A stretch of 64,000 nucleotides of DNA, taken from Prevotella sp. Its GTDB lineage: Bacteria > Bacteroidota > Bacteroidia > Bacteroidales > Bacteroidaceae. The notes under the pieces are model-generated. The model made no database searches. It was not told the origin of the DNA and saw only the letters and a list, made by a program, of their open reading frames with translations. The position numbers and the translations under genes are program-made. This document shows positions 1 through 64,000 of this stretch, piece after piece. Location: contig JAEEWT010000013.1 of assembly GCA_016287755.1 (NCBI GenBank), positions 48,177 to 112,176 of the forward strand. Reading direction: 5' to 3'. How positions within the stretch are numbered: position 1 is the first letter of the stretch; each line of letters opens with the position of its first letter.

Positions 1-2
1 AG

Positions 3-98
3 AAGATTCTGAATAACCGCGAAATGCTGGAAGAGATGCGGGTTAAACACCCCGCATTGGAACACTTGCTCGGAAAGCTGGAGCTGGAGCTGGTATAA
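3..98 (+). CDS. dnaX: 3' end of an upstream gene, probably DNA polymerase III gamma/tau C-terminal tail (partial)
   Basis: Frame from position 3 reads KILNNREMLEEMRVKHPALEHLLGKLELELV*, resembling the Bacteroidota DnaX C-terminus (M..K.P.L..L...L.L). Only 31 aa are visible. Confidence 0.55.
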   Translation, partial: KILNNREMLEEMRVKHPALEHLLGKLELELV

Positions 99-104
99 GC
101 AACC

Positions 105-1142
105 TTAAATCAGCGTCATACCTAACTCATGACATTCCTTGCGCATCTCATCCGGCCATATACTGGCCTGGATCTCACCGAGATGGGCTTTCTGGAGGAG
201 TACCATACACAGACGACTCTGACCGATACCGCCGCCCACGCTGAGGGGCAGTTCGCCATTAAGAAGTTTCTGATGGAAATACAGCTGGGCACGATCCTGC
301 TTACCTGTAATCTCCAGCTGGCGGACCAGACTCTCCTGATCCACACGAATACCCATGGACGACAGTTCCACAGCACGACCCAACACAGGATACCAAATCA
401 GGATATCACCATTCAAGCCCTTCTTGCCATCACCGCACTCTGTGGTCCAGTCGTCATAGTCGGGAGCACGACCGTCGTGGGGTTCTCCGTTGGCCAGCTT
501 ACCGCCGATACCGATGATGAACACCGCTCCGTACTTCTTCGCAATCAGGTCTTCGCGTTCCTTGACGCTCTTATCGGGATACATCGCCAGCAGGTCCTCA
601 CTGTGTATGAAATGGATCTCCTGCGGCAGGAAGGGATTCAGCTTACAATAGCGTTCGCACACCAGAAACTCCGTACGGAGGATGGCGGCATAGATTCGAC
701 GTACAATGTTCTTCAGGAAGTCGAGGTTACGCTGGTCGCGCGTAATCACAGCCTCCCAGTCCCATTGGTCAACATACAATGAGTGAAGGTTATCCAGCTC
801 CTCGTCGGCACGGATGGCATTCATGTCGGTATAGACGCCATACCCCGGCTCCACATGATACTCAGCCAAGGTGAGTCGCTTCCATTTCGCCAGCGAATGC
901 ACCACCTCTGCCTTGGCATCACCCAGATCCTTGATGGGGAAGGTAACAGGACGCTCCACACCGTTCAGATCGTCGTTGATACCCAGTCCTTGGAGCACGA
1001 AAAGCGGTGCGGTTACACGGCGCAGACGAAGCTCCGTACTGAGGTTCTGCTGGAAGAATTCCTTAATCAGTTTAATGCCCTGCTCGGTCTGTCGCATATC
1101 AAGCACAGACTCATAGTCGATGGGCTTCATAATCTTACTCAT
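105..1142 (-). CDS. asnA: Aspartate--ammonia ligase (asparagine synthetase A)
   Basis: 345 aa; motifs EVVHSLAKWKR, SLYVDQWDWE, HDGRAPDYDDW, ELSSMGIRV, GGGIGQSR. Confidence 0.97.
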   Translation of the reverse strand: MSKIMKPIDYESVLDMRQTEQGIKLIKEFFQQNLSTELRLRRVTAPLFVLQGLGINDDLNGVERPVTFPIKDLGDAKAEVVHSLAKWKRLTLAEYHVEPGYGVYTDMNAIRADEELDNLHSLYVDQWDWEAVITRDQRNLDFLKNIVRRIYAAILRTEFLVCERYCKLNPFLPQEIHFIHSEDLLAMYPDKSVKEREDLIAKKYGAVFIIGIGGKLANGEPHDGRAPDYDDWTTECGDGKKGLNGDILIWYPVLGRAVELSSMGIRVDQESLVRQLEITGKQDRAQLYFHQKLLNGELPLSVGGGIGQSRLCMVLLQKAHLGEIQASIWPDEMRKECHELGMTLI

Positions 1143-1271
1143 TGTCGTCTTTTATCTGTATTTTTGTCAAAACTGCCTGCAAAGGTAAGAAGAAAATATT
1201 AAAATGCAAGAGAATTTTTATATTTTTCTCGCATTTTGCAAGCAAAAATAGACAAAATATAGACAAAACGA

Positions 1272-1323
1272 CAAGAAGCAAGAAGCAAGAGCACTATTCT
1301 CTTGCTTCTTACCTCTTGCTTCT
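1272..1323. repeat. Heptamer (CAAGAAG)n palindrome or hairpin
   Basis: AAGAAGCAAGAG (1280-1291) pairs perfectly with CTCTTGCTTCTT (1299-1310) around a 7-nt loop, with extra heptamer units on both sides. Lies just downstream of the TMEM43 gene. Confidence 0.75.
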
Positions 1324-1355
1324 AAAAGTTTCGCATACACATGCGAAATTTGATT

Positions 1356-2720
1356 CTATACCTGCTGTGTTTCCGGTTGCAAGTCTCTCTTCCGAGCCAG
1401 CTCCTTCAGTTTGTCCTTACCCTTGAAGGCGAATACCCAGATGAGGAAGGCTGCGATGGCCAGGAGGATGATGCCGATAATCGGACGGTAGAACAGCCAG
1501 GCAATGGCAATGATGATGAGCGACCATACAATGCCGACCACCGTACATACCACACCAACACCCCAGCCCACGATGTTGGCCACGAAGGGCACCACCTTGA
1601 GGACGGTTGAGAGAATATCGAAGATACCCTTCAGACCAGTGATCACGAGGATCACGCCTAAGATACGAAGAACCCAAAGGAAGAGATGGTTCTGCGAATG
1701 CTCGCTCTCGAAGATCTCGTCCATGTCCTGCTTACCCATGCGCACCACCGAGAAGGTCTTACCGTTCTTGGCCTTATACGACTTGAACGTATCGCCGCTT
1801 ACCTTGGCCATGATGGTGATCATAGCGGGAACCACCTTCTCGAAGGTGATACGTACATCACCCACCTGCGGACTGGTAGGCGACTGTCCGAAATACAGTA
1901 CGTTACCTGCCTGATGCACAAAGTCGTAGTCTTTCTTGTTCTCCTGCGGCACGCTGTCGGGCACGATGGTCTTTACCGAATCGGGAATCTCAGCCAAGGT
2001 GGAATCAGCAGCCACGGTGTTCACCACGTTCTGTGCCACCTGCTGGGCAGCTACGGGTAACGGTCCGTTATAGCGTACGTGGATGTCCCTGCAGGCCTTG
2101 TCCCATGCCTTCAGCTGGTTGTCGGCCAGATTCACCACCACAGGTTCCATGGAACGGATGCTGTGTATCTGACTCTCATTGAGCTTATAGGCGCCGAAGG
2201 TTACATTCTCGGCCCATAGTGTATTGTTCTCGGCTGTTGTCAGCACGTAGTTCTTCTGCTGGTAAGCAGGATCGTGGAAGGTAGACGACTGCACCGGTCG
2301 GCTCACCCACTCCAAGGTATAGGTATAGGTGGTAACGGTTTCCTGCTTACCGCCCAGCTTGTCATGACTCTCACTCGAAGCATGCTCCACCCACTGGTAG
2401 TACTCCACGGTACGCTGCAATCCGATGGCACGCTCACCGAGTCCGTATTCCTTATCTACCAGTGAATCCTGCGTGGTAGCCACTGCCGAGGCATGAATCA
2501 GCTCACCGTCGTATTCCGGGTTGATCTTGTTCACGCTCTCCATCTCCACGGCCACTTTCTCCGCTTCGTTAAGCATCTTGTCGGTCTTCACCGCCCTACC
2601 TTCGTTCCACCACAATAATGCGGTACCGATACAGAAGAGGATGAAGCCACCTCCGATTCCTTTGAACGAGCTACCCACACGTTGGCCATAGCTCCGAGTT
2701 GTTGTTTCTTGATAAGCCAT
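1356..2720 (-). CDS. TMEM43 (DUF1625) family membrane protein
   Basis: 454 aa; N-terminal TM followed by LLWWNEGRAV, RTVEYYQWVE, PQVGDVRITF, and C-terminal TM helices with AWLFYRP. Confidence 0.85.
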   Translation of the reverse strand: MAYQETTTRSYGQRVGSSFKGIGGGFILFCIGTALLWWNEGRAVKTDKMLNEAEKVAVEMESVNKINPEYDGELIHASAVATTQDSLVDKEYGLGERAIGLQRTVEYYQWVEHASSESHDKLGGKQETVTTYTYTLEWVSRPVQSSTFHDPAYQQKNYVLTTAENNTLWAENVTFGAYKLNESQIHSIRSMEPVVVNLADNQLKAWDKACRDIHVRYNGPLPVAAQQVAQNVVNTVAADSTLAEIPDSVKTIVPDSVPQENKKDYDFVHQAGNVLYFGQSPTSPQVGDVRITFEKVVPAMITIMAKVSGDTFKSYKAKNGKTFSVVRMGKQDMDEIFESEHSQNHLFLWVLRILGVILVITGLKGIFDILSTVLKVVPFVANIVGWGVGVVCTVVGIVWSLIIIAIAWLFYRPIIGIILLAIAAFLIWVFAFKGKDKLKELARKRDLQPETQQV

Positions 2721-2924
2721 ATCTTTAAGTTTTAATGATTGATGTCACACTGTTTTGCTCAGTTGGTTTTGCCAATTTGACGGCAAAGATAAATAAAAAG
2801 ATGGAATAATCGTCGTCTTTTGTGCGAAAAAGTATGGATTTGCACACGAATCCATCAGTTTTTCTTGCAAATATGTAAAAATTTATCATTTTATGCTTAT
2901 CTTTGCGGTGTCAATTAAGAAGCT

Positions 2925-4346
2925 ATGAGACTCATGGAAAGTGCTATTAACGGATATTACAAACTCTCGTGGAGGGAACGCATCGGGTTCTGTTCGGGCG
3001 ATCTGGCCCAGAACCTGATCTATCAGACAGTCAGCATCTGGCTACTGTTCTACTATAACAACGTCTTTGGATTGGATTCGGCGGTGGTGGCCGTGATGTT
3101 CCTTGTGGTGCGTATCATCGACGTGATATGGGACCCGATGGTGGGGGCGATGGTGGATAAGTCGCACCCGCGCTGGGGCAAATACCGCTCGTGGCTGCTG
3201 TTCGGTGGAATCCCTCTGGCTGCCTTCGCCATGCTGTGCTTCTGGAACGGGTTCAGCGGATCGCTGCTCTATGCGTATATCACTTATGTAGGACTGAGTA
3301 TGTGCTTCACACTGATCAATGTGCCTTATGGAGCATTGGGTACGTCGCTTACGCGCGACACCGATGAGATTACCATCCTTACCAGTGTGCGCATGATCAT
3401 GGCTAATCTCGCAGGACTGATCATCAAGACGCTCCCGCTGGTCATCGTTCTCTTCGCACCGAAGGTGCTGAACCCGCAGACGGGTCAGATGGAGGCGGTC
3501 TATAACACCCCCGAGGCAGGACAGGCATGGTTCTTCACCATGAGCATCTTCGCCCTGACCGGTTTGATTCTGCTGCTCGTCACCTTCTTTGAGAGTAAGG
3601 AGCGCATCGTGATGGACAAGAGCGAGACCGCCAGTGTCAAGGTGAGCGACCTCTGGATGGAGCTGGTGAGGAACCGTCCGCTCAGAATCCTGTCTCTCTT
3701 CTTCATCATCGCCTTCACCACCATGAGCATCAGTAATGCGGCCGACTCGTATTTCATGACTTTCAACATGCATGCCACGCCGTTCATGACCACGGTATTT
3801 ATGTGGCTCGGTACCATTCCCGCATTCATCTTCCTACCTATGGTTCCTGCCATCAAACGGAAGATCGGTAAGAATGGAATGTTCCGTCTATTCCTCGGAA
3901 TAGCCATCGCAGCCATGCTACTGATGTACCTCTGCGGCTCCATTCCCGCTCTGAAGACCTACTCCCCCCTGATCTTCGCGGTACAGTTCGTCAAGAGCAC
4001 AGGCTTTGTAGTGGCCACGGGTTATATGTGGGCACTGGTTCCCGAGGTAGTTACCTATAGCGAATATGCTTCGGGCAAGCGTGTGGCGGGCATCGTGAAC
4101 GCGCTCATCTGCATCTTCATGAAGGCAGGAATGGCGCTGGGTGGTGTCATCCCCGGACTGGTGCTTGCCTGGGTTGACTTCAAGGCGGGTGAAACCGTAC
4201 AGGCGCCGCTGGCTGAGCAGGGTATCCTCTGGCTCGTCACCTTGATTCCCGCTGCCCTGTTCGTCCTGGCCATCTACGTCATCGGCAAATACGAACTGAG
4301 TGATGAGAAGATGGACGAGATCAATGCTGCGGTCACAAAAAAATAA
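2925..4346 (+). CDS. MFS glycoside-pentoside-hexuronide (GPH) cation symporter
   Basis: 473 aa, about 12 hydrophobic segments; motifs DVIWDPMVGAMVD, RWGKYRSW, INVPYGAL. Confidence 0.92.
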   Translation: MRLMESAINGYYKLSWRERIGFCSGDLAQNLIYQTVSIWLLFYYNNVFGLDSAVVAVMFLVVRIIDVIWDPMVGAMVDKSHPRWGKYRSWLLFGGIPLAAFAMLCFWNGFSGSLLYAYITYVGLSMCFTLINVPYGALGTSLTRDTDEITILTSVRMIMANLAGLIIKTLPLVIVLFAPKVLNPQTGQMEAVYNTPEAGQAWFFTMSIFALTGLILLLVTFFESKERIVMDKSETASVKVSDLWMELVRNRPLRILSLFFIIAFTTMSISNAADSYFMTFNMHATPFMTTVFMWLGTIPAFIFLPMVPAIKRKIGKNGMFRLFLGIAIAAMLLMYLCGSIPALKTYSPLIFAVQFVKSTGFVVATGYMWALVPEVVTYSEYASGKRVAGIVNALICIFMKAGMALGGVIPGLVLAWVDFKAGETVQAPLAEQGILWLVTLIPAALFVLAIYVIGKYELSDEKMDEINAAVTKK

Positions 4347-4351
4347 ATGAT

Positions 4352-5236
4352 ATGCAACTGACATCAAATTCCGACAAGATCACGAGAGACTATTTCGACT
4401 CTCTGCTGATCGAGACACGTTACATGGATGCTGAGCTCCCGTCAACCGAGATGACGCTGTTCGGCGAAGTATTCCGCACACCGATTATGACCGCTGCCCT
4501 GTCGCATCTGCATAACTCCGCACGCAACGGTATGGTGATCTATGCCCGTGCAGCTGCCCTGAGTGGTGCTGTGCATTGGGTGGGCATGGGTAGCGACCAA
4601 GAGCTGGAGGACATCGTGGCCACAGGGGCCAGAACCATCAAGATCATCAAGCCGCATGCTGATAACCGCGAGGTGTTCCGCAAGATCGACCATGCGGTTA
4701 AGGTGGGCTGTATGGCTGTGGGAATGGATATCGATCATGCCTTCAATTCCGAAGGCGGGTACGATAATGTGTTCGGACTCCCCATGAAGGCGAAATCCAC
4801 TGAGGAGCTGACCGACTTTGTGCAGGCTGCCGATGTACCATTCATCGCAAAGGGTGTACTCAGTCCGCACGATGCCGAGAGGTGTATGAAGGCTGGCTGT
4901 GCAGGTATGGTGGTGTCGCACCATCATGGCATGATCCAATATGCCGTACCGCCGCTGATGGCGCTCCCGGATATTCTTTCTGTAACTGGTGGAGAAATAC
5001 CGGTGTTTGTGGATTGCGGCATCGAAAGCGGAATGGATGCTTACAAGTGTCTGGCGCTCGGTGCTAAGGCCGTATCGGTGGGTCGTCATCTGATGCCGCT
5101 GCTCAAGGAAGGAGAAGATGCCGTGTCGATTCGCATCAACGAGATGACCGCCGAACTGGCTGGTATCATGGCTCGTACAGGCATCCCTGCGTTGGATAAG
5201 ATGGATTCCACGGTTATTCACAGGAGGAACTTCTAA
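4352..5236 (+). CDS. FMN-dependent alpha-hydroxy-acid dehydrogenase/oxidase family protein
   Basis: 294 aa; RTPIMTA, PFIAKGVLS, VSHHHG, VDCGIESGMDAYKCLALGAKAVSVGR match the FMN_dh TIM-barrel pattern. Confidence 0.85.
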   Translation: MQLTSNSDKITRDYFDSLLIETRYMDAELPSTEMTLFGEVFRTPIMTAALSHLHNSARNGMVIYARAAALSGAVHWVGMGSDQELEDIVATGARTIKIIKPHADNREVFRKIDHAVKVGCMAVGMDIDHAFNSEGGYDNVFGLPMKAKSTEELTDFVQAADVPFIAKGVLSPHDAERCMKAGCAGMVVSHHHGMIQYAVPPLMALPDILSVTGGEIPVFVDCGIESGMDAYKCLALGAKAVSVGRHLMPLLKEGEDAVSIRINEMTAELAGIMARTGIPALDKMDSTVIHRRNF

Positions 5237-6054
5237 TGTATCTGGGTATTTCATCATCGTTGGAACATCGTTCCCCTGAGGAGTGGGCGGCGAAACATAA
5301 GGCTCTCGGACTCGACACCGTGAACTTCCCCGTTTGCTGTGACGACGGGGAGGATGTTTACATGGCATATAAGAAGGCGGCCGATCAAGTCGGACTAACC
5401 ATTGCCGAGGTGGGGGTATGGCGCAACACACTGGCTGCCGACCCCGATGAGCGCAAGCATTGGATTGACTATGCCGTGCGTCAGCTCCGTATGGCCGATG
5501 CTATCGGAGCCGACTGTTGTGTGAATGTGGTGGGCACACCCTACGGTCCGCGTTGGGATGGTGGTTATCGCGAGAACTTCAGTAGCGAGCTATGGGATAT
5601 GGCGGTCTGCATGATTCAGCAGATCATTGATACTGCCCAGCCCACCCATACCAAGTTCTGTATCGAGTCCATGCCCTGGATGATTCCCAGCAGTCCTGAC
5701 GAGTATCTGCGATTAATAGAAGATGTGGATCGTGAGATGTTCGGCACCCACCTCGATGTGGTGAACATGATTACCACGCCCCGCAGGTATTTCTTCAATG
5801 ATGAGTTTCTCATGGAGTGTTTCGAGAAGCTGCATGGCACCATCGTGAGCTGTCACCTAAAGGACATCCGGTTGAAGCCCGAATACACCTTCCAGCTACA
5901 GGAATGCGCCTGTGGCGAGGGCACCTTGAACCTGGAGCTATACGCCCAATTAGCCACCGCCGAGAATCCCCACATGCCCTTGATCATCGAGCACCTCACC
6001 ACCGATGAGGAGTATGTGGCGAGTGTGAAGTATGTGAGGGAGAGGTTGGGTTGA
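5236..6054 (+). CDS. Sugar phosphate isomerase/epimerase (xylose-isomerase-like TIM barrel)
   Basis: 272 aa; metal-ligand pattern IE..P, D..N, HLKD, IIEH. Start overlaps the upstream stop (TAATG). Confidence 0.85.
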   Translation: MYLGISSSLEHRSPEEWAAKHKALGLDTVNFPVCCDDGEDVYMAYKKAADQVGLTIAEVGVWRNTLAADPDERKHWIDYAVRQLRMADAIGADCCVNVVGTPYGPRWDGGYRENFSSELWDMAVCMIQQIIDTAQPTHTKFCIESMPWMIPSSPDEYLRLIEDVDREMFGTHLDVVNMITTPRRYFFNDEFLMECFEKLHGTIVSCHLKDIRLKPEYTFQLQECACGEGTLNLELYAQLATAENPHMPLIIEHLTTDEEYVASVKYVRERLG

Positions 6055-6120
6055 TCCCGTTGGAATTGACTTCGTCCATCCCAGCCCCTGCCACGGGCTG
6101 ATCTGACATCCAAACAAAAT

Positions 6121-6155
6121 GGGCTCCAACTGAAAACAAGTTCTCGTTGGAGTCC
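6121..6155. terminator. Hairpin between the convergent sugar operon and tRNA-Arg
   Basis: GGCTCCAAC ... GTTGGAGTC stem with AT-rich flanks. Confidence 0.55.
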
Positions 6156-6168
6156 ATTTATTTGTATG

Positions 6169-6242
6169 TGATCCCGTTGGGATTCAAACCCAAGACCTTC
6201 AGAACCGGAATCTGACGCTCTATTCAGCTAAGCTACGGGACC
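6169..6242 (-). tRNA. tRNA-Arg (anticodon CCG)
   Basis: Reverse complement GGTCCCGTAGCTTAGCTGAATAGAGCGTCAGATTCCGGTTCTGAAGGTCTTGGGTTTGAATCCCAACGGGATCA folds as a cloverleaf with anticodon stem TCAGA/TCTGA and loop TTCCGGT. A TAccTTTG box lies upstream on the minus strand (~6260-6267). Confidence 0.95.
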
Positions 6243-6344
6243 ATTTTCTTAATTCGGGTGCAAAGGTAATAAAAAATGAGAGCAGAACAAAATGAATTCA
6301 TTCTTTTTTTGCCGAGACGGAGTATCTTCGGCGAAGCTCCCCCC

Positions 6345-6752
6345 TCACGTCCACAAGCTGGTGATGAACATCGGGCTCGCATCATCGGCTTTCTTGAAAC
6401 CGCACGACTGGTAGAACTCCAATTCCTCGTTATAGGCCACGATGACGATTCGCAGATAATCCACGTAGTGCTCCTTCATCATCTCCACCAACCGTTTGCC
6501 GATACCCAGATGCTGATACTCTGGACGCACGAGCAGATAGTGCACATAGGCCGTCATTGCCCCATCGTCCATCGCACAAATCAGGCCTACGAGTTTCTTT
6601 CCATCCCATGCCGTATACACGGTCTCGAAATGCTTCATAGCCACCACCAGTTTCTCGGGGTAATGACCAGACGACCACTCTACCGAAAGAAACAGGTCTT
6701 GCAACTCCTGTTGGTCGAAATCATGAATATCCTTATATGTTATTTCCATCAT
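6345..6752 (-). CDS. GNAT family N-acetyltransferase
   Basis: 135 aa; LLVRPEYQHLGIGKRLV acetyl-CoA motif and FYQSCGF. Confidence 0.92.
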   Translation of the reverse strand: MMEITYKDIHDFDQQELQDLFLSVEWSSGHYPEKLVVAMKHFETVYTAWDGKKLVGLICAMDDGAMTAYVHYLLVRPEYQHLGIGKRLVEMMKEHYVDYLRIVIVAYNEELEFYQSCGFKKADDASPMFITSLWT

Positions 6753-6779
6753 GCAACGATCAAATAGTCCTGGCTCTTC

Positions 6780-7190
6780 CTAGAAGAAGTGGAAGAAAAA
6801 GAATACGGCAACGTATCGCGTGGGAACTCCTTTCGCATAACCGATGACGCTGTTGTTGCTGTTTCTAACGGTACCATCCGAGTCAACCTTCCCTAACAAG
6901 GAGTTGTTGCTATTCCTCACCGTTCCACTACTCTCCACCTTACCTAAATACGAGTTGTTGTTGTTCCTGATGTCTCCATTACTACCTATCTTTCCTAGCA
7001 GACGGTTGTTACTGTCGCGTATATCCCCATTACTGTTGATTCGTGCCACCACCGAGTTATTACTGTTCCTGATAGTCCCGTCAGCATCAACCTTTGCTAC
7101 CACCGAGTTGTTACTGTTACGAATGGTCTGAGCCGGGCACACCACAGCAAAGAACAACATCACCATCATCAGTATCATCTTCCTTTTCAT
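6780..7190 (-). CDS. Secreted 17-aa-repeat protein, probable 5-fold beta-flower family
   Basis: Start refined to ATG 7190 (MKRKMILM signal peptide). About 5.5 repeats of (T/D)IRNSNNSxxGKVDSDG, then a hydrophobic C-terminal tail VAVFFFFHFF. Confidence 0.7.
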   Translation of the reverse strand: MKRKMILMMVMLFFAVVCPAQTIRNSNNSVVAKVDADGTIRNSNNSVVARINSNGDIRDSNNRLLGKIGSNGDIRNNNNSYLGKVESSGTVRNSNNSLLGKVDSDGTVRNSNNSVIGYAKGVPTRYVAVFFFFHFF

Positions 7191-7454
7191 AAGCGTTCCT
7201 CCTTTACTATCACTTACGTTCTTTCCTTTTCTTAATCTCATAAACCAAGGAGATGAAGGCAATTACAACACCAATCACCCCCACTATCAGAGAAATAAAC
7301 ATAAAATTCTCTTTTGCCCAAGTAATCACTGTATCACTCATCATATATTCAAAACAAATTATTTCCTCCATCGTAAGATTACGTTTTATGCCACAAATTT
7401 AGGTATAATTCCCCAAATAGCAAAGGATTTTACGCTTTCTTATACCAATTTCTG

Positions 7455-7539
7455 AGTTATAAGCCTAGTTAGTGGTAGTTATAAGGCTGATAAGTGGGTG
7501 AAACCAGGCTGATAAGTGGTAGAAACTAGCCTTATAACT
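7455..7539. repeat. 85-bp MITE-like element with terminal inverted repeats
   Basis: AGTTATAAGCCTAGTT ... AACTAGCCTTATAACT (15/16 inverted match), internal AGGCTGATAAGTGG twice; related copy at 49383-49460. Confidence 0.65.
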
Positions 7540-7572
7540 TAATTACGAAATCACGATGTTGGAAGGATAATT

Positions 7573-7699
7573 TGTAGGGGATGTAGGAGATGTAGGGGAT
7601 GTTTTTATAACATTATAGAAAACTATATATAATAGGCTCGCGCGCCCGAAAATTTATAAAGTTTAGAAAACATCTCCTACATCCCCTACATCTCCTACA
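7573..7699. repeat. 127-bp inverted repeat built from GATGTAGG(A/G) nonamers
   Basis: Arms 7573-7605 and 7667-7699 match 30/33 in inverted orientation around an AT-rich spacer containing GGCTCGCGCGCCCG. Confidence 0.8.
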
Positions 7700-7904
7700 C
7701 TTTTTCAAAACGAAGAGTAATCTTCCATGAGCACTTTACGTGATTTAATTTCTTGAATATCAGTGTATTGAAACTCCTTTACATAGTGTCTCTTACATCC
7801 ATTAAGTTTTTTCGTGTTATACCCCAGTTTCTTCATTATCTTCTCTGTTTTAACAGTTGATAACGGTTTTTGATACCTCCATTGATCTTTTCCAAGATTA
7901 ATTA

Positions 7905-8017
7905 TGTACTTCTCTCGTTTAATCGTACCTCTGACTTCGCCGAAGGTACTTCCACTCGGAAGTAAAAATAAACAATATTTATTTTGTACTTCTCTCGTTT
8001 AATCGTACCTTTGCAGC
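7905..8017 (+). repeat. Promoter-associated hairpin repeat, copy A (1 unit)
   Basis: TGTACTTCTCTCGTTTAATCGTACCT occurs at 7905 and 7985 (80-bp period); the second ends in the TAccTTTG box before ATG 8018. Internal hairpin GAAGTAAAAATAAA/TTTATTTTGTACTTC. Confidence 0.8.
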
Positions 8018-8992
8018 ATGAAAGTGAGTATGCTTCAAAAGATCAGTAGGTGGCTGGCGGCAAATGCTTCTTTGACGGTGATTGCCGTGGCCGTTTTTAC
8101 TTTTTTTGTACCTGATACCTTTAACTGGGTGAGGGGGAATACGCAGACGGTGATTTTAGGAATCATCATGCTGACCATGGGACTTACCCTTACCACGCAG
8201 GACTTCCGTATATTAGCCCATCGCCCGTGGGACATCTTCATCGGTGCCTGCGCGCAGTTTATCATCATGCCATGTGTGGCCTATCTGCTGGTACATGTGT
8301 TCCGTTTGGAACCCGCCTTGGCCTTGGGTATTCTGCTGGTGGGCTGCTGTCCCGGCGGTGTATCAAGTAATATCATGTCGTACCTCTGTCATGGCGATGT
8401 GGCCTTCTCTGTGGGAATGACCTGCGCCTCTACCCTACTGGCGCCTGTGATGACTCCGCTGCTGATGGAGCTGACGGCTGGTGAGATTATCAAGATAGAC
8501 ACCATCGGCATGTTCCTCAATATCCTCATCGTGACGATTATACCTGTGGCCATTGGCTGTTTCCTGAACTACACGTATTCGAAGAAGGAGTGCTTTCCAA
8601 CGATACAGTCGTTGATGCCCGGACTGAGTGTGATTTGTTTGGCCTGCATCGTAGGCGGCGTAATCTCTACTGTGCACGATGACCTGGTAGCCCGCGGACT
8701 GATGCTGTTCCTCTGGACCTTTGCCGTGGTGTTCTGTCATAACACCTTAGGCTATATGATGGGATGGCTGTCGGGAAAGCTCGCGCGGTTCAACACAGCA
8801 AAGAAACGCACCATATCCATCGAGGTGGGAATGCAGAATGCCGGACTGGCCACTGTTCTTGCCAGTACGTTCTTTGCTGCACAGCCTCTTGCCGTACTGC
8901 CCTGCGCCATATCATGTGCCTGGCACAGCATCAGTGGTACGATACTCGCTGGTCTCTTCCAACAATATGACAAGAAAAAAGGCATTGCTTAA
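8018..8992 (+). CDS. Bile acid:sodium symporter (BASS/SBF) family transporter
   Basis: 324 aa; MLTMGLTL, GCCPGGVSSN, SIEVGMQNAGLA. Confidence 0.93.
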   Translation: MKVSMLQKISRWLAANASLTVIAVAVFTFFVPDTFNWVRGNTQTVILGIIMLTMGLTLTTQDFRILAHRPWDIFIGACAQFIIMPCVAYLLVHVFRLEPALALGILLVGCCPGGVSSNIMSYLCHGDVAFSVGMTCASTLLAPVMTPLLMELTAGEIIKIDTIGMFLNILIVTIIPVAIGCFLNYTYSKKECFPTIQSLMPGLSVICLACIVGGVISTVHDDLVARGLMLFLWTFAVVFCHNTLGYMMGWLSGKLARFNTAKKRTISIEVGMQNAGLATVLASTFFAAQPLAVLPCAISCAWHSISGTILAGLFQQYDKKKGIA

Positions 8993-9004
8993 CATCATCG
9001 AAGA

Positions 9005-9715
9005 ATGGAATTCCTGATCATCATCGCAGCTGCGCTACTGCCAGCTATTCTGTTATGGGGGTATATCTGGAAAATGGACCGGAAAAAAGAACCCACCTCA
9101 TTACTCATCAAAGCAACGTGCTATGGTGTGCTGATCTGTCTGCCTGTTGCTATGGTGGAATCGATGATCAGTGGGGTGCTCTTCGGCGAGGGTGGACCCA
9201 CCACCCTCTTCGGAACAACAGTCGATGCCTTCATGGTGGCTGCCATTCCCGAAGAGGCATTCAAGCTGTTTGCCTTACATAGGATTCTGAAGAACAATCC
9301 GTATTTCGACGAGCACTTCGACGGTATTGTGTATGCGGTATGTGTGGGATTGGGGTTTGCAGGACTGGAGAATATTCTGTATCTCTTCGATAATGCCGAC
9401 GACTGGCTGTCGGTGGCTTTCCTACGCTCGCTGATGGCCGTTCCGGGACATTATGCCTTTGCCGTACTGATGGGCTACTATTACTCTGTTTACCACTTTG
9501 TGAATCGCTCGCGCAGAACATGGGCGATGATTCTTGTAGCTCCGGTGTTGGCTCATGGACTATACGATGCACTCCTCATGTCAGCCATGGTGAATGCGGC
9601 ACTTGGCGGCATCTGCTTCTGCGGAGCCGTTTACCTTACCTACAGACTTCATATTTATGCACGTAAGAAGGTGCTTGCCATGGTTAACAATGACAAGCAG
9701 AACCCTCTTACGTAG
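9005..9715 (+). CDS. PrsW family intramembrane glutamic metalloprotease
   Basis: 236 aa; AAIPEEAFK, DGIVYAVCVGLGFAGLEN, PGHYAF, AHGLYD. Confidence 0.92.
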   Translation: MEFLIIIAAALLPAILLWGYIWKMDRKKEPTSLLIKATCYGVLICLPVAMVESMISGVLFGEGGPTTLFGTTVDAFMVAAIPEEAFKLFALHRILKNNPYFDEHFDGIVYAVCVGLGFAGLENILYLFDNADDWLSVAFLRSLMAVPGHYAFAVLMGYYYSVYHFVNRSRRTWAMILVAPVLAHGLYDALLMSAMVNAALGGICFCGAVYLTYRLHIYARKKVLAMVNNDKQNPLT

Positions 9716-9720
9716 CGTGT

Positions 9721-10473
9721 TTATTCTTCCTTTCTGGCTTGTGTGAGTCGTTGGAACTCCGCGCGCGCCTTGGCCTGGTCTTCCAGGAACTCAGCATTGT
9801 TGTGGAGGGCAAGGACTGCTGCGCTCCCGGCCAGACGACCTGCATCGACATCGCTCTGCCAGTGGGCTCCTACAATGACACGACTGTCGCCATACATCAT
9901 GCCACGGGCCAGGATGGTGTCGGCAGCGGCAGGATTGAGCTCAGCAAGCAACAAAGCGGCACTCCACCCACGGATGGTATGGCCTGAGGGATAGGAACCG
10001 TTGTTGATCAGTCCTTCCTCCTCGTTACGGGTAAGCATATGCTCATTCATTCGCATGAAGGGTCGCTTACGGCGGTAGAACCATTTTGCCCTGGTACCCA
10101 TCTGATCACAGGTCTTGATACTCCTGATGAGGTAGTTGTAGATATCGGGAGTCTTCTCTGCTGAGATCTCCATTCCGAACGGTACGAAGTACTCTGCAAG
10201 GGTGGAATCGATATTCCACACAGCATCACGGATGGCGATGGCGGCACGTTCGGGATTGAGGCGCTGTTTCTTGCCCCACATATAACGCATGATGTCGTGG
10301 ACAAATTCTTCGCTCGTGGTATCAGGAGGAGCGGGTAACCATTTCAGCATGTTGGGCAAGTGCCGGGCAGACATGTAAGGACCGGGTTCCTTTTTTTCAT
10401 TGTCTTGTGCCTGAACGGTCATGCCGCAGAAGAGTAGGATGACGATGAGCATCCAAAAGTTGTTCTTTTTCAT
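9721..10473 (-). CDS. PAP2 / class A non-specific acid phosphatase
   Basis: 250 aa with signal peptide; KWFYRRKRPF, SYPSGHT, SRVIVGAHWQSDV. Confidence 0.92.
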   Translation of the reverse strand: MKKNNFWMLIVILLFCGMTVQAQDNEKKEPGPYMSARHLPNMLKWLPAPPDTTSEEFVHDIMRYMWGKKQRLNPERAAIAIRDAVWNIDSTLAEYFVPFGMEISAEKTPDIYNYLIRSIKTCDQMGTRAKWFYRRKRPFMRMNEHMLTRNEEEGLINNGSYPSGHTIRGWSAALLLAELNPAAADTILARGMMYGDSRVIVGAHWQSDVDAGRLAGSAAVLALHNNAEFLEDQAKARAEFQRLTQARKEE

Positions 10474-10509
10474 TGTTGTATTGTTTTGATTGTTATGGGC
10501 TTGATGGGG

Positions 10510-11145
10510 TTAATAGCCTAAGTCTTCGCCGACGAGCACTACGGTGTGGCGGCCCTTGGGGGAGTTGCGGAGGAAGTGCACGTAGTTGCAGATACTCTCG
10601 GGCGAGTTGCAGTTATGGCACACGCCATCCACCTGACAAGGGGTGTCGATACTGAAGCGGGCGGCATTGATGGGTGATGCAGTAGAACGGGCACGAGCCA
10701 GCGCAGCCTCCACATTCTGTGCCACCTTGTTCAGTCCGATGACAAAGATCACCTTCTTGGGTCCCCATGTGATGGCAGCCACGCGGTTGCCGTTGCCGTC
10801 GATATTCACAATCACGCCGTCCTCGGAGATGGCGTTGGCACTCGAGAGATAGACATCAGTGGTGAAGGCGCGGACATACATCTGCAGCTTCTCCTCGTCA
10901 CCCTCAACCAGATCGCGATCAAGCACCTCCAGCGTACCGCGCTCCTTAAGCGCCTGCGGGATGCCCATATCGCGGATGGTCATGGTGCCGCCCCATGTCA
11001 CGCTACTGCCATCGGGAATCAGTTCAGATACTTTCTTTACAGCCTCTGCTGCCGTCTCGCAGTAGAAGCCCTCCATGTGGCGACGTTTCAGATTCTTGAT
11101 CATCCGCTCCGCCAGTCGTTTGTTTCTTATTTCTTTAGGTGTCAT
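10510..11145 (-). CDS. LUD-domain (lactate utilization-like) protein
   Basis: 211 aa; WGGTMTI, SSANAISEDG, NIDGNGNRVAA, C-terminal C..DG.C.NC....ICN cysteine cluster. Confidence 0.85.
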   Translation of the reverse strand: MTPKEIRNKRLAERMIKNLKRRHMEGFYCETAAEAVKKVSELIPDGSSVTWGGTMTIRDMGIPQALKERGTLEVLDRDLVEGDEEKLQMYVRAFTTDVYLSSANAISEDGVIVNIDGNGNRVAAITWGPKKVIFVIGLNKVAQNVEAALARARSTASPINAARFSIDTPCQVDGVCHNCNSPESICNYVHFLRNSPKGRHTVVLVGEDLGY

Positions 11146-11163
11146 ATCAAAAAGTCTATTAGG

Positions 11164-12336
11164 TTATTTGAACAGATACTGTGCAAACTCATGCAGCGAC
11201 TTGCGCCACACCTGCCACTCATGGTCGCCAGGATAGGAGTTGAACTTCACCTCCACCCCACCGTCGCGCATCTTCTTCACAATGTTACGGGTGTACTCTA
11301 TGCGTGGATCCTGCTCGCCGCAGCTCATGAAGAACACGTCGAACTGTTTGTTGAAGGTCTTGGTATCGGTTAATATGCCCGGCACCTCTTTCTCTAAATC
11401 GAAGTTCGAAGCGCCCTGAATACCGCCGAACATACCTGTGGAGAACACGCCCACGTTGGCGAACACCTCAGGGTCGCGCAGACCGATATAGAACGATTGT
11501 CCGCCTCCCATAGAAAGGCCGCACATGGCACGACTCTTACGGTCTTTCTTCACACGGTAGGTCTTCTCCACAAAGGGAATGATATTGTCAACCATTTCGC
11601 TGCGGAAAGTCTGCATACCTTGCCAGCTGTAGCCACCGCCGAAGCCACCATTACGGGAACGCACATTACTGTTCGAGCTCACCACGATCATCGGTACGGC
11701 CTTACCGACAGCAATCAGGTTGTCCATGATCTGGGCTGTCCTACCCTGCTCCATCCAACCACGATGATCCTCACCACCACCATGCTGGATATACACCACG
11801 GGGTAGTCCTGCTTACCGTCGTTATAGCCGGCCGGGGTATAGACCATCAGGGGTCGCCACGACTCATCCACCTTGCTATAATAATACACGGTGCGTACCT
11901 CACCATGAGGCACATCCTGCACCTCGAAGACATCCATACCTGCTTCCTTGATCTCGATGGCACTCGACCACCGACTGCATCCGTAGAACGACTGACTGGC
12001 GGGGTCGGCTGTTGAAACACCGTCAACAACGAGCGAATAGTAGTGGTATCCTGGCACCTGTGGATTGGTGGTCACGGTCCAGGCACCGTTATCCGACTTG
12101 TTCATATCATACTTTGTTCCGCACAGATCAATCTGTACGTTCTGTGCCTGTGGGGCGTTCACACGGAACATCACACGGTTATCTGAAAGCACACGCGGAT
12201 ATCCGTTGATGTTAATATTGGTCACTGGTGAGTAGGAACCTTCCGGGAAACTCTCCCGCTGGAATCCCTGTGCTGCAAGCTGTGTGCAGCAAACGACTGA
12301 CATCAAGGCGGTCAGCATCATTCCGGTAGTTTTCAT
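11164..12336 (-). CDS. Secreted CE1-type carbohydrate esterase with N-terminal CBM48-like domain
   Basis: 390 aa; signal peptide, FRVNAPQA and VPGYHYYSLVVDG, nucleophile GLSMGG, GDHEWQVWR. Confidence 0.9.
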   Translation of the reverse strand: MKTTGMMLTALMSVVCCTQLAAQGFQRESFPEGSYSPVTNININGYPRVLSDNRVMFRVNAPQAQNVQIDLCGTKYDMNKSDNGAWTVTTNPQVPGYHYYSLVVDGVSTADPASQSFYGCSRWSSAIEIKEAGMDVFEVQDVPHGEVRTVYYYSKVDESWRPLMVYTPAGYNDGKQDYPVVYIQHGGGEDHRGWMEQGRTAQIMDNLIAVGKAVPMIVVSSNSNVRSRNGGFGGGYSWQGMQTFRSEMVDNIIPFVEKTYRVKKDRKSRAMCGLSMGGGQSFYIGLRDPEVFANVGVFSTGMFGGIQGASNFDLEKEVPGILTDTKTFNKQFDVFFMSCGEQDPRIEYTRNIVKKMRDGGVEVKFNSYPGDHEWQVWRKSLHEFAQYLFK

Positions 12337-12464
12337 ATTCTTACATCTTTATTGTCACACTATTAAAAAATCGTTTGCGAAGATACAACAAATACTACAA
12401 ACCACCAAAAAAACTTGAATATAGTTTGTGATATATATGTAATTATTGTTCATTAGCAACTTAA

Positions 12465-12499
12465 TAGGGAATCCCCTATCATTATTTAGGGATTTCCCC
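12465..12499. promoter_or_regulatory. Direct-repeat candidate operator
   Basis: TAGGGAATCCCC (12465) and TAGGGATTTCCCC (12487), 22-bp period, in the divergent esterase/DUF4251 intergenic region. Confidence 0.45.
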
Positions 12500-12559
12500 A
12501 CATGTTCGCAGTAAAAAAATGTATAAATTTACGGCGCTAATCACTATAATCGTTCAATT

Positions 12560-13063
12560 ATGAAGAGGAATCTGATTTCAATGGCGTGTGTACTATTGAC
12601 TTTGATCGTGCTCATGGGATGTGCGACATCAAAGGAGAAGACCGCGAGGAAGACTGAACAGGCAGATAGAGTGGAGTCTGCATTGGCTGAAAGGCACTAC
12701 AAGATTGCAGTGAATATGATGATCGACCCGAGCGAAACCGAAGAAAAAGTAAATCAGCTTTTACCACAACCATATAGGTTAGAGGTGAGAAACGACTCGC
12801 TGATCTCATTTCTGCCGAGGAACGGATATAATATGATCATGAATATATTAGGTCAGAGGGGCCTGATACTCTTTGAGCCCATCGACAGTTACCAAGAGGT
12901 ACTGACAAAGAAAGGCAGACGGCATATAGAAATAGGGGTGGAAAATGAGGAGGACTCCTATACATTTTTGATTGATGTGGCCACCGACGGTAATTCATAC
13001 ATCAGTGTGTACCCCCGTAAGCGAGAACGCATTTCGTTTTATGGTAATTTGATACTTGATTAA
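12560..13063 (+). CDS. DUF4251-like lipoprotein
   Basis: 167 aa; lipobox LMGC, L.VRNDSLISFLP, Y.F.IDV..DG.S.I, ISFYGNL. Confidence 0.7.
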   Translation: MKRNLISMACVLLTLIVLMGCATSKEKTARKTEQADRVESALAERHYKIAVNMMIDPSETEEKVNQLLPQPYRLEVRNDSLISFLPRNGYNMIMNILGQRGLILFEPIDSYQEVLTKKGRRHIEIGVENEEDSYTFLIDVATDGNSYISVYPRKRERISFYGNLILD

Positions 13064-13109
13064 GTTCCGTAAAAAAGTGTTGTCAGATTTGTTTTATTGA
13101 AGTAAAAGC

Positions 13110-13198
13110 CGTACCTTTGGCTTTGCCGAATGTACTCACGTTCGGAAAAACTCAAATTTTGTTTGGTTTTTCGCTTACTTATTCGTACCTTTGGCTTC
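13110..13198 (+). repeat. Promoter-associated hairpin repeat, copy B (1 unit)
   Basis: CGTACCTTTGGCTT at 13110 and 13184 (74-bp period) enclosing TTTGCCGAATGTACTCACGTTCG and a GAAAAAC...GTTTTTC hairpin; ATG follows at 13199. Confidence 0.78.
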
Positions 13199-15055
13199 AT
13201 GAAACATTTCCACCCACTTCAAACCGACATTGCACGACCAAAGCAGTTCAATGATCCGTTTGATTACGAGCCACACCCGCTGAGTATCTTAGCGGTAGAA
13301 GAGGTGCAGCAGTATATCATGGAGCACCCTGAGATTAAGGAGGATGCTGATCAAGGGAAGATGTTTGGGGTGTTGGTTGTTTCTCTTCCGAGGAAGGACG
13401 AAGGAGAAAGGAGGAAGGAGATTTCTTCTGAGATACAGAATGAGGGTGCGGGAATTGGATTCTTGGCGGCGTATAGCGGATTGCTGGCTGGCAGGAACGA
13501 CTGGGAGTGGTTTGTGCCACCCGTGTTCGATGCGCAGGATCCTGATGGGTACTTCAAGGTGCATGAGCAGAAGATAACCGAGATGAACCACGAAGTGGAG
13601 TTGTTAGAAAAGGATTTGGATCATCTCTATCACCAGTCCGACTACCTGAAGATGCTTCGTACCACGGAGAACCTGCTCAGTGAACACGAGAAGAAGATGA
13701 AGACCGCTAAGGTGCTGCGCGACATGAAGCGTCTGCAACGCAACATCTCCCCTGAAGAGAATGCGGAGCTAATCCGAGAGAGTCAGTTCATGAAGGCCGA
13801 GATGCGGCGCATCAAGAAGCGCTGTGAGGAACTGGAGAAGCCGTGGAAGGAAAAGGAGCAATCACTGACAGACAGAATTGAACAACTGAAGAAACAACGC
13901 AAGGAGGCATCTGACGACCTACAGCGCTGGCTGTTCTCACAATACAAGATGAGGAACGCGCAGGGTGAGACCAAAGACCTCATCGAGATCTTCAACGACT
14001 ATAACGGTCAGCTACCCCCAGCGGGGTCGGGTGACTGCTGTGCACCGAAACTCCTGCAGTATGCTTTTGAGAACAACCTCCAACCCCTTTGCATGGCCGA
14101 ATTCTGGTGGGGCGCATCGCCCAAGATGGAGATCCGTCATCACCTGAACTATTATCCCGCCTGCAGAGGGAAGTGCCTCCCGATTTTGGGGTGGATGTTA
14201 TCGAGGAGGAAGGACGAAGGAGGAAGGACGAAGGAGATTACTTCTGAGATACAGGATTCGAAGGATTCAGCACAAGACTCATATACACAGGACATTTCTC
14301 CTTCCTCCCTCCTCCTTCCTCCTTCCTCGAAAAATATCCTCTTCGAAGACTCCCACCTCCTCGTGCTGAACAAACCCGCTGGGATGCTGAGTGTGCCGGG
14401 GAAGACTGGGGATGTGAGTGTGGAGAGCATGATGAGGGATTATCTGCATGATGATATGAATCCTATCATCGTGCACCGACTCGATATGGATACCTCAGGA
14501 CTGATGGTCGTTGCCAAGACTAAATGGACTTACACGGAGCTGCAAAAGCAGTTCCTGGAGCATCAGGTAGAGAAAACATACGTGGCTCTATTAGAGCACA
14601 TGCCCGAGGGAAAACCGCTCAAAGGCACCATCTCCCTACCCCTCCGACCGGATATTTATGACCGTCCGCGACAGCTGGTGGATTGGGAGAATGGGAAGGA
14701 GGCGATCACAGAATATTGGATTTCGAGGAAGGACGAAGGAGGAGGGAGGAAGGAGATTACTTCTGAGATACAGGATACAAAGGAGTCTGTTCAGGACACA
14801 GGCACCCAGTACATTTCTCCTTCCTCCTTCGTCCTTCCTCCTTCCTCGATAAGAATAACCCTCCGTCCCCGCACAGGGCGGACCCACCAACTGCGCGTGC
14901 ACTGCGCCCACCAGGAAGGATTGGGGGTGCCGATTGTGGGAGATGCGCTGTATGGACATCGGGCCGACCGCCTTTATCTGCATGCCGAAACACTGTCGTT
15001 CATTCATCCTAAGACGGGTGAACGACTCACCTTCACGGCACCCGCACCATTCTAA
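13199..15055 (+). CDS. rluA: RluA family pseudouridine synthase with long N-terminal domain, carrying three in-frame repeat insertions
   Basis: Start refined to ATG 13199 (MKHFHPL). Motifs GKMFGVLVV, AGSGDCCAPKLLQYA, NKPAGMLSVPG, VHRLDMDTSG, TGRTHQLRVH, RLYLHA. Confidence 0.93.
   Translation: MKHFHPLQTDIARPKQFNDPFDYEPHPLSILAVEEVQQYIMEHPEIKEDADQGKMFGVLVVSLPRKDEGERRKEISSEIQNEGAGIGFLAAYSGLLAGRNDWEWFVPPVFDAQDPDGYFKVHEQKITEMNHEVELLEKDLDHLYHQSDYLKMLRTTENLLSEHEKKMKTAKVLRDMKRLQRNISPEENAELIRESQFMKAEMRRIKKRCEELEKPWKEKEQSLTDRIEQLKKQRKEASDDLQRWLFSQYKMRNAQGETKDLIEIFNDYNGQLPPAGSGDCCAPKLLQYAFENNLQPLCMAEFWWGASPKMEIRHHLNYYPACRGKCLPILGWMLSRRKDEGGRTKEITSEIQDSKDSAQDSYTQDISPSSLLLPPSSKNILFEDSHLLVLNKPAGMLSVPGKTGDVSVESMMRDYLHDDMNPIIVHRLDMDTSGLMVVAKTKWTYTELQKQFLEHQVEKTYVALLEHMPEGKPLKGTISLPLRPDIYDRPRQLVDWENGKEAITEYWISRKDEGGGRKEITSEIQDTKESVQDTGTQYISPSSFVLPPSSIRITLRPRTGRTHQLRVHCAHQEGLGVPIVGDALYGHRADRLYLHAETLSFIHPKTGERLTFTAPAPF
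13389..13438 (+). repeat. Intragenic palindromic element, left arm plus core (rluA copy 1)
   Basis: CGAGGAAGGACGAAGGAGAAAGGAGGAAGGAGATTTCTTCTGAGATACAG, read in frame as PRKDEGERRKEISSEIQ. Confidence 0.85.
14201..14330 (+). repeat. Intragenic palindromic element, complete 130-bp copy (rluA copy 2)
   Basis: TCGAGGAGGAAGGACGAAGG... / ...CCTTCCTCCTTCCTCGA arms with core CTTCTGAGATACAG at 14241; encodes SRRKDEGGRTKEITSEIQ...ISPSSLLLPPSS. Confidence 0.9.
14723..14849 (+). repeat. Intragenic palindromic element, complete 127-bp copy (rluA copy 3)
   Basis: TCGAGGAAGGACGAAGGAGG... / ...CCTTCGTCCTTCCTCCTTCCTCGA with core CTTCTGAGATACAG at 14760; encodes SRKDEGGGRKEITSEIQ...ISPSSFVLPPSS. Confidence 0.9.
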
Positions 15056-15179
15056 AGTTACAGTTGTTCCCCTTCCGACAAGGTCTCAACATGTTCAGAT
15101 TGTGTCAATATTGAAGAATTCCTTGTCAAAATGAGAAGAAAGTTTCATGGTCTCGGAAAAAAGTGTTTCCTTTGCACCC

Positions 15180-16142
15180 ATGAAACAGAACAACCAGCCT
15201 CTCATCTTAACGATCACCGGTTCCGACGGCACTGGCGGCTCCGGAGTACAGGCAGACATCAAGACCATCACGAATCTGGGTGGTTATGCTGTTTCTGTCG
15301 TTACCTCGGTCACCATGCAGAACACTTTGGGTATCCAGGAGTTTTACGACCTGCCCAGCGGGATCATTGCCCGGCAGATCGAGGCCATCATGGATGATGT
15401 GGTGCCCGAAGCAGTGAAGATTGGAATGCTGAGGAACGTGGAGACGGTGGAGGTGGTGACCCGGTTGTTAGAGAAATACCACCCGCAGTATATCGTCTAT
15501 GATCCCGTCGTCACAACCGTTCGTGGTGAGCAGCTCATGAGTGACGAGGTGGTGAAAGCCATTGCCGAGCATCTGGTCCCTCTGTGCCATGTCATTACCC
15601 GTCGCGGAGCCGATGAGGTAGTTGTATCTGCCCGTGGACGATCCTACCCGTTACCACAGCTCACCCATGCAAATAGTCATGGTCTGGGTGGTGCGCTCTC
15701 CTCAGCCATTGCCACCTATCTGGCACAAGGTAACAGTTTTGAGGAAGCCATCCTGCAAGCCAACAGCTACGTGAACCGTCAGGTGGCCTACATCAGTAAC
15801 CTCCAAGGCAGGAGCAGTGAGCTGTATAACGAGTTCCTGAGTGAGCTCACCCTTCACCATGCCACCAATCGCGATGTCCATTTCTATGCCGATATGCTGA
15901 ATGTCAGTGCCCGCTACCTGGCGCAGGTCACCAAGCGCATTACAGGACAGTCGCCCAAGATGATTATCGACGAGTATCTGCTGCAGGAAATCAAGCTTTC
16001 CCTGATCAATACGAAAAAGTGCATTCAAGAGGTGGCCTATCAATACGGGTTCCACTCCCAGGCACAGTTCACGAAGTTCTTCAAGAAACTCACAGGAGAG
16101 AATCCAACCCAGTTCCGTCACAAACACAGAAGAATAGAATAA
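15180..16142 (+). CDS. ThiD/PdxK-like (degenerate) kinase domain fused to AraC HTH; probable regulator
   Basis: Start refined to ATG 15180. N-terminus ILTITGSDGTGGSGVQADIKT, VTMQNT, VKIGML, YDPV; C-terminus LNVSARYLAQVTK and YGFHSQAQFTKFFKK. Confidence 0.85.
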   Translation: MKQNNQPLILTITGSDGTGGSGVQADIKTITNLGGYAVSVVTSVTMQNTLGIQEFYDLPSGIIARQIEAIMDDVVPEAVKIGMLRNVETVEVVTRLLEKYHPQYIVYDPVVTTVRGEQLMSDEVVKAIAEHLVPLCHVITRRGADEVVVSARGRSYPLPQLTHANSHGLGGALSSAIATYLAQGNSFEEAILQANSYVNRQVAYISNLQGRSSELYNEFLSELTLHHATNRDVHFYADMLNVSARYLAQVTKRITGQSPKMIIDEYLLQEIKLSLINTKKCIQEVAYQYGFHSQAQFTKFFKKLTGENPTQFRHKHRRIE

Positions 16143-16164
16143 ATCACAAACACAATAGAATAAA

Positions 16165-17040
16165 ATGAAAGAGAACAGACAAACCCTGAACCGCAACCTG
16201 GCACAGATGCTCAAGGGCGGTGTGATTATGGACGTGACAACACCCGAACAGGCCCGTATCGCCGAGGCAGCCGGAGCCTGTGCCGTGATGGCCTTAGAGC
16301 GTATCCCCGCGGATATCCGTGCCGCTGGCGGTGTGTCCCGTATGAGCGACCCGAAGATGATCCGTGGTATCCAGGAGGCTGTCACCATCCCCGTTATGGC
16401 CAAATGCCGCATCGGTCATTTTGCCGAGGCCCAGATCCTGCAGGCCATCGAGATTGATTACATCGATGAGAGTGAGGTGCTGTCACCGGCAGATGATGTG
16501 TTTCATATCGACAAGACCCAGTTCGAGGTACCGTTCGTATGTGGTGCCAAGGACTTAGGTGAGGCTTTGCGTCGCATTGCCGAAGGTGCCACGATGATAC
16601 GCACCAAGGGGGAGCCGGGAACAGGTGACATCATTCAGGCGGTGCGCCACATGCGGATGATGCAGAGTGAGATACGCCGACTGGTGAGCATGAGTGAGGA
16701 TGAGCTGTATGAGGCAGCCAAGCAGTTGCGTGCCCCTTACGACCTTGTCAAGTTCGTCCATGAGAACGGTAAGCTGCCCGTAGTGAACTTCGCCGCCGGC
16801 GGTGTGGCCACACCAGCCGATGCTGCCCTGATGATGCAGTTGGGTGCCGAGGGAGTGTTCGTGGGATCAGGTATCTTCAAGAGCGGCAACCCCGCCAAGC
16901 GGGCTCAGGCTATTGTGAAGGCCGTTACCAACTACCGCGATGCGAAACTGTTGGCAGAGCTGTCGGAAGATCTCGGAGAGGCCATGGTAGGCATCAACGA
17001 GAGTGAGATCCAGCTGTTGATGGCGGAAAGAGGGAAGTGA
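16165..17040 (+). CDS. pdxS: Pyridoxal 5'-phosphate synthase lyase subunit
   Basis: [54 protein letters not shown]. Confidence 0.98.
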
Positions 17041-17041
17041 G

Positions 17042-17596
17042 ATGAGGATAGCGGTATTGGCATTACAAGGGGCGTTTGCGGAACATGAGCAGATGTTGGA
17101 ACGCATCGGTGTGGACTATTTCGAGGTGAGACAGGCAGCCGACTGGCAACAGCCGAAGGATGGTTTGATCCTTCCCGGCGGGGAGAGCACCACGATGATG
17201 AAGCTGCTGCATGACCTGGGGTTGTATCACGACATCCAGCAAGCCATACAAGAGGGGCTGCCCGTCTTCGGCACCTGTGCTGGTCTTATCCTACTCGACC
17301 GCTTCCACTTAGGAACCATGGACATCGTGGCACGCCGCAATGCCTACGGACGACAATTGGGCAGCTTTCACACACTGGCACCGTTCAAAGGGATTCCCGA
17401 CGAGGTGCCCATGACCTTTATCCGCGCACCCTATATCCAAGAGACAGGAGAGGAGGTGGAGGTGCTGGCAGTGGTTGATCACCATATCGTGGCAGCACGA
17501 CAAGGCCATCAGCTTGTCACCGCCTTCCATCCCGAACTCGATGAGGATCCCCGACTCCACCAGTACTTTATCAGCATGGTACATGATTCCCTTTAA
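17042..17596 (+). CDS. pdxT: Pyridoxal 5'-phosphate synthase glutaminase subunit
   Basis: [37 protein letters not shown]. Confidence 0.97.
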
Positions 17597-17758
17597 CTTC
17601 ACCGAAGGTTCTCACACTCGGAAAACCAAAGAAAAACAAGCTTTTCACTCGTTTATTCGTAACTTTGGCTTCGCCGAAGTTACTTCCGCTCGGAAAACCA
17701 AAGAAAAACAAGCTTTTCTTTGGTTTTTCACTCGCTTAATCGTAACTTTGCAGCCGAT
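17594..17758 (+). repeat. Promoter-associated hairpin repeat, copy C (2 tandem units)
   Basis: CTCGGAAAACCAAAGAAAAACAAGCTTTTC twice; each unit ends in CGTAACTTTG. Unit 2 has a perfect 14-bp stem, unit 1 lacks most of the right arm. Confidence 0.85.
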
Positions 17759-18577
17759 ATGGCAAAAAAGCAGATATTATTGATCAACGACCTTGCCGGC
17801 TATGGTAAGGTGGCCACGGCAGCGATGCTTCCCATCCTGTCGTATATGGGGCACCCTGTGTATAACCTCCCTACGGCGCTGGTATCGAACACCCTCGACT
17901 ATGGGAAGTTCAATATCATGGACACCACGGATTATATAAAAGGTGTATTCCCGGTGTGGAAGGAACTCGGTTTCAGTTTCGATGCTATTGCCACTGGATT
18001 CATTGCCAGTGAGCGACAGGCACAGATTGTGGCTGCCTACTGTCGTGAGCAAGCTGCCAACGGTACGGTGATCTTCGTTGATCCTATCATGGGTGATGAG
18101 GGAAAGCTGTATAATGGTGTTACGGAAGCGGCCGTGCAGAGCATGCGCGAGATGATTAGTGTGGCCCATCTGATCTTCCCTAACTACACCGAGGCCTGTT
18201 ACCTTACCGATACCCCTTATCGGAAAGAAGGCGTGAACTGGCAGGAGGCCAAGGAACTGCTTGACAAGCTGCGCCAATTAGGCACAAAGTCGGCCTTGAT
18301 CACCAGTCTGATGGTAGATGGGCAATGTGCGGTGGTGGGCTATAACCACTTCATCGGCGAGTATTTCCTACTTCCCTATACCGAGATCCCCGTCCACTTC
18401 CCCGGTACAGGCGATATGTTCTCAGCCATCCTCATCGGTCATCTGCTCAACGACGAGCCGTTGAAACCCAGTACCCGTATTGCCATGGACGCCCTCTATC
18501 GTCTGATTGAGGTAAACAAAGACAATGAGGACAAAAACCGGGGCATCCCCATCGAGAACTGGCTCTCACTCCTTTGA
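17759..18577 (+). CDS. pdxK: Pyridoxal/pyridoxamine kinase
   Basis: Start refined to ATG 17759 (MAKKQILLIND). Motifs LPTALVSN, VDPIMGD, PNYTEA, FPGTGDMF. Confidence 0.9.
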   Translation: MAKKQILLINDLAGYGKVATAAMLPILSYMGHPVYNLPTALVSNTLDYGKFNIMDTTDYIKGVFPVWKELGFSFDAIATGFIASERQAQIVAAYCREQAANGTVIFVDPIMGDEGKLYNGVTEAAVQSMREMISVAHLIFPNYTEACYLTDTPYRKEGVNWQEAKELLDKLRQLGTKSALITSLMVDGQCAVVGYNHFIGEYFLLPYTEIPVHFPGTGDMFSAILIGHLLNDEPLKPSTRIAMDALYRLIEVNKDNEDKNRGIPIENWLSLL

Positions 18578-18628
18578 CCGAGTCCCTTTGACCTTTGACC
18601 GAATCCCTTAGACCAAGTCCATCAGGCA

Positions 18629-19321
18629 TCACTCATTGCGTTTGTCGATGATTTGATATCCCTGATACTTCTGTCGGGGGAAGACGAACAGGTCATCACT
18701 GATATTCCCACTCTTGAAGTTACTGATCTTCACTGTTGTGCTGATAATTCCCAACTTAATGCGAAGACTCAAAGGGTAGCGTGTCTTCTTATCAATTAAG
18801 GCATGTATCTCTTTGATGCCCTTCACTCCTTTCTTTGCTTTCAAGGTAACGACAAACCCTTCATCACTATCAGCAATGCTGTATAGGAAATTCTCGGGTT
18901 CGAACTTGAACTTCGTGGCATACTTGTCACGTTTGTCGGAATTTGCATCATATATAGAAACCGTTTTCTTCTTCCGCTCCACCAGATAATAGGTGACGCC
19001 ATCACTGAAAGCGTTATACTTCTCATCCACGAACTTGCTCTTCTTACCCTTATACCAGATTGTACCCTCGGTTTTGTAGATACCTATGATATTGACAGCA
19101 TAATGCAATGTGGAACCCTGAGCACCAAACACCATCTGATAGGTACGGTCAAAGATCTGCCGGGCCTGTCGGGCATTGGCCGACTGCTCCTGAGGGGCAG
19201 ACTTTGCCTTTTTGGATTGAGCGGACGTCAGTTGGGGCGAAATAAGACCTACGACAATTAGCAGGAATAAAAATCCCCACCTCTTCCACACGATGATTGG
19301 GAATATATCAACTTTTCGCAT
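18629..19321 (-). CDS. LolA-like outer-membrane lipoprotein carrier-type protein
   Basis: Probable start 19321 or later; signal-like segment, EGTIWYKGKK, SDGVTYY, beta-rich LolA-like pattern. Confidence 0.6.
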   Translation of the reverse strand: MRKVDIFPIIVWKRWGFLFLLIVVGLISPQLTSAQSKKAKSAPQEQSANARQARQIFDRTYQMVFGAQGSTLHYAVNIIGIYKTEGTIWYKGKKSKFVDEKYNAFSDGVTYYLVERKKKTVSIYDANSDKRDKYATKFKFEPENFLYSIADSDEGFVVTLKAKKGVKGIKEIHALIDKKTRYPLSLRIKLGIISTTVKISNFKSGNISDDLFVFPRQKYQGYQIIDKRNE

Positions 19322-19428
19322 ATCAGATACAAAGGTACGAATAATCGCGGCAAAGGAGATAAAAATAATGAATTTATTTTGTATTGTCCTCATTTATTCG
19401 TATCTTTGGCTCCGCAAATTAATTAATC

Positions 19429-20661
19429 ATGATAAACATGACAATTACCGAAAGATTTTTAAACTACGTGAAGTTCGACACACAGTCGAGCGAAGAGAGT
19501 ACTACCGTACCCAGTACATCCAAGCAACTGATATTTGCCAAATACCTGAAAGAAGAGTTGGAACGCGAAGGCTTTGCCGACGTGGAGATGGACGAGATGG
19601 GATATATCTATGCCACACTGAAATCGAACACGAAGAAAGAAGTTCCAACCATCGGCTTTATCTCGCATTATGACACATCTCCCGACTGCAGTGGTGCTGA
19701 TATCAAACCCAGTATCGTGAGCAACTACAACGGCTGTGATATCGAACTGTCACCGGGTATCATCTCATCGCCCAAGAAGTTCCCTGAACTGCTGCAGCAT
19801 GTGGGTGAGGACTTGATAGTGACCGACGGAACCACGCTGTTAGGAGCAGACGACAAGGCTGGTATTGCCGAGATTGTACAGGCTATGTGCTGGCTGCGCG
19901 ACCATAAGGAGATTCCACATGGCGATATCCGTATGGGATTCAATCCCGATGAGGAGATCGGTATGGGCGCACATCACTTTGATGTGGAGAAGTTCGGCTG
20001 TGAATGGGCTTACACCATCGACGGCGGTGACTTAGGTGAGCTGGAGTTCGAGAACTTCAACGCTGCCAGTGCGAAGATCCAGATCAAGGGCGTGAGCGTG
20101 CATCCGGGCTATGCCAAGGGCAAGATGATCAATGCCAGCAGACTGGCTGCCGAGTTCATCATGATGCTGCCTGCCGATGAGATTCCTGAGGAAACGGAAG
20201 GCTATGAGGGCTTCTATCACATCACGGGCATGGAGGCATGTACAGAGAATGCCAAGCTGAGCTATATCATCCGCGATCACGACAGAGATACGTTCGAGGA
20301 CCGCAAACGACTCGTGCAGATCTGTGCCGATAAGATGAACGAGAAATACGGCGAGGGAACGGTGACGGCAGAGATCAAGGACCAGTATTATAATATGAAA
20401 GAGAAGATTGATCCGAACATGCACGTGATTGATGTCGTACTGAAAGCCATGCAGGAATGTGATGTTCCGCCACGGGTGAAGCCCATCAGGGGCGGTACCG
20501 ACGGTGCACAGCTCTCTTTCAAGGGTCTTCCCTGTCCGAACATCTTTGCCGGTGGTGTGAACTTCCACGGACCGTTCGAGTTCATCAGTGTACAGGTAAT
20601 GGAGAAGGCCATGCAAACCATCGTGAAGATCTGTGAGCTCACGGCGGGATATAATGACTGA
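19429..20661 (+). CDS. pepT: Peptidase T (tripeptide aminopeptidase)
   Basis: [45 protein letters not shown]. Confidence 0.97.
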
Positions 20662-20665
20662 CGTC

Positions 20666-20725
20666 AATTTGAATTGAGAATTGATAATTGATAATTGAAA
20701 ATTGAAAATTAATTCTTATTAATTG
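20666..20725 (+). repeat. Heptamer (AATTGA[G/T/A])n tandem array
   Basis: AATTGAG AATTGAT AATTGAT AATTGAA AATTGAA between pepT and the antiporter gene. Confidence 0.8.
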
Positions 20726-22981
20726 GGCGAGCTACATTCACTGATCAAGGACCTGGCGCTTATCCTGATGGTGGCGGGTATTGTGACGCTGGTATTCAAA
20801 CGACTCAAGCAGCCGTTGGTGCTGGGGTATGTGGTGGCTGGATTCCTGGTGAGTCCGCACATGCCCTATGTGGCTTCTGTGGTTGACCAGGCGGATATAC
20901 ACACATGGGCCGACATCGGTGTGATGTTCCTGTTGTTTTCCTTAGGACTGGATTTCTCTTTCAAGAAGATTCTGAAGATGGGGGCATCACCCATCATCTC
21001 CACCGTGACCATCATCTTCTGTATGATGATGCTCGGCATCGTGATGGGGCATCTCTTCGGTTGGGGGAAGATGGACTGCATCTTCCTGGGCGGTATGCTC
21101 GCCATGAGTTCCACAACGATTATCTATAAGGCGTTCGACGACCTCGGATTGCGACAGCAGCAGTTTGCCGGCAGGGTGATGAGCGTGCTCATCCTCGAAG
21201 ACATCCTGGCCATCGTCATGATGGTGATGCTGAGTGCCATCGCCAGCGGGAACAATCCTGATGGAGGACAGATGCTGGATGCGGTCATCAAGATCACCTT
21301 CTTCCTGATTCTGTGGTTCGTGGTGGGTATCTTTGCTATTCCGCTGTTCCTGCGCAGGATGCGGAAGCAGATGAACAACGAGGTACTGTTGATCGTGTCG
21401 TTAGGACTTTGTTGCGCCATGGCCGTATTCTCCACGAAGGTGGGATTCAGTAGTGCTTTTGGCGCTTTCGTCATGGGTAGTATCTTGGCTGAGACCATCG
21501 AGGCGGATAAGATTATCCGACTGGTGGAGCCGGTGAAGAATCTCTTCGGGGCTATCTTCTTCGTGTCGGTGGGTATGCTCGTTGATCCGCACATCCTGGT
21601 GGAATATGCGCTGCCGATTATCACCCTTGTATTAACGATTCTTATCGGTCAGGCCATCTTCGGCTCCCTGGCCTTCATGTTAGGCGGCGAGACGATGAAG
21701 TCGGCCATCAAATGCGGCTTCTCCATGGCACAGATCGGTGAGTTCTCGTTTATCATCGCCTCCTTAGGACTGTCGTTAGGGGTGATCGGAAAGTTCCTCT
21801 ACCCTGTTGTCGTAGCAGTGAGTGTCATCACGACCTTCCTTACTCCTTACATGATCAGGTTGGCTACACCCGCGTATAACCAGCTGGAGAAACGACTGCC
21901 GCAGAAATGGGTGCGCTCGCTGAACCATCTCACCATGAGTCATCCGAACACCACCGAGCAGAGTAAATGGAAACGACTGTTGCTACAGATGGGTAGGAAC
22001 ACCTTGATCTATAGTATCCTGTCGGCAGCCACCATCGCCCTGATGTTCACCTTTGTACTGCCCTTCACAAGAAAGCTGTTACCGGGATGGGAGCTGCACT
22101 GGTATGCGAACGCCATCACGGGCGTGCTCACCGTGCTGTTCATCTCTCCCTTCCTGCGTGCCATGGTCATGAAGAAGAACCACAGTGAGGAGTTCAAGGC
22201 GCTATGGGCAGAGAGCAACATCAACCGTGTTCCTCTGCTCTTCACCATTCTGGTACGACTGGTGATTGCCGTGGCCTTCATCTTCTATATCTGCAACTAT
22301 CTCACCCGCTTCAGCAATGCCTTGATGATTACCATCGGCTCTATTGTCGTCATATTCATCATCTTGTCCCGTTGGATCAAGAAACGAAGCATCCGACTGG
22401 AACGGTTGTTCATCCTTAATCTCCGCTCACGAGATATCGAGGCTCAGGTACATGGACATAAGCGTCCGCTCTATGAGGGGAAGCTGCTTGACCGGAATAT
22501 CCATATTGCCGACTTCGAGATTCCTGCCGACTCGCTCTGGATGGGAAAGACTTTGAAGCAACTGAATTTAGGAAAGAAATACGGAATCCATGTGAGCAGT
22601 ATCCTCAGGGCAAGTCACCGACTGAATATTCCCGACGGGGAATCGCTCATCTTCCCGGGTGACGTACTACAGGTGATCGGTAGTGATGAGCAGCTTGCTA
22701 TCTTCCAACAGGCCATTCAAGAAGAGGTGATGGAAGAGGATCATGAGCTGGAGAAACGGGAAATGAAATTGCGCAGTATCATCATCAGCGGAAACAGTCC
22801 GTTCATCGGTAAGACCTTACAGGAAAGCGGAATCCGTGATCAGTATAACTGTATGGTTGTAGGTATCGAAGAAGGAAAGGAAAACCTGTCACAAGTAAAG
22901 CCCTTGTACCGTTTCCAAAAAGGCGATATTCTTTGGATTGTAGGAGAGAAAGAAGACCTGCAGTTAATCTCCACTCTTTAA
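20723..22981 (+). CDS. CPA2 family cation:proton antiporter with two TrkA-C domains
   Basis: 752 aa with TTG start; KQPLVLGYVVAG, SSTTII, ILEDI, QIGEFSFI and a C-terminal RCK_C pair. Confidence 0.92.
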   Translation: MGELHSLIKDLALILMVAGIVTLVFKRLKQPLVLGYVVAGFLVSPHMPYVASVVDQADIHTWADIGVMFLLFSLGLDFSFKKILKMGASPIISTVTIIFCMMMLGIVMGHLFGWGKMDCIFLGGMLAMSSTTIIYKAFDDLGLRQQQFAGRVMSVLILEDILAIVMMVMLSAIASGNNPDGGQMLDAVIKITFFLILWFVVGIFAIPLFLRRMRKQMNNEVLLIVSLGLCCAMAVFSTKVGFSSAFGAFVMGSILAETIEADKIIRLVEPVKNLFGAIFFVSVGMLVDPHILVEYALPIITLVLTILIGQAIFGSLAFMLGGETMKSAIKCGFSMAQIGEFSFIIASLGLSLGVIGKFLYPVVVAVSVITTFLTPYMIRLATPAYNQLEKRLPQKWVRSLNHLTMSHPNTTEQSKWKRLLLQMGRNTLIYSILSAATIALMFTFVLPFTRKLLPGWELHWYANAITGVLTVLFISPFLRAMVMKKNHSEEFKALWAESNINRVPLLFTILVRLVIAVAFIFYICNYLTRFSNALMITIGSIVVIFIILSRWIKKRSIRLERLFILNLRSRDIEAQVHGHKRPLYEGKLLDRNIHIADFEIPADSLWMGKTLKQLNLGKKYGIHVSSILRASHRLNIPDGESLIFPGDVLQVIGSDEQLAIFQQAIQEEVMEEDHELEKREMKLRSIIISGNSPFIGKTLQESGIRDQYNCMVVGIEEGKENLSQVKPLYRFQKGDILWIVGEKEDLQLISTL

Positions 22982-22995
22982 CTACATTCCTCAAA

Positions 22996-25863
22996 TCAAT
23001 ACCACTGTATGGCATTGGTATATCCACTGCGCTTATCGTATTTCAAGGCATCGGTAAGCGTGGCGGCATTACAGCGGAAGGAGAAGTTATAAGAGGTATA
23101 GGGAGCAATCACCACCGAGCATGACATGTTGAAGCAATGGAGGTCGCGCGACAGCGAAGCCGTTGTCATACTCAACTTATGCCACTCGAAGTCGTAACCG
23201 CTGGAGAACGAAATATTCCACCCGTCACTGATACGCACATTTCCACTGAAGTTCAGGTTCTGCGTGAACTTATACGGATAGCGCATGGTCTTGGTATTGA
23301 AGGTGCCACTGGTATTCTCGCGCATGGTGATGCCATAGCCCACGGAGATAGACCACGGCAAGGAGAACGTCATATAGCCGTCGGCATCCGTCTCGGCCTT
23401 GCCTTTCGACGATTTCTTCGCACCGCGCTTACCGCGTTCCATGTCCTTGTCGATATTCGTCTCCACCTCATTATCCTCATCATCGTCGAATGAATCGTCA
23501 TCGTCTTTACTATGACCGATGCCCCGTAACTTGTCCATCCACTTCTGGAAGGTCTCAGGACTAAGCGTAAACGACAGGTTCTGCGTCATTCCTTGGAATC
23601 GGCCGAAACGTCCATAGCCATATTCCGTATGGGTTCCCACATAGGGATGACCGTTTTCATCCAGCTCGTACGCATAGGTGGCGAACGATGAGTTCACATT
23701 GAAGGTGTAGTTCTTGGAAAGTTTCAGGCGCAGCTTAAAGCCTAAGTCGCTCCATGGTCGTTCCTTGGCTGCCATGTTATACGACATATCCAGCGTAAGG
23801 TCGTCAATCAGGAATATTTTCTTCTCTTCGTCATTATCGCTCTTCGACCGCATCTTCATCTCAAGATTGTTCTGCAGCGTGAAACCAATACTACCCGTCT
23901 TTCCCCTTGAAGGATAACCGAACATTCCGTTTTCATAAGGAGTATACTGCACCATCGTGACATTACCGTTCGCATCCGTCTTTTGGTAAGACTTCCAGAA
24001 CCCATATCGCTCGGCCCCGAAATCAGGCGTGTAGTTAAATGATATCGTTGGTGTTACTACGTGACGGATAAGTCCTACCCTACTACCGAACAACTTTTTC
24101 CAAGGTTGGTAGAAACCATAGAGCTTCGTGGAGGCCGACAAGCCCACATTCCAGTTGTAGGCATTATAGAAGCCATAGGTGGTGTCGCACACCTCCTTCT
24201 GGTGTTCAGCATCCCACGACTTCTCCACACGATTGGTGTACATACGGTCGTAGAAGTTAAATTTGGGATTCAGGGTAATGGCATTGAACAAAGTGAAATT
24301 GGCCTGAATAGGAATGCTATGGTTGAAGCCGTTCCTCCAGTCTTTGATCAGATTCGAATGCAGCAGCTGATTTTCCTTGGCTACGATACGGTTGGATATT
24401 TCACCTGTATAACTCATGGAGATCTTCTCATACCAACGCTCATCACCCACTGCCTTCTTCCGTTTGAACGGATAGAACTGTGAGACTGTAATGCTCAGTG
24501 AAGGCAAGGTCAAGTCGATGGTCGTATCGCGCATGTTCTGGTTCAGGTTCATTGTTCCGAAGAGCGACATTCCTATGCTGGAGAATGTGGTGTTCAAAGC
24601 GACCGAAGAGGTTCGCGTACTCTGCGTCATTGCCTGCGGGTTATACAAGCTCGATAAGTTATTCCTTTCGTAGCTCGATGTGGAGAAGTTCACACTGGCC
24701 GTGACCGAACGGAACGGATTTGCCTTGGGATCCTGACGATGACTCCATTGGATCTTGAAACTCTCCTGCTCAGAGAAGTCGGGCATTCCCTTGTCACCAT
24801 TCTTCGTATCCTGATAACTGACGTAGAAACTGCCTGAGTATCTATAGCGCTTGCGGTAGTTGCTGGCAGCGCTCAGGCCCCATGAGCCTTTGGTATAGAT
24901 CTCTCCCAACAGCTTCAGGTCCCACTTATCACTGAGAGCAAGGTAGTAACCACCATCGCGCAGGTAGAATCCACGGGAACTCTCATCACCATAGGTAGGC
25001 ATGATAAAACCACTGCTATAGCTCTTGGTAAAGGGGAAGAAGCCATAAGGAATAGCCAAAGGAAGGGGTACGTCGCAAACTACCAGATAGGCAGGACCGA
25101 ACACTACATCCTTATTTGGACGCACCTTGGCTCTCGACAGGGCTATATAGAAATCAGGATGATCAGCATCGCAGGTTGTATAACGTCCTTTCTCCAGATA
25201 AAGCACACCGGTGGAATCGCGCTTGGCGTGTTTACTAAACAGGAATCCGTCTTCCTGCTCCGTATAGACGTCCTTGATAAAACCTTTTTTCGTCTTGATA
25301 TTGAACGAGATGGTGTCGTTCTCGTAGGTATCTGGGCCCATCTTGAACACCGGTTTACCTACCAGTTCCGTCATCGTGGAATCAGCATAGGAAGGTGTGG
25401 CATGCACCAGATTACTGTCAAGACTCATATATATCTTATCACTCTTGAGATCCATGATCTGGTACTCCACATGAGCATCACCGAAGAGATGAGCCGTCTT
25501 CGAGGTGGCGTCATAAATCAGGGAGTCCTTAGCTGTATATTTGATGGGGGCCTCAATAGCGTTCTTCCGCATCTTGTTCAGACTGTCGGCACTAATAGAG
25601 TCATCCACAGCCTTATTATGACGAGCAATGGCCAGCTGCAGGGAATCCATGGCGAGGGTGTCGGGAATCTCAACGGAATCAACGGTATCAGCAACATCAA
25701 CGATATCAATGATATCTGTGGTATCAACGATATCTGTGGTATCAATGTCATGAGTACTATAGGAGCCATTGAATCTACCGCTCCCATAGAAACCATAAAC
25801 CCTGCTCGCCATCATTCCGATAATGGCGAACAGGAGTAGGATTATCAGCGTCTTTTTCCTCAT
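22996..25863 (-). CDS. lptD: Putative LPS assembly outer-membrane protein LptD (Bacteroidota type)
   Basis: 955 aa; AHLFGDAHV, YTTCDADHPDFY, GFYLRDGGYY, C-terminal RDLHCF.M and Y.FSF. Confidence 0.85.
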   Translation of the reverse strand: MRKKTLIILLLFAIIGMMASRVYGFYGSGRFNGSYSTHDIDTTDIVDTTDIIDIVDVADTVDSVEIPDTLAMDSLQLAIARHNKAVDDSISADSLNKMRKNAIEAPIKYTAKDSLIYDATSKTAHLFGDAHVEYQIMDLKSDKIYMSLDSNLVHATPSYADSTMTELVGKPVFKMGPDTYENDTISFNIKTKKGFIKDVYTEQEDGFLFSKHAKRDSTGVLYLEKGRYTTCDADHPDFYIALSRAKVRPNKDVVFGPAYLVVCDVPLPLAIPYGFFPFTKSYSSGFIMPTYGDESSRGFYLRDGGYYLALSDKWDLKLLGEIYTKGSWGLSAASNYRKRYRYSGSFYVSYQDTKNGDKGMPDFSEQESFKIQWSHRQDPKANPFRSVTASVNFSTSSYERNNLSSLYNPQAMTQSTRTSSVALNTTFSSIGMSLFGTMNLNQNMRDTTIDLTLPSLSITVSQFYPFKRKKAVGDERWYEKISMSYTGEISNRIVAKENQLLHSNLIKDWRNGFNHSIPIQANFTLFNAITLNPKFNFYDRMYTNRVEKSWDAEHQKEVCDTTYGFYNAYNWNVGLSASTKLYGFYQPWKKLFGSRVGLIRHVVTPTISFNYTPDFGAERYGFWKSYQKTDANGNVTMVQYTPYENGMFGYPSRGKTGSIGFTLQNNLEMKMRSKSDNDEEKKIFLIDDLTLDMSYNMAAKERPWSDLGFKLRLKLSKNYTFNVNSSFATYAYELDENGHPYVGTHTEYGYGRFGRFQGMTQNLSFTLSPETFQKWMDKLRGIGHSKDDDDSFDDDEDNEVETNIDKDMERGKRGAKKSSKGKAETDADGYMTFSLPWSISVGYGITMRENTSGTFNTKTMRYPYKFTQNLNFSGNVRISDGWNISFSSGYDFEWHKLSMTTASLSRDLHCFNMSCSVVIAPYTSYNFSFRCNAATLTDALKYDKRSGYTNAIQWY

Positions 25864-25965
25864 GAACCATCAGGAACGACCACATCGGTCAGTTCCAAGG
25901 TGCAAAAGTACGAAAAAGAAATGAGATACTGCGCCCATTAACCGATAATTAACTTATTTAATTGA

Positions 25966-28900
25966 TTATTTAAGGATTCGTTTCTTTCCGTTTATGATAT
26001 AAATACCCTTCTTTGTAGGCTTGCCGCTAAGTTGTACACCTTCGAGAGTGTACCACTTTTCACTTTGAACCCTATTCTGTGGCACGGTATTGTTAATTCC
26101 TGTGGTTTCATCCAGGAAGATGATATGATACTTGGCTTGGCTGCTCACCTCGTTGTGTGTCAGGTAGGAACGATAGGGCGCAATACGTTCACCCAGATAG
26201 TAGAAGAAGCCCAGTTCACCTTCGCTGTTGTAACCCAGTGTGAGGATACTTCCGCGGTCGGAATCTTCCTGATAGACACTCATACCATCGCGTCCCACAC
26301 CATTGAGCATGTTCTTGTACATCTTCCACTGTTCAAGACTTTCGCCAAGAGGTTCCAACCGGTAGGTACCAGCATCCTCTGCGAAGATAACCACTGGTGT
26401 GCGACTGGGCACTTTACGACTCATGCTAAGCAGATAGGCGGTATTCGGTTCGTTGTCCACCGCATCATTACATATACCTTCGTCGTTGGTCTTGGTCACG
26501 ATAAAGGGAGTCAGTGTAGCAGGCAGTTCGGTATCGAACCCAATATACATGGTGGCCACCTTGGCGGAACCAACCTTCAGTGGATAATAGCAATGCAGTT
26601 TTCCGGCACTGATATAGTCATCCCAGGTTCCGTCACTGTAGTATCCTTCCATGAGCACGCTGCCGTAGGTGGCATCGCTAACATAGATATCGAGGAGATT
26701 GCCATCGGTTGTAACGATTCCATCATCTTCTAGATAAGGTACGGTTTCATAGTCCTCGGTCTCGAAATAGATGCGTTTCAGTCCTTCTACCTTGTAGATA
26801 GCCCCTTCGCTAATCTCATTGATGATACCAGTGATTACCGCTTCCTCTCCCTTGCGTCCATTGGGAAAGGCTACGAGTACCCTGTTGGTATCAAAGAGGA
26901 TACCGTCGCGAGATACGAAAAACTCGTTGAAGGGATCCACGCTGACGTTCTCGATGGCAGAGTTATAGAACGGATGAAGTTCCACTTCTTCAACCTTGGC
27001 GGGAATGGTGACTTCCTTAAGGCTGGTGCATCCATCGAAGGCATTACTGCCAAGGGTTTCCAGTGCGTAAGGCAACTTTACCTCATTGAGTTTCGACAGA
27101 CCGTTGAGCTGCGTGGTAAGTTCTTTAACCGCCTTAAAGAAGCGGAACTCCGGGAATTTCTCTATCTTCTTGGCTGTGGCGGTCTGGAAAGCTTCTAGCG
27201 TCTGCTTGGTGGTTACGGCCTTTAACTCATCGAGTGAGAGAACTTCGTCATTGTTACTGTCGAAGGCAGCAAGGCAGGCATCACGGGTATTGTCATCAAC
27301 AAAGGTAAAACCTGCATTTACATTTAGGTCGCGCGTACGAACGGGGATGTAATGACAATATTTCCCAAATGTGCCTTTGATGAATTCTAATCCTCCGAAT
27401 GTTCTAACTGTTGGGTGGTCTTGGAGATTATTATTCATATCTATGGGGTTAATGCTGGCGCTGACAGGTACAATAACCCCCATGTCGCCATCAGCTTCGA
27501 TGAAGCGTTTATCATCGGCGTCGGATGAAGTCCACGTAGCAGCACCTGGTTCGAAGAGCAGTTGTTTGCCAAAGCCCAAGAGATAGTTGTCGGATCCATC
27601 TGCTTCCGAGTATTTATATTCGATATCTGTACGGAAGGGAACCATAAGCAGTTTTGCCATGTCAGTCTCAGCAAAAGATTTCAGTGTGGGGAAATAGCCA
27701 TTGTAGTTTTTCCATCTTGTCTGCTTGCCCAGTGAGTTGCATATCTCTTCGAGCGTGAAGCCGGTAGGTTGTTCCTCATAGCCTTTCAGCCAATAGCAGT
27801 CCTGGAGATACGTTTTACCGTCCATGGTAATATCCGCCGGTTGCATAACCTTGTCGAGATGGGTGACAGGCAATACGGTCAGACAGTTCTTGACGACACC
27901 CTTGTTGTTGTCAGACAAGCAGACAAAGGGGGTGTAATCGGCAAAAGACCACATCATGGTATATACAGCCGAGATACAGTCTTCTACAACAGCATCGGAA
28001 TTGTCAGGCCCAACCAGCGAACATATGCCTCCGCAATAGTCCAGATAGTAGTCATCATCAAATGAATGAAGTGAACCAACCGTACCCTGGGCAATACAGT
28101 TCGTAATCTTGCCATTCATCTTGCCAGCAAATAGTCCGGCTCCCTTTCTTGCATGAGAGTCAATAATGCCCAAGTTGGCAACTGCACCGCCTTTGTCAAT
28201 ATCGCCGAAAAGACCTTTTCCTTCTGTATCAACGTATGCCCCCTTGACGAAATGGCTGCCTCCATCGTATTGGGCTTTCCACTTGACATCTTTATTACCC
28301 CATGAATTGTCTATCCATAAAGAATGAAATGGGTTTGGATTGTAGGGGGCATTACCATGTCGATTGACATAGAGTGTGATATCGCAGATCTGCTTATACC
28401 ATTCACCCTCCTTGTTGTTTTTCACGGCGAGGGCCAGTTGTGCACCGTTCTTGATGATAAAAGGATCTTCCTTTTTACCAGTACCGGCAGCAAACTCGGT
28501 GGCAGTGCTGCCATCCCACACCTGATCAACGGTGGATGTAAACTGCAGTTGCTTGGTTCCGCCGAGGGGTAACGGACGGTTCCATACCTCAATGGGTTTA
28601 GCCATTTTCATGGTGAACGTAGCCAAGAACATACCATCTGTCACAGCATATGCCGTATCGTTGCTGATACGGATACAATCCATATTCTGAAACGTCACCT
28701 TGCTGTTCGGACTCACATCTCGCTCTGCCTCACTCCACGTCATGTTCTTCTCTGGAGCAATCACCTGAGTCACCAGATCGTAAGCCTGATCGCCCTTGGG
28801 AATGTTCACAGGAACAGAACAGAGCCACGCGCCAGTCTTATACACAGTATTCTCGCGATACATGTTCTCGTAGCCGAACATCTGGATGGAGAACTCTTTA

Positions 28901-30483
28901 TCCAAAAATGTCGAATTGTTATCTTTGTATGGTTTATAATACTCTGTCCACTCACTGTTGCATCTCACTGCGGGATAATAACCTTTGGCAAAGCTGAACC
29001 AGTAATCCGCCGTTTCATCATTGGGGAGGAAAGGCATGTCACGGGTATCGCCCGATGACATTTTGATTGTAGTCAATCCGTAAATACTCTTGTGACTGTC
29101 CACATTACCGCAGAGATGTCCTTTGAACATAGTCTTATCGTAATAACAACCACCTACTGTCTCTTCCGGTTTCTTACAATCGCCTACGAAAGCCGCTACC
29201 TTTTCAGTATTTGAAATCGTTCCCGTGAACAAGCAGTTCTCTATTCGAATATCATTGTCCCATTCTGAACAACCACAAATGCCACCTATACCATTGAGCG
29301 AGCGCCCTGCGTTGATATGTCCGCCGTAAGCGCAATAATCCACCTTCGCATAGAGTTCCGATACGTTTTTCCCCTGCATCATATACCCCACGATGCCACC
29401 AATATAGCCTGCCGTTGATACCTTGATCGACATTGTGCTTGCGCAACCGCTTATCTGTGTAGCGTAACACATCTTTCCACCGATGCCACCCAGACAGATG
29501 TTCGCTGCCTGTGTCATGCTTATCTTCCCCATACTACTACAGGCTCTCACCGTCATCATTTCGGCGAGATATCCCACGATACCACCAGCAGCTCCTCCAT
29601 CTGTAGATAACGAGCCTATGTCGATATTCACATCGGCGGCGCAGTCAACAATGGTACCGTCACCCGAAGCCACCACACCACCAACCACCGAACATTTGTC
29701 GACAGATATACTCACTTGCGATGTTGTATGTATTACTCCAACATTTGTGTATAAATAAGCTGCAACACCACCAACATGGATACTCGATCCATCTCCTTCC
29801 GCTTTTATTGTGCCATGTACGCTACAGCCGTCCACTCCTACACCCATTGACATCAATTCCATAGGTCCACGGTTATACTCTGTACAACGAAGATAATTAC
29901 CATCTACCATACCGCACAGTCCGCCAATAAATATGCCAATGTCTTTGTTCGGCTGACGCACATCAATCCATATGTTATTCAGTTTCACACCCATGACGAG
30001 TCCATGCATACGACCGAACAATCCATAGTACATCACATTTTTATCACCAATCGTATTGATATACATTCCCGATATCGAGTGTTTAAGATCTGAGCGCCAT
30101 CCACCGTTCTGCATACTTTTGGTGTTCATACCCAGCAATATACCATGAAAACGATACTGTTTTTTATAACTGGCAGAGCGGTAGCCAATAGGAATCCACT
30201 GTACGCGCTTGCCATCCACCGTCTTGTCCAGGTTGATGTCAGCAGTAAGAATGAAGAACTGTCCCTCGTGAAGATTATTCTCCTCGTTCACCTCATACGC
30301 CAGCTGTGCCAGATGTTCAGGCTTGCTGATCTCATAAGGCTCCATAAACGTACCGCTGCCGTCATAGGGCAGTCGATAGTCGTACCATGTAGGTACATCG
30401 CTGAACTCTGCCGGTACAGCAAAGGCGCTCAATGGGGCAAGGAGCCATAAGAGGCATAACACACTATTGCGAATCGTTTTCAT
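25966..30483 (-). CDS. Large secreted surface protein: two GxGT-xxPY/GLUG-like beta-helical modules, BspA-type LRR, T9SS-like CTD
   Basis: 1505 aa; signal peptide, DGSGTFMEPYEI, AAGTGKKEDPFII, GGLCG/GGIVG repeats, FDGCTSLKEVTIP, terminal WYTLEGVQLSGKPTKKGIYIINGKK. Confidence 0.75.
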   Translation of the reverse strand: MKTIRNSVLCLLWLLAPLSAFAVPAEFSDVPTWYDYRLPYDGSGTFMEPYEISKPEHLAQLAYEVNEENNLHEGQFFILTADINLDKTVDGKRVQWIPIGYRSASYKKQYRFHGILLGMNTKSMQNGGWRSDLKHSISGMYINTIGDKNVMYYGLFGRMHGLVMGVKLNNIWIDVRQPNKDIGIFIGGLCGMVDGNYLRCTEYNRGPMELMSMGVGVDGCSVHGTIKAEGDGSSIHVGGVAAYLYTNVGVIHTTSQVSISVDKCSVVGGVVASGDGTIVDCAADVNIDIGSLSTDGGAAGGIVGYLAEMMTVRACSSMGKISMTQAANICLGGIGGKMCYATQISGCASTMSIKVSTAGYIGGIVGYMMQGKNVSELYAKVDYCAYGGHINAGRSLNGIGGICGCSEWDNDIRIENCLFTGTISNTEKVAAFVGDCKKPEETVGGCYYDKTMFKGHLCGNVDSHKSIYGLTTIKMSSGDTRDMPFLPNDETADYWFSFAKGYYPAVRCNSEWTEYYKPYKDNNSTFLDKEFSIQMFGYENMYRENTVYKTGAWLCSVPVNIPKGDQAYDLVTQVIAPEKNMTWSEAERDVSPNSKVTFQNMDCIRISNDTAYAVTDGMFLATFTMKMAKPIEVWNRPLPLGGTKQLQFTSTVDQVWDGSTATEFAAGTGKKEDPFIIKNGAQLALAVKNNKEGEWYKQICDITLYVNRHGNAPYNPNPFHSLWIDNSWGNKDVKWKAQYDGGSHFVKGAYVDTEGKGLFGDIDKGGAVANLGIIDSHARKGAGLFAGKMNGKITNCIAQGTVGSLHSFDDDYYLDYCGGICSLVGPDNSDAVVEDCISAVYTMMWSFADYTPFVCLSDNNKGVVKNCLTVLPVTHLDKVMQPADITMDGKTYLQDCYWLKGYEEQPTGFTLEEICNSLGKQTRWKNYNGYFPTLKSFAETDMAKLLMVPFRTDIEYKYSEADGSDNYLLGFGKQLLFEPGAATWTSSDADDKRFIEADGDMGVIVPVSASINPIDMNNNLQDHPTVRTFGGLEFIKGTFGKYCHYIPVRTRDLNVNAGFTFVDDNTRDACLAAFDSNNDEVLSLDELKAVTTKQTLEAFQTATAKKIEKFPEFRFFKAVKELTTQLNGLSKLNEVKLPYALETLGSNAFDGCTSLKEVTIPAKVEEVELHPFYNSAIENVSVDPFNEFFVSRDGILFDTNRVLVAFPNGRKGEEAVITGIINEISEGAIYKVEGLKRIYFETEDYETVPYLEDDGIVTTDGNLLDIYVSDATYGSVLMEGYYSDGTWDDYISAGKLHCYYPLKVGSAKVATMYIGFDTELPATLTPFIVTKTNDEGICNDAVDNEPNTAYLLSMSRKVPSRTPVVIFAEDAGTYRLEPLGESLEQWKMYKNMLNGVGRDGMSVYQEDSDRGSILTLGYNSEGELGFFYYLGERIAPYRSYLTHNEVSSQAKYHIIFLDETTGINNTVPQNRVQSEKWYTLEGVQLSGKPTKKGIYIINGKKRILK

Positions 30484-30495
30484 ATGTCTGCTTTT

Positions 30496-33400
30496 TTAAT
30501 ATCTGAACTTAAACATCTCATCTCCGGTGCTGAGCAGATAGACTGCATGATACTGCAGCGGAACGAAGAGAGTAGAATCCGTAACCTGCTTCGAGCAGAC
30601 TGGGATACCATCAGGATTGAAGATACGTACACGCTCACCCTTTTTCAAACCACTCAGATTAACACCATTGTCAACCACAGTTACCTTCACCCGATGGTTC
30701 TTCGTCGGGTTATCAACGGTTGGGCGTTCAATCTTTGTAGGATCGCTTGTCGGGAAGAGGCTTACGTAGACGGGATTCTCCTCGCCATGGAGATTGTCAA
30801 TATGCGAACGTTCCAGTCCGCTTTCTTCAAGATTCGTATCGAACACATGGATGTTGACGAATGCCTTCAATGGTTCTTTAATACCATCGACAGACACGGT
30901 GGCATAGGCCTTACGCACATTACCCATCTGCACGAACTCACTTCCCTTGACAACCACCTCTGCCCCGTCGGTCAGCGGAGCGGCAATACTGGGATGGGCA
31001 TAGATACCCACGAGCACGCCCATATCATCAAGCATCTTGCCATGGTCAATGAGTTCCACTACGAAGGTATTCACACCATTCTCGATGCTGCGGTTCACCA
31101 CATTACATGTTACGTCAGCCAGCAGAACACGTGCTCGCGACATCTGGAGCATTCTCCTTTGATTGTTCAGTCCTCTAACGCGCGGATGCTGCTTAGCCTT
31201 AAAGATATTGTTGTATTCAACACCAACCGAACTGGTGATGTAACCGTCGAAGTTCTCATCGATAGGATACAAAATGGGGAAGTTACATTCTTTCAGAGGT
31301 GCCACATAAGCATCAGGGATATCGAAGTTCTTACCGTTAATGGTTACGTTTACTGCCTGAATGGCTGATGTACCCGTGTTACGTATTCTCACGTTGATAG
31401 GTAAGCTATTGCTACCCTTGAGAGCAGTCTTGGCATACGATACCTCCGCCTCGAAGTTGTTACTGAAATCCTTGCTGTTGGTCATGATCACACCAGAGGA
31501 ACCTTCGATGTCGGCCAGTGTATAGACCACGCTGATATGACTGTCATCGAGGAAACCGTCGAAGTCGGTCATTGTCAGACTGTCGCGCTCGCAGCCCAGC
31601 GTGATAGGTTCAGAGAGCTGGAGTGTGTTACCGAGATGGATGCGAGAAGCATTCAGCAGTGTGCGGATATCAGAGAAGCTGCGTTTGCTGCCGTCCTCAT
31701 TACGATAGACACTACCTGCTTCCGTCCACAATAGGGCAAAGTCGCTGAGATTCACAGCATTGCGGTCGCATACAATCTTCACCTTATTCGGCATGCGAGT
31801 ACCAACGCCCAGATCGGCTCCTTGACGTCCGTCTCCATGTCCGCTCATGGCCAATGTTTTCACGTAAATCTCACTGATCGAGTCGGTTTTCTCATAGAGC
31901 ATAGCGATAACGGCATTGTTACCTACGCGGTGCATCATGAAGTGCTTGGCCAAGATATTATCATCCACATACTTCACCTCATTCGAACCAATGTACTTCG
32001 AGGCATAGCGAGTAACAGAATAATCCTGGTCGTTGGCCAGCAGGTTAGCAGCCACGAGAACGCTGTCGTTACGCATGAGCAGGTCGTAGTGCATGATTGT
32101 ATGATCAAGATCGAGATTGAAATAGAGTGGAGTTGGAGCACTCCATTTCCCATTGCTGAAGGTACGCAGCATGAGCTGACCTTCAAAGGCAACGTTCATG
32201 ATGGAGTCCATCGAAACCGTTTCGTCAACAGGAATGAAATGTCCATGCTGGTAGATGCAGGCTGCCTTGCCATCCTCTTGAATGGTGACAACAGGCTTCA
32301 GGTCGGCCATGCCGTCATCGGTGGTCACATCTGTCATCTTCCATGCCCCGTTACCATCGCGTACAGCAGCCTTGATTACCGAGTGCAGCTGCAGGTTGTT
32401 ACTACTTGTAAGTAGATGATCCTTGTCGATATCCTCGTTGTTCACCTTCTTGGCAATCTGTTCAAACACCACGATCTCATGTTCGCCACGCTTTGAGCGC
32501 ATGTGCCGGCTGGCAGTCAAGCCCTCGGTGGAGATGGTCTCGGTGGTGTTGTTACTGGTGTTGATGATTGCCACGCGGTCGTCTCTATAGTCGGCAGCGT
32601 TACGCAAGTCGTTATATACCACATGATTACCGTCGAGATAGTGCGGATTGGCGTCCAAGGCCACATCGGTAACCAATGCTTCACCGATTTCCTCACTGCT
32701 CTCAGGTGCCCGCAGCGGACGGTAAGCCCTGGCCATCTCTCTTACCTTACTCTTCTCTAACCAATAGGGGAATTCTTTGTGGAAGGGGTTAGTGGGATCG
32801 TTAGGCTTCAAATCCTCATATCCGAAATGCACCTGTCCGCTTCCTGACCATCTGAAGAAAGGCGTCTTCAGGTGGGCATGTGCCTGACCCACAACAAGCA
32901 GGATGGAACGGAAGCCAACTCCTGGCCAATACTCGGCAAACGGTCCTTCAATACCGAACTGCACACCTACCTTAGCACCGAAGCGCAGACCCGCATGGAA
33001 GTTCACCCACGAAGAAAGGTTGAAGCTATGACCAAACACCTTAATGGTCTTAGGTGTGAAGAGGTCGAGCGAAGCTCCGGCAGATACCTTACCGCTGAAA
33101 TGAGCGTAATAGCCCATATTGGTACCCTTCATTGACTCCGACACCCCGTCGATATAAGACTTGATACCGAAGTCAGTCTGCAAGGAAGCCTGGGCAAAGG
33201 CTGTCAATGCGACATAGTTTTTGAAATCTTCGAGAATCTTGGCGAGCTTACCGAACTTCGGGTCTTGGCCCACTTTACCCCAGAAGAGGCCGACGCCATA
33301 GCCTATCTGGCCAGAAGCTTTGGCAATCTGGAAACGGCTGAAGTCGGTAGTAGGCATCTTGAAGTTGAAGGTTGCCCCACCGAACCATCCCTTTCCAACA

Positions 33401-35460
33401 CGCTTGCTGGTCATATCAAAGATATCGTCGATGTCTTCGTATATCCAGCCATCAAGTCCTTTGTCGCTGCCCACAGGGCGCACACTGACCTCATCCTTAG
33501 CCAGTTCGGAGTATTCATAATTCTCTGCGGCCTTCAGCTCATTACGAGCAGCTTTATCCTCGTCGCTCAGCTCACGGTCACCACCATTATAGACGATGTT
33601 CACCTTCAGGTCCCAAAGACTCTTACGGAAGTCGTAACCGAAGGATGTCTTCACCGTAACCGGCTTAAACGAGAACTTGAAGTCGGGTGCAATCTTCAAG
33701 TCGAAACCGCTTTGACCACTAACGTCGTTGACGTTATCCTCGTTGTCGGTAACGTATTTTTCATCAATCTCCTTCTCAGTGTCCTTACGACCTTGACTGC
33801 GGTCGAACACAAAGTTGTGCAGACGGGGGAATTGAGAATACGTATAGTTGCCGGCAGTCAGCTCCAGCTCACAGAAGGATTTCAGTGGTACGACGCCCAC
33901 CAGGTTGAAGTCAACATAGACATAATCGTAGGTAAACGACCTATAAACACTCGCGCTGAGAGTGGTCTGTTCCTTGTCGGTGACCTCATAGACGGAGTGG
34001 GTATTGATGTCGGTGGCAGTCAGCCTACAATTGTCAGTAGCTTCACCCTTGGGCTTTGAAAAGGTCAGCTGTAACTTGGCATATCTCTCTATCGGCGTGT
34101 TGTTCAGCAGCTTGGGATAGTTCTGTCCGCAGTCTTCCGCATAATGCACAGTATCGGCAGGTATCCATGCAGAGAGATCAATCTCGTCGATGGAGCACAG
34201 TACATGGTCCTTGCCGCCCCTGACGATGATTGTTTTCTCATCGTTCAGGTTCAGGAAGCGCTGACTACTGAATGTCAGTCCTCTCTTGTTCACTGTTCCT
34301 GATGTCAGCGTGAGGTCAACGGCACAGCGTTCCTCACTGACGATACCCGTCTCTGGGTCGGCAGGTCCGGCATATTTATACACAACGGGCAGGTAGCCGT
34401 TGACGATAATCTCGATATAGGCAGGATCTCCCATTGTCAGGATCTTGTGGGCGCCCAGTTTCTTGTCGTAACCGATATAGCGCACGGCCGTATTTCCCGT
34501 GGGCAGTCCTCTCTCATCCACGCTCTCCACATGGAATTGTCCGCTTGTCAGCTGACGGCTGCGGTCGTTCCAAAGAGAGAGGTAGAGGGTGTCGTATTTC
34601 TCAAACAAGCCAGATCCCAGCCAGTTGAAATTCATGAATTCGCGGTTCTCATGTTTGTCGAGATAGAAATTATCCGACAGCTCCATATATTTGAACCGGT
34701 CGTTCAGGTCGATACCCGGATGTAGCTTCTTCTTGTTAATTCGTAGCTTATTACCTTTGCTCACAAAGATCACGTCGAGCAGATCCTTACCCTCGGGCAC
34801 ATAGAAGCTCTGGAATGAAGTTGACTGCAACTCCAAACGTGCCGTGTCACGTTCGATGACACCTTCCTCGTTCATGCTACCCGTCACGCACTCCAGCGAA
34901 TAGGGTAGGTTCTCGGCCTGTCGTTTCTGGTCAAGCTGGAAGATATAGAGTTTATCGTTGTTCCATCCCTTGATGAAGTAACGGAATCGATAGCGCTTTT
35001 CCGGCTCACCTACGCGATGCACAGTAACCTCATAGGGCTCCTCCTGTAAGGGTAGGTTCACAAAGAAGTAATCACTGACGGTCTGTGTGAGCTTCTTCCC
35101 GCTACCGTTGTCGAGTGACACCTCATAGGCGCTCGAAGTGTCGCCGTGTCCGTCAATGCGGAAGCACAGCAACGAGTGGTCGCGCATGGTCCAGAACTGC
35201 TGCAGGTCGGCCAGCCATTTCTTACGGGATGAACCCAGCATGTCGATGATGTTGTCCACCTCGACATAGTTACCCGACATATCCCCCTCGGCCGTCTGTA
35301 CCTTTGTCCAACGTAGTCCGGAGTTCGGTGATTTGATCTCATCGAAGTTCGTCACCTGTGTTACGTTATTGGCGAAGTATAGGTCGAAGTCAGGTTTTTG
35401 TGCCCAGGCAGTCATCACGCCCAGCACAAAAAGCAAGCTGTTAAGTATGAATCTCCTCAT
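30496..35460 (-). CDS. Large secreted protein of unknown function (beta-rich core, propeller-like repeats, CARDB-like domain, T9SS-like CTD)
   Basis: 1654 aa; signal peptide MRRFILN..AWA, WSAPTPL, VRIRNTGTS, terminal VRIFNPDG...VYLLSTGDEMFKFRY. Confidence 0.7.
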   Translation of the reverse strand: MRRFILNSLLFVLGVMTAWAQKPDFDLYFANNVTQVTNFDEIKSPNSGLRWTKVQTAEGDMSGNYVEVDNIIDMLGSSRKKWLADLQQFWTMRDHSLLCFRIDGHGDTSSAYEVSLDNGSGKKLTQTVSDYFFVNLPLQEEPYEVTVHRVGEPEKRYRFRYFIKGWNNDKLYIFQLDQKRQAENLPYSLECVTGSMNEEGVIERDTARLELQSTSFQSFYVPEGKDLLDVIFVSKGNKLRINKKKLHPGIDLNDRFKYMELSDNFYLDKHENREFMNFNWLGSGLFEKYDTLYLSLWNDRSRQLTSGQFHVESVDERGLPTGNTAVRYIGYDKKLGAHKILTMGDPAYIEIIVNGYLPVVYKYAGPADPETGIVSEERCAVDLTLTSGTVNKRGLTFSSQRFLNLNDEKTIIVRGGKDHVLCSIDEIDLSAWIPADTVHYAEDCGQNYPKLLNNTPIERYAKLQLTFSKPKGEATDNCRLTATDINTHSVYEVTDKEQTTLSASVYRSFTYDYVYVDFNLVGVVPLKSFCELELTAGNYTYSQFPRLHNFVFDRSQGRKDTEKEIDEKYVTDNEDNVNDVSGQSGFDLKIAPDFKFSFKPVTVKTSFGYDFRKSLWDLKVNIVYNGGDRELSDEDKAARNELKAAENYEYSELAKDEVSVRPVGSDKGLDGWIYEDIDDIFDMTSKRVGKGWFGGATFNFKMPTTDFSRFQIAKASGQIGYGVGLFWGKVGQDPKFGKLAKILEDFKNYVALTAFAQASLQTDFGIKSYIDGVSESMKGTNMGYYAHFSGKVSAGASLDLFTPKTIKVFGHSFNLSSWVNFHAGLRFGAKVGVQFGIEGPFAEYWPGVGFRSILLVVGQAHAHLKTPFFRWSGSGQVHFGYEDLKPNDPTNPFHKEFPYWLEKSKVREMARAYRPLRAPESSEEIGEALVTDVALDANPHYLDGNHVVYNDLRNAADYRDDRVAIINTSNNTTETISTEGLTASRHMRSKRGEHEIVVFEQIAKKVNNEDIDKDHLLTSSNNLQLHSVIKAAVRDGNGAWKMTDVTTDDGMADLKPVVTIQEDGKAACIYQHGHFIPVDETVSMDSIMNVAFEGQLMLRTFSNGKWSAPTPLYFNLDLDHTIMHYDLLMRNDSVLVAANLLANDQDYSVTRYASKYIGSNEVKYVDDNILAKHFMMHRVGNNAVIAMLYEKTDSISEIYVKTLAMSGHGDGRQGADLGVGTRMPNKVKIVCDRNAVNLSDFALLWTEAGSVYRNEDGSKRSFSDIRTLLNASRIHLGNTLQLSEPITLGCERDSLTMTDFDGFLDDSHISVVYTLADIEGSSGVIMTNSKDFSNNFEAEVSYAKTALKGSNSLPINVRIRNTGTSAIQAVNVTINGKNFDIPDAYVAPLKECNFPILYPIDENFDGYITSSVGVEYNNIFKAKQHPRVRGLNNQRRMLQMSRARVLLADVTCNVVNRSIENGVNTFVVELIDHGKMLDDMGVLVGIYAHPSIAAPLTDGAEVVVKGSEFVQMGNVRKAYATVSVDGIKEPLKAFVNIHVFDTNLEESGLERSHIDNLHGEENPVYVSLFPTSDPTKIERPTVDNPTKNHRVKVTVVDNGVNLSGLKKGERVRIFNPDGIPVCSKQVTDSTLFVPLQYHAVYLLSTGDEMFKFRY

Positions 35461-35472
35461 GGTATTACTGTT

Positions 35473-35610
35473 TTAATAAGCATCATCAGTACCGTCATAC
35501 GGATCAAAACGCATCGTCTTACTTTCACTGATACTGCCGGCAAGCAGTTGCTGCTCGCTATGCGTAAAGAGAATCTTCATGCAAGGTTTCAAGTATTTTT
35601 TCTTCTTCAT
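35473..35610 (-). CDS. 45-aa small peptide with KKxYxKP...LLAGS leader-like motif (absent from the ORF track)
   Basis: Translates MKKKKYLKPCMKILFTHSEQQLLAGSISESKTMRFDPYDGTDDAY*; stop lies 12 bp before the ATG of the 1654-aa gene; a TAtcTTTG box is upstream on the minus strand (~35666-35673). Confidence 0.75.
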   Translation of the reverse strand: MKKKKYLKPCMKILFTHSEQQLLAGSISESKTMRFDPYDGTDDAY

Positions 35611-35939
35611 ATTCATAGGGCAAATTAATAAACGATTGAGTTAAACAATGTTATGTCATTATTGTGACAAAGATACGAAAATAATCTTTTACACTTATTA
35701 TAACATTCTTAAAAAATATTAATCAAAACCATTTCATTGTTCATTACTGTATCATTATTGTTTTCTACATGCAAAGTTACAATGGTTCTGAATATATGTC
35801 ATGTATTTGTGTGGTTTTTTTCTCGGTTGTTACGACAAAAGGGGTGATATTGCGACAAAACAGTATTAGCCCCGTTATTTCTGTCGCATCATGGTAAAAA
35901 ACAGACAAAGAAGGTTGCGGGTGTGGGAATACAAAAAGC

Positions 35940-36560
35940 CTATGCAAAAAGGGCATGCCAATGCAGGAAACGACGCACTCCTTCCTCACCAAATTTGGCC
36001 AGACTGCGTTCCGCCTGTTCCACTGTTTTTTCTATTTCGGGTCGTGTCTTGGAAAAGAACTTATCAGCATAGCATATCAGTTGTTCTTCCAAGGTCTCGG
36101 GCAGGAAGGGCTCATATGTTGTGGAGTGTGGAGTGTGGGGTGTGGAGTGAGAACACTTCTGCGATACACGAGAAATGTTTGTGGAGGGAGGAGGTGGAAT
36201 GGTGATGGGTAGGTGTTGTGATTGGATCTCGGCAACGGTCAGGCCAGCTCCTGTATGACGCTCACAAACCCGTGCATGACGGGGGAAGCCTTCTGCCCGC
36301 ATAATCTCTGCCCCTATCTGTCCGTGACACACATACGGTTCGGTACCGAAACATTCAATGCCAGGTGCATCGCAACGGAAGATGCCGATGTCGTGGAGCA
36401 TTGCTGCCTCCTCCACGAACTGACGGTCGAGGTGCAGTTCCGGATGTGCATCACAAATCTGCAGAGCCTTATCTGCCACTGCCCTGCTATGAACGAGGAG
36501 AATGCGTTTCAGCGCATTCTCCTCGGGATAATACTTATTAATGATACGATTAAAATCCAT
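35940..36560 (-). CDS. HD/HDIG domain metal-dependent phosphohydrolase with in-frame repeat insertion
   Basis: Start refined to ATG 36560. Motifs LVHSRAVA, AMLHDIG, CHGQIGA, ERHTGAG, ICYADKFFSK. Confidence 0.88.
   Translation of the reverse strand: MDFNRIINKYYPEENALKRILLVHSRAVADKALQICDAHPELHLDRQFVEEAAMLHDIGIFRCDAPGIECFGTEPYVCHGQIGAEIMRAEGFPRHARVCERHTGAGLTVAEIQSQHLPITIPPPPSTNISRVSQKCSHSTPHTPHSTTYEPFLPETLEEQLICYADKFFSKTRPEIEKTVEQAERSLAKFGEEGVRRFLHWHALFA
36121..36196. repeat. Intragenic heptamer element in the HD gene
   Basis: (GTGGAGT)n-GAGAACA-CTTCTGCGATACAC-GAGAAATG; core matches the rluA element 12/14. Encodes PPPPSTNISRVSQKCSHSTPHTPHST. Confidence 0.8.
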
Positions 36561-36561
36561 A

Positions 36562-38337
36562 TCAATTCTCTGCGCGCTCAATCCACGCGATGGTGTCGCC
36601 CTTGTTCACCTTAGCACCCTGCTTGGCTGTGATCTCTACGAGCTTACCGCCGAGAGCAGCGGGAATCTCCGTGATTTCACCCCAAGGTGTCTGGATGTAA
36701 CAGAAAGTCTGACCTTCTTTGTAGGTCTGACCGATGAACGGCTCCACACAAGGTGCGCACTCACCGTCGCCATTGAACTCATAGTAGATCTGTCCTTTGA
36801 CAGGTGCCACGAGGGCATCGGCCTTGGCATGCTTGAACTCTGCAATCTTCTCAGGTGAGAGTTTTGTACCGAGGCGTGAATCCTTGATCTTCTGGATGTC
36901 AGCCAGCAGGTTCTTCTTCGCCATACCGCTCTTGAACGGACGGTACTGCTCGGGGTGCATAGCCAGCTCATAGAGTTCCTCATCATCTGGTCCATAATCC
37001 CATCCGTTCTCGTCCATCTCCTTACGGAAGTCGTCCAACGCATTGGGAATGAGTGAGCGCGGATCAGCATCTGTGAACTCACGACCCTGCTGCTTGGCAA
37101 GTTCCACAATCTCTGGAGCGATCGTTCCAGGAATCTTACCGCTCTTGCCGAGGATCATGCCCCACATAGCATCGTCCATCATCACGAAACGACCCTTGCC
37201 CTGTGCCATGGTAAGCAGGTTCATCAAGGCAATGTTCTTCACGTACTGACTGAACGGGGTTACCAGTGGTGGATATCCCACGCGCGGCCATACGTAAGCC
37301 ACCTCGTCGAACAGTTTCACGAGCATATCGTCGGTAGAAAGTTCTGGTTCTCCCTTGGCCTTCAGCGTCTTGTTGATAATACTATGAATACCGGCAAGGT
37401 CGGCCATCATTGATCCCATCATACCGCCAGGGAGTCCGCAGCCGAGGAGGAGTGATGACATGAGTTTGTTACCCGGATTGATGAAGTAGCCAAGCCAGTC
37501 ATCAATGAACTCCTGGGTCAAGGCACGGGCCTGCATATAAGCATTCATGTTGATTTCCTTCACCTCGAAGCCCTCATGCTTCAGCATCGACTGAACGGAA
37601 ATGATATCCGGATGCACCTTACCCCATGACAGCGGTTCGATAGCTGTATCAATTACGTCGGCACCGTTGTTGCAGACCTCCAGGATGGAAGCCATTGACA
37701 AACCGGGTCCAGAATGTCCGTGATACTGGATGATTACATCGGGGTGCTTGGTCTTGATCGACTTGGTCAGGGCACCTAACAGGGCGGGCTGACCGATACC
37801 GGCCATATCCTTCAAGCAGATTTCCTCTGCTCCTGCAGCAATCACCTGATCAGCGATATCTGAATAGTACTCCACGGTATGCACAGGAGAAGTAGTAATA
37901 CACAGGGTAGCCTGTGGGGTCATGCCAGCGGCCTTGGCCCACTTCACGGAAGGAATGATGTTACGTACATCGTTCAAACCGCAGAAGATACGGGGAATAT
38001 CAACGCCCTGCGCATGCTTTACCTTGTATTGCAACTCACGCACATCATCGGGCACAGGATACATACGCAACGCATTCAGACCGCGATCGAGCATGTGTGT
38101 CTTGATGCCCACCTGGTTGAACGGTTTACAGAATGCCCTAACGGCAGCGTTTGGATTCTCACCTGCCAGCAGGTTTACCTGCTCGAAGGCACCACCATTG
38201 GTCTCCACACGGTCGAACACGCCCATGTCGATAATGGCTGGTGCGATACGCTCCAACTGGTCTTTACGCGGCTGGAACTTACCTGAACTCTGCCACATGT
38301 CACGATAGACAAGACTAAACTGGATTCTTTTCTTCAT
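36562..38337 (-). CDS. Oxaloacetate decarboxylase alpha / pyruvate carboxylase B-like carboxyltransferase with atypical biotinyl-like C-terminal domain
   Basis: 591 aa; RDMWQS, ETNGGA, ICLKDMAG, QYHGHS, GYPPLVTPFSQ. Confidence 0.85.
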   Translation of the reverse strand: MKKRIQFSLVYRDMWQSSGKFQPRKDQLERIAPAIIDMGVFDRVETNGGAFEQVNLLAGENPNAAVRAFCKPFNQVGIKTHMLDRGLNALRMYPVPDDVRELQYKVKHAQGVDIPRIFCGLNDVRNIIPSVKWAKAAGMTPQATLCITTSPVHTVEYYSDIADQVIAAGAEEICLKDMAGIGQPALLGALTKSIKTKHPDVIIQYHGHSGPGLSMASILEVCNNGADVIDTAIEPLSWGKVHPDIISVQSMLKHEGFEVKEINMNAYMQARALTQEFIDDWLGYFINPGNKLMSSLLLGCGLPGGMMGSMMADLAGIHSIINKTLKAKGEPELSTDDMLVKLFDEVAYVWPRVGYPPLVTPFSQYVKNIALMNLLTMAQGKGRFVMMDDAMWGMILGKSGKIPGTIAPEIVELAKQQGREFTDADPRSLIPNALDDFRKEMDENGWDYGPDDEELYELAMHPEQYRPFKSGMAKKNLLADIQKIKDSRLGTKLSPEKIAEFKHAKADALVAPVKGQIYYEFNGDGECAPCVEPFIGQTYKEGQTFCYIQTPWGEITEIPAALGGKLVEITAKQGAKVNKGDTIAWIERAEN

Positions 38338-38489
38338 TGGTTTTTTTGATAATTATTAGGGTTCATAATATACTTTGATTCTGCAAATATATATCTTTTT
38401 TCCCAAACCTCCGAATTTTTTCCTGTCTTTTTTCTTAGTAGCGGAAAAAATCATGTATATTTGCAGCCGATAAATCAAAACGCCATCAT

Positions 38490-39233
38490 ATGAGAAAACT
38501 ATTGAGCATCGTAATAATCAGCATAGTTATAGGACTGATCGCTGCCTGCCATTCGCAGCAGCCCGTAGATGAAGAACAGGTGAACGTAGGAACGAGCACC
38601 TCTATTGAAGGTGACTCCACGCTCTACGGACTGGCCTGCGATGGCTGTACCGATACCGTTCTGGTATTCCTTCCGGGAAAAGGCGGCGACCCTATTACAT
38701 ACAATATCCTGGATGCGACGAAGAAGGGACGCATCATCGGTCGTCCTACGGTTGGCGACTGGGTGGCAGTGATTCTCAATAAAGAGGATACGATGGTGGC
38801 AGATATGGTGATCGACCTGGACCAGCTGAAGGGTACATGGGTGGAACTGGCCTACCCCACCGTGAAGGAACGCATCAAGGAGGTAGCCATCGACGAAGAG
38901 ATGCAGAAGCACATGGACTCCTTGGTACAAGCCATGATGAAACCTGTTGAGATGGGATTCTCCCTGAAGCGCCACTACCAGGCACAAACGGTGGGCCGTC
39001 GACGTAGGAGTGCCCAACCAGATGAAGATAGTCCGGTGATCTATCCCGAGATCAAGAACTATATTCAATGGCATGTCATTAACGGTCAGCTCGTTCTGAC
39101 CTCACAAAACAGGTCACAGAATGATACCGTGAAAGGGGAAACGGTGAACGATACAGCCGACTTTATCTTCATGACCCGCGACTCCCTGCGCCTGCGTTTC
39201 AAGGAAGGAGAAAAAGGGTTCTACCGAAAATAG
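38490..39233 (+). CDS. Lipoprotein, lipocalin-like domain, unknown function
   Basis: 247 aa; lipobox LIAAC, LYGLACDGCTD, DLDQLKGTW, WHVINGQLVL. Confidence 0.65.
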   Translation: MRKLLSIVIISIVIGLIAACHSQQPVDEEQVNVGTSTSIEGDSTLYGLACDGCTDTVLVFLPGKGGDPITYNILDATKKGRIIGRPTVGDWVAVILNKEDTMVADMVIDLDQLKGTWVELAYPTVKERIKEVAIDEEMQKHMDSLVQAMMKPVEMGFSLKRHYQAQTVGRRRRSAQPDEDSPVIYPEIKNYIQWHVINGQLVLTSQNRSQNDTVKGETVNDTADFIFMTRDSLRLRFKEGEKGFYRK

Positions 39234-39245
39234 TAGAACCCATCT

Positions 39246-39704
39246 TTATAATGCGTGTCTGAGGAAACGCTCTTTCGCCATTTCCTCGTATTTCGTACCC
39301 GGACGACCGTAGTTGGCATATGGATAGATACTGATGCCACCACGGGGCGTGAACAAACCTATTACCTCTATATACTTCGGATCCATCAGTTTGATCAGGT
39401 CCTTCATGATGATGTTCACACAGTCCTCATGAAAGTCCCCGTGGTTACGGAAACTGAAGAGATAGAGCTTCAGACTCTTGCTCTCTACCATCCGCTCCCC
39501 AGGAATATATAGGATTTTGATTTCCGCGAAGTCTGGCTGTCCTGTGATAGGGCACAAGGAAGTGAACTCAGGACAGTTGAACTGCACCCAATAGTCGTTC
39601 TCAGGATGTTTGTTCTGAAAGGTTTCCAGCACCTCAGGGGCATAGTCCATTCTATACTCTGTCTTCTTACCGAGTGCCTGGAGTCCGTCTTGTTCTCTAC
39701 TCAT
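39246..39704 (-). CDS. queF: NADPH-dependent preQ0 reductase, type I
   Basis: [39 protein letters not shown]. Confidence 0.96.
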
Positions 39705-40390
39705 ATCTTGAAAATATTAAAGATGTTGTAACTGATGTCGCGGTCGAATACATCCTCATGGTCGTGCGCCTTCGTGAAAGCTACCACACGAATGGTAACA
39801 GGCAGTACGGCAATCTCATAGAGCGTCTTCAGCGTTACCTGTGAGATCATCAGTGAAGGCATCTCCTCCCAAGGAATAACACCACCTAATGCCAACGGGA
39901 AGAAGATGATGCTGTCCACGCCCTCTCCAAATATTGTACTCAGAACAGCTCGTGCAGAGAAGTTCTTTCCGTTAGAGTTCAGTTTCATGCGTGACATGAT
40001 ATAGGCATTGGTAAACGAGCCTGCAATGAATGCAATGAACGAGGCCATGGCTATACGTGGCGCCAGACCGAATATCACATGGAATCCCTCATCACCATCC
40101 CAATAGTCAGCACCTGGAATCCAGTCGGCTATGGCTCCCATAAGGACAAAGAAGAAGTTCATCGCGAAGCCCATCCAGATGAGCATGCGCGTACGGCGAT
40201 AGCCCCAAACCTCGCACACCACATCATTGATGATATAGCTCACCGGGAACACGATGATACCTGCAGTAAGATTAACGGGTCCGAACGATAACTGCTTTGT
40301 CTCCAATACGTTTGCCGTAATCAGGCATACACAGAACAGTGTGCCGAAAAGCATAAAGAGCACACTAACCTTTTGTCTATCTTTCTCCAT
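39701..40390 (-). CDS. yhhQ: Queuosine precursor transporter (YhhQ / Vut_1)
   Basis: [42 protein letters not shown]; adjacent to queF. Confidence 0.92.
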
Positions 40391-41323
40391 TTAACTATTA
40401 ACAACTAACCAGGTCATGTAGCCAATAAATATCAGCGTGAGCACCACGCCTTCCCATCTGGCTACCTTGAATTTTGTGTAACAGAACAGCCACAGCAGGA
40501 TAATACCACCCATCATCACACTCAGATCAACGGTGGTGATGCCATGTAGCTGCATGGGCAACACCAATCCTGTTGCGCCCAGAATCATTAGAACGTTGAA
40601 TACATTACTGCCAATCACATTACCGATGGCAATAGCCGAACGCCCTTTCTTGGCCGCCACCACACTGGTAGCCAGTTCTGGCAGGGATGTACCGCAGGCC
40701 ACGATGGTCAGACCGATTACTGCATCGCTCACACCAAGGGAACGGGCAACGGTTGTGGCACCATCCACGAACACATGACTGCCACCTACCAGACAAACAA
40801 GACCAAGGACGATGAGTCCGACAGCCTTCCATGGGTTCATGTCCTCTAACTTCACCACCTCCTGTTGTTCAAGACGACCTGCTTTCGCCATACGGAGGGT
40901 GTAGTACATAAACAGCAGGAACCCGATGAAGAGCAAACCAGCATCAAGTCGTGAGATCTTCCCGTCAAGGCACATCACCGTCAAGGCCACGGCAGCGGCC
41001 ACGGCAAACGGAATATCTTTCCTCACGGTACTTTTACTGATGGTCATCGGCGCAACAATGGCAGTCACACCCACAATCATCAATGTGTTGAACACATTTG
41101 AACCGATGATATTACCTACGGCCATGTCTGAGGTGCCTTTGATGGCAGACATCAGTGACACAAAGAACTCAGGCATCGATGTTCCCATGGCCACTACGGT
41201 CAGACCGATCACTATCTGGGGCACGTTCATACGATGGGCTAATGCCGTGGCACCATCTGTCAGACGGTCTGCTCCCCAGAGCACTAACACGGCTCCCAAA
41301 ATAATAAACACAATGCTTAACAT
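40391..41323 (-). CDS. Calcium/sodium antiporter (YrbG-like)
   Basis: Two alpha repeats GTSMPE..VS / GTSLPELATS and GNIIGSN / GNVIGSN. Confidence 0.93.
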   Translation of the reverse strand: MLSIVFIILGAVLVLWGADRLTDGATALAHRMNVPQIVIGLTVVAMGTSMPEFFVSLMSAIKGTSDMAVGNIIGSNVFNTLMIVGVTAIVAPMTISKSTVRKDIPFAVAAAVALTVMCLDGKISRLDAGLLFIGFLLFMYYTLRMAKAGRLEQQEVVKLEDMNPWKAVGLIVLGLVCLVGGSHVFVDGATTVARSLGVSDAVIGLTIVACGTSLPELATSVVAAKKGRSAIAIGNVIGSNVFNVLMILGATGLVLPMQLHGITTVDLSVMMGGIILLWLFCYTKFKVARWEGVVLTLIFIGYMTWLVVNS

Positions 41324-41326
41324 GGT

Positions 41327-41512
41327 GCAAAGGTACGATTAAGCGAGCACAATACAAAATAAATAAGGATTTATTTTTATTGTCGAGCGTAAGTACCTTC
41401 GGCGGAGCCAAAGTTCGACTAAGCGAGCACAATACAAAATAAATAAGGATTTATTTTTATTGTCGAGCGAAAGTACATTCGGCAAAGCCAGAGTTCGAAT
41501 AAGCGAGCACAA
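41327..41512 (-). repeat. Promoter-associated hairpin repeat, copy D (2 tandem 80-bp units plus partial)
   Basis: A 50-bp identical direct repeat at 41340 and 41420 with a third start at 41500; on the minus strand the last unit ends CGTACCTTTGCACC-ATG of the antiporter. Confidence 0.88.
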
Positions 41513-41585
41513 AAGCAAATAATAATTAGAATTATTATTGCAAGTTTCCACATAATTTTATACCTTTGCAGTGAAAAATCGGAAT

Positions 41586-43232
41586 ATGAAACTTTTTCGG
41601 TCTCTACATATCATCCCTGCCATCCTATGCGCTACCCTGTTCTACGCATGCAGACAGCATTCTACAAGTTCACTGGAGCAACACCGCCAGTATGCCGACA
41701 GTGTATATGGCGAAATCAAGGATCTTGACGTACTCAGACATATCGAAGATAGTCTGGAGAAAGAAGATGACCACCAATCACTTATCTTCCTGGAAAAGCA
41801 GTTGGGAAAACAGCTGCGCAACAACAGTAATTTCATTGAGGCATTAGATCATCACAAGGAAGGACTGCTCTATGCCACCATGCTCAAGGATACGGTAGAG
41901 ATGATCCGTGCCAACAACAACATCGCCACCGACTTCCGTCGTATGGGTATTCTCGATGATGCTGCCTCCAACCACTATGCGGCATTGACGCTTTGCGAGC
42001 AATACTCCGACAAGACATCCTTTGAAGCCAAGAAGAACCGCGTTACCTCGCTGAACGGCTTAGGAAATGTTTACCTGACGATGAAAGACCTGGCCACAGC
42101 CGACAGTCTGTTCCGTCTTGCACTGGAAGATGAGAAGATCTTGGACAGCGATGTAGGACAGGCCATTAACTATGCCAATATCGGAGCGATCTTTGAGCAG
42201 CAGGGCAAGTACGACTCGGCGTGGGTTTACTACAAGAAGTCGATGGAATACAACCGGAAAGGGAAGTCAGACCTGGGTATCAGTCTGTGCTACACCCACT
42301 TCGGACAGCTCCACGAGAAGAACCGCCAATGGGATAAAGCCATCTCTGAATATAAGAATGCGTATGAGATGATGGAGAAATCGGGCGACCAGTGGCACTG
42401 GCTGGAGTCGGTCATTGCATTGGCCAACGTAAACATCTCGAAGGGCGACATGAACGAAGCCCAACGATTTATTCAACAAGCTCAGGAGATTGCCACGAAC
42501 ATCCATTCCCTGGAGCACCAGGCACAAGTGGCGGAGCTCCAATACAAGATGGAAGAGGCAAAGGGCAACTACCATCAGGCGCTCAGCTATTTCAAGCTTA
42601 GGAACAAGTTGAACGACAGTGTGGGCTCTCCAGAGGAACTGCTTCACACGCAGAACTATCGCGTACGCTACGTCAACGAGCGTCACCAGAATGAGATGGA
42701 TGCCATCAAGCGCACCCATAAGGCTGAGCAAGGCGTACTGCGAATAACTATCATCGCCATCATTCTCGCTCTCGCACTGGCTGTTACAGTTATTGGCATC
42801 TTGTACCACTCTTGGCGAGTAAGGTCGAAACGTTTGAAGATGCTACGTGAAGAGTTCTCCAAGGCGATGCAGGAAGGAAAGAAACCGGAAACACGCTTCA
42901 GTGATGAGGAGAACGATTTCATCAACAAGCTGGTGAACCAGATCTACGAAGACATGCAGACGGGAGACATTTCCGTGGAGAAGCTGTCGAAAACCATGTA
43001 TATCAGTCGTTCGCAACTGTCGAGGAAAGTTTTGAACCTGACAGGTATGAGCACCTCCGATTTTGTCATGCAGGTTCGTATGGGTAAGGCCAGACGCTTA
43101 CTGGAAGACACGACGACACCTATTACCGAGGTGGCTTTGAAGTGTGGATTCAATGATCCTTCGTATTTTACGAGAATGTTCAAGAAAACATACGACATTA
43201 CGCCGTCGCAAGCACGCAAACGCTCCAAATAG
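41586..43232 (+). CDS. Membrane-spanning TPR-sensor / AraC-HTH one-component regulator
   Basis: Lipoprotein-like N-terminus (LFYAC), TPR helices, one TM (ITIIAIILALAL), C-terminal ISRSQLSRKV and CGFNDPSYFTRMFKK. Confidence 0.88.
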   Translation: MKLFRSLHIIPAILCATLFYACRQHSTSSLEQHRQYADSVYGEIKDLDVLRHIEDSLEKEDDHQSLIFLEKQLGKQLRNNSNFIEALDHHKEGLLYATMLKDTVEMIRANNNIATDFRRMGILDDAASNHYAALTLCEQYSDKTSFEAKKNRVTSLNGLGNVYLTMKDLATADSLFRLALEDEKILDSDVGQAINYANIGAIFEQQGKYDSAWVYYKKSMEYNRKGKSDLGISLCYTHFGQLHEKNRQWDKAISEYKNAYEMMEKSGDQWHWLESVIALANVNISKGDMNEAQRFIQQAQEIATNIHSLEHQAQVAELQYKMEEAKGNYHQALSYFKLRNKLNDSVGSPEELLHTQNYRVRYVNERHQNEMDAIKRTHKAEQGVLRITIIAIILALALAVTVIGILYHSWRVRSKRLKMLREEFSKAMQEGKKPETRFSDEENDFINKLVNQIYEDMQTGDISVEKLSKTMYISRSQLSRKVLNLTGMSTSDFVMQVRMGKARRLLEDTTTPITEVALKCGFNDPSYFTRMFKKTYDITPSQARKRSK

Positions 43233-43314
43233 AAAATGGACAAATTGTTCGTCTGATTATCAACAAGTTACAAAACAAGCGTGCACCATTTATCCTATTT
43301 TCCCCTATCATTTC

Positions 43315-43380
43315 GCACCATATAGTCCATTATTTGGTCGTATAGTCCATTCTGTTTTGTAGTTAATGTGTACCTTTGCA
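43315..43380 (+). promoter_or_regulatory. Candidate regulated promoter with direct repeats and -7 box
   Basis: TATAGTCCATT at 43321 and 43341, GCACCAT at 43283 and 43315, TAccTTTG at 43371. Confidence 0.5.
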
Positions 43381-43444
43381 CGTGTGATTTGTGCAGCACG
43401 TCTGCGCAACCACCCAACACGCAATATATATTTTTGAGAGAACA

Positions 43445-43476
43445 AACGGCCGACTCCTGTGAAGGAGCCGGCCGTT
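43445..43476. terminator. GC-rich hairpin terminator
   Basis: AACGGCCG.CTCCT / AGGAG.CGGCCGTT stem just downstream of the coaE-DUF5606 stop. Confidence 0.75.
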
Positions 43477-43494
43477 ATGTGTTATTGCAGTTGA

Positions 43495-44517
43495 TTATTC
43501 GCTCTTACGGTCATCGATATTGTCGCCTTCCGTAGGCTTCATCTCCTCCTCAAAATCCGTGATTCCGTTCTTGACAAGGATATTATACCATGTCAGGAGC
43601 TTGCGGATATCACTATCGTGTACGCGGTCACGGTCGAAATCAGGCAGGATCTCAGCGAAATATGCACGCAGTTCCTTGCTTGAAGCCTTCTTGAAGGCAA
43701 AGGATATTTCTTTTTTCTCTTCCTTGTCACGTATGGATGCCAGGATCGTCATCAGCGGCACATCCTCTGAATCGGTGAACATGGCAATGTCTGCCAATGA
43801 AGTAATTCTGTCAGTAGCAAAGGCCGGCATACGCTTATGCGTCTCATCAAGTGCCTCTACTATCAGGTTCATCTTGCCTCTTGACACGAGTTTGTAAAGT
43901 CCCGGTTTACCGGCAATAGATAGGATTGTCTGTTCCATTTTTCTTGATTGCTTATTATTCTTTATTAGTTGAATGATTTGATCTAATTGTTTATCGATGT
44001 CAGCACGACCATCATTGATGATCTGTGCATCACTACGTTGCACCACCTCTTCCTGTAACATCTGCTTGTTGATCCATTCCAAGGTGAGCTCACGGGATAT
44101 TCCATCACGATCCATCACCCTTTGGATACGCGTTTCCAACGGAGCGGTCACGCAGATAATCCAATCGAAGTGTGTTCTGCGGTAGAACCCGCTATCGAAG
44201 AGGATGGCACTCTCTAGCCAGTCCTTGCCCGACTGCTCGAAGTCGCGTGCCACGGCAGGATGCACCACAGCATTCACTGCCTGTTTGTTTTCTTCCGACT
44301 GCAACAGGAAGGTCGCCAGTAACGGTTTGTTCAGCTCGGTACCTTGATACACCTCCTCGCCCACCAGCGACTGCAGTCCTTGTCGAATCTCCATTGATTC
44401 GCGCATGAGTCGTTTGGCTTCACGGTCACAATCATACACCTGGATGCCTCGCGCCTCCAGTCGTTTGCAGACATAGCTCTTCCCGCTGCCTATACCACCT
44501 GTAATAGCGATCTTCAT
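43495..44517 (-). CDS. coaE: Dephospho-CoA kinase fused in frame to a DUF5606-like domain
   Basis: N-terminus IAITGGIGSGKS and ESAILF; internal Met194 (ATG 43938) starts MEQTILSIAGKPGLYKLVSRG...SDIRKLLTWYNIL. Confidence 0.88.
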   Translation of the reverse strand: MKIAITGGIGSGKSYVCKRLEARGIQVYDCDREAKRLMRESMEIRQGLQSLVGEEVYQGTELNKPLLATFLLQSEENKQAVNAVVHPAVARDFEQSGKDWLESAILFDSGFYRRTHFDWIICVTAPLETRIQRVMDRDGISRELTLEWINKQMLQEEVVQRSDAQIINDGRADIDKQLDQIIQLIKNNKQSRKMEQTILSIAGKPGLYKLVSRGKMNLIVEALDETHKRMPAFATDRITSLADIAMFTDSEDVPLMTILASIRDKEEKKEISFAFKKASSKELRAYFAEILPDFDRDRVHDSDIRKLLTWYNILVKNGITDFEEEMKPTEGDNIDDRKSE

Positions 44518-45497
44518 TGTGCTTCAACAAGATAGTCCACACGATCGGGTTCAGGATGGGCATTACGAACACCGTAGGGAGCTGCGACCAAGGAAACCGG
44601 ACATTTGTCGGAAGGATGCGACTGTATCTCCCAATAGTCAACCTCCACACGGAACTGGTCAGGATGAATGGTTCTGAACTGACTGGCACCTGTGGTGAAC
44701 ACCACCTTCACTCGCGAGGGGAAGGTACGGAGCAATTTTCCTTCCGGCATATTGACAGCCGTGATAGGCACCTCCACACTCTCTTCGGTCAGCACATCAG
44801 GATAAACCGTCATGGTAACCTTCGAGGGAATGCATTTCACCCCTGCGATCTTACTAAGCATCACCTCCTGGACAACCGTGTCGGTTACATTCGTCAGTTT
44901 CACCTGTTCGGTGAAGATGGCCAACAGACTGTCTAGCTTTTCCTGACTGGCATAGACGGTGACTGTTTCGGGTGAGAAGGCCACATTGGCCAGATAATAG
45001 CTCTTTCCTGGAGTAATACTACCTTTCAGTCGTACCGGCAGCAGTTTGCTATTACCATAATTATATAAGTACTCAAACTTATCGGGTTTGATACTTACGA
45101 TGCGCGACGACTTGAACAGCTGCTGATAGATGAGTTTCTGCAGATCGGCAGCTTGCACGCTCCCGTGCCCTTTACCTTTATTATATGTATTGAAGTTGAT
45201 GTGTAACGACTTTCGGTTCTGTCCATACATATAGGTAAAGAGAAGATAACCGCGGTCGCGTATCGTCACCCGCAACGTATCCTCTTCATTGGACGTTACG
45301 ATCACCTTACTGGGAATGCCCTCCAGGTGAACAGGAATCTTAATCTCCCGTTCGTATGTTTCGTTCAGCGTCATGACGAGCCAGAATGCTCCACTCAATA
45401 AGAGAAAGAACAAAAAGATCAGGAACTCCTTATTGAACATACTAAAAAGGAGATTCCTGAAGATGCTGGCTAAGCGAGATGACTGCCGTTCTTCCAT
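44514..45497 (-). CDS. YbbR-like domain protein
   Basis: FLFFLLLSGAFW TM, then YbbR-type FSPETVTVY and FPSRVKV. Confidence 0.8.
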   Translation of the reverse strand: MEERQSSRLASIFRNLLFSMFNKEFLIFLFFLLLSGAFWLVMTLNETYEREIKIPVHLEGIPSKVIVTSNEEDTLRVTIRDRGYLLFTYMYGQNRKSLHINFNTYNKGKGHGSVQAADLQKLIYQQLFKSSRIVSIKPDKFEYLYNYGNSKLLPVRLKGSITPGKSYYLANVAFSPETVTVYASQEKLDSLLAIFTEQVKLTNVTDTVVQEVMLSKIAGVKCIPSKVTMTVYPDVLTEESVEVPITAVNMPEGKLLRTFPSRVKVVFTTGASQFRTIHPDQFRVEVDYWEIQSHPSDKCPVSLVAAPYGVRNAHPEPDRVDYLVEAQ

Positions 45498-45499
45498 TA

Positions 45500-45829
45500 T
45501 TACTTCTGGGGCTGTGCAGCTGAAGAAGAAGCGTCGGGGAAGACATAGCCTCTGTCAACACGGAGCGTCACGCCTTTTGCTACCTCCACCTCTACAGTGT
45601 TCGAAGCAAGGTCTATACGGCGTACTACACCATGGATTCCTCCACCGGTGATTACTTGGGCCCCTTCTGCCAGATTGTTCTGGAAGTTACGGATCTCCTT
45701 CTGTTTCTTCTGCTGAGGACGAATCATCGTAAACCACATGATGGCGAAAATAGCCACCATCATGATCAGGAAACTCATATTACCTGCGCCCTGACCGGCT
45801 GCCTGAGCTGCCAAAAATACTGTTGTCAT
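45500..45829 (-). CDS. yajC: Preprotein translocase subunit YajC
   Basis: MWFTMIRPQQKKQKE, VITGGGIHG. Confidence 0.95.
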   Translation of the reverse strand: MTTVFLAAQAAGQGAGNMSFLIMMVAIFAIMWFTMIRPQQKKQKEIRNFQNNLAEGAQVITGGGIHGVVRRIDLASNTVEVEVAKGVTLRVDRGYVFPDASSSAAQPQK

Positions 45830-45849
45830 ATTATTAATGTTTTATGATT

Positions 45850-46884
45850 TTATTCGGGGTTATCGATCTTCGGCTCTTCCTGCTGACCTTCATTGTTCTG
45901 AGTAGTCCATCGCTTCCCTGCCCGCTTCTGCTCCATTTTCACCCTACGGGGATTCTCTCCCATCGGCTTAAGCAGCGTGCCTTCTTTGATCAGATAGCGT
46001 GCAATCGAATCGAGCATACCATTGATATAGCTTCCGCTCTTCGGCGTACTGTAGATCTTGGCCAGGTCAACGAACTCATTGATGGTTACGCTGATGGGGA
46101 TGGCGGGGAAGGTGAGCATCTCGGCAATGGCAATCTGCATGATCACCACATCCATATAGGCCAGACGAGAGAAGTCCCAGTTGCGCGAAGCATCGCTCAT
46201 ATACCGCTGATACTGGTCGGCATTCATAATTGTGGCGCGGAACAGACGACGGGCGAAATCCTTGTCCTCCTCGTCCTTATACTCCGGCAGCAGTTCCTGG
46301 TTCTTCTTGTTCTTCGGATCGAAGCGCTTGATGGTTTTAAGCACGAAGGTGTCAACCACCTCCTTGTCGTCGTTCCAATACAGACTCTTGTCCTCGAGCA
46401 GACTGCTCAGGTCGTCGTTTTCCACCACCAATGCCTTGTACAACTGGCGCCACACCTCACGGTCGGTCTCATAGGAATCATCCTGATTCTCCATGTAGTC
46501 GCGATAGATATCGCTCTGCGTAATCTGTCCGTACAACCTTCTGATGAACTCCACATCGTCATCCCACGTCTGCTTCTGCGTTTCCACGAACTCCTGCAGC
46601 ATCTTGTTTTCTTCCAGCTGCATGGCGAACTTGTTGTAAGCAAACTTGTCGGAAGGCGGTTCGGTCCCTTCGCGTTTTGCACGAGTCGTCAACACCTCAA
46701 CCTGATGGCGTGCTTCTTTCGTTACCGCTATAATCAGCAGCAACAAATAGTTATACAAATGATAGGCCTTGGATAGGCTGAACAGCAATTCCTTTTCAGC
46801 GCTGTCCATGTTCTTGTTTCCGTTTTGATAGTATGCGTAGGTTAACTGAACTATCTTTATTCGGATTAATTCTCTATTAATCAT
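45850..46884 (-). CDS. nusB: Transcription antitermination factor NusB (Bacteroidota long form)
   Basis: MINRELIRIKIVQ, WDFSRLAYMD, PISVTINEF, STPKSGSYINGMLD. Confidence 0.93.
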   Translation of the reverse strand: MINRELIRIKIVQLTYAYYQNGNKNMDSAEKELLFSLSKAYHLYNYLLLLIIAVTKEARHQVEVLTTRAKREGTEPPSDKFAYNKFAMQLEENKMLQEFVETQKQTWDDDVEFIRRLYGQITQSDIYRDYMENQDDSYETDREVWRQLYKALVVENDDLSSLLEDKSLYWNDDKEVVDTFVLKTIKRFDPKNKKNQELLPEYKDEEDKDFARRLFRATIMNADQYQRYMSDASRNWDFSRLAYMDVVIMQIAIAEMLTFPAIPISVTINEFVDLAKIYSTPKSGSYINGMLDSIARYLIKEGTLLKPMGENPRRVKMEQKRAGKRWTTQNNEGQQEEPKIDNPE

Positions 46885-47101
46885 CTTTTATTGTGTTACG
46901 TTATATACGTCGATTTATCGATGCAAAATTATACAAAATAAACATGCCATGCAAGAAAAACATCTTTTTTCTGCTTTTTTTATGAGAAAAATTGCGAGAT
47001 TGGGGAAAAAGTGATACCTTTGCACCGCTTTTCACAAAGCATGCACAAGTGTGATGGTGAATTAAGCAAATTATTAATCACTTAATTTAGAGTAACACAT
47101 T

Positions 47102-47707
47102 ATGAAAGAAATTAATGTAGCAGGTCAGAAGAGAAGCGAGACCGGTAAAAAGGCTTCTAAGTTGATGAGAAAAGAGGGTTTGGTACCCTGTAACCTCTAC
47201 GGTGAGAAAAAAGGTGAGAACGGCCTTCCCGAGGCATTGTCCTTTGCTGTTCCCATGACAGAGCTCCGCAAGGTGATCTACACCCCGCACATCTATGTCG
47301 TAAACCTGAGCATCGATGGCGCTGAGCACAAGGCTATCATCAAGGAGTTGCAGTTCCACCCCGTGAAGGACACTCTTCTTCACATCGACTTCTATGAGAT
47401 CAACGAGCAGAAGCCTATCACTATCGGTATCCCCGTGAAGCTGAACGGTTTGGCACAGGGTGTTCGCGATGGTGGTCGTCTGGCCCTTATCGTACGTAAG
47501 GTAAATGTAACAGCCAAGTACCAGGATATTCCTGAGACTCTTGACATCGATGTTACCGACCTCACCATTGGTAAGAGCATCAAGGTGGGTGACCTGAGCT
47601 TCGATGGTCTTGAGATGGCTACCAGCAAGGAGGTTGTTGTTTGCACCATCAAGGCTACACGTAAGTCTAACGCTGCTGCTCAGGCAGAAGAGGCTGCAGA
47701 GGCTTAA
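47102..47707 (+). CDS. rplY: 50S ribosomal protein L25 / Ctc
   Basis: LMRKEGLVPCNLYG, QFHPVKDTLLHIDF, GVRDGG. Confidence 0.96.
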   Translation: MKEINVAGQKRSETGKKASKLMRKEGLVPCNLYGEKKGENGLPEALSFAVPMTELRKVIYTPHIYVVNLSIDGAEHKAIIKELQFHPVKDTLLHIDFYEINEQKPITIGIPVKLNGLAQGVRDGGRLALIVRKVNVTAKYQDIPETLDIDVTDLTIGKSIKVGDLSFDGLEMATSKEVVVCTIKATRKSNAAAQAEEAAEA

Positions 47708-47737
47708 TCTCCCCCTCACTGATTAACATCAGAAGCG

Positions 47738-48382
47738 ATGGACAAGTATCTGATTGTTGGCTTAGGTAACCCTGGTGATGACTATGCGGAGACCCGCCAC
47801 AATACGGGCTATATGGTATTGGACGCTTTTGCGAAGGCGTCCAATATTGTTTTTGACGACAAACGATATGGCTACGTAGCGGAAACCATGCTGAAAGGCA
47901 GGAAGATCATCCTCCTCAAACCCACCACCTACATGAACCTCAGCGGTAATGCTGTGCGCTACTGGTTACAGAAGGAGAATATCGACCAACAGCACATGCT
48001 CGTCATCGCCGATGAGATTGCTCTTCCCTTGGGTACTGGCCGATTGAAAGCAGCTGGCAGTAATGGCGGTCATAACGGACTGGGCCATATCCAGCAGCTC
48101 ATCGGTCAGCAGTATCCGCGCCTGCGCATCGGCATTGGTAACGAGTTCATCCGCGGACATCAGGTTGACTGGGTATTGGGTAAGTACGACGAGGAGGAGA
48201 AGCAAATCCTCCAACCTGTCATCGACACGTCTATTGACATCATCAAAAGTTTTGTGCTGGCAGGTATCGACATCACCATGAACCAGTATAACCGTACTTT
48301 GAGGAAGAAGCCAGAGACAAAAAGCACTAAGCAAGAAGGAAGCGAGAACCAAATCGACAAAGGAGATGGAGGCGAGAATTGA
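47738..48382 (+). CDS. pth: Peptidyl-tRNA hydrolase
   Basis: LIVGLGNPG, TRHNTG, KPTTYMNLSG, GGHNGL, RLRIGIG. Confidence 0.97.
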   Translation: MDKYLIVGLGNPGDDYAETRHNTGYMVLDAFAKASNIVFDDKRYGYVAETMLKGRKIILLKPTTYMNLSGNAVRYWLQKENIDQQHMLVIADEIALPLGTGRLKAAGSNGGHNGLGHIQQLIGQQYPRLRIGIGNEFIRGHQVDWVLGKYDEEEKQILQPVIDTSIDIIKSFVLAGIDITMNQYNRTLRKKPETKSTKQEGSENQIDKGDGGEN

Positions 48383-48785
48383 CAAATGGCTTTGGGCCGC
48401 CCGCATTTTCAAGACACGAAGCATTGCTGCTGATGCGTGCAAGAACGGTCGTGTCACCATCAAGGGAGTGAATGTCAAGCCTTCACGACCGTTGAAAGTG
48501 GGCGAGGTGGTGGATGTCAAGAAACCACCTGTCACCTATTCCTTCAAAGTACTGAAATGCATCGAACAACGAGTAGGAGCCAAGCTGTTGCCGGAGATCT
48601 ACGAGAACGTCACCGACCCCAAGCAGTATGAGATCCTGGAGATGAGTCGCATCAGCGGATTCATCGACCGCGCCCGCGGCACCGGACGCCCTACCAAAAA
48701 GGACCGTCGTGCCATGGAGTCGTTTGTGGAGCCTGCCCTTTTCGGCTTCGACGACGACAATATGTTCGACGATGACGATCTATAA
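48366..48785 (+). CDS. hslR: S4-domain ribosome-associated heat shock protein Hsp15
   Basis: RIDKWLWAARIFKTRS, GRPTKKDRR. Confidence 0.93.
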   Translation: MEARIDKWLWAARIFKTRSIAADACKNGRVTIKGVNVKPSRPLKVGEVVDVKKPPVTYSFKVLKCIEQRVGAKLLPEIYENVTDPKQYEILEMSRISGFIDRARGTGRPTKKDRRAMESFVEPALFGFDDDNMFDDDDL

Positions 48786-48820
48786 TCATTTCGCATTCAA
48801 CATCATTCCACAATAAAGAC

Positions 48821-49390
48821 ATGACCAACATCGCTATTTTCGTATCAGGCAGCGGCAGTAACTGTGAGAACATCATCAAGTATTTCTCCTCATCTGCCGA
48901 CATCCATGTTTCCCTGGTCATCAGTAACAAGGCTGATGCCTACGCCTTGGTGCGTGCCAAGAAACTGAATGTGCCCAGTGTGGTGATTTCCAAGAAGGAA
49001 TTACAGCAGGAGGAAATCGTGATGCCACTGCTCCAACAGTACGACATCCATTTCATCGTACTGGCAGGTTTCCTGGTGATGATTCCCGATTATTTGATCC
49101 AGACATACGACCGTCGTATGATCAACCTCCACCCTGCCCTGCTTCCCAAGTATGGCGGCAAAGGCATGTGGGGTCATCATGTGCATGAAGCCATCAAGGA
49201 AGCGGGAGAGACCGAGACGGGCATGACCGTTCACTATGTCAGTAACGTATGCGACGGCGGTGAGGTAATAGCGCAGTTCAGCACACCACTTTCTCCTGAC
49301 GATACCGCCGACGATATCGCAGCCAAGGAGCATGAACTGGAGATGAAATACTTCCCCAAAGTCATTGAGGATGTGATCCGAAAGTTATAA
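48821..49390 (+). CDS. purN: Phosphoribosylglycinamide formyltransferase
   Basis: FVSGSGSN, VLAGF, INLHPALLPKYGG, TGMTVHYV. Confidence 0.96.
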   Translation: MTNIAIFVSGSGSNCENIIKYFSSSADIHVSLVISNKADAYALVRAKKLNVPSVVISKKELQQEEIVMPLLQQYDIHFIVLAGFLVMIPDYLIQTYDRRMINLHPALLPKYGGKGMWGHHVHEAIKEAGETETGMTVHYVSNVCDGGEVIAQFSTPLSPDDTADDIAAKEHELEMKYFPKVIEDVIRKL

Positions 49391-49460
49391 GCCTAGTTAC
49401 TACCAGTTATAAGGCTGATTAGTGGTCGTTATAAGGCTGGTTAGGACCACTTATCAGCCT
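49383..49460. repeat. Second copy of the AGTTATAAGGCT repeat family
   Basis: AGTTATAAGCCTAGTTA identical to 7455-7471; CCACTTATCAGCCT is the reverse complement of the internal AGGCTGATAAGTGG of the first copy; overlaps the purN stop. Confidence 0.7.
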
Positions 49461-49510
49461 TCCAGGAATCAGTTAGTAACTTTCCACGAAAAACAACATA
49501 TCTAAATAGA

Positions 49511-49538
49511 AACAGGGTGGCCACTTGGCCACCCTGTT
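49511..49538. terminator. Bidirectional hairpin terminator
   Basis: Perfect 13-bp stem AACAGGGTGGCCA / TGGCCACCCTGTT between convergent purN and the OMP gene. Confidence 0.8.
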
Positions 49539-49589
49539 CGTTTGTTATAGATTCTTGTAGTATAGTCGATATATAAGCTGTTATTATCT

Positions 49590-52500
49590 TTATCTTCCGC
49601 CGCCGAAGCCACCGAAGCCACCGCCCATCGGACGTCCACCTCCGAAGCCTCCGCCGCCCATCGGACGACCACCACCGGCTGGTCTGCCACCGCCCATACC
49701 TCCAGGAGGCATACCACCAGGCATCATACCGGGCATCATACCGCCCATACCGCGCATCATCTGACGAGCCTGACGACCGCCGAATGCATTGATACGGTAG
49801 ATCAGATGAACCATAGCATAGCTGTTGATGCTGTTGTACTCAGTATCTGAACGCTGCATAGCTGTGATAGAACGACTGAAGTTACTCATCTCGTGCAGGA
49901 TGTCATAGAACTGGAGAGATACAGTAAGTGCATTACCCTTCAGGAAGCCCTGAGAGATCTGAGCATTCCATATCAGCTCGTTGGTGTTCATAGAGTTGTC
50001 GTTGTAACCTCTACGGCTCTGGTTATGCAAGTCGGTTGACAGACTGGTTCCCCAAGGAGCGAAGATGTTAATGCTACCACCATAAGAGAACTGCCATGTA
50101 TCGAGGTCGCTTGCGCTCTGCAACTTGTTGCGTGCATGTGTGTAGTTAACATTACCGTCGACTGCAATCTCGAACCAGTCCTTACGGTAGCTGGCCTGCA
50201 GACGCTCCATGATCATGGAGTTCTTTGTAGTATTCTTCAAAGATTGCTTTACCTTGTTGTCGAACAGGTAACCTACGTTGTTGCTGTGGTTCACCATGGT
50301 GAAGGTGTTCACGTTCCACACACCGGCGCTGTCGATGGCAGTATTGAACATAAAGCCTAAGCTACCATTCCAGTTACCGTTGATATTCTCAGGACGTGTA
50401 GTCTGTCCACCAGTCGTTGTATCGTATGTCACCATGTTCGAGATGGAGTTACGGGTATTGCTGAAGTTACCGAACAGCATCACGGTGCGCATGTGATCCT
50501 GCATGAATGTGTTGTAGTTCACCTGCAGGTTATTGGTAAACGAAGGCTTCAAGCCAGGGTTACCCTTGGTGATGTTCAGCGGGTTGCTGTCATCGGTGAT
50601 ATCAAGCAGGTCGCTCATCTGCGGCTGCTGGGTTGTTCCACGATAGGTCAACTGCAACTGTGTTGTATAGTTCGGACGATAACGGAAGTCGATCGTCGGA
50701 GTTACGTTGAACACGGTACGTGCAGTGTCCGTATATACATGCTGATAGTTCTGGATGAACTTCGAGCGCTGCGGCTGGAACATCAAACCAGCATTGAACT
50801 GGTAGTTGTCGCGGATCTTGCGGTACACCACGTTGAACTCATGGATGTAGTTCTTATATTCAGAGAAACGGCTCAGGCCATCCTCGTAGTACTCAGGAGC
50901 GAAGGGGTTCGACACGTGAGAGAAATAGTTATCGAATCCACCATATACCGGTTTGATAGCGCTAGTATAGAAATCAGGAACCCTACTATAGTCATAGGTA
51001 GAGCGGTCGCTCTTGTTATAGCTATATCTGAACTGATAGCTGAACTGCAGGTAGGTACGATCGGCGATCGGCTCACTATAGGTAACCTGTCCTGAATAGT
51101 TCCAGTTCTTGGTAGGAGTAAGGTTATAGCGGTTTGTATAATAAGTAGAGTCGCCTGATGCAACCTTATACTGATGGAGGATTACCTCAGAGAGTGACAA
51201 ACTCTTGCTGTCCTGGTCGCCATAGCTAACATTACCTATTACTGTAATATTTCTACCGTTATCGCTCAGTCGGCGGTTCACCTGCAGCATGGCACTGGCA
51301 TTGGTGTTATCATTATTGCTCAGAGAGCTGCTCTCCTGGTGGTTCACCACGAGGTTATCGGCTGCCAGCTGTGCAATGGAAGCCTGATCGAACGGATCGG
51401 CTACATAAAGATAGGGATCTTCCTTGAACGACAGAGAGCTACCTGTGCTGGTGTTGTCGCTCTTGGTAATTCGCAAGTTAGGACGGAACATGATGTTCCA
51501 GTAATCATCCGGTCTCCACTCCAAACGCATCTGGAAGTTATAGTTGTTAGAACGACTGAAGCTCTGGTTGAGTCGGTTTTGGAACAAGGATGTACCGAAG
51601 CTCTCGGTAGAGCTCTTCGACCATGTATCGCCGTCGCTGTGGTTCCAACGTGCACTGGCATCCAGTTCCAACTTTTCGTCGTTGCTGGCATAGTTGTAGT
51701 TCAAACCAGTCATCTTATTGGCTGTAAGACCACTCATACCGCCAAAGCGGGCACCACCGCCACCGCCGGGGAATCCCATGTTATTGGTGTTGTTGGCGTT
51801 GAACATACCAGTGAGTCGCATATTGCTGTTCTGGTAAGAACCCATGATACGACTTGAATAGCGATCCTTCGTACCAATACCGATATCGGCATTACCGAAG
51901 AAACCTTTGTTCATACCTGGCTTAATACCGAAGTCGAGCACAGTCTCCTCATTACCGTCCTGAATACCAGTAACACGTGCCAGGTCACTCTGCTGATCAT
52001 AAGCACGGATATTATTGATAATGTACGTAGGCAGGTTCTTCAATGCAGTCTCGGTATCACCGGTCATGAACTCCCTACCGTCAACGAGGATCTTACGCAC
52101 CTGCTTACCATTGATGGTAATCTTACCATCATCGTCCACCTGTGCACCCGGCAACTTCTTCACCAGTTCCTCAGCAACGCTTCCCTCTGGGGTACGGTAG
52201 GCAGCTGCATTGTAAATAAAGGTGTCTTTCTTGACGGTCACCTTTGCTGCCTGACCGGTAACGGTTGTTCCTTTCAGCATGATGGCATCGGCATTGAACA
52301 CGATTTGACCAAGGGCGGTATCCTTTCCGTCCTTGATATCAAGGTTCTTCGTGTAAGTCTTATAGCCAACACTACTGATTTTGACGATGTACTTGCCGTC
52401 TTCCGGGGCTGTCATACTGAACGTTCCATCTTCTGCGGAAAGTGTACCAGCCACGAAGGTACTGTCTGTTTTCAACAACTGGACCGTAACTTGCATCACG

Positions 52501-52607
52501 GCCTCTTTCGTATCACGATCGATAATTTCGCCCGTAATTTTTCGATCTTGGGCATAAGAGAATGCTGATATCGTCATCAGCATAAACAATAATAATGCTT
52601 TTTTCAT
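49590..52607 (-). CDS. Outer-membrane beta-barrel protein (carboxypeptidase-regulatory-like N-domain, TonB-dependent-receptor-like)
   Basis: 1005 aa; signal peptide, ISSVGYKT, LVKKLPGAQVDDDGKITING, ILVDGREF, Gly/Met-rich tail. Confidence 0.85.
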   Translation of the reverse strand: MKKALLLFMLMTISAFSYAQDRKITGEIIDRDTKEAVMQVTVQLLKTDSTFVAGTLSAEDGTFSMTAPEDGKYIVKISSVGYKTYTKNLDIKDGKDTALGQIVFNADAIMLKGTTVTGQAAKVTVKKDTFIYNAAAYRTPEGSVAEELVKKLPGAQVDDDGKITINGKQVRKILVDGREFMTGDTETALKNLPTYIINNIRAYDQQSDLARVTGIQDGNEETVLDFGIKPGMNKGFFGNADIGIGTKDRYSSRIMGSYQNSNMRLTGMFNANNTNNMGFPGGGGGARFGGMSGLTANKMTGLNYNYASNDEKLELDASARWNHSDGDTWSKSSTESFGTSLFQNRLNQSFSRSNNYNFQMRLEWRPDDYWNIMFRPNLRITKSDNTSTGSSLSFKEDPYLYVADPFDQASIAQLAADNLVVNHQESSSLSNNDNTNASAMLQVNRRLSDNGRNITVIGNVSYGDQDSKSLSLSEVILHQYKVASGDSTYYTNRYNLTPTKNWNYSGQVTYSEPIADRTYLQFSYQFRYSYNKSDRSTYDYSRVPDFYTSAIKPVYGGFDNYFSHVSNPFAPEYYEDGLSRFSEYKNYIHEFNVVYRKIRDNYQFNAGLMFQPQRSKFIQNYQHVYTDTARTVFNVTPTIDFRYRPNYTTQLQLTYRGTTQQPQMSDLLDITDDSNPLNITKGNPGLKPSFTNNLQVNYNTFMQDHMRTVMLFGNFSNTRNSISNMVTYDTTTGGQTTRPENINGNWNGSLGFMFNTAIDSAGVWNVNTFTMVNHSNNVGYLFDNKVKQSLKNTTKNSMIMERLQASYRKDWFEIAVDGNVNYTHARNKLQSASDLDTWQFSYGGSINIFAPWGTSLSTDLHNQSRRGYNDNSMNTNELIWNAQISQGFLKGNALTVSLQFYDILHEMSNFSRSITAMQRSDTEYNSINSYAMVHLIYRINAFGGRQARQMMRGMGGMMPGMMPGGMPPGGMGGGRPAGGGRPMGGGGFGGGRPMGGGFGGFGGGR

Positions 52608-52756
52608 GAATAGTATAATTGATTTTTTGCTTTGTTTGACGAAAAAGAAGCAAAGAGGTTTAATAGAGATTAAATAAAAAAAAACAAAATTCTTGCATTT
52701 TCGCTGAACTATTAGTACTTTTGTAAACTAAAAAGAACAAATTCTTAACAATTCGT

Positions 52757-53818
52757 ATGAAACAGAGAGTGATTATATCGCAGAACATTGAGGAAGAGTT
52801 GGCCATGGCCATTGCCGAATGTGAGCACGATAAGATATTTGTGCTGACCGATGAGAACACGGCAAAATGCTGCTGGCCCGTAATCCAGTCGTTCCTTTGT
52901 CTGAAAGGAGCGAAACTCATTACCATCCCTGCCTCTGATACGCATAAGGATATAGACAGTATGGCACAGGTGTGGACGGCCTTAGGACAGGGCGGAGCCA
53001 CACGTCACTCTTTGCTCATCAACTTAGGTGGCGGAATGGTAACCGACTTAGGTGGCTTCGCAGCTTCCACCTTCAAGCGGGGCATCAACTTCATCAATAT
53101 CCCCACCACCCTGCTCGCAATGGTTGACGCCAGTGTGGGCGGTAAGACGGGCATTAACTTCAACGGATTGAAGAATGAGATCGGTGTGTTCAACGAGTCG
53201 AAGTATGTCATTCTCGACACCTGTTTCCTCAACACACTCGACCATGAGAACCTCCTTTCAGGCTATGCTGAGATGCTGAAGCATAGTTTGATTGCCAACG
53301 AGAAGATGTGGGCAGAGCATGTTCGTTTCGACTGGCACAGTAGTAACCTCTCACTTCTTACCTCCCAGCTCTCACCTCTTGTAAAGATGAGCGTGGAGGT
53401 GAAGGAACGAATCGTGACCGAAGATCCGTTGGAAAAAGGTATCCGCAAGGCACTGAACGTGGGACATACCGTAGGTCACGCCTTTGAATCATTCGCCATG
53501 AAAACGGGCAGACCCATCCTTCATGGATATGCTGTTGCCTATGGCATCATCTGTGAGCTGTATCTATCGGTAACCAAGACCGGGTTCCCAGTGGATCAGA
53601 TGCGCCAAACGGTCAGCTTCATCCGCGAACACTACGGCACCTTCGATATTACATGCGACGATTATGATCAGTTGATTGAGCTGATGACGCACGACAAAAA
53701 GAACACTTCGGGCATCATCAACTTCACGTTATTGGGCGGCATTGGAGACATCCGCATCAATCAGACCGCCACGGCTGAAGAGATCAAGGAAGCACTTGAC
53801 TTCTACAGAGAGGGATAA
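52757..53818 (+). CDS. aroB: 3-dehydroquinate synthase
   Basis: NLGGGMVTDLGGF, PTTLLAMVDASVGGKTG, GYAEMLKH, LNVGHTVGHAFE. Confidence 0.97.
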   Translation: MKQRVIISQNIEEELAMAIAECEHDKIFVLTDENTAKCCWPVIQSFLCLKGAKLITIPASDTHKDIDSMAQVWTALGQGGATRHSLLINLGGGMVTDLGGFAASTFKRGINFINIPTTLLAMVDASVGGKTGINFNGLKNEIGVFNESKYVILDTCFLNTLDHENLLSGYAEMLKHSLIANEKMWAEHVRFDWHSSNLSLLTSQLSPLVKMSVEVKERIVTEDPLEKGIRKALNVGHTVGHAFESFAMKTGRPILHGYAVAYGIICELYLSVTKTGFPVDQMRQTVSFIREHYGTFDITCDDYDQLIELMTHDKKNTSGIINFTLLGGIGDIRINQTATAEEIKEALDFYREG

Positions 53819-54800
53819 GACGTTCAATCAAACGGGACAGCGCGTAACGATCCAAGCTGTCCTCATCCACCCAAACATACGTATCTGGCAGGGAGGGACG
53901 TTCGGTTGTCTCCCACAGATAGCAATCAGCCAACAGGATACGGTGCGTGAGCACATGCTTCACGTTCTGGCACACCAGTTTCAGTTCCCCTTCAGGAACC
54001 GACAGCTGCACCTGTTCCATATCCACCGGCTCCCATAGTCCTTGCCAGATATCCCCTGCCTCACGACGATGGATGGCGGTCTGACCCTTACACCTTATAT
54101 ATAAATACGTGAGGTGTCGCGTCTGGATTTTCAGTGTGCGCTTCTTCACCGGCAACTGCTCCACCTTTCCTGTACGCAAGGCCTCACAGGTCTCGGTCAG
54201 CGGACAAGTCATGCAACGTGGTGAAGAGGGTGTACACTGCATCGCACCGAAGTCCATCAAGGCCTGATTGAAGGCAGAAGCCTCATCCTTGGGCAACAGT
54301 TCCTGTGCCAAGGAGGTGAAGACCTTCTTTCCCTCTGTGGTATTGATGGGCGTATCCATCCCGAAATAGCGAGCCAGCACACGATACACATTCCCATCCA
54401 CAGCAGCGACCGGTAAGCCGAAAGCAATCGATCCGATGGCAGCCGCGGTATAGTCGCCCACCCCTTTCAGACGTTTGATTCCTTCCAAGGTATCAGGGAA
54501 ACGACCCGCTTCCACAATCTGCTTGGCAGCCTTATGCAAGTTTCGGGCCCTACTGTAGTAACCCAGTCCTTGCCACAGGCGTAATACCTCATCCTCACTG
54601 GCAGCAGCCAACGCCTCCACCGTCGGGAACCTTTCCATGAAACGTTCCCAATAGGCGGTACCTTGCTGAATGCGCGTCTGCTGAAGAATAATCTCACTCA
54701 GCCAGATGGCATAGGGGTCGTTGGTTTCCCGCCAAGGCAAATTGCGCCGGTTCTCAGAGAACCAGCGCAATATTGTTATAGTGAAAGGATGATAAGTCAT
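53784..54800 (-). CDS. mutY: A/G-specific adenine glycosylase
   Basis: LPWR, WLSEIILQQT, WQGLGYYSRARNL, VDGNVYRV, CTPSSPRCMTCPLTETC Fe-S motif. Confidence 0.96.
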   Translation of the reverse strand: MTYHPFTITILRWFSENRRNLPWRETNDPYAIWLSEIILQQTRIQQGTAYWERFMERFPTVEALAAASEDEVLRLWQGLGYYSRARNLHKAAKQIVEAGRFPDTLEGIKRLKGVGDYTAAAIGSIAFGLPVAAVDGNVYRVLARYFGMDTPINTTEGKKVFTSLAQELLPKDEASAFNQALMDFGAMQCTPSSPRCMTCPLTETCEALRTGKVEQLPVKKRTLKIQTRHLTYLYIRCKGQTAIHRREAGDIWQGLWEPVDMEQVQLSVPEGELKLVCQNVKHVLTHRILLADCYLWETTERPSLPDTYVWVDEDSLDRYALSRLIERLIPLCRSQVLP

Positions 54801-54809
54801 GTATTCCTT

Positions 54810-56315
54810 TTATAGCAAACCGGATTTTCCGACGAAGTACATCAAGCCGTAGCCGAGAACCATACTGATGATACCTACGATCACACCAATCTTCACCATA
54901 TCCTTCTGCTGCACGAGATTCGTGGAGAAAGCCAAGGCATTCGGCGGTGTACTCACGGGGAGGATCATCGCACTTGAAGCTGCGATGGCCACACCGATCA
55001 ATACAGTAGGAGTACCACCGATGGCAGCCAGTTTGTCGCCCATGGCCGAACATACCACGGCGAGGATGGGCATAAGCAGTGCGGCTGTTGCCGAGTTACT
55101 GATGAAGTTCGACAAGATGTAGCAGATAACACCGGAGATGACCAAGATCAGGAACGGCGAGAAGTCACCAAAGGGAATCGTCTTCACGGCATTCTCTGCC
55201 AGACCCGAGGCGTTCAGTCCGTAGCCGAGGGCGAAACCACCGGCCACCATCCAGAGCACACTCCAGTTGATTTCCTCAAGGTCGTATTTGGTAAGCACAC
55301 CCGTCATGGCGAACACGCCCACAGGAATAAGTGCCACTGTATTACTGTTAATACCTGTAATACTATCTGTGAGCCAGAGCAGGACCGTAATGATGAAGGT
55401 AATAATCACGATGGTAGTATTCTTTCCCTTCTTCATCTCGCCCTCGATCTCCAGATCAACGGTCTTTTGTGAGAACGGGAAGATCGTCTTGAGCAGTCCC
55501 CAGCTGATGAACAACAGGACAGCCACCAGTGGCACCATGATCAGCATCCACTCACCGAAACCCAGTCCGAGGTTCAGTCCGTCGGGATCATTCAAGTACT
55601 TCAAAGCAATATTGTTCGGTGGTGTACCGATGGGAGTACCCATTCCACCAAGGTTTGCAGCCACGGGGATGGACAGTGCCAGGGCGATACGTCCTTTTCC
55701 TTCGGGTGGCAGCTGCTTGAATACAGGCGTAAGGAAAGCCAGCATCATAGCCGCCGTGGCGGTGTTACTGACGAACATGGAGAACAGACCTGTTACGAGG
55801 ATGAAGCCCAGGAGTACATTCTCGCTCTTCCTACCGAAAGGCTTCAGCAACGCTTTTGCCAGATAAGCATCCAAGCCGGTCTTGGCAGCAGCAATGGCCA
55901 ATACGAAGCCACCAATGAAAAGCATAATGACAGGATCGGCGAACGAAGCCATGATACTCTTGTGCGACAGGGGAGTACCTACATTGTCGCCCGTCATCAT
56001 GAACTTGATACCACTGTCGGAAGTGCACAGCAACATCAGTACGATGATGCCCAATGAGGTTGCCCACGACGAAACCACCTCCATTACCCACATCAGTGTG
56101 GCGAAGGCGAAGATGGCAATGATTCGCTGCTGGATAACGGTCAGACCATCAATACCATAGAACGATGCAGGCACGTTCCACAAAAACAGGGTTACGATGG
56201 TTACGATAAGTGCCTTGGCGAACTTTTTCTCAACGGTGTTGGGATGATACTTGTGGTCGTGGTGTGCCTGATGGTACGCCTCCACAAGATGGAATCCATG
56301 AAAACTCTTAAACAT
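54810..56315 (-). CDS. SLC13/DASS family di-/tricarboxylate or sulfate transporter
   Basis: SMFVSNTATAAM, GTPIGTPPN, SNFISNSATA, LPVSTPPNA. Confidence 0.92.
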   Translation of the reverse strand: MFKSFHGFHLVEAYHQAHHDHKYHPNTVEKKFAKALIVTIVTLFLWNVPASFYGIDGLTVIQQRIIAIFAFATLMWVMEVVSSWATSLGIIVLMLLCTSDSGIKFMMTGDNVGTPLSHKSIMASFADPVIMLFIGGFVLAIAAAKTGLDAYLAKALLKPFGRKSENVLLGFILVTGLFSMFVSNTATAAMMLAFLTPVFKQLPPEGKGRIALALSIPVAANLGGMGTPIGTPPNNIALKYLNDPDGLNLGLGFGEWMLIMVPLVAVLLFISWGLLKTIFPFSQKTVDLEIEGEMKKGKNTTIVIITFIITVLLWLTDSITGINSNTVALIPVGVFAMTGVLTKYDLEEINWSVLWMVAGGFALGYGLNASGLAENAVKTIPFGDFSPFLILVISGVICYILSNFISNSATAALLMPILAVVCSAMGDKLAAIGGTPTVLIGVAIAASSAMILPVSTPPNALAFSTNLVQQKDMVKIGVIVGIISMVLGYGLMYFVGKSGLL

Positions 56316-56518
56316 GACGTTTTAAAATGTATAATTGATACCTATATGATTTTACAGGATTGAAAACAGCGGCAAAGGTACAAATTATCTTTGATTCGGA
56401 AAAACGAAACCGAAGGTTTTGCAATCGTTTTCCATCTATAATTCTTGCATTTTTCTTTTGTTGGGATTAACCCACTTCCTTTTGCAAACTCGGGTTATCA
56501 GAATGGGGTATTATCCTG

Positions 56519-57520
56519 TTACTCTAACAGCTTACGTGCCAACTCCTCTGCCTCCTTCCGTGCCGGCTTCCCTGTGGCGGTCATGGGTAGGTGATCAACG
56601 AAAAGGGTGTGGCGGGGGGACCAGTATGGGGGGAGTGTGGAGTGTGGAATGTGGAATGTGGAGTGAGATATGCTTTTAGTTTGTGAATCCTCATATAGCA
56701 GCACTCCCACCTCTCCGAACTTCTCATCCTTCACCTTGGTCACCATAAACGGAACGGGAATATGGGGTTTCAGTAAACGCTCCAGCTCCTCGATCTGAAT
56801 CTTGATGCCTCCGGAGCAAATCACATTGTCTTTTCTGCCTAAGATACGGAAGCAACGACCGTCAGGACCGAACTCAGCAATATCGTTCGTAACAATCATC
56901 TCGTTACATACATGGGGGGCATGGATTACCAGACAGTGTTCATCATTCAGCGACACATCCACGCCATCAAAGGGAACATAGTAACTACTTGCCTCTGCAC
57001 CATTCAGTCGGCGCAGTGCTATATGCGAGAGTGTTTCCGTCATCCCGTACGTACTCCACACGAAATGAGGGAAATCTTTCAACGCCTGTGCCAGGTCATC
57101 ATCAATAGCACCTCCACCAATTATCAAGTGCCTGATATTCATCAGCTTGTCACGTTCTTCTGGTACCTGCAAGGTATTATATACCTGCATGGGAACCATG
57201 GCGGCAAAGTCGATTGGTTGTTCTATGCTGACCAACGGATGTCCGCTGGGCTCCACAGTGATCAGTCTCATCTTACGTTCCAAGGCTCGCACCACCATCA
57301 TCTTCCCCGCAATATAATCGGTAGAAAGACAAAGCAAGGCAGTATCTTCTTCCTTCAGTCCGAGGAAATCGCACGTGATACGGGCAGATGCCAGCATGCG
57401 CCGCTTCTCCACCCACAACGGCTTGGGCTTACCCGTAGAGCCGCTGGTGTGCACAAGGATCTTGTCGCTGGCATCGTTCCACGCAGCAAGAAAACGGTTT
57501 GTAGTTTCGGTTGCTGGCAT
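56519..57520 (-). CDS. menE: o-succinylbenzoate--CoA ligase (short Bacteroidota form)
   Basis: TSGSTGKPK, YGMTET, GRKDNVICSGG, TATGKP; lies near menC and menB. Confidence 0.85.
   Translation of the reverse strand: MPATETTNRFLAAWNDASDKILVHTSGSTGKPKPLWVEKRRMLASARITCDFLGLKEEDTALLCLSTDYIAGKMMVVRALERKMRLITVEPSGHPLVSIEQPIDFAAMVPMQVYNTLQVPEERDKLMNIRHLIIGGGAIDDDLAQALKDFPHFVWSTYGMTETLSHIALRRLNGAEASSYYVPFDGVDVSLNDEHCLVIHAPHVCNEMIVTNDIAEFGPDGRCFRILGRKDNVICSGGIKIQIEELERLLKPHIPVPFMVTKVKDEKFGEVGVLLYEDSQTKSISHSTFHIPHSTLPPYWSPRHTLFVDHLPMTATGKPARKEAEELARKLLE
56632..56673. repeat. Intragenic heptamer tract in menE
   Basis: GGAGTGTGGAGTGTGGAATGTGGAATGTGGAGTGAGATATGC; encodes ISHSTFHIPHSTL. Confidence 0.75.
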
Positions 57521-57559
57521 AGTGCTTCTTTTTTCTAGTTATACTAGTGTTTTTAGTAT

Positions 57560-58441
57560 CTACTTCGGCTCCACGTGCACCGCCACATGGGTATCTTCCC
57601 CATAGCGGTTGCGTAGCATATCCTCCACCTCAGAGGCTTTGTCGTGCGACTCCCTGAGGGATATATCACCATCCATTCGGATATGCAGTTCAATAGCATA
57701 ATGGTTCCCGATGCGGCGCGTTCGCAGGTTGTGCGGTTCCACTACACCAGGTATTGCTCCCACCATCTGCAGCATCTCCTCCTCCACGGCATCGGGCAAC
57801 GACTGTTCCATCAAATCGCCGATACCCCTGCGAAGCAGATCGATGGCTACCTTCACGATGAACACACCCACCACCACCGATGCGATGGGATCGAGTACCG
57901 TCCACCTTTTGCCTAAGAAGATGGCGCCACCGATACCGATGGCCGTACCCAACGACGAGAGGGCATCGCTGCGGTGGTGCCACGCATTGGCCTCTACCGC
58001 CTGTGAGTTCAGTTCGCGGGCTTTCACCATCGAATAACGGTACACACCCTCCTTCAAGACAATGGACAACAGGGCTGCCCACAGCGCCAGCATTCCAGGA
58101 GCCTCCAGATCAGTACCGTTGGCCCAGTCGATGATCTTGGTCATTCCGCTATATACGATTCCGATGGCTACCACCAGCAGAGCCAGTCCGATAACCGTCA
58201 TGGCCAGCGTTTCAAACTTCCCATGACCGTAGTCGTGCGACTTATCCTTAGGCTTGCCACTGATATGTACGAAAACCAATACGATGACATCGGTCACGAA
58301 GTCAGACAGCGAGTGAACAGCATCGGCCACCATGGCTGCACTGTGCCCCACGATGCCAGCCACGAATTTGAAGAGCAGCAACACTACGTTTACTGCTCCT
58401 CCGACCATGGTCACCTTATAGATTTCCTTATTTCTTTCCAT
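57560..58441 (-). CDS. Cation diffusion facilitator (FieF-like) transporter
   Basis: Start refined to ATG 58441. ADAVHSLSD, YGHGKFE, AWHHRSD, VHVEP. Confidence 0.93.
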   Translation of the reverse strand: MERNKEIYKVTMVGGAVNVVLLLFKFVAGIVGHSAAMVADAVHSLSDFVTDVIVLVFVHISGKPKDKSHDYGHGKFETLAMTVIGLALLVVAIGIVYSGMTKIIDWANGTDLEAPGMLALWAALLSIVLKEGVYRYSMVKARELNSQAVEANAWHHRSDALSSLGTAIGIGGAIFLGKRWTVLDPIASVVVGVFIVKVAIDLLRRGIGDLMEQSLPDAVEEEMLQMVGAIPGVVEPHNLRTRRIGNHYAIELHIRMDGDISLRESHDKASEVEDMLRNRYGEDTHVAVHVEPK

Positions 58442-58544
58442 TGTGAAAAATGTTGGGTGCAAAATTAAAAAATAATTATGATATGACCAAGTTTATGAAA
58501 CACTTAGCGAGCAAAAAAGAATTGTTTTTTCCCAACATATCCCG

Positions 58545-58895
58545 TAAAGCATATCCTTTCTTTGCAAAGTATTTGTAAATCAAACACTTCAGTAACGGTA
58601 GATGATTGCTGAACATATCCCGTACATTTCCCGTACATCTAACCCATCATTCACCTGAAAAGTAAAAACAACGGGAGATGTAGGTTAGATGATGGTTAGA
58701 TGTTTGGCCATCATCTAACCCACCTCAAGCCCTTTACACATCGATGTTTCAAGCATTTTGGGTTAGATGTTGGCAAGAAAATGAAAAGAACGTCTCTAAC
58801 TGAGGGAACACGAGGGTGTATTTTCATACATGCATGTGCATAAAAATACCCAGCGTCTTAAACGCTGGGAGAGAAAACGTCAAACGCTGGGAGTG
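58545..58895. repeat. Degenerate repeat-rich intergenic segment
   Basis: ACATATCCCGTA twice, CATCTAACC / GGTTAGATG direct and inverted copies, AAACGCTGGGAG twice; no credible ORF. Confidence 0.55.
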
Positions 58896-58983
58896 AGAAC
58901 GCCATTCACTCCCTCCAAACAGCATGCTCTCTAAATCGCCTATTTTTAGGATGCATAAGTATGCATTTCCATTCTTAGCGAAA

Positions 58984-60063
58984 CTACTCCTGCTTATACC
59001 ACAATTGATCACCTATGATCTCCAACGGCATAGGGATATTGTCGGTGAACAGCTGTCCTGTTCCCAAGCCCTGCGGACGTTGGATGTGCGGACCATAGAG
59101 ATAGGCCGTGAGGTGAGCAATGGCATTCAGACCGACATTGCTCTCCAATGCACTGGTAATCCATGAGCCGATATGACGGTCGTTAGCCAGATCAATCCAC
59201 TCCTTCGTACCCGCCATTCCTCCATGGAGAGAGGGCTTCAGAATGATATAGGCAGGTTTGATGATGTCGAGCAACTGACCTTTCGTATAGGAATCGTTCA
59301 CACCGATGAGTTCCTCGTCGAGGGCGATAGGTATCGGCGACTCCCTGCAAAGGAAAGCCATGTCGCCCCACTGTCCCTGACGAATAGGCTGCTCGATGGA
59401 ATGAATATCATACAACGACAACTGCTCCAGTTTCTGCAAGGCATCATCGGGCGAGAAGGCACCATTCGCATCTACCCGCAGCTCAATCTCCCGCCTACTG
59501 TAACGGCTCCTGATCTTCTTGAGCAACTCCAATTCCTGATTGAAATCGATAGCCCCGATCTTCAGCTTGACACAATGGAAGCCCTGCGCCAACTTCTGTT
59601 CAATACGCTCTCGCATCTCTTCAAAAGTACCCATCCAAACAAGTCCGTTAATGGGAATCCCTTCTTCTCCCCTACCGAAGGGAGTGTCGAAAAGCATCGT
59701 GGAACCAACCTGCAGGTTCAAGAGCGCTGTTTCCAGACCGAAGAGCATGGAGGGGTAGTCTTGTGGAGTGTGGAGTGTGGAGTGTGGAGTGAGAATAGTT
59801 CGAGGAAGGAGGAGGGAGGAAGGAGGAAGGAGATTACCAATAGGATTCTCTGAAACAAAGGATTCGCAGAAAGTAGAGAGTTTTTCTGCATAATTGGGGA
59901 TATCGTCGCACGACAGATTCGGTAGGGGCGCACACTCCCCTATGCCCTGCCTACCGTTCTCATCGGTCAGGGTGATAAACCAGGAACGACGGGTGGTGTA
60001 AGTACCACGGGATGTTCCGGCTGGCTGCTTGAAGTGCAGCACTCGTTCTTGTATTTTATACAT
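58984..60063 (-). CDS. menC: o-succinylbenzoate synthase with in-frame repeat insertion
   Basis: GIGECAPLP, INGLVWMG, KLKIG, RVDANG, EQP, ALDEEL, ILKPSLHGG, SALES. Confidence 0.93.
   Translation of the reverse strand: MYKIQERVLHFKQPAGTSRGTYTTRRSWFITLTDENGRQGIGECAPLPNLSCDDIPNYAEKLSTFCESFVSENPIGNLLPPSSLLLPRTILTPHSTLHTPQDYPSMLFGLETALLNLQVGSTMLFDTPFGRGEEGIPINGLVWMGTFEEMRERIEQKLAQGFHCVKLKIGAIDFNQELELLKKIRSRYSRREIELRVDANGAFSPDDALQKLEQLSLYDIHSIEQPIRQGQWGDMAFLCRESPIPIALDEELIGVNDSYTKGQLLDIIKPAYIILKPSLHGGMAGTKEWIDLANDRHIGSWITSALESNVGLNAIAHLTAYLYGPHIQRPQGLGTGQLFTDNIPMPLEIIGDQLWYKQE
59763..59840. repeat. Intragenic chimeric heptamer element in menC
   Basis: (GTGGAGT)4-GAGAATAGT joined to TCGAGGAAGGAGGAGGGAGGAAGGAGGAAGGAGATTAC, the rluA-type arm; encodes GNLLPPSSLLLPRTILTPHSTLHTPQ. 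Confidence 0.85.
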
Positions 60064-60072
60064 AAGTACAGG

Positions 60073-60601
60073 TTTTTAGACAGAAGAACATATTTTTTAG
60101 ACAAAAGAACAAAAGGACATAATTATTAAAACTCTATGGTTTTCGAAAAACACGGTATTTACGTTTGACTTCAATTTTGGGAGAGCCAAAATTAATTAAT
60201 AGACCATCATCAATGTGCGTGGCTGTCAGATAGTTAACCAACTGAACTTCATGGGCTGCCACCAAATTATTTACGGCTTTCAGTTCAACGATTACTCTTT
60301 CATCTACGATTAAGTCCGCCTTGAATTCTCCCACGATTTCTTCATCGTAATAAACATTCATCGGGCACTCGCTTTCATAGAAAATACCGCGTTTGTCCAA
60401 TTCTATCATGAGTGCATTTTTGTAAACAGATTCCAAAAAGCCTGGTCCCAACTGCATTCTTACATGATACGCACTATCTATGATTGTCTTTATTAACTCT
60501 TCTACATCCATCTCTATCATAAATCCTTATGGCTTATATCTTGAACATTTATTATTATGTCCTTTCGTTCTTCTGTCTAAAAAACATGTCCTTTTGTCTT
60601 A
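60073..60601. mobile_element. Inverted-repeat-bounded GxxExxY cassette (candidate mini-element)
   Basis: 34-bp IRs at 60093-60126 and 60551-60584 (31/34 identical) plus partial outer copies, bracketing a single gene. Confidence 0.55.
60134..60520 (-). CDS. GxxExxY protein (PD-(D/E)XK nuclease fold)
   Basis: 128 aa; LGPGFLESVY, KADLIVDERVIVELKAV, QLVNYL, GLLINFG. Confidence 0.93.
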   Translation of the reverse strand: MIEMDVEELIKTIIDSAYHVRMQLGPGFLESVYKNALMIELDKRGIFYESECPMNVYYDEEIVGEFKADLIVDERVIVELKAVNNLVAAHEVQLVNYLTATHIDDGLLINFGSPKIEVKRKYRVFRKP

Positions 60602-61456
60602 CGGCAATATAGGATATTTGTCAAAATCAGGTTTACGCTTCTCCAAGAACGCCTTTCCTCCCTCCTGGGCCTCATCCAGATAGTAGTAAAGCATCGTGGC
60701 GTCGCCTGCCAGTTGCTGAATACCCGCCTGACCGTCGAGCTCGGCATTCAGTCCGGCCTTGATCATACGCAGAGCCAGCGGCGAGCGTTCCATCATGATC
60801 TCCGCCCATTCCACACAGGTGTCCTCCAGCTGGTCTATCGGCACTACCTTGTTCACCATACCCATAGCCTCAGCCTCCTGGGCAGAATACTGTTTGCAGA
60901 GGAACCAGATCTCGCGTGCCTTCTTCTGTCCCACCATCCGTGCCAGGTAGCTGCTGCCGAAGCCCGCATCGAACGAGCCCACCTTCGGTCCGGTCTGTCC
61001 GAACACCGCATTCTCAGAGGCGATGGTCAGGTCGCACACCACATGTAACACATGTCCGCCACCAATGGCATAGCCGTTCACCATGGCAATGACAGGTTTG
61101 GGCAGACGACGGATCTGCATCTGCACATCCAGTACCGAAAGACGCGGCACACCCTCTTCATCCACATAACCGCCACGACCTTTCACATGCATATCACCGC
61201 CAGAGCAGAAAGCATGCTTCACGTCAGCCAGCGTCTTGCCCTCAGGCACCTCGCTCATCGCTCCTGTCAGCAGCACCACACGGATGCGCTGCAACTCGCG
61301 GCATATCGCAAAGGCTTCGCTCAACTCCTGGGTGGTCTTCGGGGTGAACGCATTACGGTAGCGCGGTCGGTTAATGGTAATCTTTGCAATGCCGTTATAC
61401 TCTTCGAAGAGAATCTCCTCGAACTTCCTGATTTCTTTCCATTCCCTGTTTGTCAT
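60599..61456 (-). CDS. menB: 1,4-dihydroxy-2-naphthoyl-CoA synthase
   Basis: [52 protein letters not shown]. Confidence 0.97.
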
Positions 61457-61589
61457 ATCTTTATTCTTCTCTAAAAATGATTTGGCAAATATACAAAGTT
61501 TTTTTTACTTATCACTTTACACGCTCACTTTCTTTCATCGCGGCAACAAAATTTTCACTCTTCACTTTCCACTTTTCGCTAAAAATAGC

Positions 61590-61688
61590 TAACTTTGCGA
61601 ATTCATTCGCGAAGTTACAATGCACTCGGCAATGCAAAGAAAAACAAGCTTTTCTTTTGCATTGCTCTCGTTTTTTCGTAACTTTGCA
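61590..61688 (+). repeat. Promoter-associated hairpin repeat, copy E (1 unit)
   Basis: TAACTTTGC at 61590 and 61679; CACTCG-GCAATGCAAAGAAAA-ACAAGC-TTTTCTTTTGCATTGC-TCTCG between them. Confidence 0.78.
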
Positions 61689-61718
61689 AACAAGAACAAA
61701 ACCTTCTATAACACAACT

Positions 61719-63404
61719 ATGCTTCAGATTCGCTGTAAAAACAATAACATGACCAAGAGTTTCCCTGAGGGAACCTCATTACTGGATGTGTATCAGGAAT
61801 TTGCCGACGACATCAAATTACCCTACCCCGTGGTCTCGGCCAAAGTAAATAACGCCTCGCAAGGACTGAAGTTCCGTCTCTATCAGAACCGCGACGTGGA
61901 GTTCCTCGATGCACGCGAGGGCTCAGGGCACCGTGTCTATGTGCGCTCTCTCTGCTTTGTGCTATACAAGGCTACACAAGACCTTTTCCCGGGTTCCAAG
62001 CTCTTCATCGAGCACACCATCTCACGCGGTTATTATTGTAACTTCAAGAAGAAGGGCTACGAGCCGATGGTCGAAGGTGACGTGGAAAAAATCCGCGAAC
62101 GCATGCAGGAGATCATCAACCTCGACATGCCGTTCCGCCGGAATGAGGCAACCACCGAGGAGGCCCTCCGTGTGTTTGCAGAGCGAGGACTGACAGACAA
62201 GGTGAAACTGTTGGAGAGTAGTGGACAGATTTACAGCGATTATTATATGCTGGGCGACACGGCAGACTACTATTATGGACCGTTGGTTCCTTCTGCCGGC
62301 TATCTGACGGTGTGGGGACTGGAAACCTACCACGACGGTATGCTGTTAAGAGTACCCGACTGGAACAATCCCACCCAACTGGCAGAGAAGGTGGATATGC
62401 CCAAGACATACGAGATGTTTGCCGAGAAGACGAAGTGGGACATCATCATGCGCCTGTCGAATGCCGGTGATGTGAACAAGGCTATCCTGAAGGGACATGC
62501 GTCGGAACTGATACAGGTGAGTGAGGCACTGCAGGAGAAAAAGATCGTGCAGATAGCTGAAGAGATTGACCGCCGTTTCCACGACGAGGAGAACCCGGTA
62601 CGAATGGTACTCATCACTGGTCCTTCTTCATCGGGCAAGACGACATTCTGTAAACGACTCAGCGTGCAGCTGCTTGCCTGCGGTCTGCGCCCGCTATCGT
62701 TCTCTACCGATGACTATTTCGTGAACCGCCTGGATACACCGAAACTGCCCAATGGCGACTACGATTTCGACAATATCGAGACCGTGGAGTATAACCTGCT
62801 CGAAGACCATCTGCTTCGACTCATGAAGGGGGAACGGGTGGAGATTCCTGAGTATAACTTCGTGACGGGTAAACGGGAATGGAACGGAAAGAAACTGAAG
62901 CTGGCCGGCGACACCGTACTGATTATTGAAGGTATCCATGCCTTGAACCCGCTGCTGACGAAGAAGATTCCCGACTCGCTGAAATACAAGATCTACATAT
63001 CGGCGCTTACCAGTATTTCGCTCGATGACCATAACTGGATTCCTGTACGCGACAACCGATTACTGCGCCGTATCATACGCGACTACAACAAAGGGGCTTA
63101 TACGGCTCAGCAGACCATTGCTCAATGGAAGAATGTGTGTGAGGCTGAGGATCAGTGGATCTTCCCCTTCCAGGAGACGGCCGATGCCATGTTCAACTCT
63201 GCCCTGAACATCGAGTTCGCAGTACTGCGCACCCATGCCGAGATTATCCTGGCCTCCGTACCTAAGAACTGTGATGAGTATGCCGAGGCACACCGTTTGC
63301 TGAAATTCCTGCGTTATTTCATTCCTATCAGCGATAAGGAGATTCCACCCACCAGTATTATGAGAGAGTTTGTGGGTGGGTCAAGCTTTAAGTACCCGAG
63401 ATAA
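61719..63404 (+). CDS. Uridine/nucleoside kinase with N-terminal ThrRS-like (TGS/editing-like) region
   Basis: Start refined to ATG 61719. Motifs TGPSSSGKTT, STDDYF, IIEGIHALNP, DNRLLRRIIRD, REFVGGS. Confidence 0.88.
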   Translation: MLQIRCKNNNMTKSFPEGTSLLDVYQEFADDIKLPYPVVSAKVNNASQGLKFRLYQNRDVEFLDAREGSGHRVYVRSLCFVLYKATQDLFPGSKLFIEHTISRGYYCNFKKKGYEPMVEGDVEKIRERMQEIINLDMPFRRNEATTEEALRVFAERGLTDKVKLLESSGQIYSDYYMLGDTADYYYGPLVPSAGYLTVWGLETYHDGMLLRVPDWNNPTQLAEKVDMPKTYEMFAEKTKWDIIMRLSNAGDVNKAILKGHASELIQVSEALQEKKIVQIAEEIDRRFHDEENPVRMVLITGPSSSGKTTFCKRLSVQLLACGLRPLSFSTDDYFVNRLDTPKLPNGDYDFDNIETVEYNLLEDHLLRLMKGERVEIPEYNFVTGKREWNGKKLKLAGDTVLIIEGIHALNPLLTKKIPDSLKYKIYISALTSISLDDHNWIPVRDNRLLRRIIRDYNKGAYTAQQTIAQWKNVCEAEDQWIFPFQETADAMFNSALNIEFAVLRTHAEIILASVPKNCDEYAEAHRLLKFLRYFIPISDKEIPPTSIMREFVGGSSFKYPR

Positions 63405-63420
63405 AGACAGGTATTGACAG

Positions 63421-63460
63421 AAGTACAGGTTTTTAGACAGAAGAACAAAAGAACATAAAA
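63421..63460. repeat. Orphan copy of the GxxExxY-cassette end
   Basis: AAGTACAGGTTTTTAGACAGAAGAACA (27 nt) is identical to 60064-60090. Confidence 0.8.
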
Positions 63461-63493
63461 TATATAGAAGGATAAAGATCATAGAGAATAGAG

Positions 63494-64000
63494 ATGTATT
63501 GCAATAAAGAGAATGTCAATATTCTGACGGCGTTACTGGTGGCACATGGTATAGATCATGCTGTGGTGTGTCCAGGTAGTAGGAATGCACCTATCGTGCA
63601 TAACCTTCATGAATGCCCGGATATCCAGTGCTACCCTGTTACCGATGAGCGCTCTGCCGGTTTCTATGCTTTGGGCATGGCGCAGGCGTTGAATAAGTCT
63701 GTGGCGGTATGCGTCACGTCGGGTACGGCATTACTCAACCTCGCTCCTGCCGTGGCAGAAGCCTATTATCAGCATGTGCCTCTCGTTGTTATCTCAGCCG
63801 ACCGTCCTCCGCAGTGGATCGACCAGTTGGATGGTCAGACGCTTCCGCAACCGGATGCCTTAGGACGCTTCGTGAAAAAAGCGGTTACGCTACCAGAACC
63901 GCATGATGCAGAAGAACACTGGTATTGCAACAGGTTGGTGAACGAGGCACTGATAGAAACCCGTCATCAAGAGGATGGACCCGTACACATCAACGTGCCT
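63494..64000 (+). CDS. menD: SEPHCHC synthase (5' part, runs off the window)
   Basis: Translates [15 protein letters not shown]...[10 protein letters not shown]...[12 protein letters not shown]...[11 protein letters not shown]...ISADRP. Confidence 0.93.

Follow-up and report, generated by a model that had tools for sequence, protein, structure and literature searches.

In-frame hairpin repeats are best known from Rickettsia, whose palindromic elements (RPE) were reportedly described by Ogata et al. in 2000; we found no description of such elements in Prevotellaceae in the literature. RPE (summarised in PMC10969869) are palindromic repeats of about 100-150 bp which occur both between genes and in frame within housekeeping genes, where they add surface peptides by read-through. 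They are lineage-specific, proliferate and then decay, and no transposase has been identified for them. The Prevotella element described here shares all of these properties. It differs from RPE in having arms made of tandem heptamers, in carrying several arm "dialects" on one loop, in nesting, and in the coexistence of several element types in the same protein loops within a population. The hosts differ as well, RPE residing in an obligate intracellular alphaproteobacterium and the Prevotella element in a free-living rumen member of the Bacteroidota. No sequence relation between the two has been shown.

Two other groups of small repeats are relevant. REP/BIME and REPIN elements are mobilised by RAYT (PMC3116915, PMC3733652), and an occasional REP lies within a gene (PMC3733652). 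Like the Prevotella element, REP hairpins are concentrated just past gene ends, are few in promoter-bearing divergent gaps, and form clusters and inverted doublets. However, REPs are 20-40 nt long, with a head that reads GTAG or CGTC, and rely on RAYT, a Y1 transposase, whereas the Prevotella element is about 120 bp long and has TCGAGGA ends without such a head, and PF01797 is absent from the genome. Bacterial MITEs such as Correia/NEMIS, ERIC and the Coxiella QMITEs (PMC5896051; reviewed in PMC10969869) are likewise small, non-autonomous, dispersed and bounded by terminal inverted repeats, and some of them add peptides to proteins. The norm for MITEs is a target-site duplication and ends shared with an insertion sequence, neither of which was found for the Prevotella element.

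The tandem arms, in turn, recall the cyanobacterial STRR and small dispersed repeats, which Elhai et al. are said to have described in 2008. TAACTGA repeats (PMC4679880) and long simple-sequence repeats (LSSR; Mrazek et al. 2007, cited after PMC4679880) belong to the same background. Heptamer repeats of the STRR/LSSR type share with those of Prevotella an excess of period 7, many unit types, fast changes in unit number and nesting, but they are mostly direct intergenic arrays, whereas in Prevotella mirrored arrays form stems around a conserved unique loop and many of them are translated. In sum, the Prevotella element is an RPE-like and REP/MITE-like selfish palindromic family, which works like RPE without being filed as a member of it. 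As its arms are built of heptamers and its host belongs to the Bacteroidota, common descent with RPE is unlikely, although no RPE sequences were compared.

The window, by which we mean the whole analysed stretch of 64,000 nucleotides of Prevotella sp. DNA, contains a gene for an RluA-family pseudouridine synthase with three repeat sites in its one open frame (Table 1). The protein consists of an N-terminal domain of about 330 residues followed by the catalytic domain, and PF00849 matches residues 386-571 of the ORF with an E-value of 2.2e-27.

Table 1. Repeat-bearing features of the window (positions are those of the window)
Feature	Position	Strand	Description
RluA-family pseudouridine synthase gene	13199..15055	+	618 aa; ORF and translation; host to three repeat sites
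Copy 1 (site 1), half element	13386..13441	+	residues ~63-86; translation PRKDEGERRKEISSEIQ
Copy 2 (site 2), full hairpin	14201..14333	+	linker between N-terminal and catalytic domains; translation SRRKDEGGRTKEITSEIQDSKDSAQDSYTQDISPSSLLLPPSSKN
Copy 3 (site 3), full hairpin	14721..14852	+	beta-hairpin turn of the catalytic domain; translation SRKDEGGGRKEITSEIQDTKESVQDTGTQYISPSSFVLPPSS
Solo (GGAGTGT)n array	36118..36151	-	in a 214-aa gene; ACACTCC run C31:84294-84327
Solo (GGAGTGT/GGAATGT) arm	56628..56667	-	in a 334-aa gene; C31:104804-104843
In-gene member	59758..59837	-	(GGAGTGT)n array adjoining a GGAGGAA-type arm; translated in the 359-aa ORF 58984-60063 as ...LLPPSSLLLPRTILTPHSTLHTPQ...

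A sequence-only reading of this DNA had proposed three related in-frame elements in the gene, and they are indeed present, as one half element and two full copies of about 130 bp. The insert peptides agree with those quoted in that reading; KEITSEIQD and ISPSSLLLPPSS belong to the translated insert regions. The core that it had called identical, CTTCTGAGATACAG, has exactly three occurrences in the window, all of them on the + strand (13425, 14241 and 14760). When up to two mismatches were allowed, the chance expectation was 0.41, and 4 matches were reached in none of 100 shuffles. A left part of 56 nt is common to copies 1-3 with an identity of 86-91%, and copies 2 and 3 are 86% identical over 128 nt. 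The rluA copies are closer to each other (86% identity) than to any other copy (at most 79%), which suggests that they may have spread, or been converted, within rluA.

Copies 2 and 3 are the imperfect hairpins that had been claimed, with arms of 32 and 34 nt, respectively, each 91% complementary. In copy 2, the left arm (14206-14237) and the right arm (14297-14328) enclose a loop of 59 nt (14238-14296); the corresponding parts of copy 3 are 14723-14756, 14816-14849 and 14757-14815, and its loop is also 59 nt long. Folded as RNA, copy 2 gives -56.6 kcal/mol (z -5.7) and copy 3 gives -71.4 kcal/mol (z -8.6). The TCGAGG...CCTCGA ends attributed to all three elements hold for these two only, since copy 1 begins with CCGAGG and has no right arm. 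It comprises a left arm of GGAGGAA/GGACGAA heptamers and the beginning of the loop (CTTCTGAGATACAG), and has no fold as RNA (z -0.5).

The three inserts are the three longest segments of the protein with a predicted pLDDT below 50. These segments span residues 66-84 at copy 1, flanked by strands 54-62 and 86-93, residues 336-376 at copy 2, and residues 512-549 at copy 3, flanked by strands 501-510 and 551-557. Mapping onto the structure prediction, as had been proposed, thus places the inserts in predicted disordered loops between secondary-structure elements. The alignment with E. coli RluA (2i82) covers residues 380-508 and 549-618, and copy 3 falls between E. coli residues 139 and 146. The subfamily models TIGR00005 and PRK10158 match the protein in two parts that break at insert 3.

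The element is not confined to rluA. The GGAGGAA arm was found at 47 places in the genome, a 48-contig draft, and a loop profile search identified at least 46 hairpins with a common 60-nt loop, both between and within genes, in the genome search that the sequence-only reading had proposed. A profile of the loop alone recovers copies at different loci when the arms are masked. In the canonical unit, which is about 120 bp long, the outer end reads TCGAGGA and is followed by 4-5 heptamers in tandem, which make up the arm; then come a loop of about 60 nt without repeats (GAGAATAGTACTGAGATAC...CTTGAAGCATATCTC) and the arm in mirror image. The family is broader than the rluA copies in that there are many heptamer arm types, several of which share one loop. 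The flanks are AT-rich, often reading TTA/TCGAGG...CCTCGA/TAA. The size, dispersal and placement known from RPE recur here, with units of ~120-130 bp, 32-34-bp stems, at least 46 copies and in-frame copies at tolerant positions. Outside this genome, the loop family is present in the genomes G041-G044 (those of loci L028-L031); copies with the loop at high identity occur in three further species and 23 metagenome contigs. The family was not found in 200 other genomes of the genus.

Could such repeats have been made in place, by slippage at fragile AT-rich spots and by strand-switching replication that turns arrays into palindromes, so that their likeness is fortuitous? The genome holds 428 tandem arrays of period 7, compared to 3-26 for periods 5, 6 and 8-11, and about 300 of the 428 are solo arrays of many unit types. 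Small indels relative to the comparison genome G041, which is ~95-96% identical, are mostly changes in unit number, and the array found at a given site can differ by strain. Together with the missing transposase and target duplication, these observations speak for an origin in place. The non-repetitive loop speaks against it: independent slippage cannot explain a 60-nt loop shared by at least 46 unrelated loci, three further species and 23 metagenome contigs, and whole units of 138-297 nt, loop included, are cleanly present or absent. Hence, we consider formation in place unlikely for loop-bearing copies. The solo arrays are a different matter: they could have arisen by slippage, and to that extent the family might not be mobile at all.

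The most likely explanation, to which we assign a probability of about 0.8, is that the three inserts belong to a lineage-specific, non-autonomous, hairpin-forming dispersed repeat that is REP/MITE-like between genes and RPE-like within them. Its copies have dispersed to unrelated loci and are cleanly gained or lost between near-identical genomes. In comparison with G041, clean presence/absence indels of 138, 201 and 297 nt were observed. No target-site duplication was found in three filled/empty pairs (L126:3084-3223, L134:3304-3506 and G041 C2:103657-103955) and, as a result, a clean indel cannot be distinguished from a precise deletion. Copies decay through internal deletions that leave solo arms or short remnants of the ends, such as those at C10:59983, C12:145697 and C4:24188 of the Prevotella genome and in the rluA genes of L108 and L109. 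The sequence-only reading had inferred a non-autonomous mobile family. The dispersed homologous copies and their presence or absence at ~95% identity sustain this part, and it is on these alone that the word "mobile", which should be understood as putative, rests; neither a transposase nor a target-site duplication could be found in its support.

Copies also cluster beside and inside one another. Arrays of unlike unit types adjoin 24 times, whereas 7.8 ± 2.6 such cases are expected, and nested copies are present. Arms of different types occupy orthologous sites in different genomes at rluA site 3, C39:24531 and C31:104855. Conversion of the arms alone was considered for these sites and rejected, as the loops at rluA site 3 differ too. 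Since, in addition, loops of type I resemble each other wherever they occur, it is simpler to assume that the whole element was replaced. We infer that an occupied site may attract further copies, after which the older layer would be deleted. Such re-occupation and deletion would leave the same three rluA loops with different element types in different strains.

The orthologs of rluA display this turnover. Empty sites with short native loops, for which a search had been proposed, occur in P0080-P0087, L030, L031 and L111 (site 3), and copy 3 is almost completely lost in the 97%-identical alleles P0032, P0039 and L108, the last of which retains a 13-nt remnant of the deletion at site 3. L029 and L110 carry a GGAGTGT-arm element at site 3 instead of copy 3, and the allele of P0047 and P0062 contains a C-type element followed by the remnant of an A-type right arm. 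Site 1, occupied by a half element here, holds a full or chimeric element in other strains (P0040, P0058). Among 63 close orthologs, 21 combinations of states were found at the three sites, and for sites 2 and 3 each of the four A/B combinations is represented. Other Prevotellaceae have unrelated heptamer arrays in the same RluA loops. These observations uphold the earlier proposal that rluA is a repeated target. It is also the only gene with three sites in the genome, but this fact taken alone has P = 0.065 and makes rluA only a marginal hot spot within a single genome.

Alternatively, the inserts could be selected features, namely charged or proline/serine-rich linkers that tune RluA, for example in RNA binding or domain spacing. 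They are in frame, the sites are filled in nearly all close relatives, and dN/dS of the inserts is below 1 in most comparisons (0.2-0.6, small samples). However, other strains carry unrelated peptides at the same sites (RKDEGG.../...SPSSLLLPPSS, RSVECGVW.../...HSTLHTPHS and RGYGGTKARGYE...), near-complete deletions are found in 97%-identical alleles, and inserts are missing altogether from relatives at 66% identity. The same DNA also occurs between genes and in unrelated enzymes, and disorder is predicted for the inserts. Moreover, as judged from sequence comparison, the arms in rluA are conserved as nucleotides and not as amino acids: their synonymous divergence is 0-0.02, compared to 0.29-0.63 for the backbone. 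Selected linkers are thus a very improbable explanation. The backbone without inserts has a dN/dS of 0.08-0.13, and this value of ~0.1 places RluA under strong purifying selection, so that, under the dispersed-repeat reading, the inserts are presumably passengers which form disordered loops by read-through, although there are no RNA or protein data. The earlier statement that the family remodels proteins is better worded as the addition of tolerated disordered loops.

Passengers can survive within genes if the peptide does not depend on the frame, if the coding strand has no stop codon, and if the insert lies at a surface turn or linker with the frame kept; the copies satisfy all three. Because seven is coprime to three, a heptamer array is translated into an identical cyclic seven-residue peptide in every frame (GGRRKEE, or FLLPPSS on the other strand). 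Neither strand of the common heptamer units contains a stop codon. Arrays whose units are free of stops on both strands lie within genes in 33% of cases, compared with 25% for one strand and 2% for neither; in 45 of the 54 cases involving units stop-free on one strand only, that strand was the coding one. These in-gene counts rest on a crude custom gene caller; six proteins were checked against Pfam and five of them matched. Besides RluA, at least five enzymes carry in-gene copies. The insert is spanned by a Pfam domain in KsgA (RrnaAD), an M16 peptidase, an alpha-amylase and a glutamate-synthase-like Pyr_redox_2 protein, and lies just N-terminal of the domain match in an isochorismate-synthase-like chorismate-binding enzyme.

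Most copies are located just downstream of stop codons. Of the intergenic copies, 13 are in convergent, 21 in tandem and 4 in divergent gaps; those in tandem gaps lie a median of about 12 nt past the stop codon of the upstream gene. This placement, with its preference for convergent gaps, would suit hairpins that function as RNA or DNA, stabilising or processing 3' ends between genes, or serving as RNase III or ribosome-pausing sites that set the expression of rluA. The stems of 32-34 bp are very stable, and the arms covary: 92.7% of cells are paired across copies, both sides have changed in 19 of 32 pairs, and none of 500 shuffles matches this. Nevertheless, the stem mismatches (GT 24, AC 18) are without strand bias, elements are found in either orientation with respect to genes, no U-tract follows the stem, and copies are freely lost between near-identical genomes. 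Nothing in Rfam scored above threshold; the miRNA-hairpin look-alikes did not exceed 37 bits, where the gathering scores are 60-137. A position past the stop codon is also expected of any selfish insert after purifying selection. We regard a functional hairpin as quite unlikely, and selection on the arms at the RNA level is not indicated. We infer instead that a DNA-level process, either template switching from arm to arm or conversion, may keep the two arms alike.

An error of assembly or binning, in which repeats induce chimeras in a metagenome-derived draft, had to be considered as well, given that the draft is in 48 contigs and short repeats can mislead assemblers. The sequence-only reading had named this as a possible refutation. 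The identical RluA protein is, however, recorded in a cluster of 37 member sequences, and dozens of independent ENA, NCBI and JGI assemblies have these inserts in identical places, and the sequence variation among them leaves the frame intact. An artefact can be practically dismissed.

The agent that moves the dispersed repeat has not been identified. PF01797, the Y1 transposase of the RAYT/IS200 type, has no match in the genome, and 6 of the 14 reference genomes searched as a control were positive. Among the predicted proteins, no transposase was found in multiple copies, but insertion sequences may be hidden in a draft assembly. The only gene with three copies in the genome resembles, by eye, what we take to be a primase-type gene of integrative elements. 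No phage or virus carrier was matched in IMG/VR or a phage collection. Genes framed by inverted heptamer arms were examined as an autonomous form and rejected, being ordinary genes with elements at both borders. A more far-reaching idea is that heptamer-armed hairpins are a distinct kind of Prevotellaceae mobile DNA without classical transposase or target duplication, inserted by a hairpin-directed process or by template switching that prefers existing hairpins, and with arms renewed by slippage and arm-to-arm copying. We put this forward only tentatively and consider it rather doubtful. If it is true, essential proteins throughout the family would carry standing polymorphism in the length and sequence of their loops.

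Prevotella and Segatella are dominant in gut and rumen, and their genomes are known mostly from metagenome bins. If in-frame hairpin repeats are routine there and turn over by strain, apparent protein diversity would be inflated, domain matches would be split (as are the RluA models here), ortholog clustering and strain typing would be disturbed, and messages would contain 30-bp RNA stems. The family carries the phenomenon known from RPE beyond reduced intracellular genomes, into a free-living anaerobe, and offers a simple rule for the tolerance of repeats within genes, namely a period coprime to three and stop-free units. The many allelic states at three fixed RluA loops offer a tractable case for selfish DNA that adds disordered loops, one that also suits the study of how palindromes are copied and kept symmetrical without a known transposase.

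The window contains three further array-bearing sites (Table 1). The array at 36118 lies in a predicted gene at C31:84116-84757, and a core-like match, CTTCTGCGATACAC, is found at 36156. The site of the solo arm at 56628 holds a nested GGAGGAA-arm element in its G041 ortholog (L140:1325-1438, compared with C31:104855). The member at 59758 comprises two runs, C31:107934-107972 and 107977-108009. A GxxExxY cassette at 60043-60599 was considered as a mobiliser and set aside, as its inverted repeats are of another kind. This cassette is itself present in some strains and absent from others.

The 618-aa product of rluA matches PF00849 (Pfam, E 2.2e-27) and also the RluA subfamily models; the match to the latter is broken in two by an insert within the catalytic domain. 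Exact matches to the 14-mer CTTCTGAGATACAG lie at 13425, 14241 and 14760, one per repeat copy (0.41 expected by chance with up to 2 mismatches), and a 56-nt left part is common to all three copies. Copies 2 and 3, which are 86% alike over 128 nt, are hairpins with arms of 32/34 nt (91% complementary) and loops of 59 nt; their predicted RNA folds reach -56.6 kcal/mol (z -5.7) and -71.4 kcal/mol (z -8.6), respectively. Copy 1 is a left arm with the start of the loop only and does not fold as RNA. The sequence-only reading, which had described three in-frame palindromic insertions, was right in all details that we checked. The nearest relatives of each copy are the other two, which suggests, on sequence comparison, spread or conversion inside the gene. 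No other gene of the genome has three sites, a result that is marginal by itself (P = 0.065).

The window lies at C31:48177-112176 of a 3.21-Mb genome in 48 contigs. Among its named relatives, bins of rumen Prevotella come closest. The mobile family inferred from rluA was found genome-wide and wider than originally reported: the GGAGGAA/GGACGAA arm occurs in 47 places, about a dozen of them full hairpins and the others solo arms, and a loop-only profile found 46 copies. The genome holds 428 period-7 tandem arrays, compared with 3-26 for periods 5, 6, 8, 9, 10 and 11; their units include GGAGGAA (52), GGAGTGT (51), GAACTTT (47), CAATTTT (41) and GCAAGAA (25), among others. Some 120 arrays are matched by a mirrored partner and so form roughly 60 hairpins. 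Slippage in place would account for the solo arrays, but it cannot produce a 60-nt loop common to unrelated loci, and one loop, GAGAATAGTACTGAGATACAGTATTCATATACAAAACCACTTGTACTTGAAGCATATCTC, is indeed common to canonical hairpins of differing arm type.

The arms covary: in 30 copies, 92.7% of the arm cells are paired and both sides have changed in 19 of 32 pairs; none of 500 shuffles scored as high, and slid controls were 40-62% paired. The order of unit variants is particular to each copy and mirrored between its two arms. Stem mismatches (GT 24, AC 18) lack strand bias, which points to a DNA-level process behind the arm pairing and away from selection acting on a single RNA strand. The loop family is present in compared genomes G041-G044 and in 23 metagenome contigs; none was found in 200 other genomes of the genus, in Segatella copri or Leyella stercorea, or in virus and phage collections. 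No Rfam family matched the repeat above threshold, and the source genome yielded no Y1/RAYT transposase, no multi-copy transposase and no autonomous-looking gene framed by heptamer arms. An unidentified trans-acting enzyme recognising hairpins, or replication template switching, might copy the elements.

Ortholog states were read from protein and DNA alignments, and the empty sites for which the sequence-only reading had looked to orthologs were found. Orthologs of ~66% identity have short native loops without elements at sites 1 and 3 (e.g. EIMEGLGDKHPR at site 3), and L111 (82% identity) is empty at site 3 with sites 1 and 2 filled. In 97% identical alleles (P0032, P0039, L108) copy 3 is cut down to a 13-nt right-arm remnant, and in P0048, P0072 and L109 a right arm of different type is all that remains at site 3. 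With identical flanks, the same site in L029, L110 and many others holds a GGAGTGT-arm element with another loop variant. A third element type (RGYGGTKARGYE...) also occurs among the orthologs and is followed, at site 2 of P0047 and P0062, by the right-arm remnant of the previous element. In some strains a separate ~72-nt repeat (…TTGGAGCAGCGAGRGCCAAAGATGCTKGCATCRATTTGGCCGAGTCGYGACAA…) is nested in the heptamer arms of rluA and read in frame as TFGAARAKDAGIDLAESRQKSTKLM. The 63 close orthologs that were fully typed show 21 state combinations, with A and B types at sites 2 and 3 in 4/4 combinations. Unrelated heptamer arrays occupy the same or nearby rluA loops in other Prevotellaceae.

The distant rluA orthologs of Segatella copri HDE04 (L074; SGKEISGKEISGKDIPEKEIPEK) and Leyella stercorea (L104; NSKFKTQNSKF from (CAAAACT)n) have repeat-encoded inserts of their own at other catalytic-domain loops, so the habit is family-wide and the units are lineage-specific. 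The separate ~72-nt repeat described above also interrupts a (GAACTTT)n array in G041 (L132:10210-10325).

Coordinates of the rluA gene, its inserts, whole-unit indels and associated repeats (C, contigs of the source genome unless stated; L, comparison loci)
Feature	Position	Strand	Remarks
rluA ORF, 618 aa	13199-15055	+	single open frame, translation
RluA low-confidence segment at insert 1	residues 66-84		beta-hairpin turn; pLDDT below 50
RluA low-confidence segment at insert 2	residues 336-376		inter-domain linker; pLDDT below 50
RluA low-confidence segment at insert 3	residues 512-549		beta-hairpin turn; pLDDT below 50
Whole-unit indel, 138 nt	L126:3084		no target duplication
Whole-unit indel, 201 nt	L134:3304		no target duplication; directly 3' of TAA stop codon
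Whole-unit indel, 297 nt	G041 C2:103657		no target duplication; nested element
Separate ~72-nt repeat	L110:2240-2320; C12:28680-28750; C45:39930-39998		L110: rluA site 2, another strain
(TATA)n-loop hairpins (second family)	C4:152996-153191; C7:52241-52441; C31:32277-32471; C43:1320-1511		
GC-rich stem-loops at element ends	C10:142455; C4:24569; C2:17124; C47:51085; C39:68175; L151-L155		L151-L155: metagenome loci

Gain and loss were followed against G041 (which holds L028), ~95-96% identical in syntenic DNA, over ~300 kb. No target-site duplication was found at the whole-unit indels of this comparison. Deletions left an end remnant or solo arm at C10:59983 (4-nt microhomology at its ends), C12:145697 (84 nt lost in frame within a gene) and C4:24188. 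Arm types differ at the orthologous sites C39:24531 and C31:104855, the element at C39:67927-68175 is nested in one genome and simple in the other, and unit-number changes are many. Arrays of differing type are adjacent 24 times (expected 7.8 +/- 2.6). Intergenic copies favour convergent gaps (13/38, versus 12% of intergenic length) and avoid divergent ones (4/38, versus 22%); in tandem gaps they lie a median of ~12 nt past the upstream stop codon.

As three heptamers make 21 nt, or seven codons, an array yields one cyclic peptide in every frame: (GGAGGAA)n gives GGRRKEE and its complement FLLPPSS, exactly matching the RluA strings RKDEGGRRKE and SPSSLLLPPSS. By our own crude gene calls (2140 genes, 83.7% coding), 111 arrays lie in genes, 122 across a gene end and 195 between genes, and 76 genes hold at least one. 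By the same calls, arrays are in genes in 33% of cases when stop-free on both strands, 25% when stop-free on one and 2% when both carry stop codons; for in-gene arrays stop-free on one strand, that strand is the coding one in 45/54. Pfam matches confirm that full hairpins are located inside genuine domains, or next to them, in KsgA (RrnaAD), a chorismate-binding enzyme, an M16 peptidase, an alpha-amylase and a Pyr_redox_2 (glutamate-synthase-like) protein. Mapping onto an AlphaFold model (mean pLDDT 70.7), as had been proposed, placed all three RluA inserts in low-confidence segments. Relative to E. coli RluA, the third falls between residues 139 and 146. The backbone dN/dS of 0.08-0.13 in four comparisons indicates that rluA is a functional gene. 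Synonymous change is pS 0-0.02 in the arms versus 0.29-0.63 in the backbone, which argues for constraint on the arms at the nucleotide level.

We consider it likely (probability about 0.8) that the repeats are a selfish, non-autonomous, palindromic family. Between genes it would behave like REP or MITE elements, and in genes like Rickettsia palindromic elements, although retention in mRNA was not shown; stop-free, frame-neutral arms and sites in flexible loops would explain its tolerance there. Filled sites seem to attract further copies, an inference from nesting, end remnants, clustering and the rluA allelic series, and older layers would subsequently be lost. The family works like the Rickettsia elements, but relatedness was not shown; it fails the tests for REP/RAYT and the duplication test for MITEs, and shares its period-7 excess with cyanobacterial STRR-type repeats. 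Our literature searches turned up no account of the family in Prevotellaceae.

Several other repeats were observed. In a second hairpin family the arms are likewise built of heptamers, (CATGTTT)n, (AAATAAC)n or (TGCATGT)n, and the loop is a different one, very AT-rich and ~130 nt long. Small GC-rich stem-loops with 4-nt loops (e.g. GGCCACCCCAAAGGGTGGCC, AACGGCTAGCCCGTT) often directly adjoin element ends, and the segment inserted at the clean L126 indel includes one; they may be terminators that serve as targets, or they may belong to a composite unit. A further palindromic family with ends CCCTCCCTCACAGGGAGGGG shows presence/absence between G041 L129:5887-6044 and C4:25923 (156 nt versus 9 nt). 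Directly upstream of the rluA start, a promoter-like repeat unit ending CGTACCTTTGGCTT is duplicated at 13110-13198; 59 nt there (13132-13192) are absent from G041, and an indel at G041 L128:10267 consists of a 76-nt unit of this type. Finally, a gene of the GxxExxY type (128 aa; 60043-60599) that carries inverted repeats of its own, ~34 bp long, adjoins ORF 58984-60063; this 555-nt cassette is replaced by 53 nt in G041 and is thus itself a unit of gain and loss.

Follow-up and report, generated by a model that had tools for sequence, protein, structure and literature searches.

A degenerate ThiD-AraC fusion as a candidate regulator of the vitamin B6 synthesis genes pdxST in Bacteroidales

What does a gene annotated as a kinase of the thiamine pathway do directly upstream of the genes for vitamin B6 synthesis? 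The question is raised by a stretch of 64,000 nt from Prevotella sp. (assembly GCA_016287755.1, contig JAEEWT010000013.1, positions 48,177-112,176 of the forward strand), here called the window, in which a gene labelled in the source annotations as 'bifunctional hydroxymethylpyrimidine kinase/phosphomethylpyrimidine kinase' precedes pdxS and pdxT (Table 1). The sole well-known regulator of pdxST, PdxR (MocR/GabR type), acts in Corynebacterium, Streptococcus, Listeria and Bacillus clausii, and it is of a different family and is found in other phyla. In Bacteroidota the regulation of B6 is uncharted; to our knowledge no B6-responsive regulator has been described for this phylum, and a full-text literature search returned neither a ThiD-AraC fusion nor a B6 regulator in Bacteroidetes. 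Work based on RegPrecise (PMC6593275) lists PdxR as the regulator of B6. We consider it likely that the gene in the window encodes a local regulator of pdxST, composed of a dead kinase and an AraC-type domain, which probably acts as an activator and responds to a B6 vitamer.

Table 1. Features of the regulator-pdxST locus, in window positions
Feature	Position	Strand	Details
Distal operator half-site (predicted) TGTGTCAATATTGAAG	15101..15116	+	conserved TTTnTnCAAAnTG block; first TGTCAA at 15103-15108
Proximal operator half-site (predicted) TCCTTGTCAAAATGAGAAG	15120..15138	+	consensus TTTGTCAaAAnGGGAAC; second TGTCAA at 15124-15129
Weak -33-like element	15143..15146	+	TTTC here, TTTG in many relatives; alignment columns 51-54
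-7 promoter box (predicted) TTCCTTTG	15167..15174	+	consensus and conservation
Candidate regulator gene (ThiD-like sensor and AraC DNA-binding domain)	15180..16142	+	320 aa from M12
Retained substrate-side half of the ThiD fold (GSD..GG.G.QAD, QNT, K.GM, DPV)	15225..15599	+	PF08543 positions 1-124
Degenerate ATP-side remnant (ITRR for TPN, KGGH segment deleted, HGLGG for HG(T/S)GC)	15600..15785	+	
AraC/XylS double helix-turn-helix domain	15885..16121	+	PF12833 E 3e-21, PF00165 E 1.6e-11
pdxS, PLP synthase lyase subunit	16165..17040	+	NF003215, 510 bits (cut-off 395)
pdxT, PLP synthase glutaminase subunit	17042..17596	+	TIGR03800, 204.9 bits (cut-off 105.55)
Tandem hairpin repeat, two copies, each with a terminal -7 box CGTAACTTTG	17591..17750	+	separate pdxK promoter region
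pdxK, pyridoxamine/pyridoxal kinase (PRK07105 type)	17759..18577	+	NF005491, 246.8 bits (cut-off 231)

The reading frame of the regulator is open from ATG 15147 to 16142 (331 amino acids). Translation likely starts at ATG 15180, since homologs begin at the equivalent of M12; across homologs the interval 15147-15179 is conserved in the manner of promoter DNA and not of protein. Pfam returned Phos_pyr_kin (PF08543; E 3e-50, matching profile positions 1-124 of 246 and a short second stretch) and, C-terminal to it at residues 247-325, HTH_18/HTH_AraC (PF12833, 75.9 bits against a cut-off of 33.6; PF00165, 44.5 bits against 26.6), with none of the domains of MocR-type PdxR. The first-pass annotation had proposed an AraC domain behind a kinase-like one, a distinctness from PdxR and a 22-bp gap to pdxS, and these are borne out, as the regulator stop codon occupies 16140-16142 and pdxS begins with the ATG at 16165. 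In the degenerate ATP-side remnant, the last helix of the ThiD fold comes after the HGLGG motif. An AF2 model of the protein (mean pLDDT 83.2) has its best PDB fold matches among HMP-P kinases (8g1h, 7r8y, 4jjp, 1jxh; E down to 1e-16).

The presence of the fusion closely follows that of pdxS. Across 301 genomes of the host's taxonomic family (Bacteroidaceae), 43 carry both genes, six pdxS only, none the fusion only and 252 neither, and presence and absence of the two agree within six genera. In 33 of the 43 genomes the fusion is located directly upstream of pdxS on the same strand; it is divergent in two, within 6 kb in three and unlinked in five. Five of six fusion loci from three further families of the order Bacteroidales also adjoin pdxST. 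Such a survey of neighbourhoods had been suggested in the first-pass annotation, and its outcome is that homologs co-localise and co-occur with pdxST in the six genera and the three further families. The six pdxS-positive genomes without the regulator belong to two genera and also lack the operator motif described below, thus the regulator system is dispensable. Downstream of two fusion copies (G151, G419), a gene for an AAA_14/DUF4143 ATPase takes the place of pdxS.

The extent of the operon at its distal end required a correction. The regulator had been proposed to head a pdxS-pdxT-pdxK operon, and pdxK was rejected as a member: a duplicated repeat upstream supplies it with a separate promoter, and it is a lineage-specific neighbour, adjoining pdxT only in two close relatives (L001 and L003). 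The pdxT-pdxK spacer is 123 nt in the window (measured to TTG 17720) vs. 52 nt in the 98%-identical L001.

Upstream of the regulator lies a 45-nt motif (15101-15145) that consists of two half-sites with a period of 20-21 nt, the proximal one being the most conserved block. Operator and promoter were described from a gapless alignment of 15 loci (88 columns) and from a 45-nt matrix. The TGTCAA direct repeats with a 21-bp period, reported earlier upstream of a -7 box, are indeed present at 15103 and 15124, with the box at 15167-15174; both copies are placed inside the motif conserved across species, and they form the sole such pair in the window, where 0.02 pairs are expected by chance (at least one match in 2 of 100 shuffles). 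For the -7 box, the 15-locus alignment shows no variation at the C and the TTTG (columns 78-82) and hardly any at columns 75-76. Bacteroidetes promoters have the layout TTTG-N19-21-TAnnTTTG, and the 20 nt between the -33-like element and the -7 box in the window fit it. The promoter assignment, which rests on consensus and conservation, would imply that the mRNA in the window is leaderless or nearly so. A scan for sigma-70 promoters and terminators was uninformative for a Bacteroidetes promoter.

In all 37 distinct sites, 32-33 nt separate the last base of the proximal half-site from the -7 box TTTG. When the lineage was excluded from the matrix, 15101-15145 was still the top site in its own genome (25.1 bits vs. 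18.9 bits for the next, over 6.4 million positions), and no second site with the correct spacing to a -7 box came up when the whole genome was scanned with the full matrix, with only its proximal half or with the held-out matrix. The motif was found in nearly all loci examined. In L042, L045 and L046 the regulator lacks a separate motif, and the motif sits in the regulator-pdxS spacer; where pdxST is inverted (L057, L058) or placed on another contig (L071) the motif is still upstream of pdxS. In the genus whose regulators are unlinked the repeat differs, with two copies of GAAAnGGAAC 21 nt apart; in L066 it lies 32-33 nt from the -7 box (hand count at this one locus). The predicted operator is conserved, locked to the promoter and stays with pdxS where the regulator has moved or lost its linkage. 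The earlier suggestion of autoregulation stands in part: it is compatible with loci in which, as here, the regulator comes first after the motif, but not with those where the motif is found between regulator and pdxS. A leader riboswitch or other RNA element was also considered and rejected, as Rfam at permissive thresholds gave for 14800-18800 only two snoRNA models (E 0.31 and 0.69, far under the gathering scores) and RNAalifold predicted zero base pairs in the 15 aligned loci. Some close relatives have complementary flanks, ATGATGTT and AACATCAT, around the operator core; they are not kept in other clades.

The position of the operator bears on the sign of control. The proximal half-site ends about 4 nt 5' of the -33 element, roughly at -41, and together with the weakness of that element this would fit an activator that recruits RNA polymerase. 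The same sensor and site might instead serve a repressor, or a switch between repression and activation, for AraC itself acts as both repressor and activator. We regard this as unlikely, since the site is located wholly upstream of the -33 element, overlaps neither promoter element and keeps a rigid distance to the -7 box, and the -33 element is imperfect in many of these promoters, the window's included, which is typical of activator dependence.

What remains of the kinase in the sensor domain? The substrate-side motifs GSDGTGGSGVQADIK, TMQNT and DPV are all found in the regulator; the ITPNxxEA of ThiD is replaced by ITRRGADE, about 46 residues of the ATP lobe, KGGH included, are absent, and NTHG(T/S)GC reads NSHGLGG. 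Both the intact N-terminal motifs and the loss of TPNxxE, KGGH and GTGC/GTGD had been claimed from the first inspection and were found again, and the accompanying reading of the protein as an inactive kinase is supported by the loss of kinase motifs throughout the family. Among 156 distinct ThiD-AraC fusion homologs, diverging to about 35% identity, none has Pro-Asn at the TPN position and none has the catalytic cysteine (Asn in 139, Gly in 9, Ser in 8), and the KGGH segment is deleted in 140-143 of them (about 90%). The substrate-side motifs GSD..GG.G.QAD, QNT and K.GM, common to 23 true ThiDs, are invariant or nearly so in the fusions: GSD, Q24, D26, Q47, K80, G82, H167 and G168 are conserved in 156 of 156, as is the QNT motif, and 40 positions are highly conserved in both fusions and true ThiDs. 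The ATP half decays through different deletions in different lineages, and the substrate half stays under selection. Invariants specific to the fusions include A13T and A21S, both within the substrate motifs, as well as R85 and R211. The pocket differs in part from one fusion to another, because the DPV Asp, present in the window protein, is Ala in 108 of the 156 homologs and the residues that follow are variable. Judged by these comparisons, the pocket appears to be under selection but altered. In the tree a branch with 100/100 support splits the fusions from all 23 true ThiDs, and the sensor domain of the fusions has a single origin.

It could be argued that the ThiD remnant is a dimerisation scaffold only, and that the protein is an activator independent of any ligand, or one governed by its own abundance or a partner protein. 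ThiD enzymes are dimers and AraC proteins require a dimerising N-terminal domain, and the free decay of the ATP half and the variation around DPV in the pocket would agree with such a role. However, GSD, Q.D, QNT and HG, which have no known role in dimerisation, are invariant in the 156 sequences, and the adjoining ATP-side motifs have been lost while those of the substrate side stay. Selection on a ligand pocket would give this pattern, and a scaffold without a ligand is improbable.

The ancestry of the sensor, taken by itself, points to HMP over B6, since the domain is closest to HMP kinases and has kept the QNT glutamine of true ThiDs in each of the fusions. TIGR00097 matches the regulator with 167.9 bits (E 2.4e-49; under the equivalog cut-off of 204.95, with the match confined to profile positions 1-132 of 254 plus a short C-terminal segment), vs. 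95.5 bits (E 3.4e-27; cut-off of 385 not reached) for PRK12412, the model of ThiD-type pyridoxal kinases. PDB sequence matches give 1e-41 for HMP kinases vs. 1e-18 to 1e-19 for ThiD-type PL kinases (2I5B, 4C5J). A regulator of the same architecture could then respond to a thiamine-pathway pyrimidine (HMP, HMP-P or related) inherited as ligand from the ThiD ancestor, and B6 synthesis would be coupled to pyrimidine or thiamine status. Yet the genome of the window, 99.98% complete, contains no ThiC and no true or other ThiD, so that it makes no HMP-P, and an HMP-sensing or enzymatic role is unlikely. There are no thi genes and no TPP riboswitch near the regulator, whose neighbours are pdxS and pdxT; the predicted regulon is one operon, with PLP as the product; and A13T and A21S replace ThiD-invariant pocket residues in every fusion, which suggests a changed specificity. 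A pyrimidine ligand is distinctly improbable, and the genomic context together with the absence of an HMP pathway favours a B6 vitamer. The literature search found no open paper listing the residues of HMP vs. PL specificity. That the protein is an active HMP/HMP-P (or pyridoxal) kinase, perhaps bifunctional like BirA or NadR, is very improbable, because the database label and the strong PF08543 match of the N-terminal half are set against a TIGR00097 score under cut-off, 156 homologs devoid of the TPN Pro-Asn and catalytic Cys, the 46 ATP-lobe residues deleted in the window protein and a genome with no pathway to use HMP-PP.

For the B6-responsive activator, the following mechanism is proposed. 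The regulator would be a one-component transcription factor, whose N-terminal domain, descended from a ThiD (HMP/HMP-P) kinase, has kept the vitamin-binding half of the fold and lacks the ATP/Mg2+ site and the catalytic cysteine; it could thus bind a small molecule but not phosphorylate it, and, as ThiD is a dimer, it probably also dimerises the regulator. The C-terminal AraC domains would contact the two direct half-sites about 21 bp apart, and the promoter in the window would drive regulator, pdxS and pdxT as a single transcript. The dead kinase pocket would be occupied by a B6 vitamer, for which PLP as the end product or the salvageable forms PL, PN and PM are the likeliest candidates, and this would lower the activation and give feedback control of de novo B6 synthesis. 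We give about even chances to a broader proposal, namely that the protein is the founding member of an undescribed Bacteroidales family of B6 regulators, in which the re-tuned ThiD pocket (invariant A13T and A21S, new arginines R85 and R211) of a pseudokinase one-component sensor would take up PLP or another B6 vitamer and so switch an AraC-type activator, at a site abutting the -33 element of the pdxST promoter.

By analogy, the regulator may work like PdxR, but it is outside the PdxR family. Likeness is seen in the local position beside pdxST, the predicted action at the pdxST promoter, the presumed feedback by a B6 vitamer and the enzyme-fold sensor. The fusion has neither the GntR winged helix nor the aminotransferase-fold PLP domain of PdxR; its DNA-binding domain is C-terminal and of AraC type, its sensor is a dead kinase of the ribokinase fold, and its gene, found in Bacteroidales, usually stands ahead of pdxST in the same direction. 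With ThiD (PF08543, TIGR00097; 1JXH/1JXI, 1UB0, 4JJP), its best match in sequence and structure, it shares the fold and the substrate-side motifs, but it has lost the ATP/Mg2+ motifs and the catalytic Cys, has a shortened ATP lobe and an added AraC domain, forms a separate clade and is found in no thiamine context. AraC, RhaS and XylS are activators with an N-terminal ligand/dimerisation domain, and the fusion resembles them in the C-terminal double helix-turn-helix and in the predicted pair of direct half-sites, which are spaced about 21 bp and of which the proximal one adjoins the -35 equivalent; in contrast to them it carries a degenerate ribokinase-like kinase instead of a cupin/jelly-roll domain and would act at a Bacteroidetes -33/-7 promoter. 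Regulators with enzyme-derived, catalytically inactive vitamin sensors are known, i.e., archaeal ThiR (ThiN domain) and NrtR (Nudix domain). In them, as in the fusion, the fold of a biosynthetic or salvage enzyme, from the same or a chemically related pathway, serves on as a ligand pocket, catalysis is lost and a DNA-binding domain is fused; the folds, DNA-binding domains and vitamins differ, and here a thiamine-derived sensor would be directed to B6 synthesis. We know of no other transcription factor that senses its ligand through a dead enzyme of the ribokinase fold.

The fusion is a clear natural case of an enzyme turned sensor, useful as a scaffold for vitamin biosensors and for studying how pseudoenzymes evolve, and the defined operator and rigid promoter geometry make the candidate directly testable. 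The proposed switch would control the choice of abundant gut and rumen bacteria between B6 synthesis and uptake, which is of relevance to the host. The fusions are systematically mis-annotated as 'bifunctional HMP/HMP-P kinase', and metabolic reconstructions of gut and rumen Prevotella/Segatella can wrongly score a thiamine-pathway step as present, because in genomes such as that of the window the fusion is the only 'ThiD' that pipelines find. In RNA-seq of Prevotella bivia, pdxT, pdxS and an annotated 'bifunctional HMP kinase', a candidate fusion, rise together (PMC11410844).

The gene directly upstream of pdxS in the window encodes, as judged from its domains, a one-component regulator of the AraC family whose sensor, a dead kinase related to ThiD (the HMP/HMP-P kinase), had not been described before. 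Of the 246 profile positions of Pfam Phos_pyr_kin only 1-124 are matched (E 3e-50), apart from a short second segment, and HTH_18/HTH_AraC follows C-terminally at residues 247-325, so that the AraC-type HTH indeed stands behind the kinase-like part as the first-pass annotation had it. Its reading of the motifs was likewise borne out by alignment to solved ThiD structures and true ThiDs. The substrate-side motifs GSDGTGGSGVQADIK, TMQNT and DPV are intact; on the ATP side ITPNxxEA of ThiD is found as ITRRGADE and about 46 residues including KGGH are absent, and NTHG(T/S)GC, which carries the catalytic Cys, is found as NSHGLGG.

Features of the regulator-pdxST region, in positions of the window
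Feature	Position	Strand	Remark	Basis
RluA-type pseudouridine synthase gene	13130-15055		upstream of the regulator	
45-nt motif, window copy	15101-15145		candidate operator	cross-locus conservation
TGTCAA pair	15103, 15124		21 nt apart	
Regulator ORF	15147-16142	+	331 aa	
pdxS	16165-17040			NCBIfam, 510 bits vs cut-off 395
pdxT	17042-17596		downstream of pdxS	NCBIfam
Two tandem hairpin-repeat copies	17591-17750		upstream of pdxK	
pdxK (pyridoxamine kinase, PRK07105-type)	ATG 17759		downstream of pdxT	NCBIfam

The loss of kinase motifs extends to the whole family. When 156 distinct fusion proteins were compared with true ThiDs, none had Pro-Asn at the TPN position and none the catalytic Cys (replaced by Asn in 139, Gly in 9 and Ser in 8), while the KGGH segment was deleted in 140-143 of them and its Lys was substituted by Gln or Arg in the few retaining it. 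By contrast, GSD, Q24, D26, Q47, K80, G82 and H167-G168 are retained in 156/156. Forty positions are common to the fusions and 23 true ThiDs; those invariant specifically in fusions include A13T and A21S, both inside the substrate motifs, as well as R85 and R211. Fusion lengths vary between 291 and 417 aa, in part through loss of differing amounts of the ATP lobe in different lineages. The sensor domain is very probably a dead kinase. The regulator is not a ThiD, since it departs from that enzyme in four defining features: the equivalog score (167.9 bits with TIGR00097, below the cut-off of 204.95), the TPN..E and KGGH motifs, the catalytic Cys and the thiamine context. In a maximum-likelihood tree of kinase-like domains all 48 sampled fusions lie beyond one branch (support 100/100), apart from the ThiDs of Bacteroidaceae and Flavobacteriia, which is compatible with the fusion having arisen once. 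AlphaFold2 modelling from an alignment of 48 sequences gave a mean pLDDT of 83.2, and the best fold matches of the model in the PDB were HMP-P kinases.

A word-indexed search returned more than 5,000 related proteins, the best 120 of which have both domains; the few source-named proteins among these 120 all come from Prevotella/Segatella and are called 'bifunctional hydroxymethylpyrimidine kinase/phosphomethylpyrimidine kinase'. When the family-specific C-terminal 177 residues were searched exhaustively against 1.84 billion cluster representatives, only 26 clusters were matched at E <= 1e-30, and among the matches listed about 55 span linker and HTH. As delineated by these searches, the family is numerous in a few genera and phylogenetically narrow. 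A Prevotella-type regulator-pdxS-pdxT unit with Bacteroidetes promoter and operator also occurs on two metagenome-assembled contigs (L004, L005) whose labels are Streptococcaceae and Faecalibacterium prausnitzii; these contigs are probably mis-binned.

The association of the fusion with the PLP synthase genes is close. The neighbourhood survey that the first-pass annotation had called for found pdxS-pdxT directly downstream in 10/10 fusion loci of a species-representative collection, down to 35% identity. Within the GTDB family of the source organism 301 genomes were searched with the whole protein, Pfam SOR_SNZ and the family-specific C-terminal part: 43 have both fusion and pdxS, six have pdxS without the fusion, none has the fusion without pdxS, and 252 have neither (Fisher's exact test, p = 5e-46, the genomes not being independent). 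The pattern within genera is more telling than this p value, because presence and absence of the two agree exactly within six genera, where both occur in 14/17 (g1, the window's own genus), 10/16 (g10), 15/16 (g16), 1/4 (g19), 2/3 (g25) and 1/7 (g2) genomes. In 33 of the 43 genomes the regulator immediately precedes pdxS, both being on one strand; it is divergent from pdxS in two, has an inverted pdxST about 2.4 kb away in two, lies 6 kb from pdxST in one and is unlinked in five. In genus g10 (loci L066-L070 and L074-L075) regulators are either divergent or unlinked, the latter at between 6 kb and more than 60 kb from pdxST or on another contig. Across the order (400 genomes) only five further genomes, in three other families, have the fusion, and 5/6 of their copies adjoin pdxST. 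Bacteroides thetaiotaomicron is devoid of pdxST.

Two unrelated genomes have a fusion copy with no pdxS behind it, followed by a same-strand AAA_14/DUF4143 ATPase gene (L056 4912-7327 in G151; L082 3667-6187 in G419), which may reflect a mobile insertion or a further type of target. The pdxS of G151, together with an operator, stands at the start of another contig than the fusion copy. The six genomes with pdxS and no fusion (L060-L065, genera g15 and g27) have a more divergent pdxST, with pdxS 82-84% identical, and pdxS promoters with a TATATTTG/TATATTCG -7 box; no regulator gene was found within ~5 kb in these loci.

A 45-nt motif, tTTnTnCAAAnTGnnnTTTcnTTTGTCAaAAnGGGAAC(n4)TTT, recurs in the upstream regions; it is composed of two related half-sites 20-21 nt apart. 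The direct TGTCAA repeats with 21-bp period singled out at first reading proved to be the cores of the two half-sites of the window copy, and they form the sole such pair in the 64 kb (0.02 expected by chance). We argue that the motif is the candidate operator of the regulator, as it goes with pdxS rather than with the regulator gene, keeps a fixed distance to the promoter and is unique in its own genome. Thus in L042, L045 and L046 it is located in the regulator-pdxS spacer, with none upstream of the regulator; where pdxST is inverted (L057, L058) it is upstream of pdxS; in G151 it also precedes pdxS and is absent from the upstream region of the regulator; and it was not found in the six pdxS-positive genomes devoid of the regulator. 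The stretch bounded by the distal half-site and the -7 box, both included, aligns without gaps in 15 loci (88 columns), and in all 37 distinct sites TTTG of the -7 box starts 32 nt (33 nt in four) after the final base of GGAAC. Between the motif and the -7 box stands a -33-like TTTG/TTTC, at 4 nt from the former and 20 nt from the latter. With a matrix derived from 31 sites outside the window's lineage, all in other species, the window site ranked first among 6.4 million positions in its own genome (25.1 bits vs 18.9 for the next), and none of the next-best matches had a -7 box at the right distance. Two operator variants exist in the family, TTTGTCAAAAnGGGAAC and GAAAnGGAAC; the latter occurs twice, 21 nt apart, at the pdxS promoter in genus g10, where regulators are divergent or unlinked, and at one such locus, L066, counting by hand placed the -7 box 32-33 nt away as well. 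Very probably, the regulator acts on pdxST through this site. A conserved RNA element was rejected, with Rfam families matching at chance level only and no consensus structure predicted.

Promoter elements were assigned from consensus and conservation, and in the window they imply an mRNA with little or no leader, its start being expected near 15179-15181. ATG 15180 is the likely start codon, as the first residue of homologs corresponds to M12, the 12th of the ORF. The peptide 'KSVSFAP' before M12 would be only apparent, the conservation being that of DNA, since the -7 promoter box lies there. Between the stop codon of the regulator and the ATG of pdxS we measured the 22 nt noted at first reading. 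The operon that the gene was said to head holds for pdxS-pdxT and fails for pdxK, which was rejected as a conserved member: it adjoins solely in the closest relatives and is preceded by its own promoter repeat, the two copies of which (72-83 nt from start to start) each end in a -7 box (CGTAACTTTG). This repeat is a recent insertion or duplication, because the pdxT-pdxK spacer of the 98%-identical relative L001 is only 52 nt. The pseudouridine synthase gene upstream contains repeated in-frame inserts of the form 'KDEGGRRKEITSEIQD'. In L036 (genome G010) the regulator frame seems continuous into pdxS, giving an open frame of 624 aa with one TGA within the match, which may reflect misassembly, a pseudogene or a genuine fusion.

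ThiD enzymes are dimers, and the ThiD-derived domain would therefore probably dimerise the regulator. Its retained substrate pocket would bind a small molecule, which the domain could not phosphorylate. Two AraC domains would then be bound at the pair of direct half-sites. With its end at about -41, next to an often imperfect -33 element and at a fixed distance from the -7 box, the proximal half-site has the geometry of AraC/XylS-type activators that contact RNA polymerase rather than of a promoter-covering repressor, and regulation by activation seems reasonably likely. In the window the promoter is followed first by the regulator gene and, 22 nt beyond its stop codon, by pdxS, so the unit would be regulator-pdxS-pdxT under positive autoregulation; the autoregulation proposed earlier does not extend to species with the motif between regulator and pdxS.

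A B6 vitamer (PLP, or salvageable PL, PN or PM) would be the most economical ligand and would reduce activation. We lean only slightly to this assignment. It is favoured by a regulon of one PLP-synthase operon and by the replacement of two ThiD-invariant pocket residues in every fusion, and also by the gene content of the window's own genome (G000, 99.98% complete), where neither ThiC nor a true ThiD was found and ThiE has a weak match only (29.8 bits), hence HMP-P would be lacking as a signal and a ThiD enzyme would serve no purpose. Against it count the sequence and fold of the domain, which stand nearer to those of HMP kinases than to those of ThiD-type pyridoxal kinases, and the kept QNT. 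This organism is probably a thiamine auxotroph, and the regulator is the sole gene that an annotation pipeline would call ThiD.

By its DNA-binding domain the regulator is a member of the AraC/XylS family. It may work like PdxR, with PLP action on the latter as the analogue of the proposed vitamer effect, yet the two have no domain in common, in agreement with the initial distinction from this MocR-type protein. The principle is that of archaeal ThiR and NrtR, regulators with enzyme-derived, inactive vitamin sensors. Taken as a whole, a regulator of pdxST with a dead-kinase sensor is a probable model on the sequence evidence; every feature noted at first reading was confirmed, and the interpretation given then is supported by the motif loss in 156 fusions, the co-occurrence with pdxST and the promoter-locked motif, once the start codon and pdxK are corrected. 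Full-text literature searches turned up neither a ThiD-AraC fusion nor any B6 regulator described for Bacteroidetes. For Prevotella-type Bacteroidales, the protein is the best candidate B6 regulator. In RNA-seq of Prevotella bivia, pdxT, pdxS and a gene annotated 'bifunctional HMP kinase' are among the co-upregulated genes (PMC11410844), which would fit co-transcription if the annotated gene is the fusion.

What the first reader, a model, noticed from the sequence alone, without database searches (positions are those of the whole stretch)
36121..36196. Same element core inserted in frame in an HD-domain protein, with different heptamer arms
Seen: (GTGGAGT)n arms lead into CTTCTGCGATACAC, a 12/14 match to the rluA core, followed by GAGAAATG, the reverse complement of the rluA right-arm CATTTCTC. 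In this minus-strand gene it adds about 26 aa (PPPPSTNISRVSQKCSHSTPHTPHST) between LP and FLPETLEEQ. Inference: the core is conserved while arm heptamers are interchangeable, suggesting recognition of a core site plus structure rather than arm sequence.
Basis: partly seen in the sequence, partly recalled or inferred. Interest (0 to 1): 0.65.

Follow-up and report, generated by a model that had tools for sequence, protein, structure and literature searches.

The report
Relic hairpin-cassette end inside HD gene
A rumen Prevotella enzyme gene carries, in frame and in a floppy surface loop, a worn-down end piece of a selfish DNA hairpin family whose 7-base-repeat arms are swapped between close strains and which turns out to share its ends with small gene cassettes of the kind known from ribosomal-RNA intervening sequences.

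Summary
At 36121-36177 four GTGGAGT heptamers run into GAGAACAC and CTTCTGCGATACAC, a 12/14 match to the rluA copies at the same offset from the arm. Most orthologues (139 of 161) lack the segment.

It is one arm plus the subterminal end of a dispersed repeat family. The genome holds 395 period-7 arrays against 0 in a shuffle. The segment is translated as a disordered loop of the HD protein. It has no second inverted arm, only a 9-bp mini-hairpin.

Within one species complex (~95% DNA identity) the same codon position holds different contents: a GTGGAGT arm with the core, the same with its 10-nt hairpin loop inverted, a GAGGAAG arm, short remnants, or other heptamers. Arm type also differs at the orthologous menE and menC sites.

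New here: PF05635 "S23p" genes, the four-helix-bundle protein of 23S rRNA intervening sequences, are flanked in this clade by inverted heptamer arrays of the same types, and the purine-rich types examined share the GAGAWWWS motif. 70% of the genome's arrays share their exact unit with one of 26 such cassettes (1.9% expected).

"Recognition of core plus structure" is untested. How the elements move is unknown.

The parts
35940..36581 (-). HD-domain (HDIG-type) phosphohydrolase gene that hosts the insert. The ORF as listed starts at TTG 36581; orthologues start at MDFNR, which is the ATG at 36560.
   Evidence: ORF list; Pfam HD E 1.9e-07; 8000 homologues, with the best named ones annotated as Prevotella HDIG proteins.
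36117..36120 (+). Outer terminus TGTT of the element. The family consensus outside the arm is TT[T/C].
   Evidence: Position-specific composition of 65 type-A arm flanks: T 77% at -2 and T/C 97% at -1.
36121..36148 (+). Type-A arm: four heptamers GTGGAGT GTGGAGT GTGGGGT GTGGAGT. Read on the gene strand it encodes HSTPHTPHS.
   Evidence: The arm pattern has 82 hits in this genome, 0 in 16 same-genus genomes of the family sample and 0-2 in 24 same-genus relatives.
36149..36156 (+). Subterminal motif GAGAACAC (family consensus GAGAWWWS), directly after the arm.
   Evidence: Subterminal 8-mers of 69 type-A and 30 type-B arms. The same motif sits at both ends of S23p cassettes.
36156..36169 (+). 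'Core' CTTCTGCGATACAC, the L-end of the family core. It matches the rluA copies 12/14; strain L011 matches 13/14.
36152..36179 (+). Mini-hairpin AACACTTCT-GCGATACACG-AGAAATGTT. The 10-nt loop is inverted in strain L001.
   Evidence: RNA fold of the gene strand: -9.7 kcal/mol, z -3.1. Loop identity to L001 is 2/10 direct and 8/10 as reverse complement; chance of 8/10 or better is 4e-4.
36170..36177 (+). Second subterminal-type motif GAGAAATG, in direct orientation and followed by TTT.
   Evidence: The same order 'arm-GAGAAATG-(A)TTT-arm' occurs at C10:142485 and C4:157161 and, as GAGAATAG-TTC, in menC.
36181..36208 (+). Arm-like G-rich stretch GTGGAGG GAGGAGG TGGAATG GTGATGG. It encodes ITIPPPP, which is older loop sequence shared with relatives that lack the element.
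   Evidence: DNA of orthologues L008, L013, L014 and L016, which encode I(T/V)(I/V)PPPP without heptamer arms.
56632..56700 (+). Comparison site (menE region): a solo type-A arm plus GAGATATGC. The orthologous arm is type B in G340 and G341.
59762..59840 (+). Comparison site (menC): A arm, GAGAATAG, B arm, GAGATTAC. G340 has one A unit fewer. In G341 the arm order is B...A with the subterminal motifs in the same order.
13386..14852 (+). The three rluA copies (type-B arms; the two at 14202-14333 and 14721-14852 are full hairpins) that carry the reference core.
   Evidence: No indel of 7 nt or more in G340.

Best explanation
The segment is a decayed end fragment (outer TGTT, one four-unit heptamer arm, the subterminal GAGAWWWS motif and about 20 nt of the adjoining core) of a hairpin-forming selfish repeat family.

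**What the family is.** Intact members are about 115-125 bp hairpins with two inverted arms of 4-5 tandem heptamers. The family shares arm types with small cassettes that carry a PF05635 'S23p' four-helix-bundle gene, the protein family of 23S rRNA intervening sequences. The purine-rich arm types (A, B, GCAAGAA and relatives) also share the subterminal motif with them. The gene-less hairpins are therefore best read as MITE-like derivatives of such cassettes.

**History of this copy.**
- A copy entered the DNA for a tolerant, already expanded surface loop of the HD protein in the ancestor of this species complex.
- It replaced about 24 nt and is translated as a disordered His/Ser/Thr/Pro-rich loop.
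- The site has since been remodelled quickly. The arm was replaced by another arm type, most likely copied from another genomic copy by ectopic recombination or by re-insertion. Units were gained and lost by slippage. A 10-nt loop was inverted through the mini-hairpin. Internal parts were deleted.

**Shown:** family membership, the in-frame state, absence from most orthologues, arm swaps at orthologous sites, the loop inversion, and the S23p-cassette link.

**Inferred:** the direction of derivation (cassette to gene-less hairpin), the mechanism of arm exchange, and that this one-armed copy is now immobile and neutral.
For: **Family membership**
- Arm, subterminal motif and core sit at the family's fixed spacing.
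- The genome has 395 period-7 arrays against 0 in a shuffled genome. At a stricter cut-off there are 290 arrays of period 7 against at most 52 for any other period from 4 to 12.
- Array length peaks at 4-5 units: 294 of 395.

**Insertion and translation**
- 139 of 161 orthologues have the short LPLPxQDFLPET form.
- The ORF is intact.
- In the AlphaFold2 model, residues 122-163 are coil between two helices, with pLDDT below 50 at 135-154.

**Remodelling**
- Six different contents occur at one codon position among sequences 86-98% identical in the flanks.
- The type-B arm of L002/L012 carries the family-wide variant pattern GAGGAAG GACGAAG GAGGAAG. This argues for copying from another element rather than drift in place.
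- Arm types differ at the orthologous menE and menC sites of G000, G340 and G341.
- There is a one-unit slippage difference in menC.
- The hairpin loop is inverted: 2/10 direct against 8-9/10 as reverse complement.

**S23p link**
- 21 of 26 PF05635 genes in six genomes of the clade have period-7 arrays beside them, 14 on both sides.
- One cassette (G344:C27, locus L198) has type-A arms with GAGAATAGTACT, the first 12 nt of the canonical gene-less core.
- Others have type-B arms. The GCAAGAA-armed one reads GAGATTACTTCTGC, matching rluA GAGATTACTTCTGA and HD ACTTCTGCG.
- 276 of 395 arrays of this genome share their exact unit with a cassette arm, against 1.9% for random heptamers.
- 18 of 20 S23p genes from 20 Bacteroidales families have a 7-10-nt tandem array within 350 nt.
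- The Coxiella S23p intervening sequence has strain-variable tandem heptamers before the ORF (PMC4990558).
Against: - No movement was observed. The three rluA copies are unchanged between genomes about 95% identical.
- No target-site duplication is visible at 20 aligned full copies.
- No known transposase partner was found: Y1 transposase is absent, and S23p has no known catalytic activity.
- Beyond 12-24 subterminal bases, the canonical gene-less core does not match the interior of the S23p cassettes I fetched. The parent-derivative link therefore rests on arms plus subterminal motif only.
- Arm change could partly arise in place. Intermediate units (GAGGAGT, GAGGAGG, GTGGAGG) exist and slippage is documented.
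- The older 12-aa loop might itself be an even older relic, which would blur 'insertion' and 'native loop'.
- Several comparison sequences are metagenome assemblies, where repeats can be mis-assembled. L009 looks chimeric.
Confidence: 0.72

Rival explanations
1. The segment is a native low-complexity linker. It would be ordinary loop-coding DNA that expanded in place by replication slippage, with no mobile or copied element involved.
For: - The site was already a variable, Pro-rich loop in a wider clade.
- Unit-number slippage is seen in menC.
- The L006/L020 arrays (CATCTCT)n could have grown from the local ATCTCT of L008-type sequences.
- Heptamer simple repeats are over-represented in many bacteria (PMC4692102).
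Against: - Slippage does not create the non-repetitive GAGAACAC plus CTTCTGCGATACAC at the family's exact offset.
- It does not create the outer TT[T/C] terminus.
- It does not produce a type-B arm with the family-wide GACGAAG variant in a sister strain.
- The same arm types occur 82 (A-arm pattern) and about 56 (B-type arrays) times elsewhere, with shared ends.
Confidence: 0.07
2. The HD loop, menE and menC sites are preferred targets, and each strain's content is a separate fresh insertion of a different family member rather than remodelling of one old insertion.
For: - At least four unrelated contents occupy the HD loop within a narrow clade (A type, B type, the AGAGATG type, and the L007 insert), against none in 139 other orthologues.
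- Full but different elements sit at the same menE position in G340 and G000.
- The flanks are G-rich and arm-like (GGAGGGAGGAGGTGG), which could attract homology-dependent integration.
Against: - All six YEP-type variants share the same right junction (..TCC[T/A]C[G/A]A.. TAYGAGCC). WIN and L002 also share the left stretch CCTCCCTCCAC. This fits one founding event followed by internal replacement.
- WIN and G341 share both junctions at menE and differ in the arm and in the middle of the core.
- No empty YEP-type site was found.
Confidence: 0.15
3. The insert is a selected, functional addition to the enzyme, for example a variable surface loop, or a regulatory RNA or DNA structure inside the gene.
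For: - The ORF is kept open in every variant.
- The mini-hairpin folds better than all 200 shuffles as RNA.
- WIN and G340 keep the same insert at about 95% genome identity.
Against: - Sequence and length are hypervariable among near-identical strains, and one strain inverts the loop, changing 6 residues.
- The region is predicted to be disordered.
- Remaining in frame is what any surviving insertion in a needed gene must show.
- As single-stranded DNA the region folds no better than shuffles (z -0.8).
Confidence: 0.05

Closest known systems
23S rRNA intervening sequences carrying an S23p ORF (Coxiella burnetii helix-45 IVS; also Leptospira and others; PMC4990558)
   Same: - Both are hairpin-forming selfish inserts.
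- The loop carries a PF05635 four-helix-bundle gene.
- Tandem heptamers lie next to the ORF and vary in number between strains (GACAGAT in Coxiella).
- The S23p of the type-A cassette matches the solved Xanthomonas XCC0516 structure, deposited with five chains (2GSC, E 2.8e-16).
   Different: - Here the cassettes lie between ordinary genes, not in rRNA.
- Both arms are 4-5-unit heptamer arrays.
- Each cassette has its own heptamer.
- Gene-less derivatives and solo arms number in the hundreds and sit inside protein-coding genes.
- The HD copy has no ORF and no second arm.
- RNase III excision, shown for rRNA IVSs, is untested here.
Rickettsia palindromic elements (RPE; Ogata et al. 2000, from my own knowledge)
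   Same: Both are short dispersed palindromic repeats found in frame inside unrelated housekeeping genes, translated, and located in permissive surface regions.
   Different: There is no sequence relation. RPE arms are not tandem heptamers, no gene-bearing relative is known for RPEs, and arm-type swapping at orthologous sites has not been described for them.
Heptameric simple-sequence repeats: cyanobacterial STRR, and Xanthomonas GGGAATC / Nostoc GGGGAYT arrays (PMC4692102)
   Same: All are dispersed tandem heptamers, sometimes in convergent (inverted) pairs, with extensive length and sequence variation between close relatives.
   Different: Those are described as intergenic and without a defined non-repetitive end or gene-bearing relative. 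Here arrays have a narrow length (4-5 units), fixed termini (TT[T/C] ... GAGAWWWS for the purine-rich types), occur in ORFs (about 103 of 395), and match S23p cassette arms.
MITEs and REP/REPIN-RAYT systems; the P. gingivalis BrickBuilt minisatellite MITE (PMC4596501)
   Same: All are non-autonomous inverted-repeat elements apparently derived from a gene-bearing relative. BrickBuilt also combines tandem repeats with inverted ends in a Bacteroidota genome.
   Different: No transposase or RAYT is present (PF01797 absent) and no target duplication is seen. In BrickBuilt the tandem repeats are internal 23-mers; here the tandem repeats are the inverted arms themselves.

Membership tests
Heptamer-armed hairpin repeats of this Prevotella clade (A/B types) | Arm of 4-5 tandem heptamers with outer TT[T/C] | tested here: met
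   TGTT plus four GTGGAGT-type units at 36117-36148.
Heptamer-armed hairpin repeats of this Prevotella clade (A/B types) | Subterminal GAGAWWWS directly inside the arm | tested here: met
   GAGAACAC at 36149-36156. The 8-mer spectrum of 99 arm ends is.
Heptamer-armed hairpin repeats of this Prevotella clade (A/B types) | L-end core (..CTGAGATA..) at fixed offset | tested here: met
   CTGCGATA, 1 mismatch; the 14-mer matches 12/14 against 0.41 chance hits expected.
Heptamer-armed hairpin repeats of this Prevotella clade (A/B types) | Second, inverted arm giving a long hairpin | tested here: not met
   No inverted arm is present. The DNA fold is -4.7 kcal/mol, z -0.8, against -23.4 kcal/mol, z -3.1 for an rluA copy. 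This is a truncated member.
S23p (PF05635) IVS-like cassette | Carries an S23p ORF | tested here: not met
   There is no ORF inside the 60-nt segment. S23p genes lie elsewhere.
S23p (PF05635) IVS-like cassette | Ends built of inverted short tandem arrays plus the shared subterminal motif | tested here: inconclusive
   One such end is present in HD. Cassettes with the same arm type and GAGAATAG/GAGATTAC ends exist in G344, G340, G345 and G000.
S23p (PF05635) IVS-like cassette | Excised from the transcript by RNase III | not testable with these tools
MITE (classical) | Target-site duplication and a cognate transposase with the same terminal repeats | tested here: not met
   No duplication at 20 aligned full copies. 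No Y1 transposase. No long element with these arms other than S23p cassettes.
REP/REPIN-RAYT | RAYT (Y1 transposase) gene in the genome | tested here: not met
   PF01797 has 0 matches in G000, while the control genomes ring.
Rickettsia palindromic elements | In-frame, translated palindromic insert in housekeeping genes | tested here: inconclusive
   In-frame and open: yes. Palindromic: only the 9-bp mini-hairpin remains in this copy. There is no sequence relation; this is an analogy only.
Heptameric simple-sequence repeats (STRR/LSSR) | Tandem heptamer array with no further defined structure | tested here: not met
   The array is present, but it comes with fixed non-repetitive ends and a narrow length distribution.

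The most novel reading that the evidence does not exclude
S23p proteins (pentameric four-helix-bundle toroids) may be sequence-specific binders of their own 4-5-unit heptamer arrays. In this reading each paralogue is matched to its own heptamer 'address', and this pairing maintains or spreads both the gene-bearing cassettes and the hundreds of gene-less hairpins and solo arms. That would give intervening-sequence proteins, whose role has been unknown since the 1990s, a function. It would also explain why arms can be exchanged as modules while the subterminal sequence stays. The evidence here is circumstantial only: arrays peak at 4-5 units, each cassette has its own heptamer, and S23p is a pentamer (PMC4990558; 2GSC).
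Probability: 0.15. Interest if true: 0.85.

Novelty: new variant of a known kind. Interest (0 to 1): 0.62.

Why it matters
**The HD insert alone.** It is one more in-frame copy of a repeat family that this scan has met several times in Prevotellaceae.

**What this site adds.**
1. It gives a dated, multi-strain series. The arms are exchanged as modules at fixed positions, and a hairpin loop flips, within roughly species-level divergence. The family is therefore a live source of protein-loop and indel variation in rumen Prevotella.
2. It ties the heptamer arrays to PF05635 S23p cassettes. These are relatives of the 23S rRNA intervening sequences, whose origin, mobility and protein function are long-standing open questions.

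If the link holds, the hundreds of heptamer arrays in these genomes become a natural record of how such cassettes spread and decay. S23p also becomes directly testable as an array-binding protein.

**Practical consequences.** These repeats break and mis-join metagenome assemblies (see L009). They also inflate the apparent diversity of orthologous proteins.

Tried and rejected
- **Rfam.** A scan of eight canonical elements gave only sub-threshold microRNA-precursor look-alikes, which are generic long hairpins. No known RNA family matched.
- **Transposase partner.** Y1 transposase/RAYT (PF01797) is absent from the genome, so a REP/RAYT system is rejected.
- **Larger elements.** A search for pairs of same-type inverted arms 170-4000 bp apart found only neighbouring small elements in G000.
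- **Viral contigs.** No exact match to the type-A arm end.
- **Reverse transcriptase in trans.** The only RT in G000 is a UG26-class defence-type RT at C25. A solo type-A arm lies 0.7 kb away behind radC, but nothing links the two. Not pursued.
- **GxxExxY nuclease genes.** They are flanked by inverted arrays of 8-10-nt units, not heptamers. The design is parallel, but they are not the partner of this family.
- **Target-site duplication or target motif.** Only the TT[T/C] terminus and C-poor flanks were found.
- **Literature.** No description of heptamer-armed hairpins in Prevotella, or of tandem-repeat arms around non-rRNA S23p genes, turned up. Elhai et al. 2008 on small dispersed repeats nested in cyanobacterial heptamers is not held and is cited from memory only.

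Full report
**1. The observation**

- On the plus strand, TGTT is followed by GTGGAGT GTGGAGT GTGGGGT GTGGAGT (36121-36148).
- Then come GAGAACAC (36149-36156), CTTCTGCGATACAC (36156-36169) and GAGAAATG (36170-36177).
- After TTT there is a G-rich stretch GTGGAGG GAGGAGG TGGAATG GTGATGG.

Tandem Repeats Finder reports a period-7 array of 4.3 copies at 36120-36149. The 14-mer differs at two positions from CTTCTGAGATACAG, which occurs three times in rluA. With up to two mismatches the window holds four matches, all beside heptamer arms. The expectation is 0.41, and none of 100 shuffles reaches four.

The segment lies in a minus-strand ORF (35940-36581) that matches Pfam HD. Orthologues begin at MDFNR, so the true start is probably the ATG at 36560.

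**2. It is an insertion, and the site is hypervariable**

I located the region between the conserved HTGAG and PET motifs in 161 orthologous loci from genomes and metagenomes. 139 have the short ancestral form LPL-PxQD-FLPET.

A rumen Prevotella clade has a 12-13-residue loop expansion (LPIxxPPxP......WEPF). Its length is stable across species only 67-73% identical to the window protein, and it is not visibly repeat-derived.

Inside that loop, the window's own species complex carries different DNA at one and the same codon position. Flank identity within the complex is 86-98%.

| Sequence(s) | Content at the site |
|---|---|
| window, G340 (L011) | A arm plus core |
| L001 | the same, but with the 10-nt loop of the mini-hairpin reverse-complemented |
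| L003 | a bare A arm |
| L002, G341 (L012) | GAGGAAG-type (B) arm followed by GATTAT |
| L004, L005 | short B remnants |

For the L001 loop, identity to the window is 2/10 direct and 8/10 as reverse complement. It is 9/10 against G340. The chance of 8/10 or better is 4e-4.

A sister group has (CATCTCT)n arrays of two lengths (L006, L020) or an unrelated 54-nt insert (L007).

All YEP-type variants share the right junction, and WIN and L002 share the left one. That favours one founding insertion followed by internal replacement. The B arm of L002 carries the variant order GAGGAAG GACGAAG GAGGAAG that many B arms elsewhere in the genome show. This points to copying from another element rather than drift in place.

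**3. The same behaviour at neighbouring sites**

G340 and G341 are collinear with the window at about 95% identity.
- **menE site (about 56632).** The window has five GTGGAGT/GTGGAAT units before GAGATATGC. G341 and G340 have five GAGGAAG units before the same GAGATATGC. G341 shares the right junction with the window, and G340 has a full, different element there.
- **menC site (about 59762).** The window and G340 read A arm, GAGAATAG/C, B arm, GAGATTAC/G, with one A unit fewer in G340. G341 reads B arm, a different core, GAGAATAC, A arm, GAGATTAG.
- **rluA.** The three copies show no indel of 7 nt or more in G340.

So arm type changes while the subterminal motif stays.

**4. The family**

The genome (3.21 Mb, 48 contigs) has 395 period-7 arrays of at least 18 nt, against none in a shuffled genome. 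At a stricter cut-off, period 7 gives 290 arrays and no other period from 4 to 12 gives more than 52.

Length peaks sharply at 4-5 units (294 of 395). On a rough gene map, about 103 arrays lie inside ORFs.

Full A-type members are about 115-125 bp and read:

TT[T/C] (GTGGAGT)4 GAGAATAG TACTGAGATAnAGTATTCATATAC..CCACTTGTACTTGAAGCATATCTC (ACTCCAC)4 [A/G]AA

B-type, GCAAGAA-type and chimeric members share the GAGAWWWS motif and the CTGAGATA-type L-end.

The HD copy is therefore one arm plus the L-end. It cannot form the long hairpin: the DNA fold is -4.7 kcal/mol with z -0.8, against -23.4 kcal/mol with z -3.1 for an rluA copy. Only a 9-bp mini-hairpin remains.

The A-arm pattern has 82 hits in this genome. 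It has none in the 16 same-genus genomes of the family-wide sample and 0-2 in 24 same-genus relatives. It has 5-54 in six genomes (G340-G345) that carry the expanded HD loop. One further expanded-loop genome (G346, 1.9 Mb) has none.

**5. Effect on the protein**

In an AlphaFold2 model built from 36 homologues (mean pLDDT 78), residues 122-163 are coil between helices 116-121 and 164-173. pLDDT is below 50 at 135-154. The insert is a disordered surface loop. Both A and B heptamers are free of stop codons in all six frames, which explains why these types survive inside genes.

**6. The link to S23p cassettes**

G000 has six such genes. Three are flanked by inverted heptamer arrays, and three by arrays of GTTCAAA plus small GC hairpins.

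The gene at C7:36002-36319 is bracketed as follows:
- upstream: (GCAAGAA)n GAGATTAC ATTTGAGATTAGG...
- downstream: ...GCAGAAGTAATCTC (TTGCTTC)n

Both ends therefore read arm-GAGATTAC, and one continues TTCTGC, as in rluA (GAGATTACTTCTGAG) and HD (ACTTCTGCG).

In five related genomes, 18 of the 20 best S23p genes have period-7 arrays beside them. Over all 26 cassettes, 14 have them on both sides and 7 on one. Examples:
- G344:C27 (L198) is an S23p gene between A arms. Its ends are GAGAATAGTACT (the first 12 nt of the canonical gene-less core) and GAGAATAC.
- G340 and G345 have S23p genes between B arms.
- Others carry AAAGTTC, AATTGAA, AACTGTC, AATTATC, AGAGATG, AAACATT and further units.

276 of the 395 arrays of G000 share their exact consensus unit, up to rotation and strand, with an arm of one of these 26 cassettes. 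The figure for random heptamers is 1.9%.

In a sample of 20 S23p genes from 20 other Bacteroidales families, 18 have a 7-10-nt tandem array within 350 nt, and 12 of those are period 7.

The S23p of the A-type cassette matches the solved Xanthomonas protein XCC0516 (2GSC, five chains, E 2.8e-16).

The literature gives one precedent. The Coxiella 23S rRNA intervening sequence has three, or in some strains two, tandem GACAGAT heptamers before its S23p ORF. The same paper notes that S23p forms a pentameric toroid of unknown function, and that intervening sequences have been proposed to be mobile elements whose ORF aids mobility (PMC4990558).

**7. How it most likely works**

*Shown.* The HD segment is a truncated member of the heptamer-armed family. 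It is a lineage-specific in-frame insert in a disordered loop. Arm type is exchanged at fixed sites on a short time scale. Units slip, and a hairpin loop inverts. The arm types, and for the purine-rich types the subterminal motif, are those of S23p cassettes.

*Inferred.*
- The gene-less hairpins descend from S23p cassettes by loss of the ORF, as MITEs descend from insertion sequences.
- Solo arms such as the HD copy are decay products.
- Arm exchange is copying from other genomic copies, by ectopic recombination or repair templated on another element, anchored on the shared subterminal sequence. The alternative is renewed insertion into an existing relic.
- The loop flip is the classical hairpin-mediated template switch.

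How intact elements move is unknown. No transposase, target duplication or active transposition was seen.

**8. What is known and what is new**

The closest known things are:
- S23p-bearing rRNA intervening sequences (same protein family, hairpin, heptamers);
- Rickettsia palindromic elements (same in-frame habit, no relation);
- heptameric simple repeats of cyanobacteria and Xanthomonas (PMC4692102);
- MITE/REPIN systems.

I found no description of heptamer-armed hairpins in Prevotella, of S23p cassettes with tandem-repeat arms outside rRNA, or of arm swapping at orthologous sites. The library searched does not hold most subscription journals.

I therefore class this as a new variant of a known kind. 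The HD copy alone is a modest finding. The series of strain variants and the S23p link raise its value.

**9. Limits**
- Several comparison sequences are metagenome assemblies. One (L009/P0019) is identical to the window species upstream and only 68% identical downstream, with the break about 12 codons before the insert, and it may be an assembly chimera.
- The gene map used for 'inside ORFs' is approximate.

Noticed in passing
window 25671-35941: A 10-kb stretch that includes the 1654-aa secreted-protein gene (30496-35460) is replaced by about 300 nt in G340 and about 55 nt in G341. It is a strain-specific island right next to the HD gene.
   Followed up: partly
window 60043-60599: The GxxExxY (PD-(D/E)xK-type) gene cassette, with its inverted arrays, is absent from G340: 53 nt stand in its place. 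The region is also shorter in G341. Five paralogues in the genome are each bracketed by inverted arrays of their own 8-10-nt unit.
   Followed up: partly
window 4340-4358 and 5236 (empty here); G340:C44 about 44815-44945 and 45825-45958: G340 has two extra ~130-bp elements of a third core family (TGGAGCAGCGAG...GTCGTGACAAAAGTCATGGAACG) with GAACTTT and AACTATG arms. The first replaces 17 nt of the window sequence rather than being a clean insertion. The same core sits inside the menC site of G341.
   Followed up: partly
G000 C31:32279-32468, C38:36052-36236, C4:152999-153188, C43:1321-1507, C7:52242-52437: A further family has a ~120-135-nt AT-rich core (TAAGGTCGTT or TAAGCACCTT ... ATTATATATATAAT ...) between inverted four-unit arms. 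The arms differ from copy to copy: GTTGCAT, GTCCCAT, ATGTTTC, AAATAAC.
   Followed up: no
G000 C25:92365-93624 (L218:2865-4124): The only reverse transcriptase of the genome is a UG26-class defence-type RT with a 169-aa upstream ORF of no known family. A solo type-A arm lies 0.7 kb downstream, between radC and a metallophosphoesterase gene. No functional link was shown.
   Followed up: partly
L009 (ERZ914792 scaffold_19091), gene 724-1260: This HD gene is 95% identical to the window upstream of the insert site and 68% identical downstream, and it has no insert. The break lies about 12 codons before the site. It is either a recombinant or an assembly chimera at the repeat.
   Followed up: partly
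G000 C4:45092-50621: Three S23p genes lie within 5.5 kb. Each is flanked by long arrays in which GTTCAAA-type units alternate with small GC-rich hairpins (for example GGCCTGACGGCC), a composite arm design.
   Followed up: no
window 36560-36581: The listed ORF starts at TTG 36581 and overlaps the end of the upstream carboxylase gene. Orthologues indicate the ATG at 36560 (MDFNR) as the start.
   Followed up: yes
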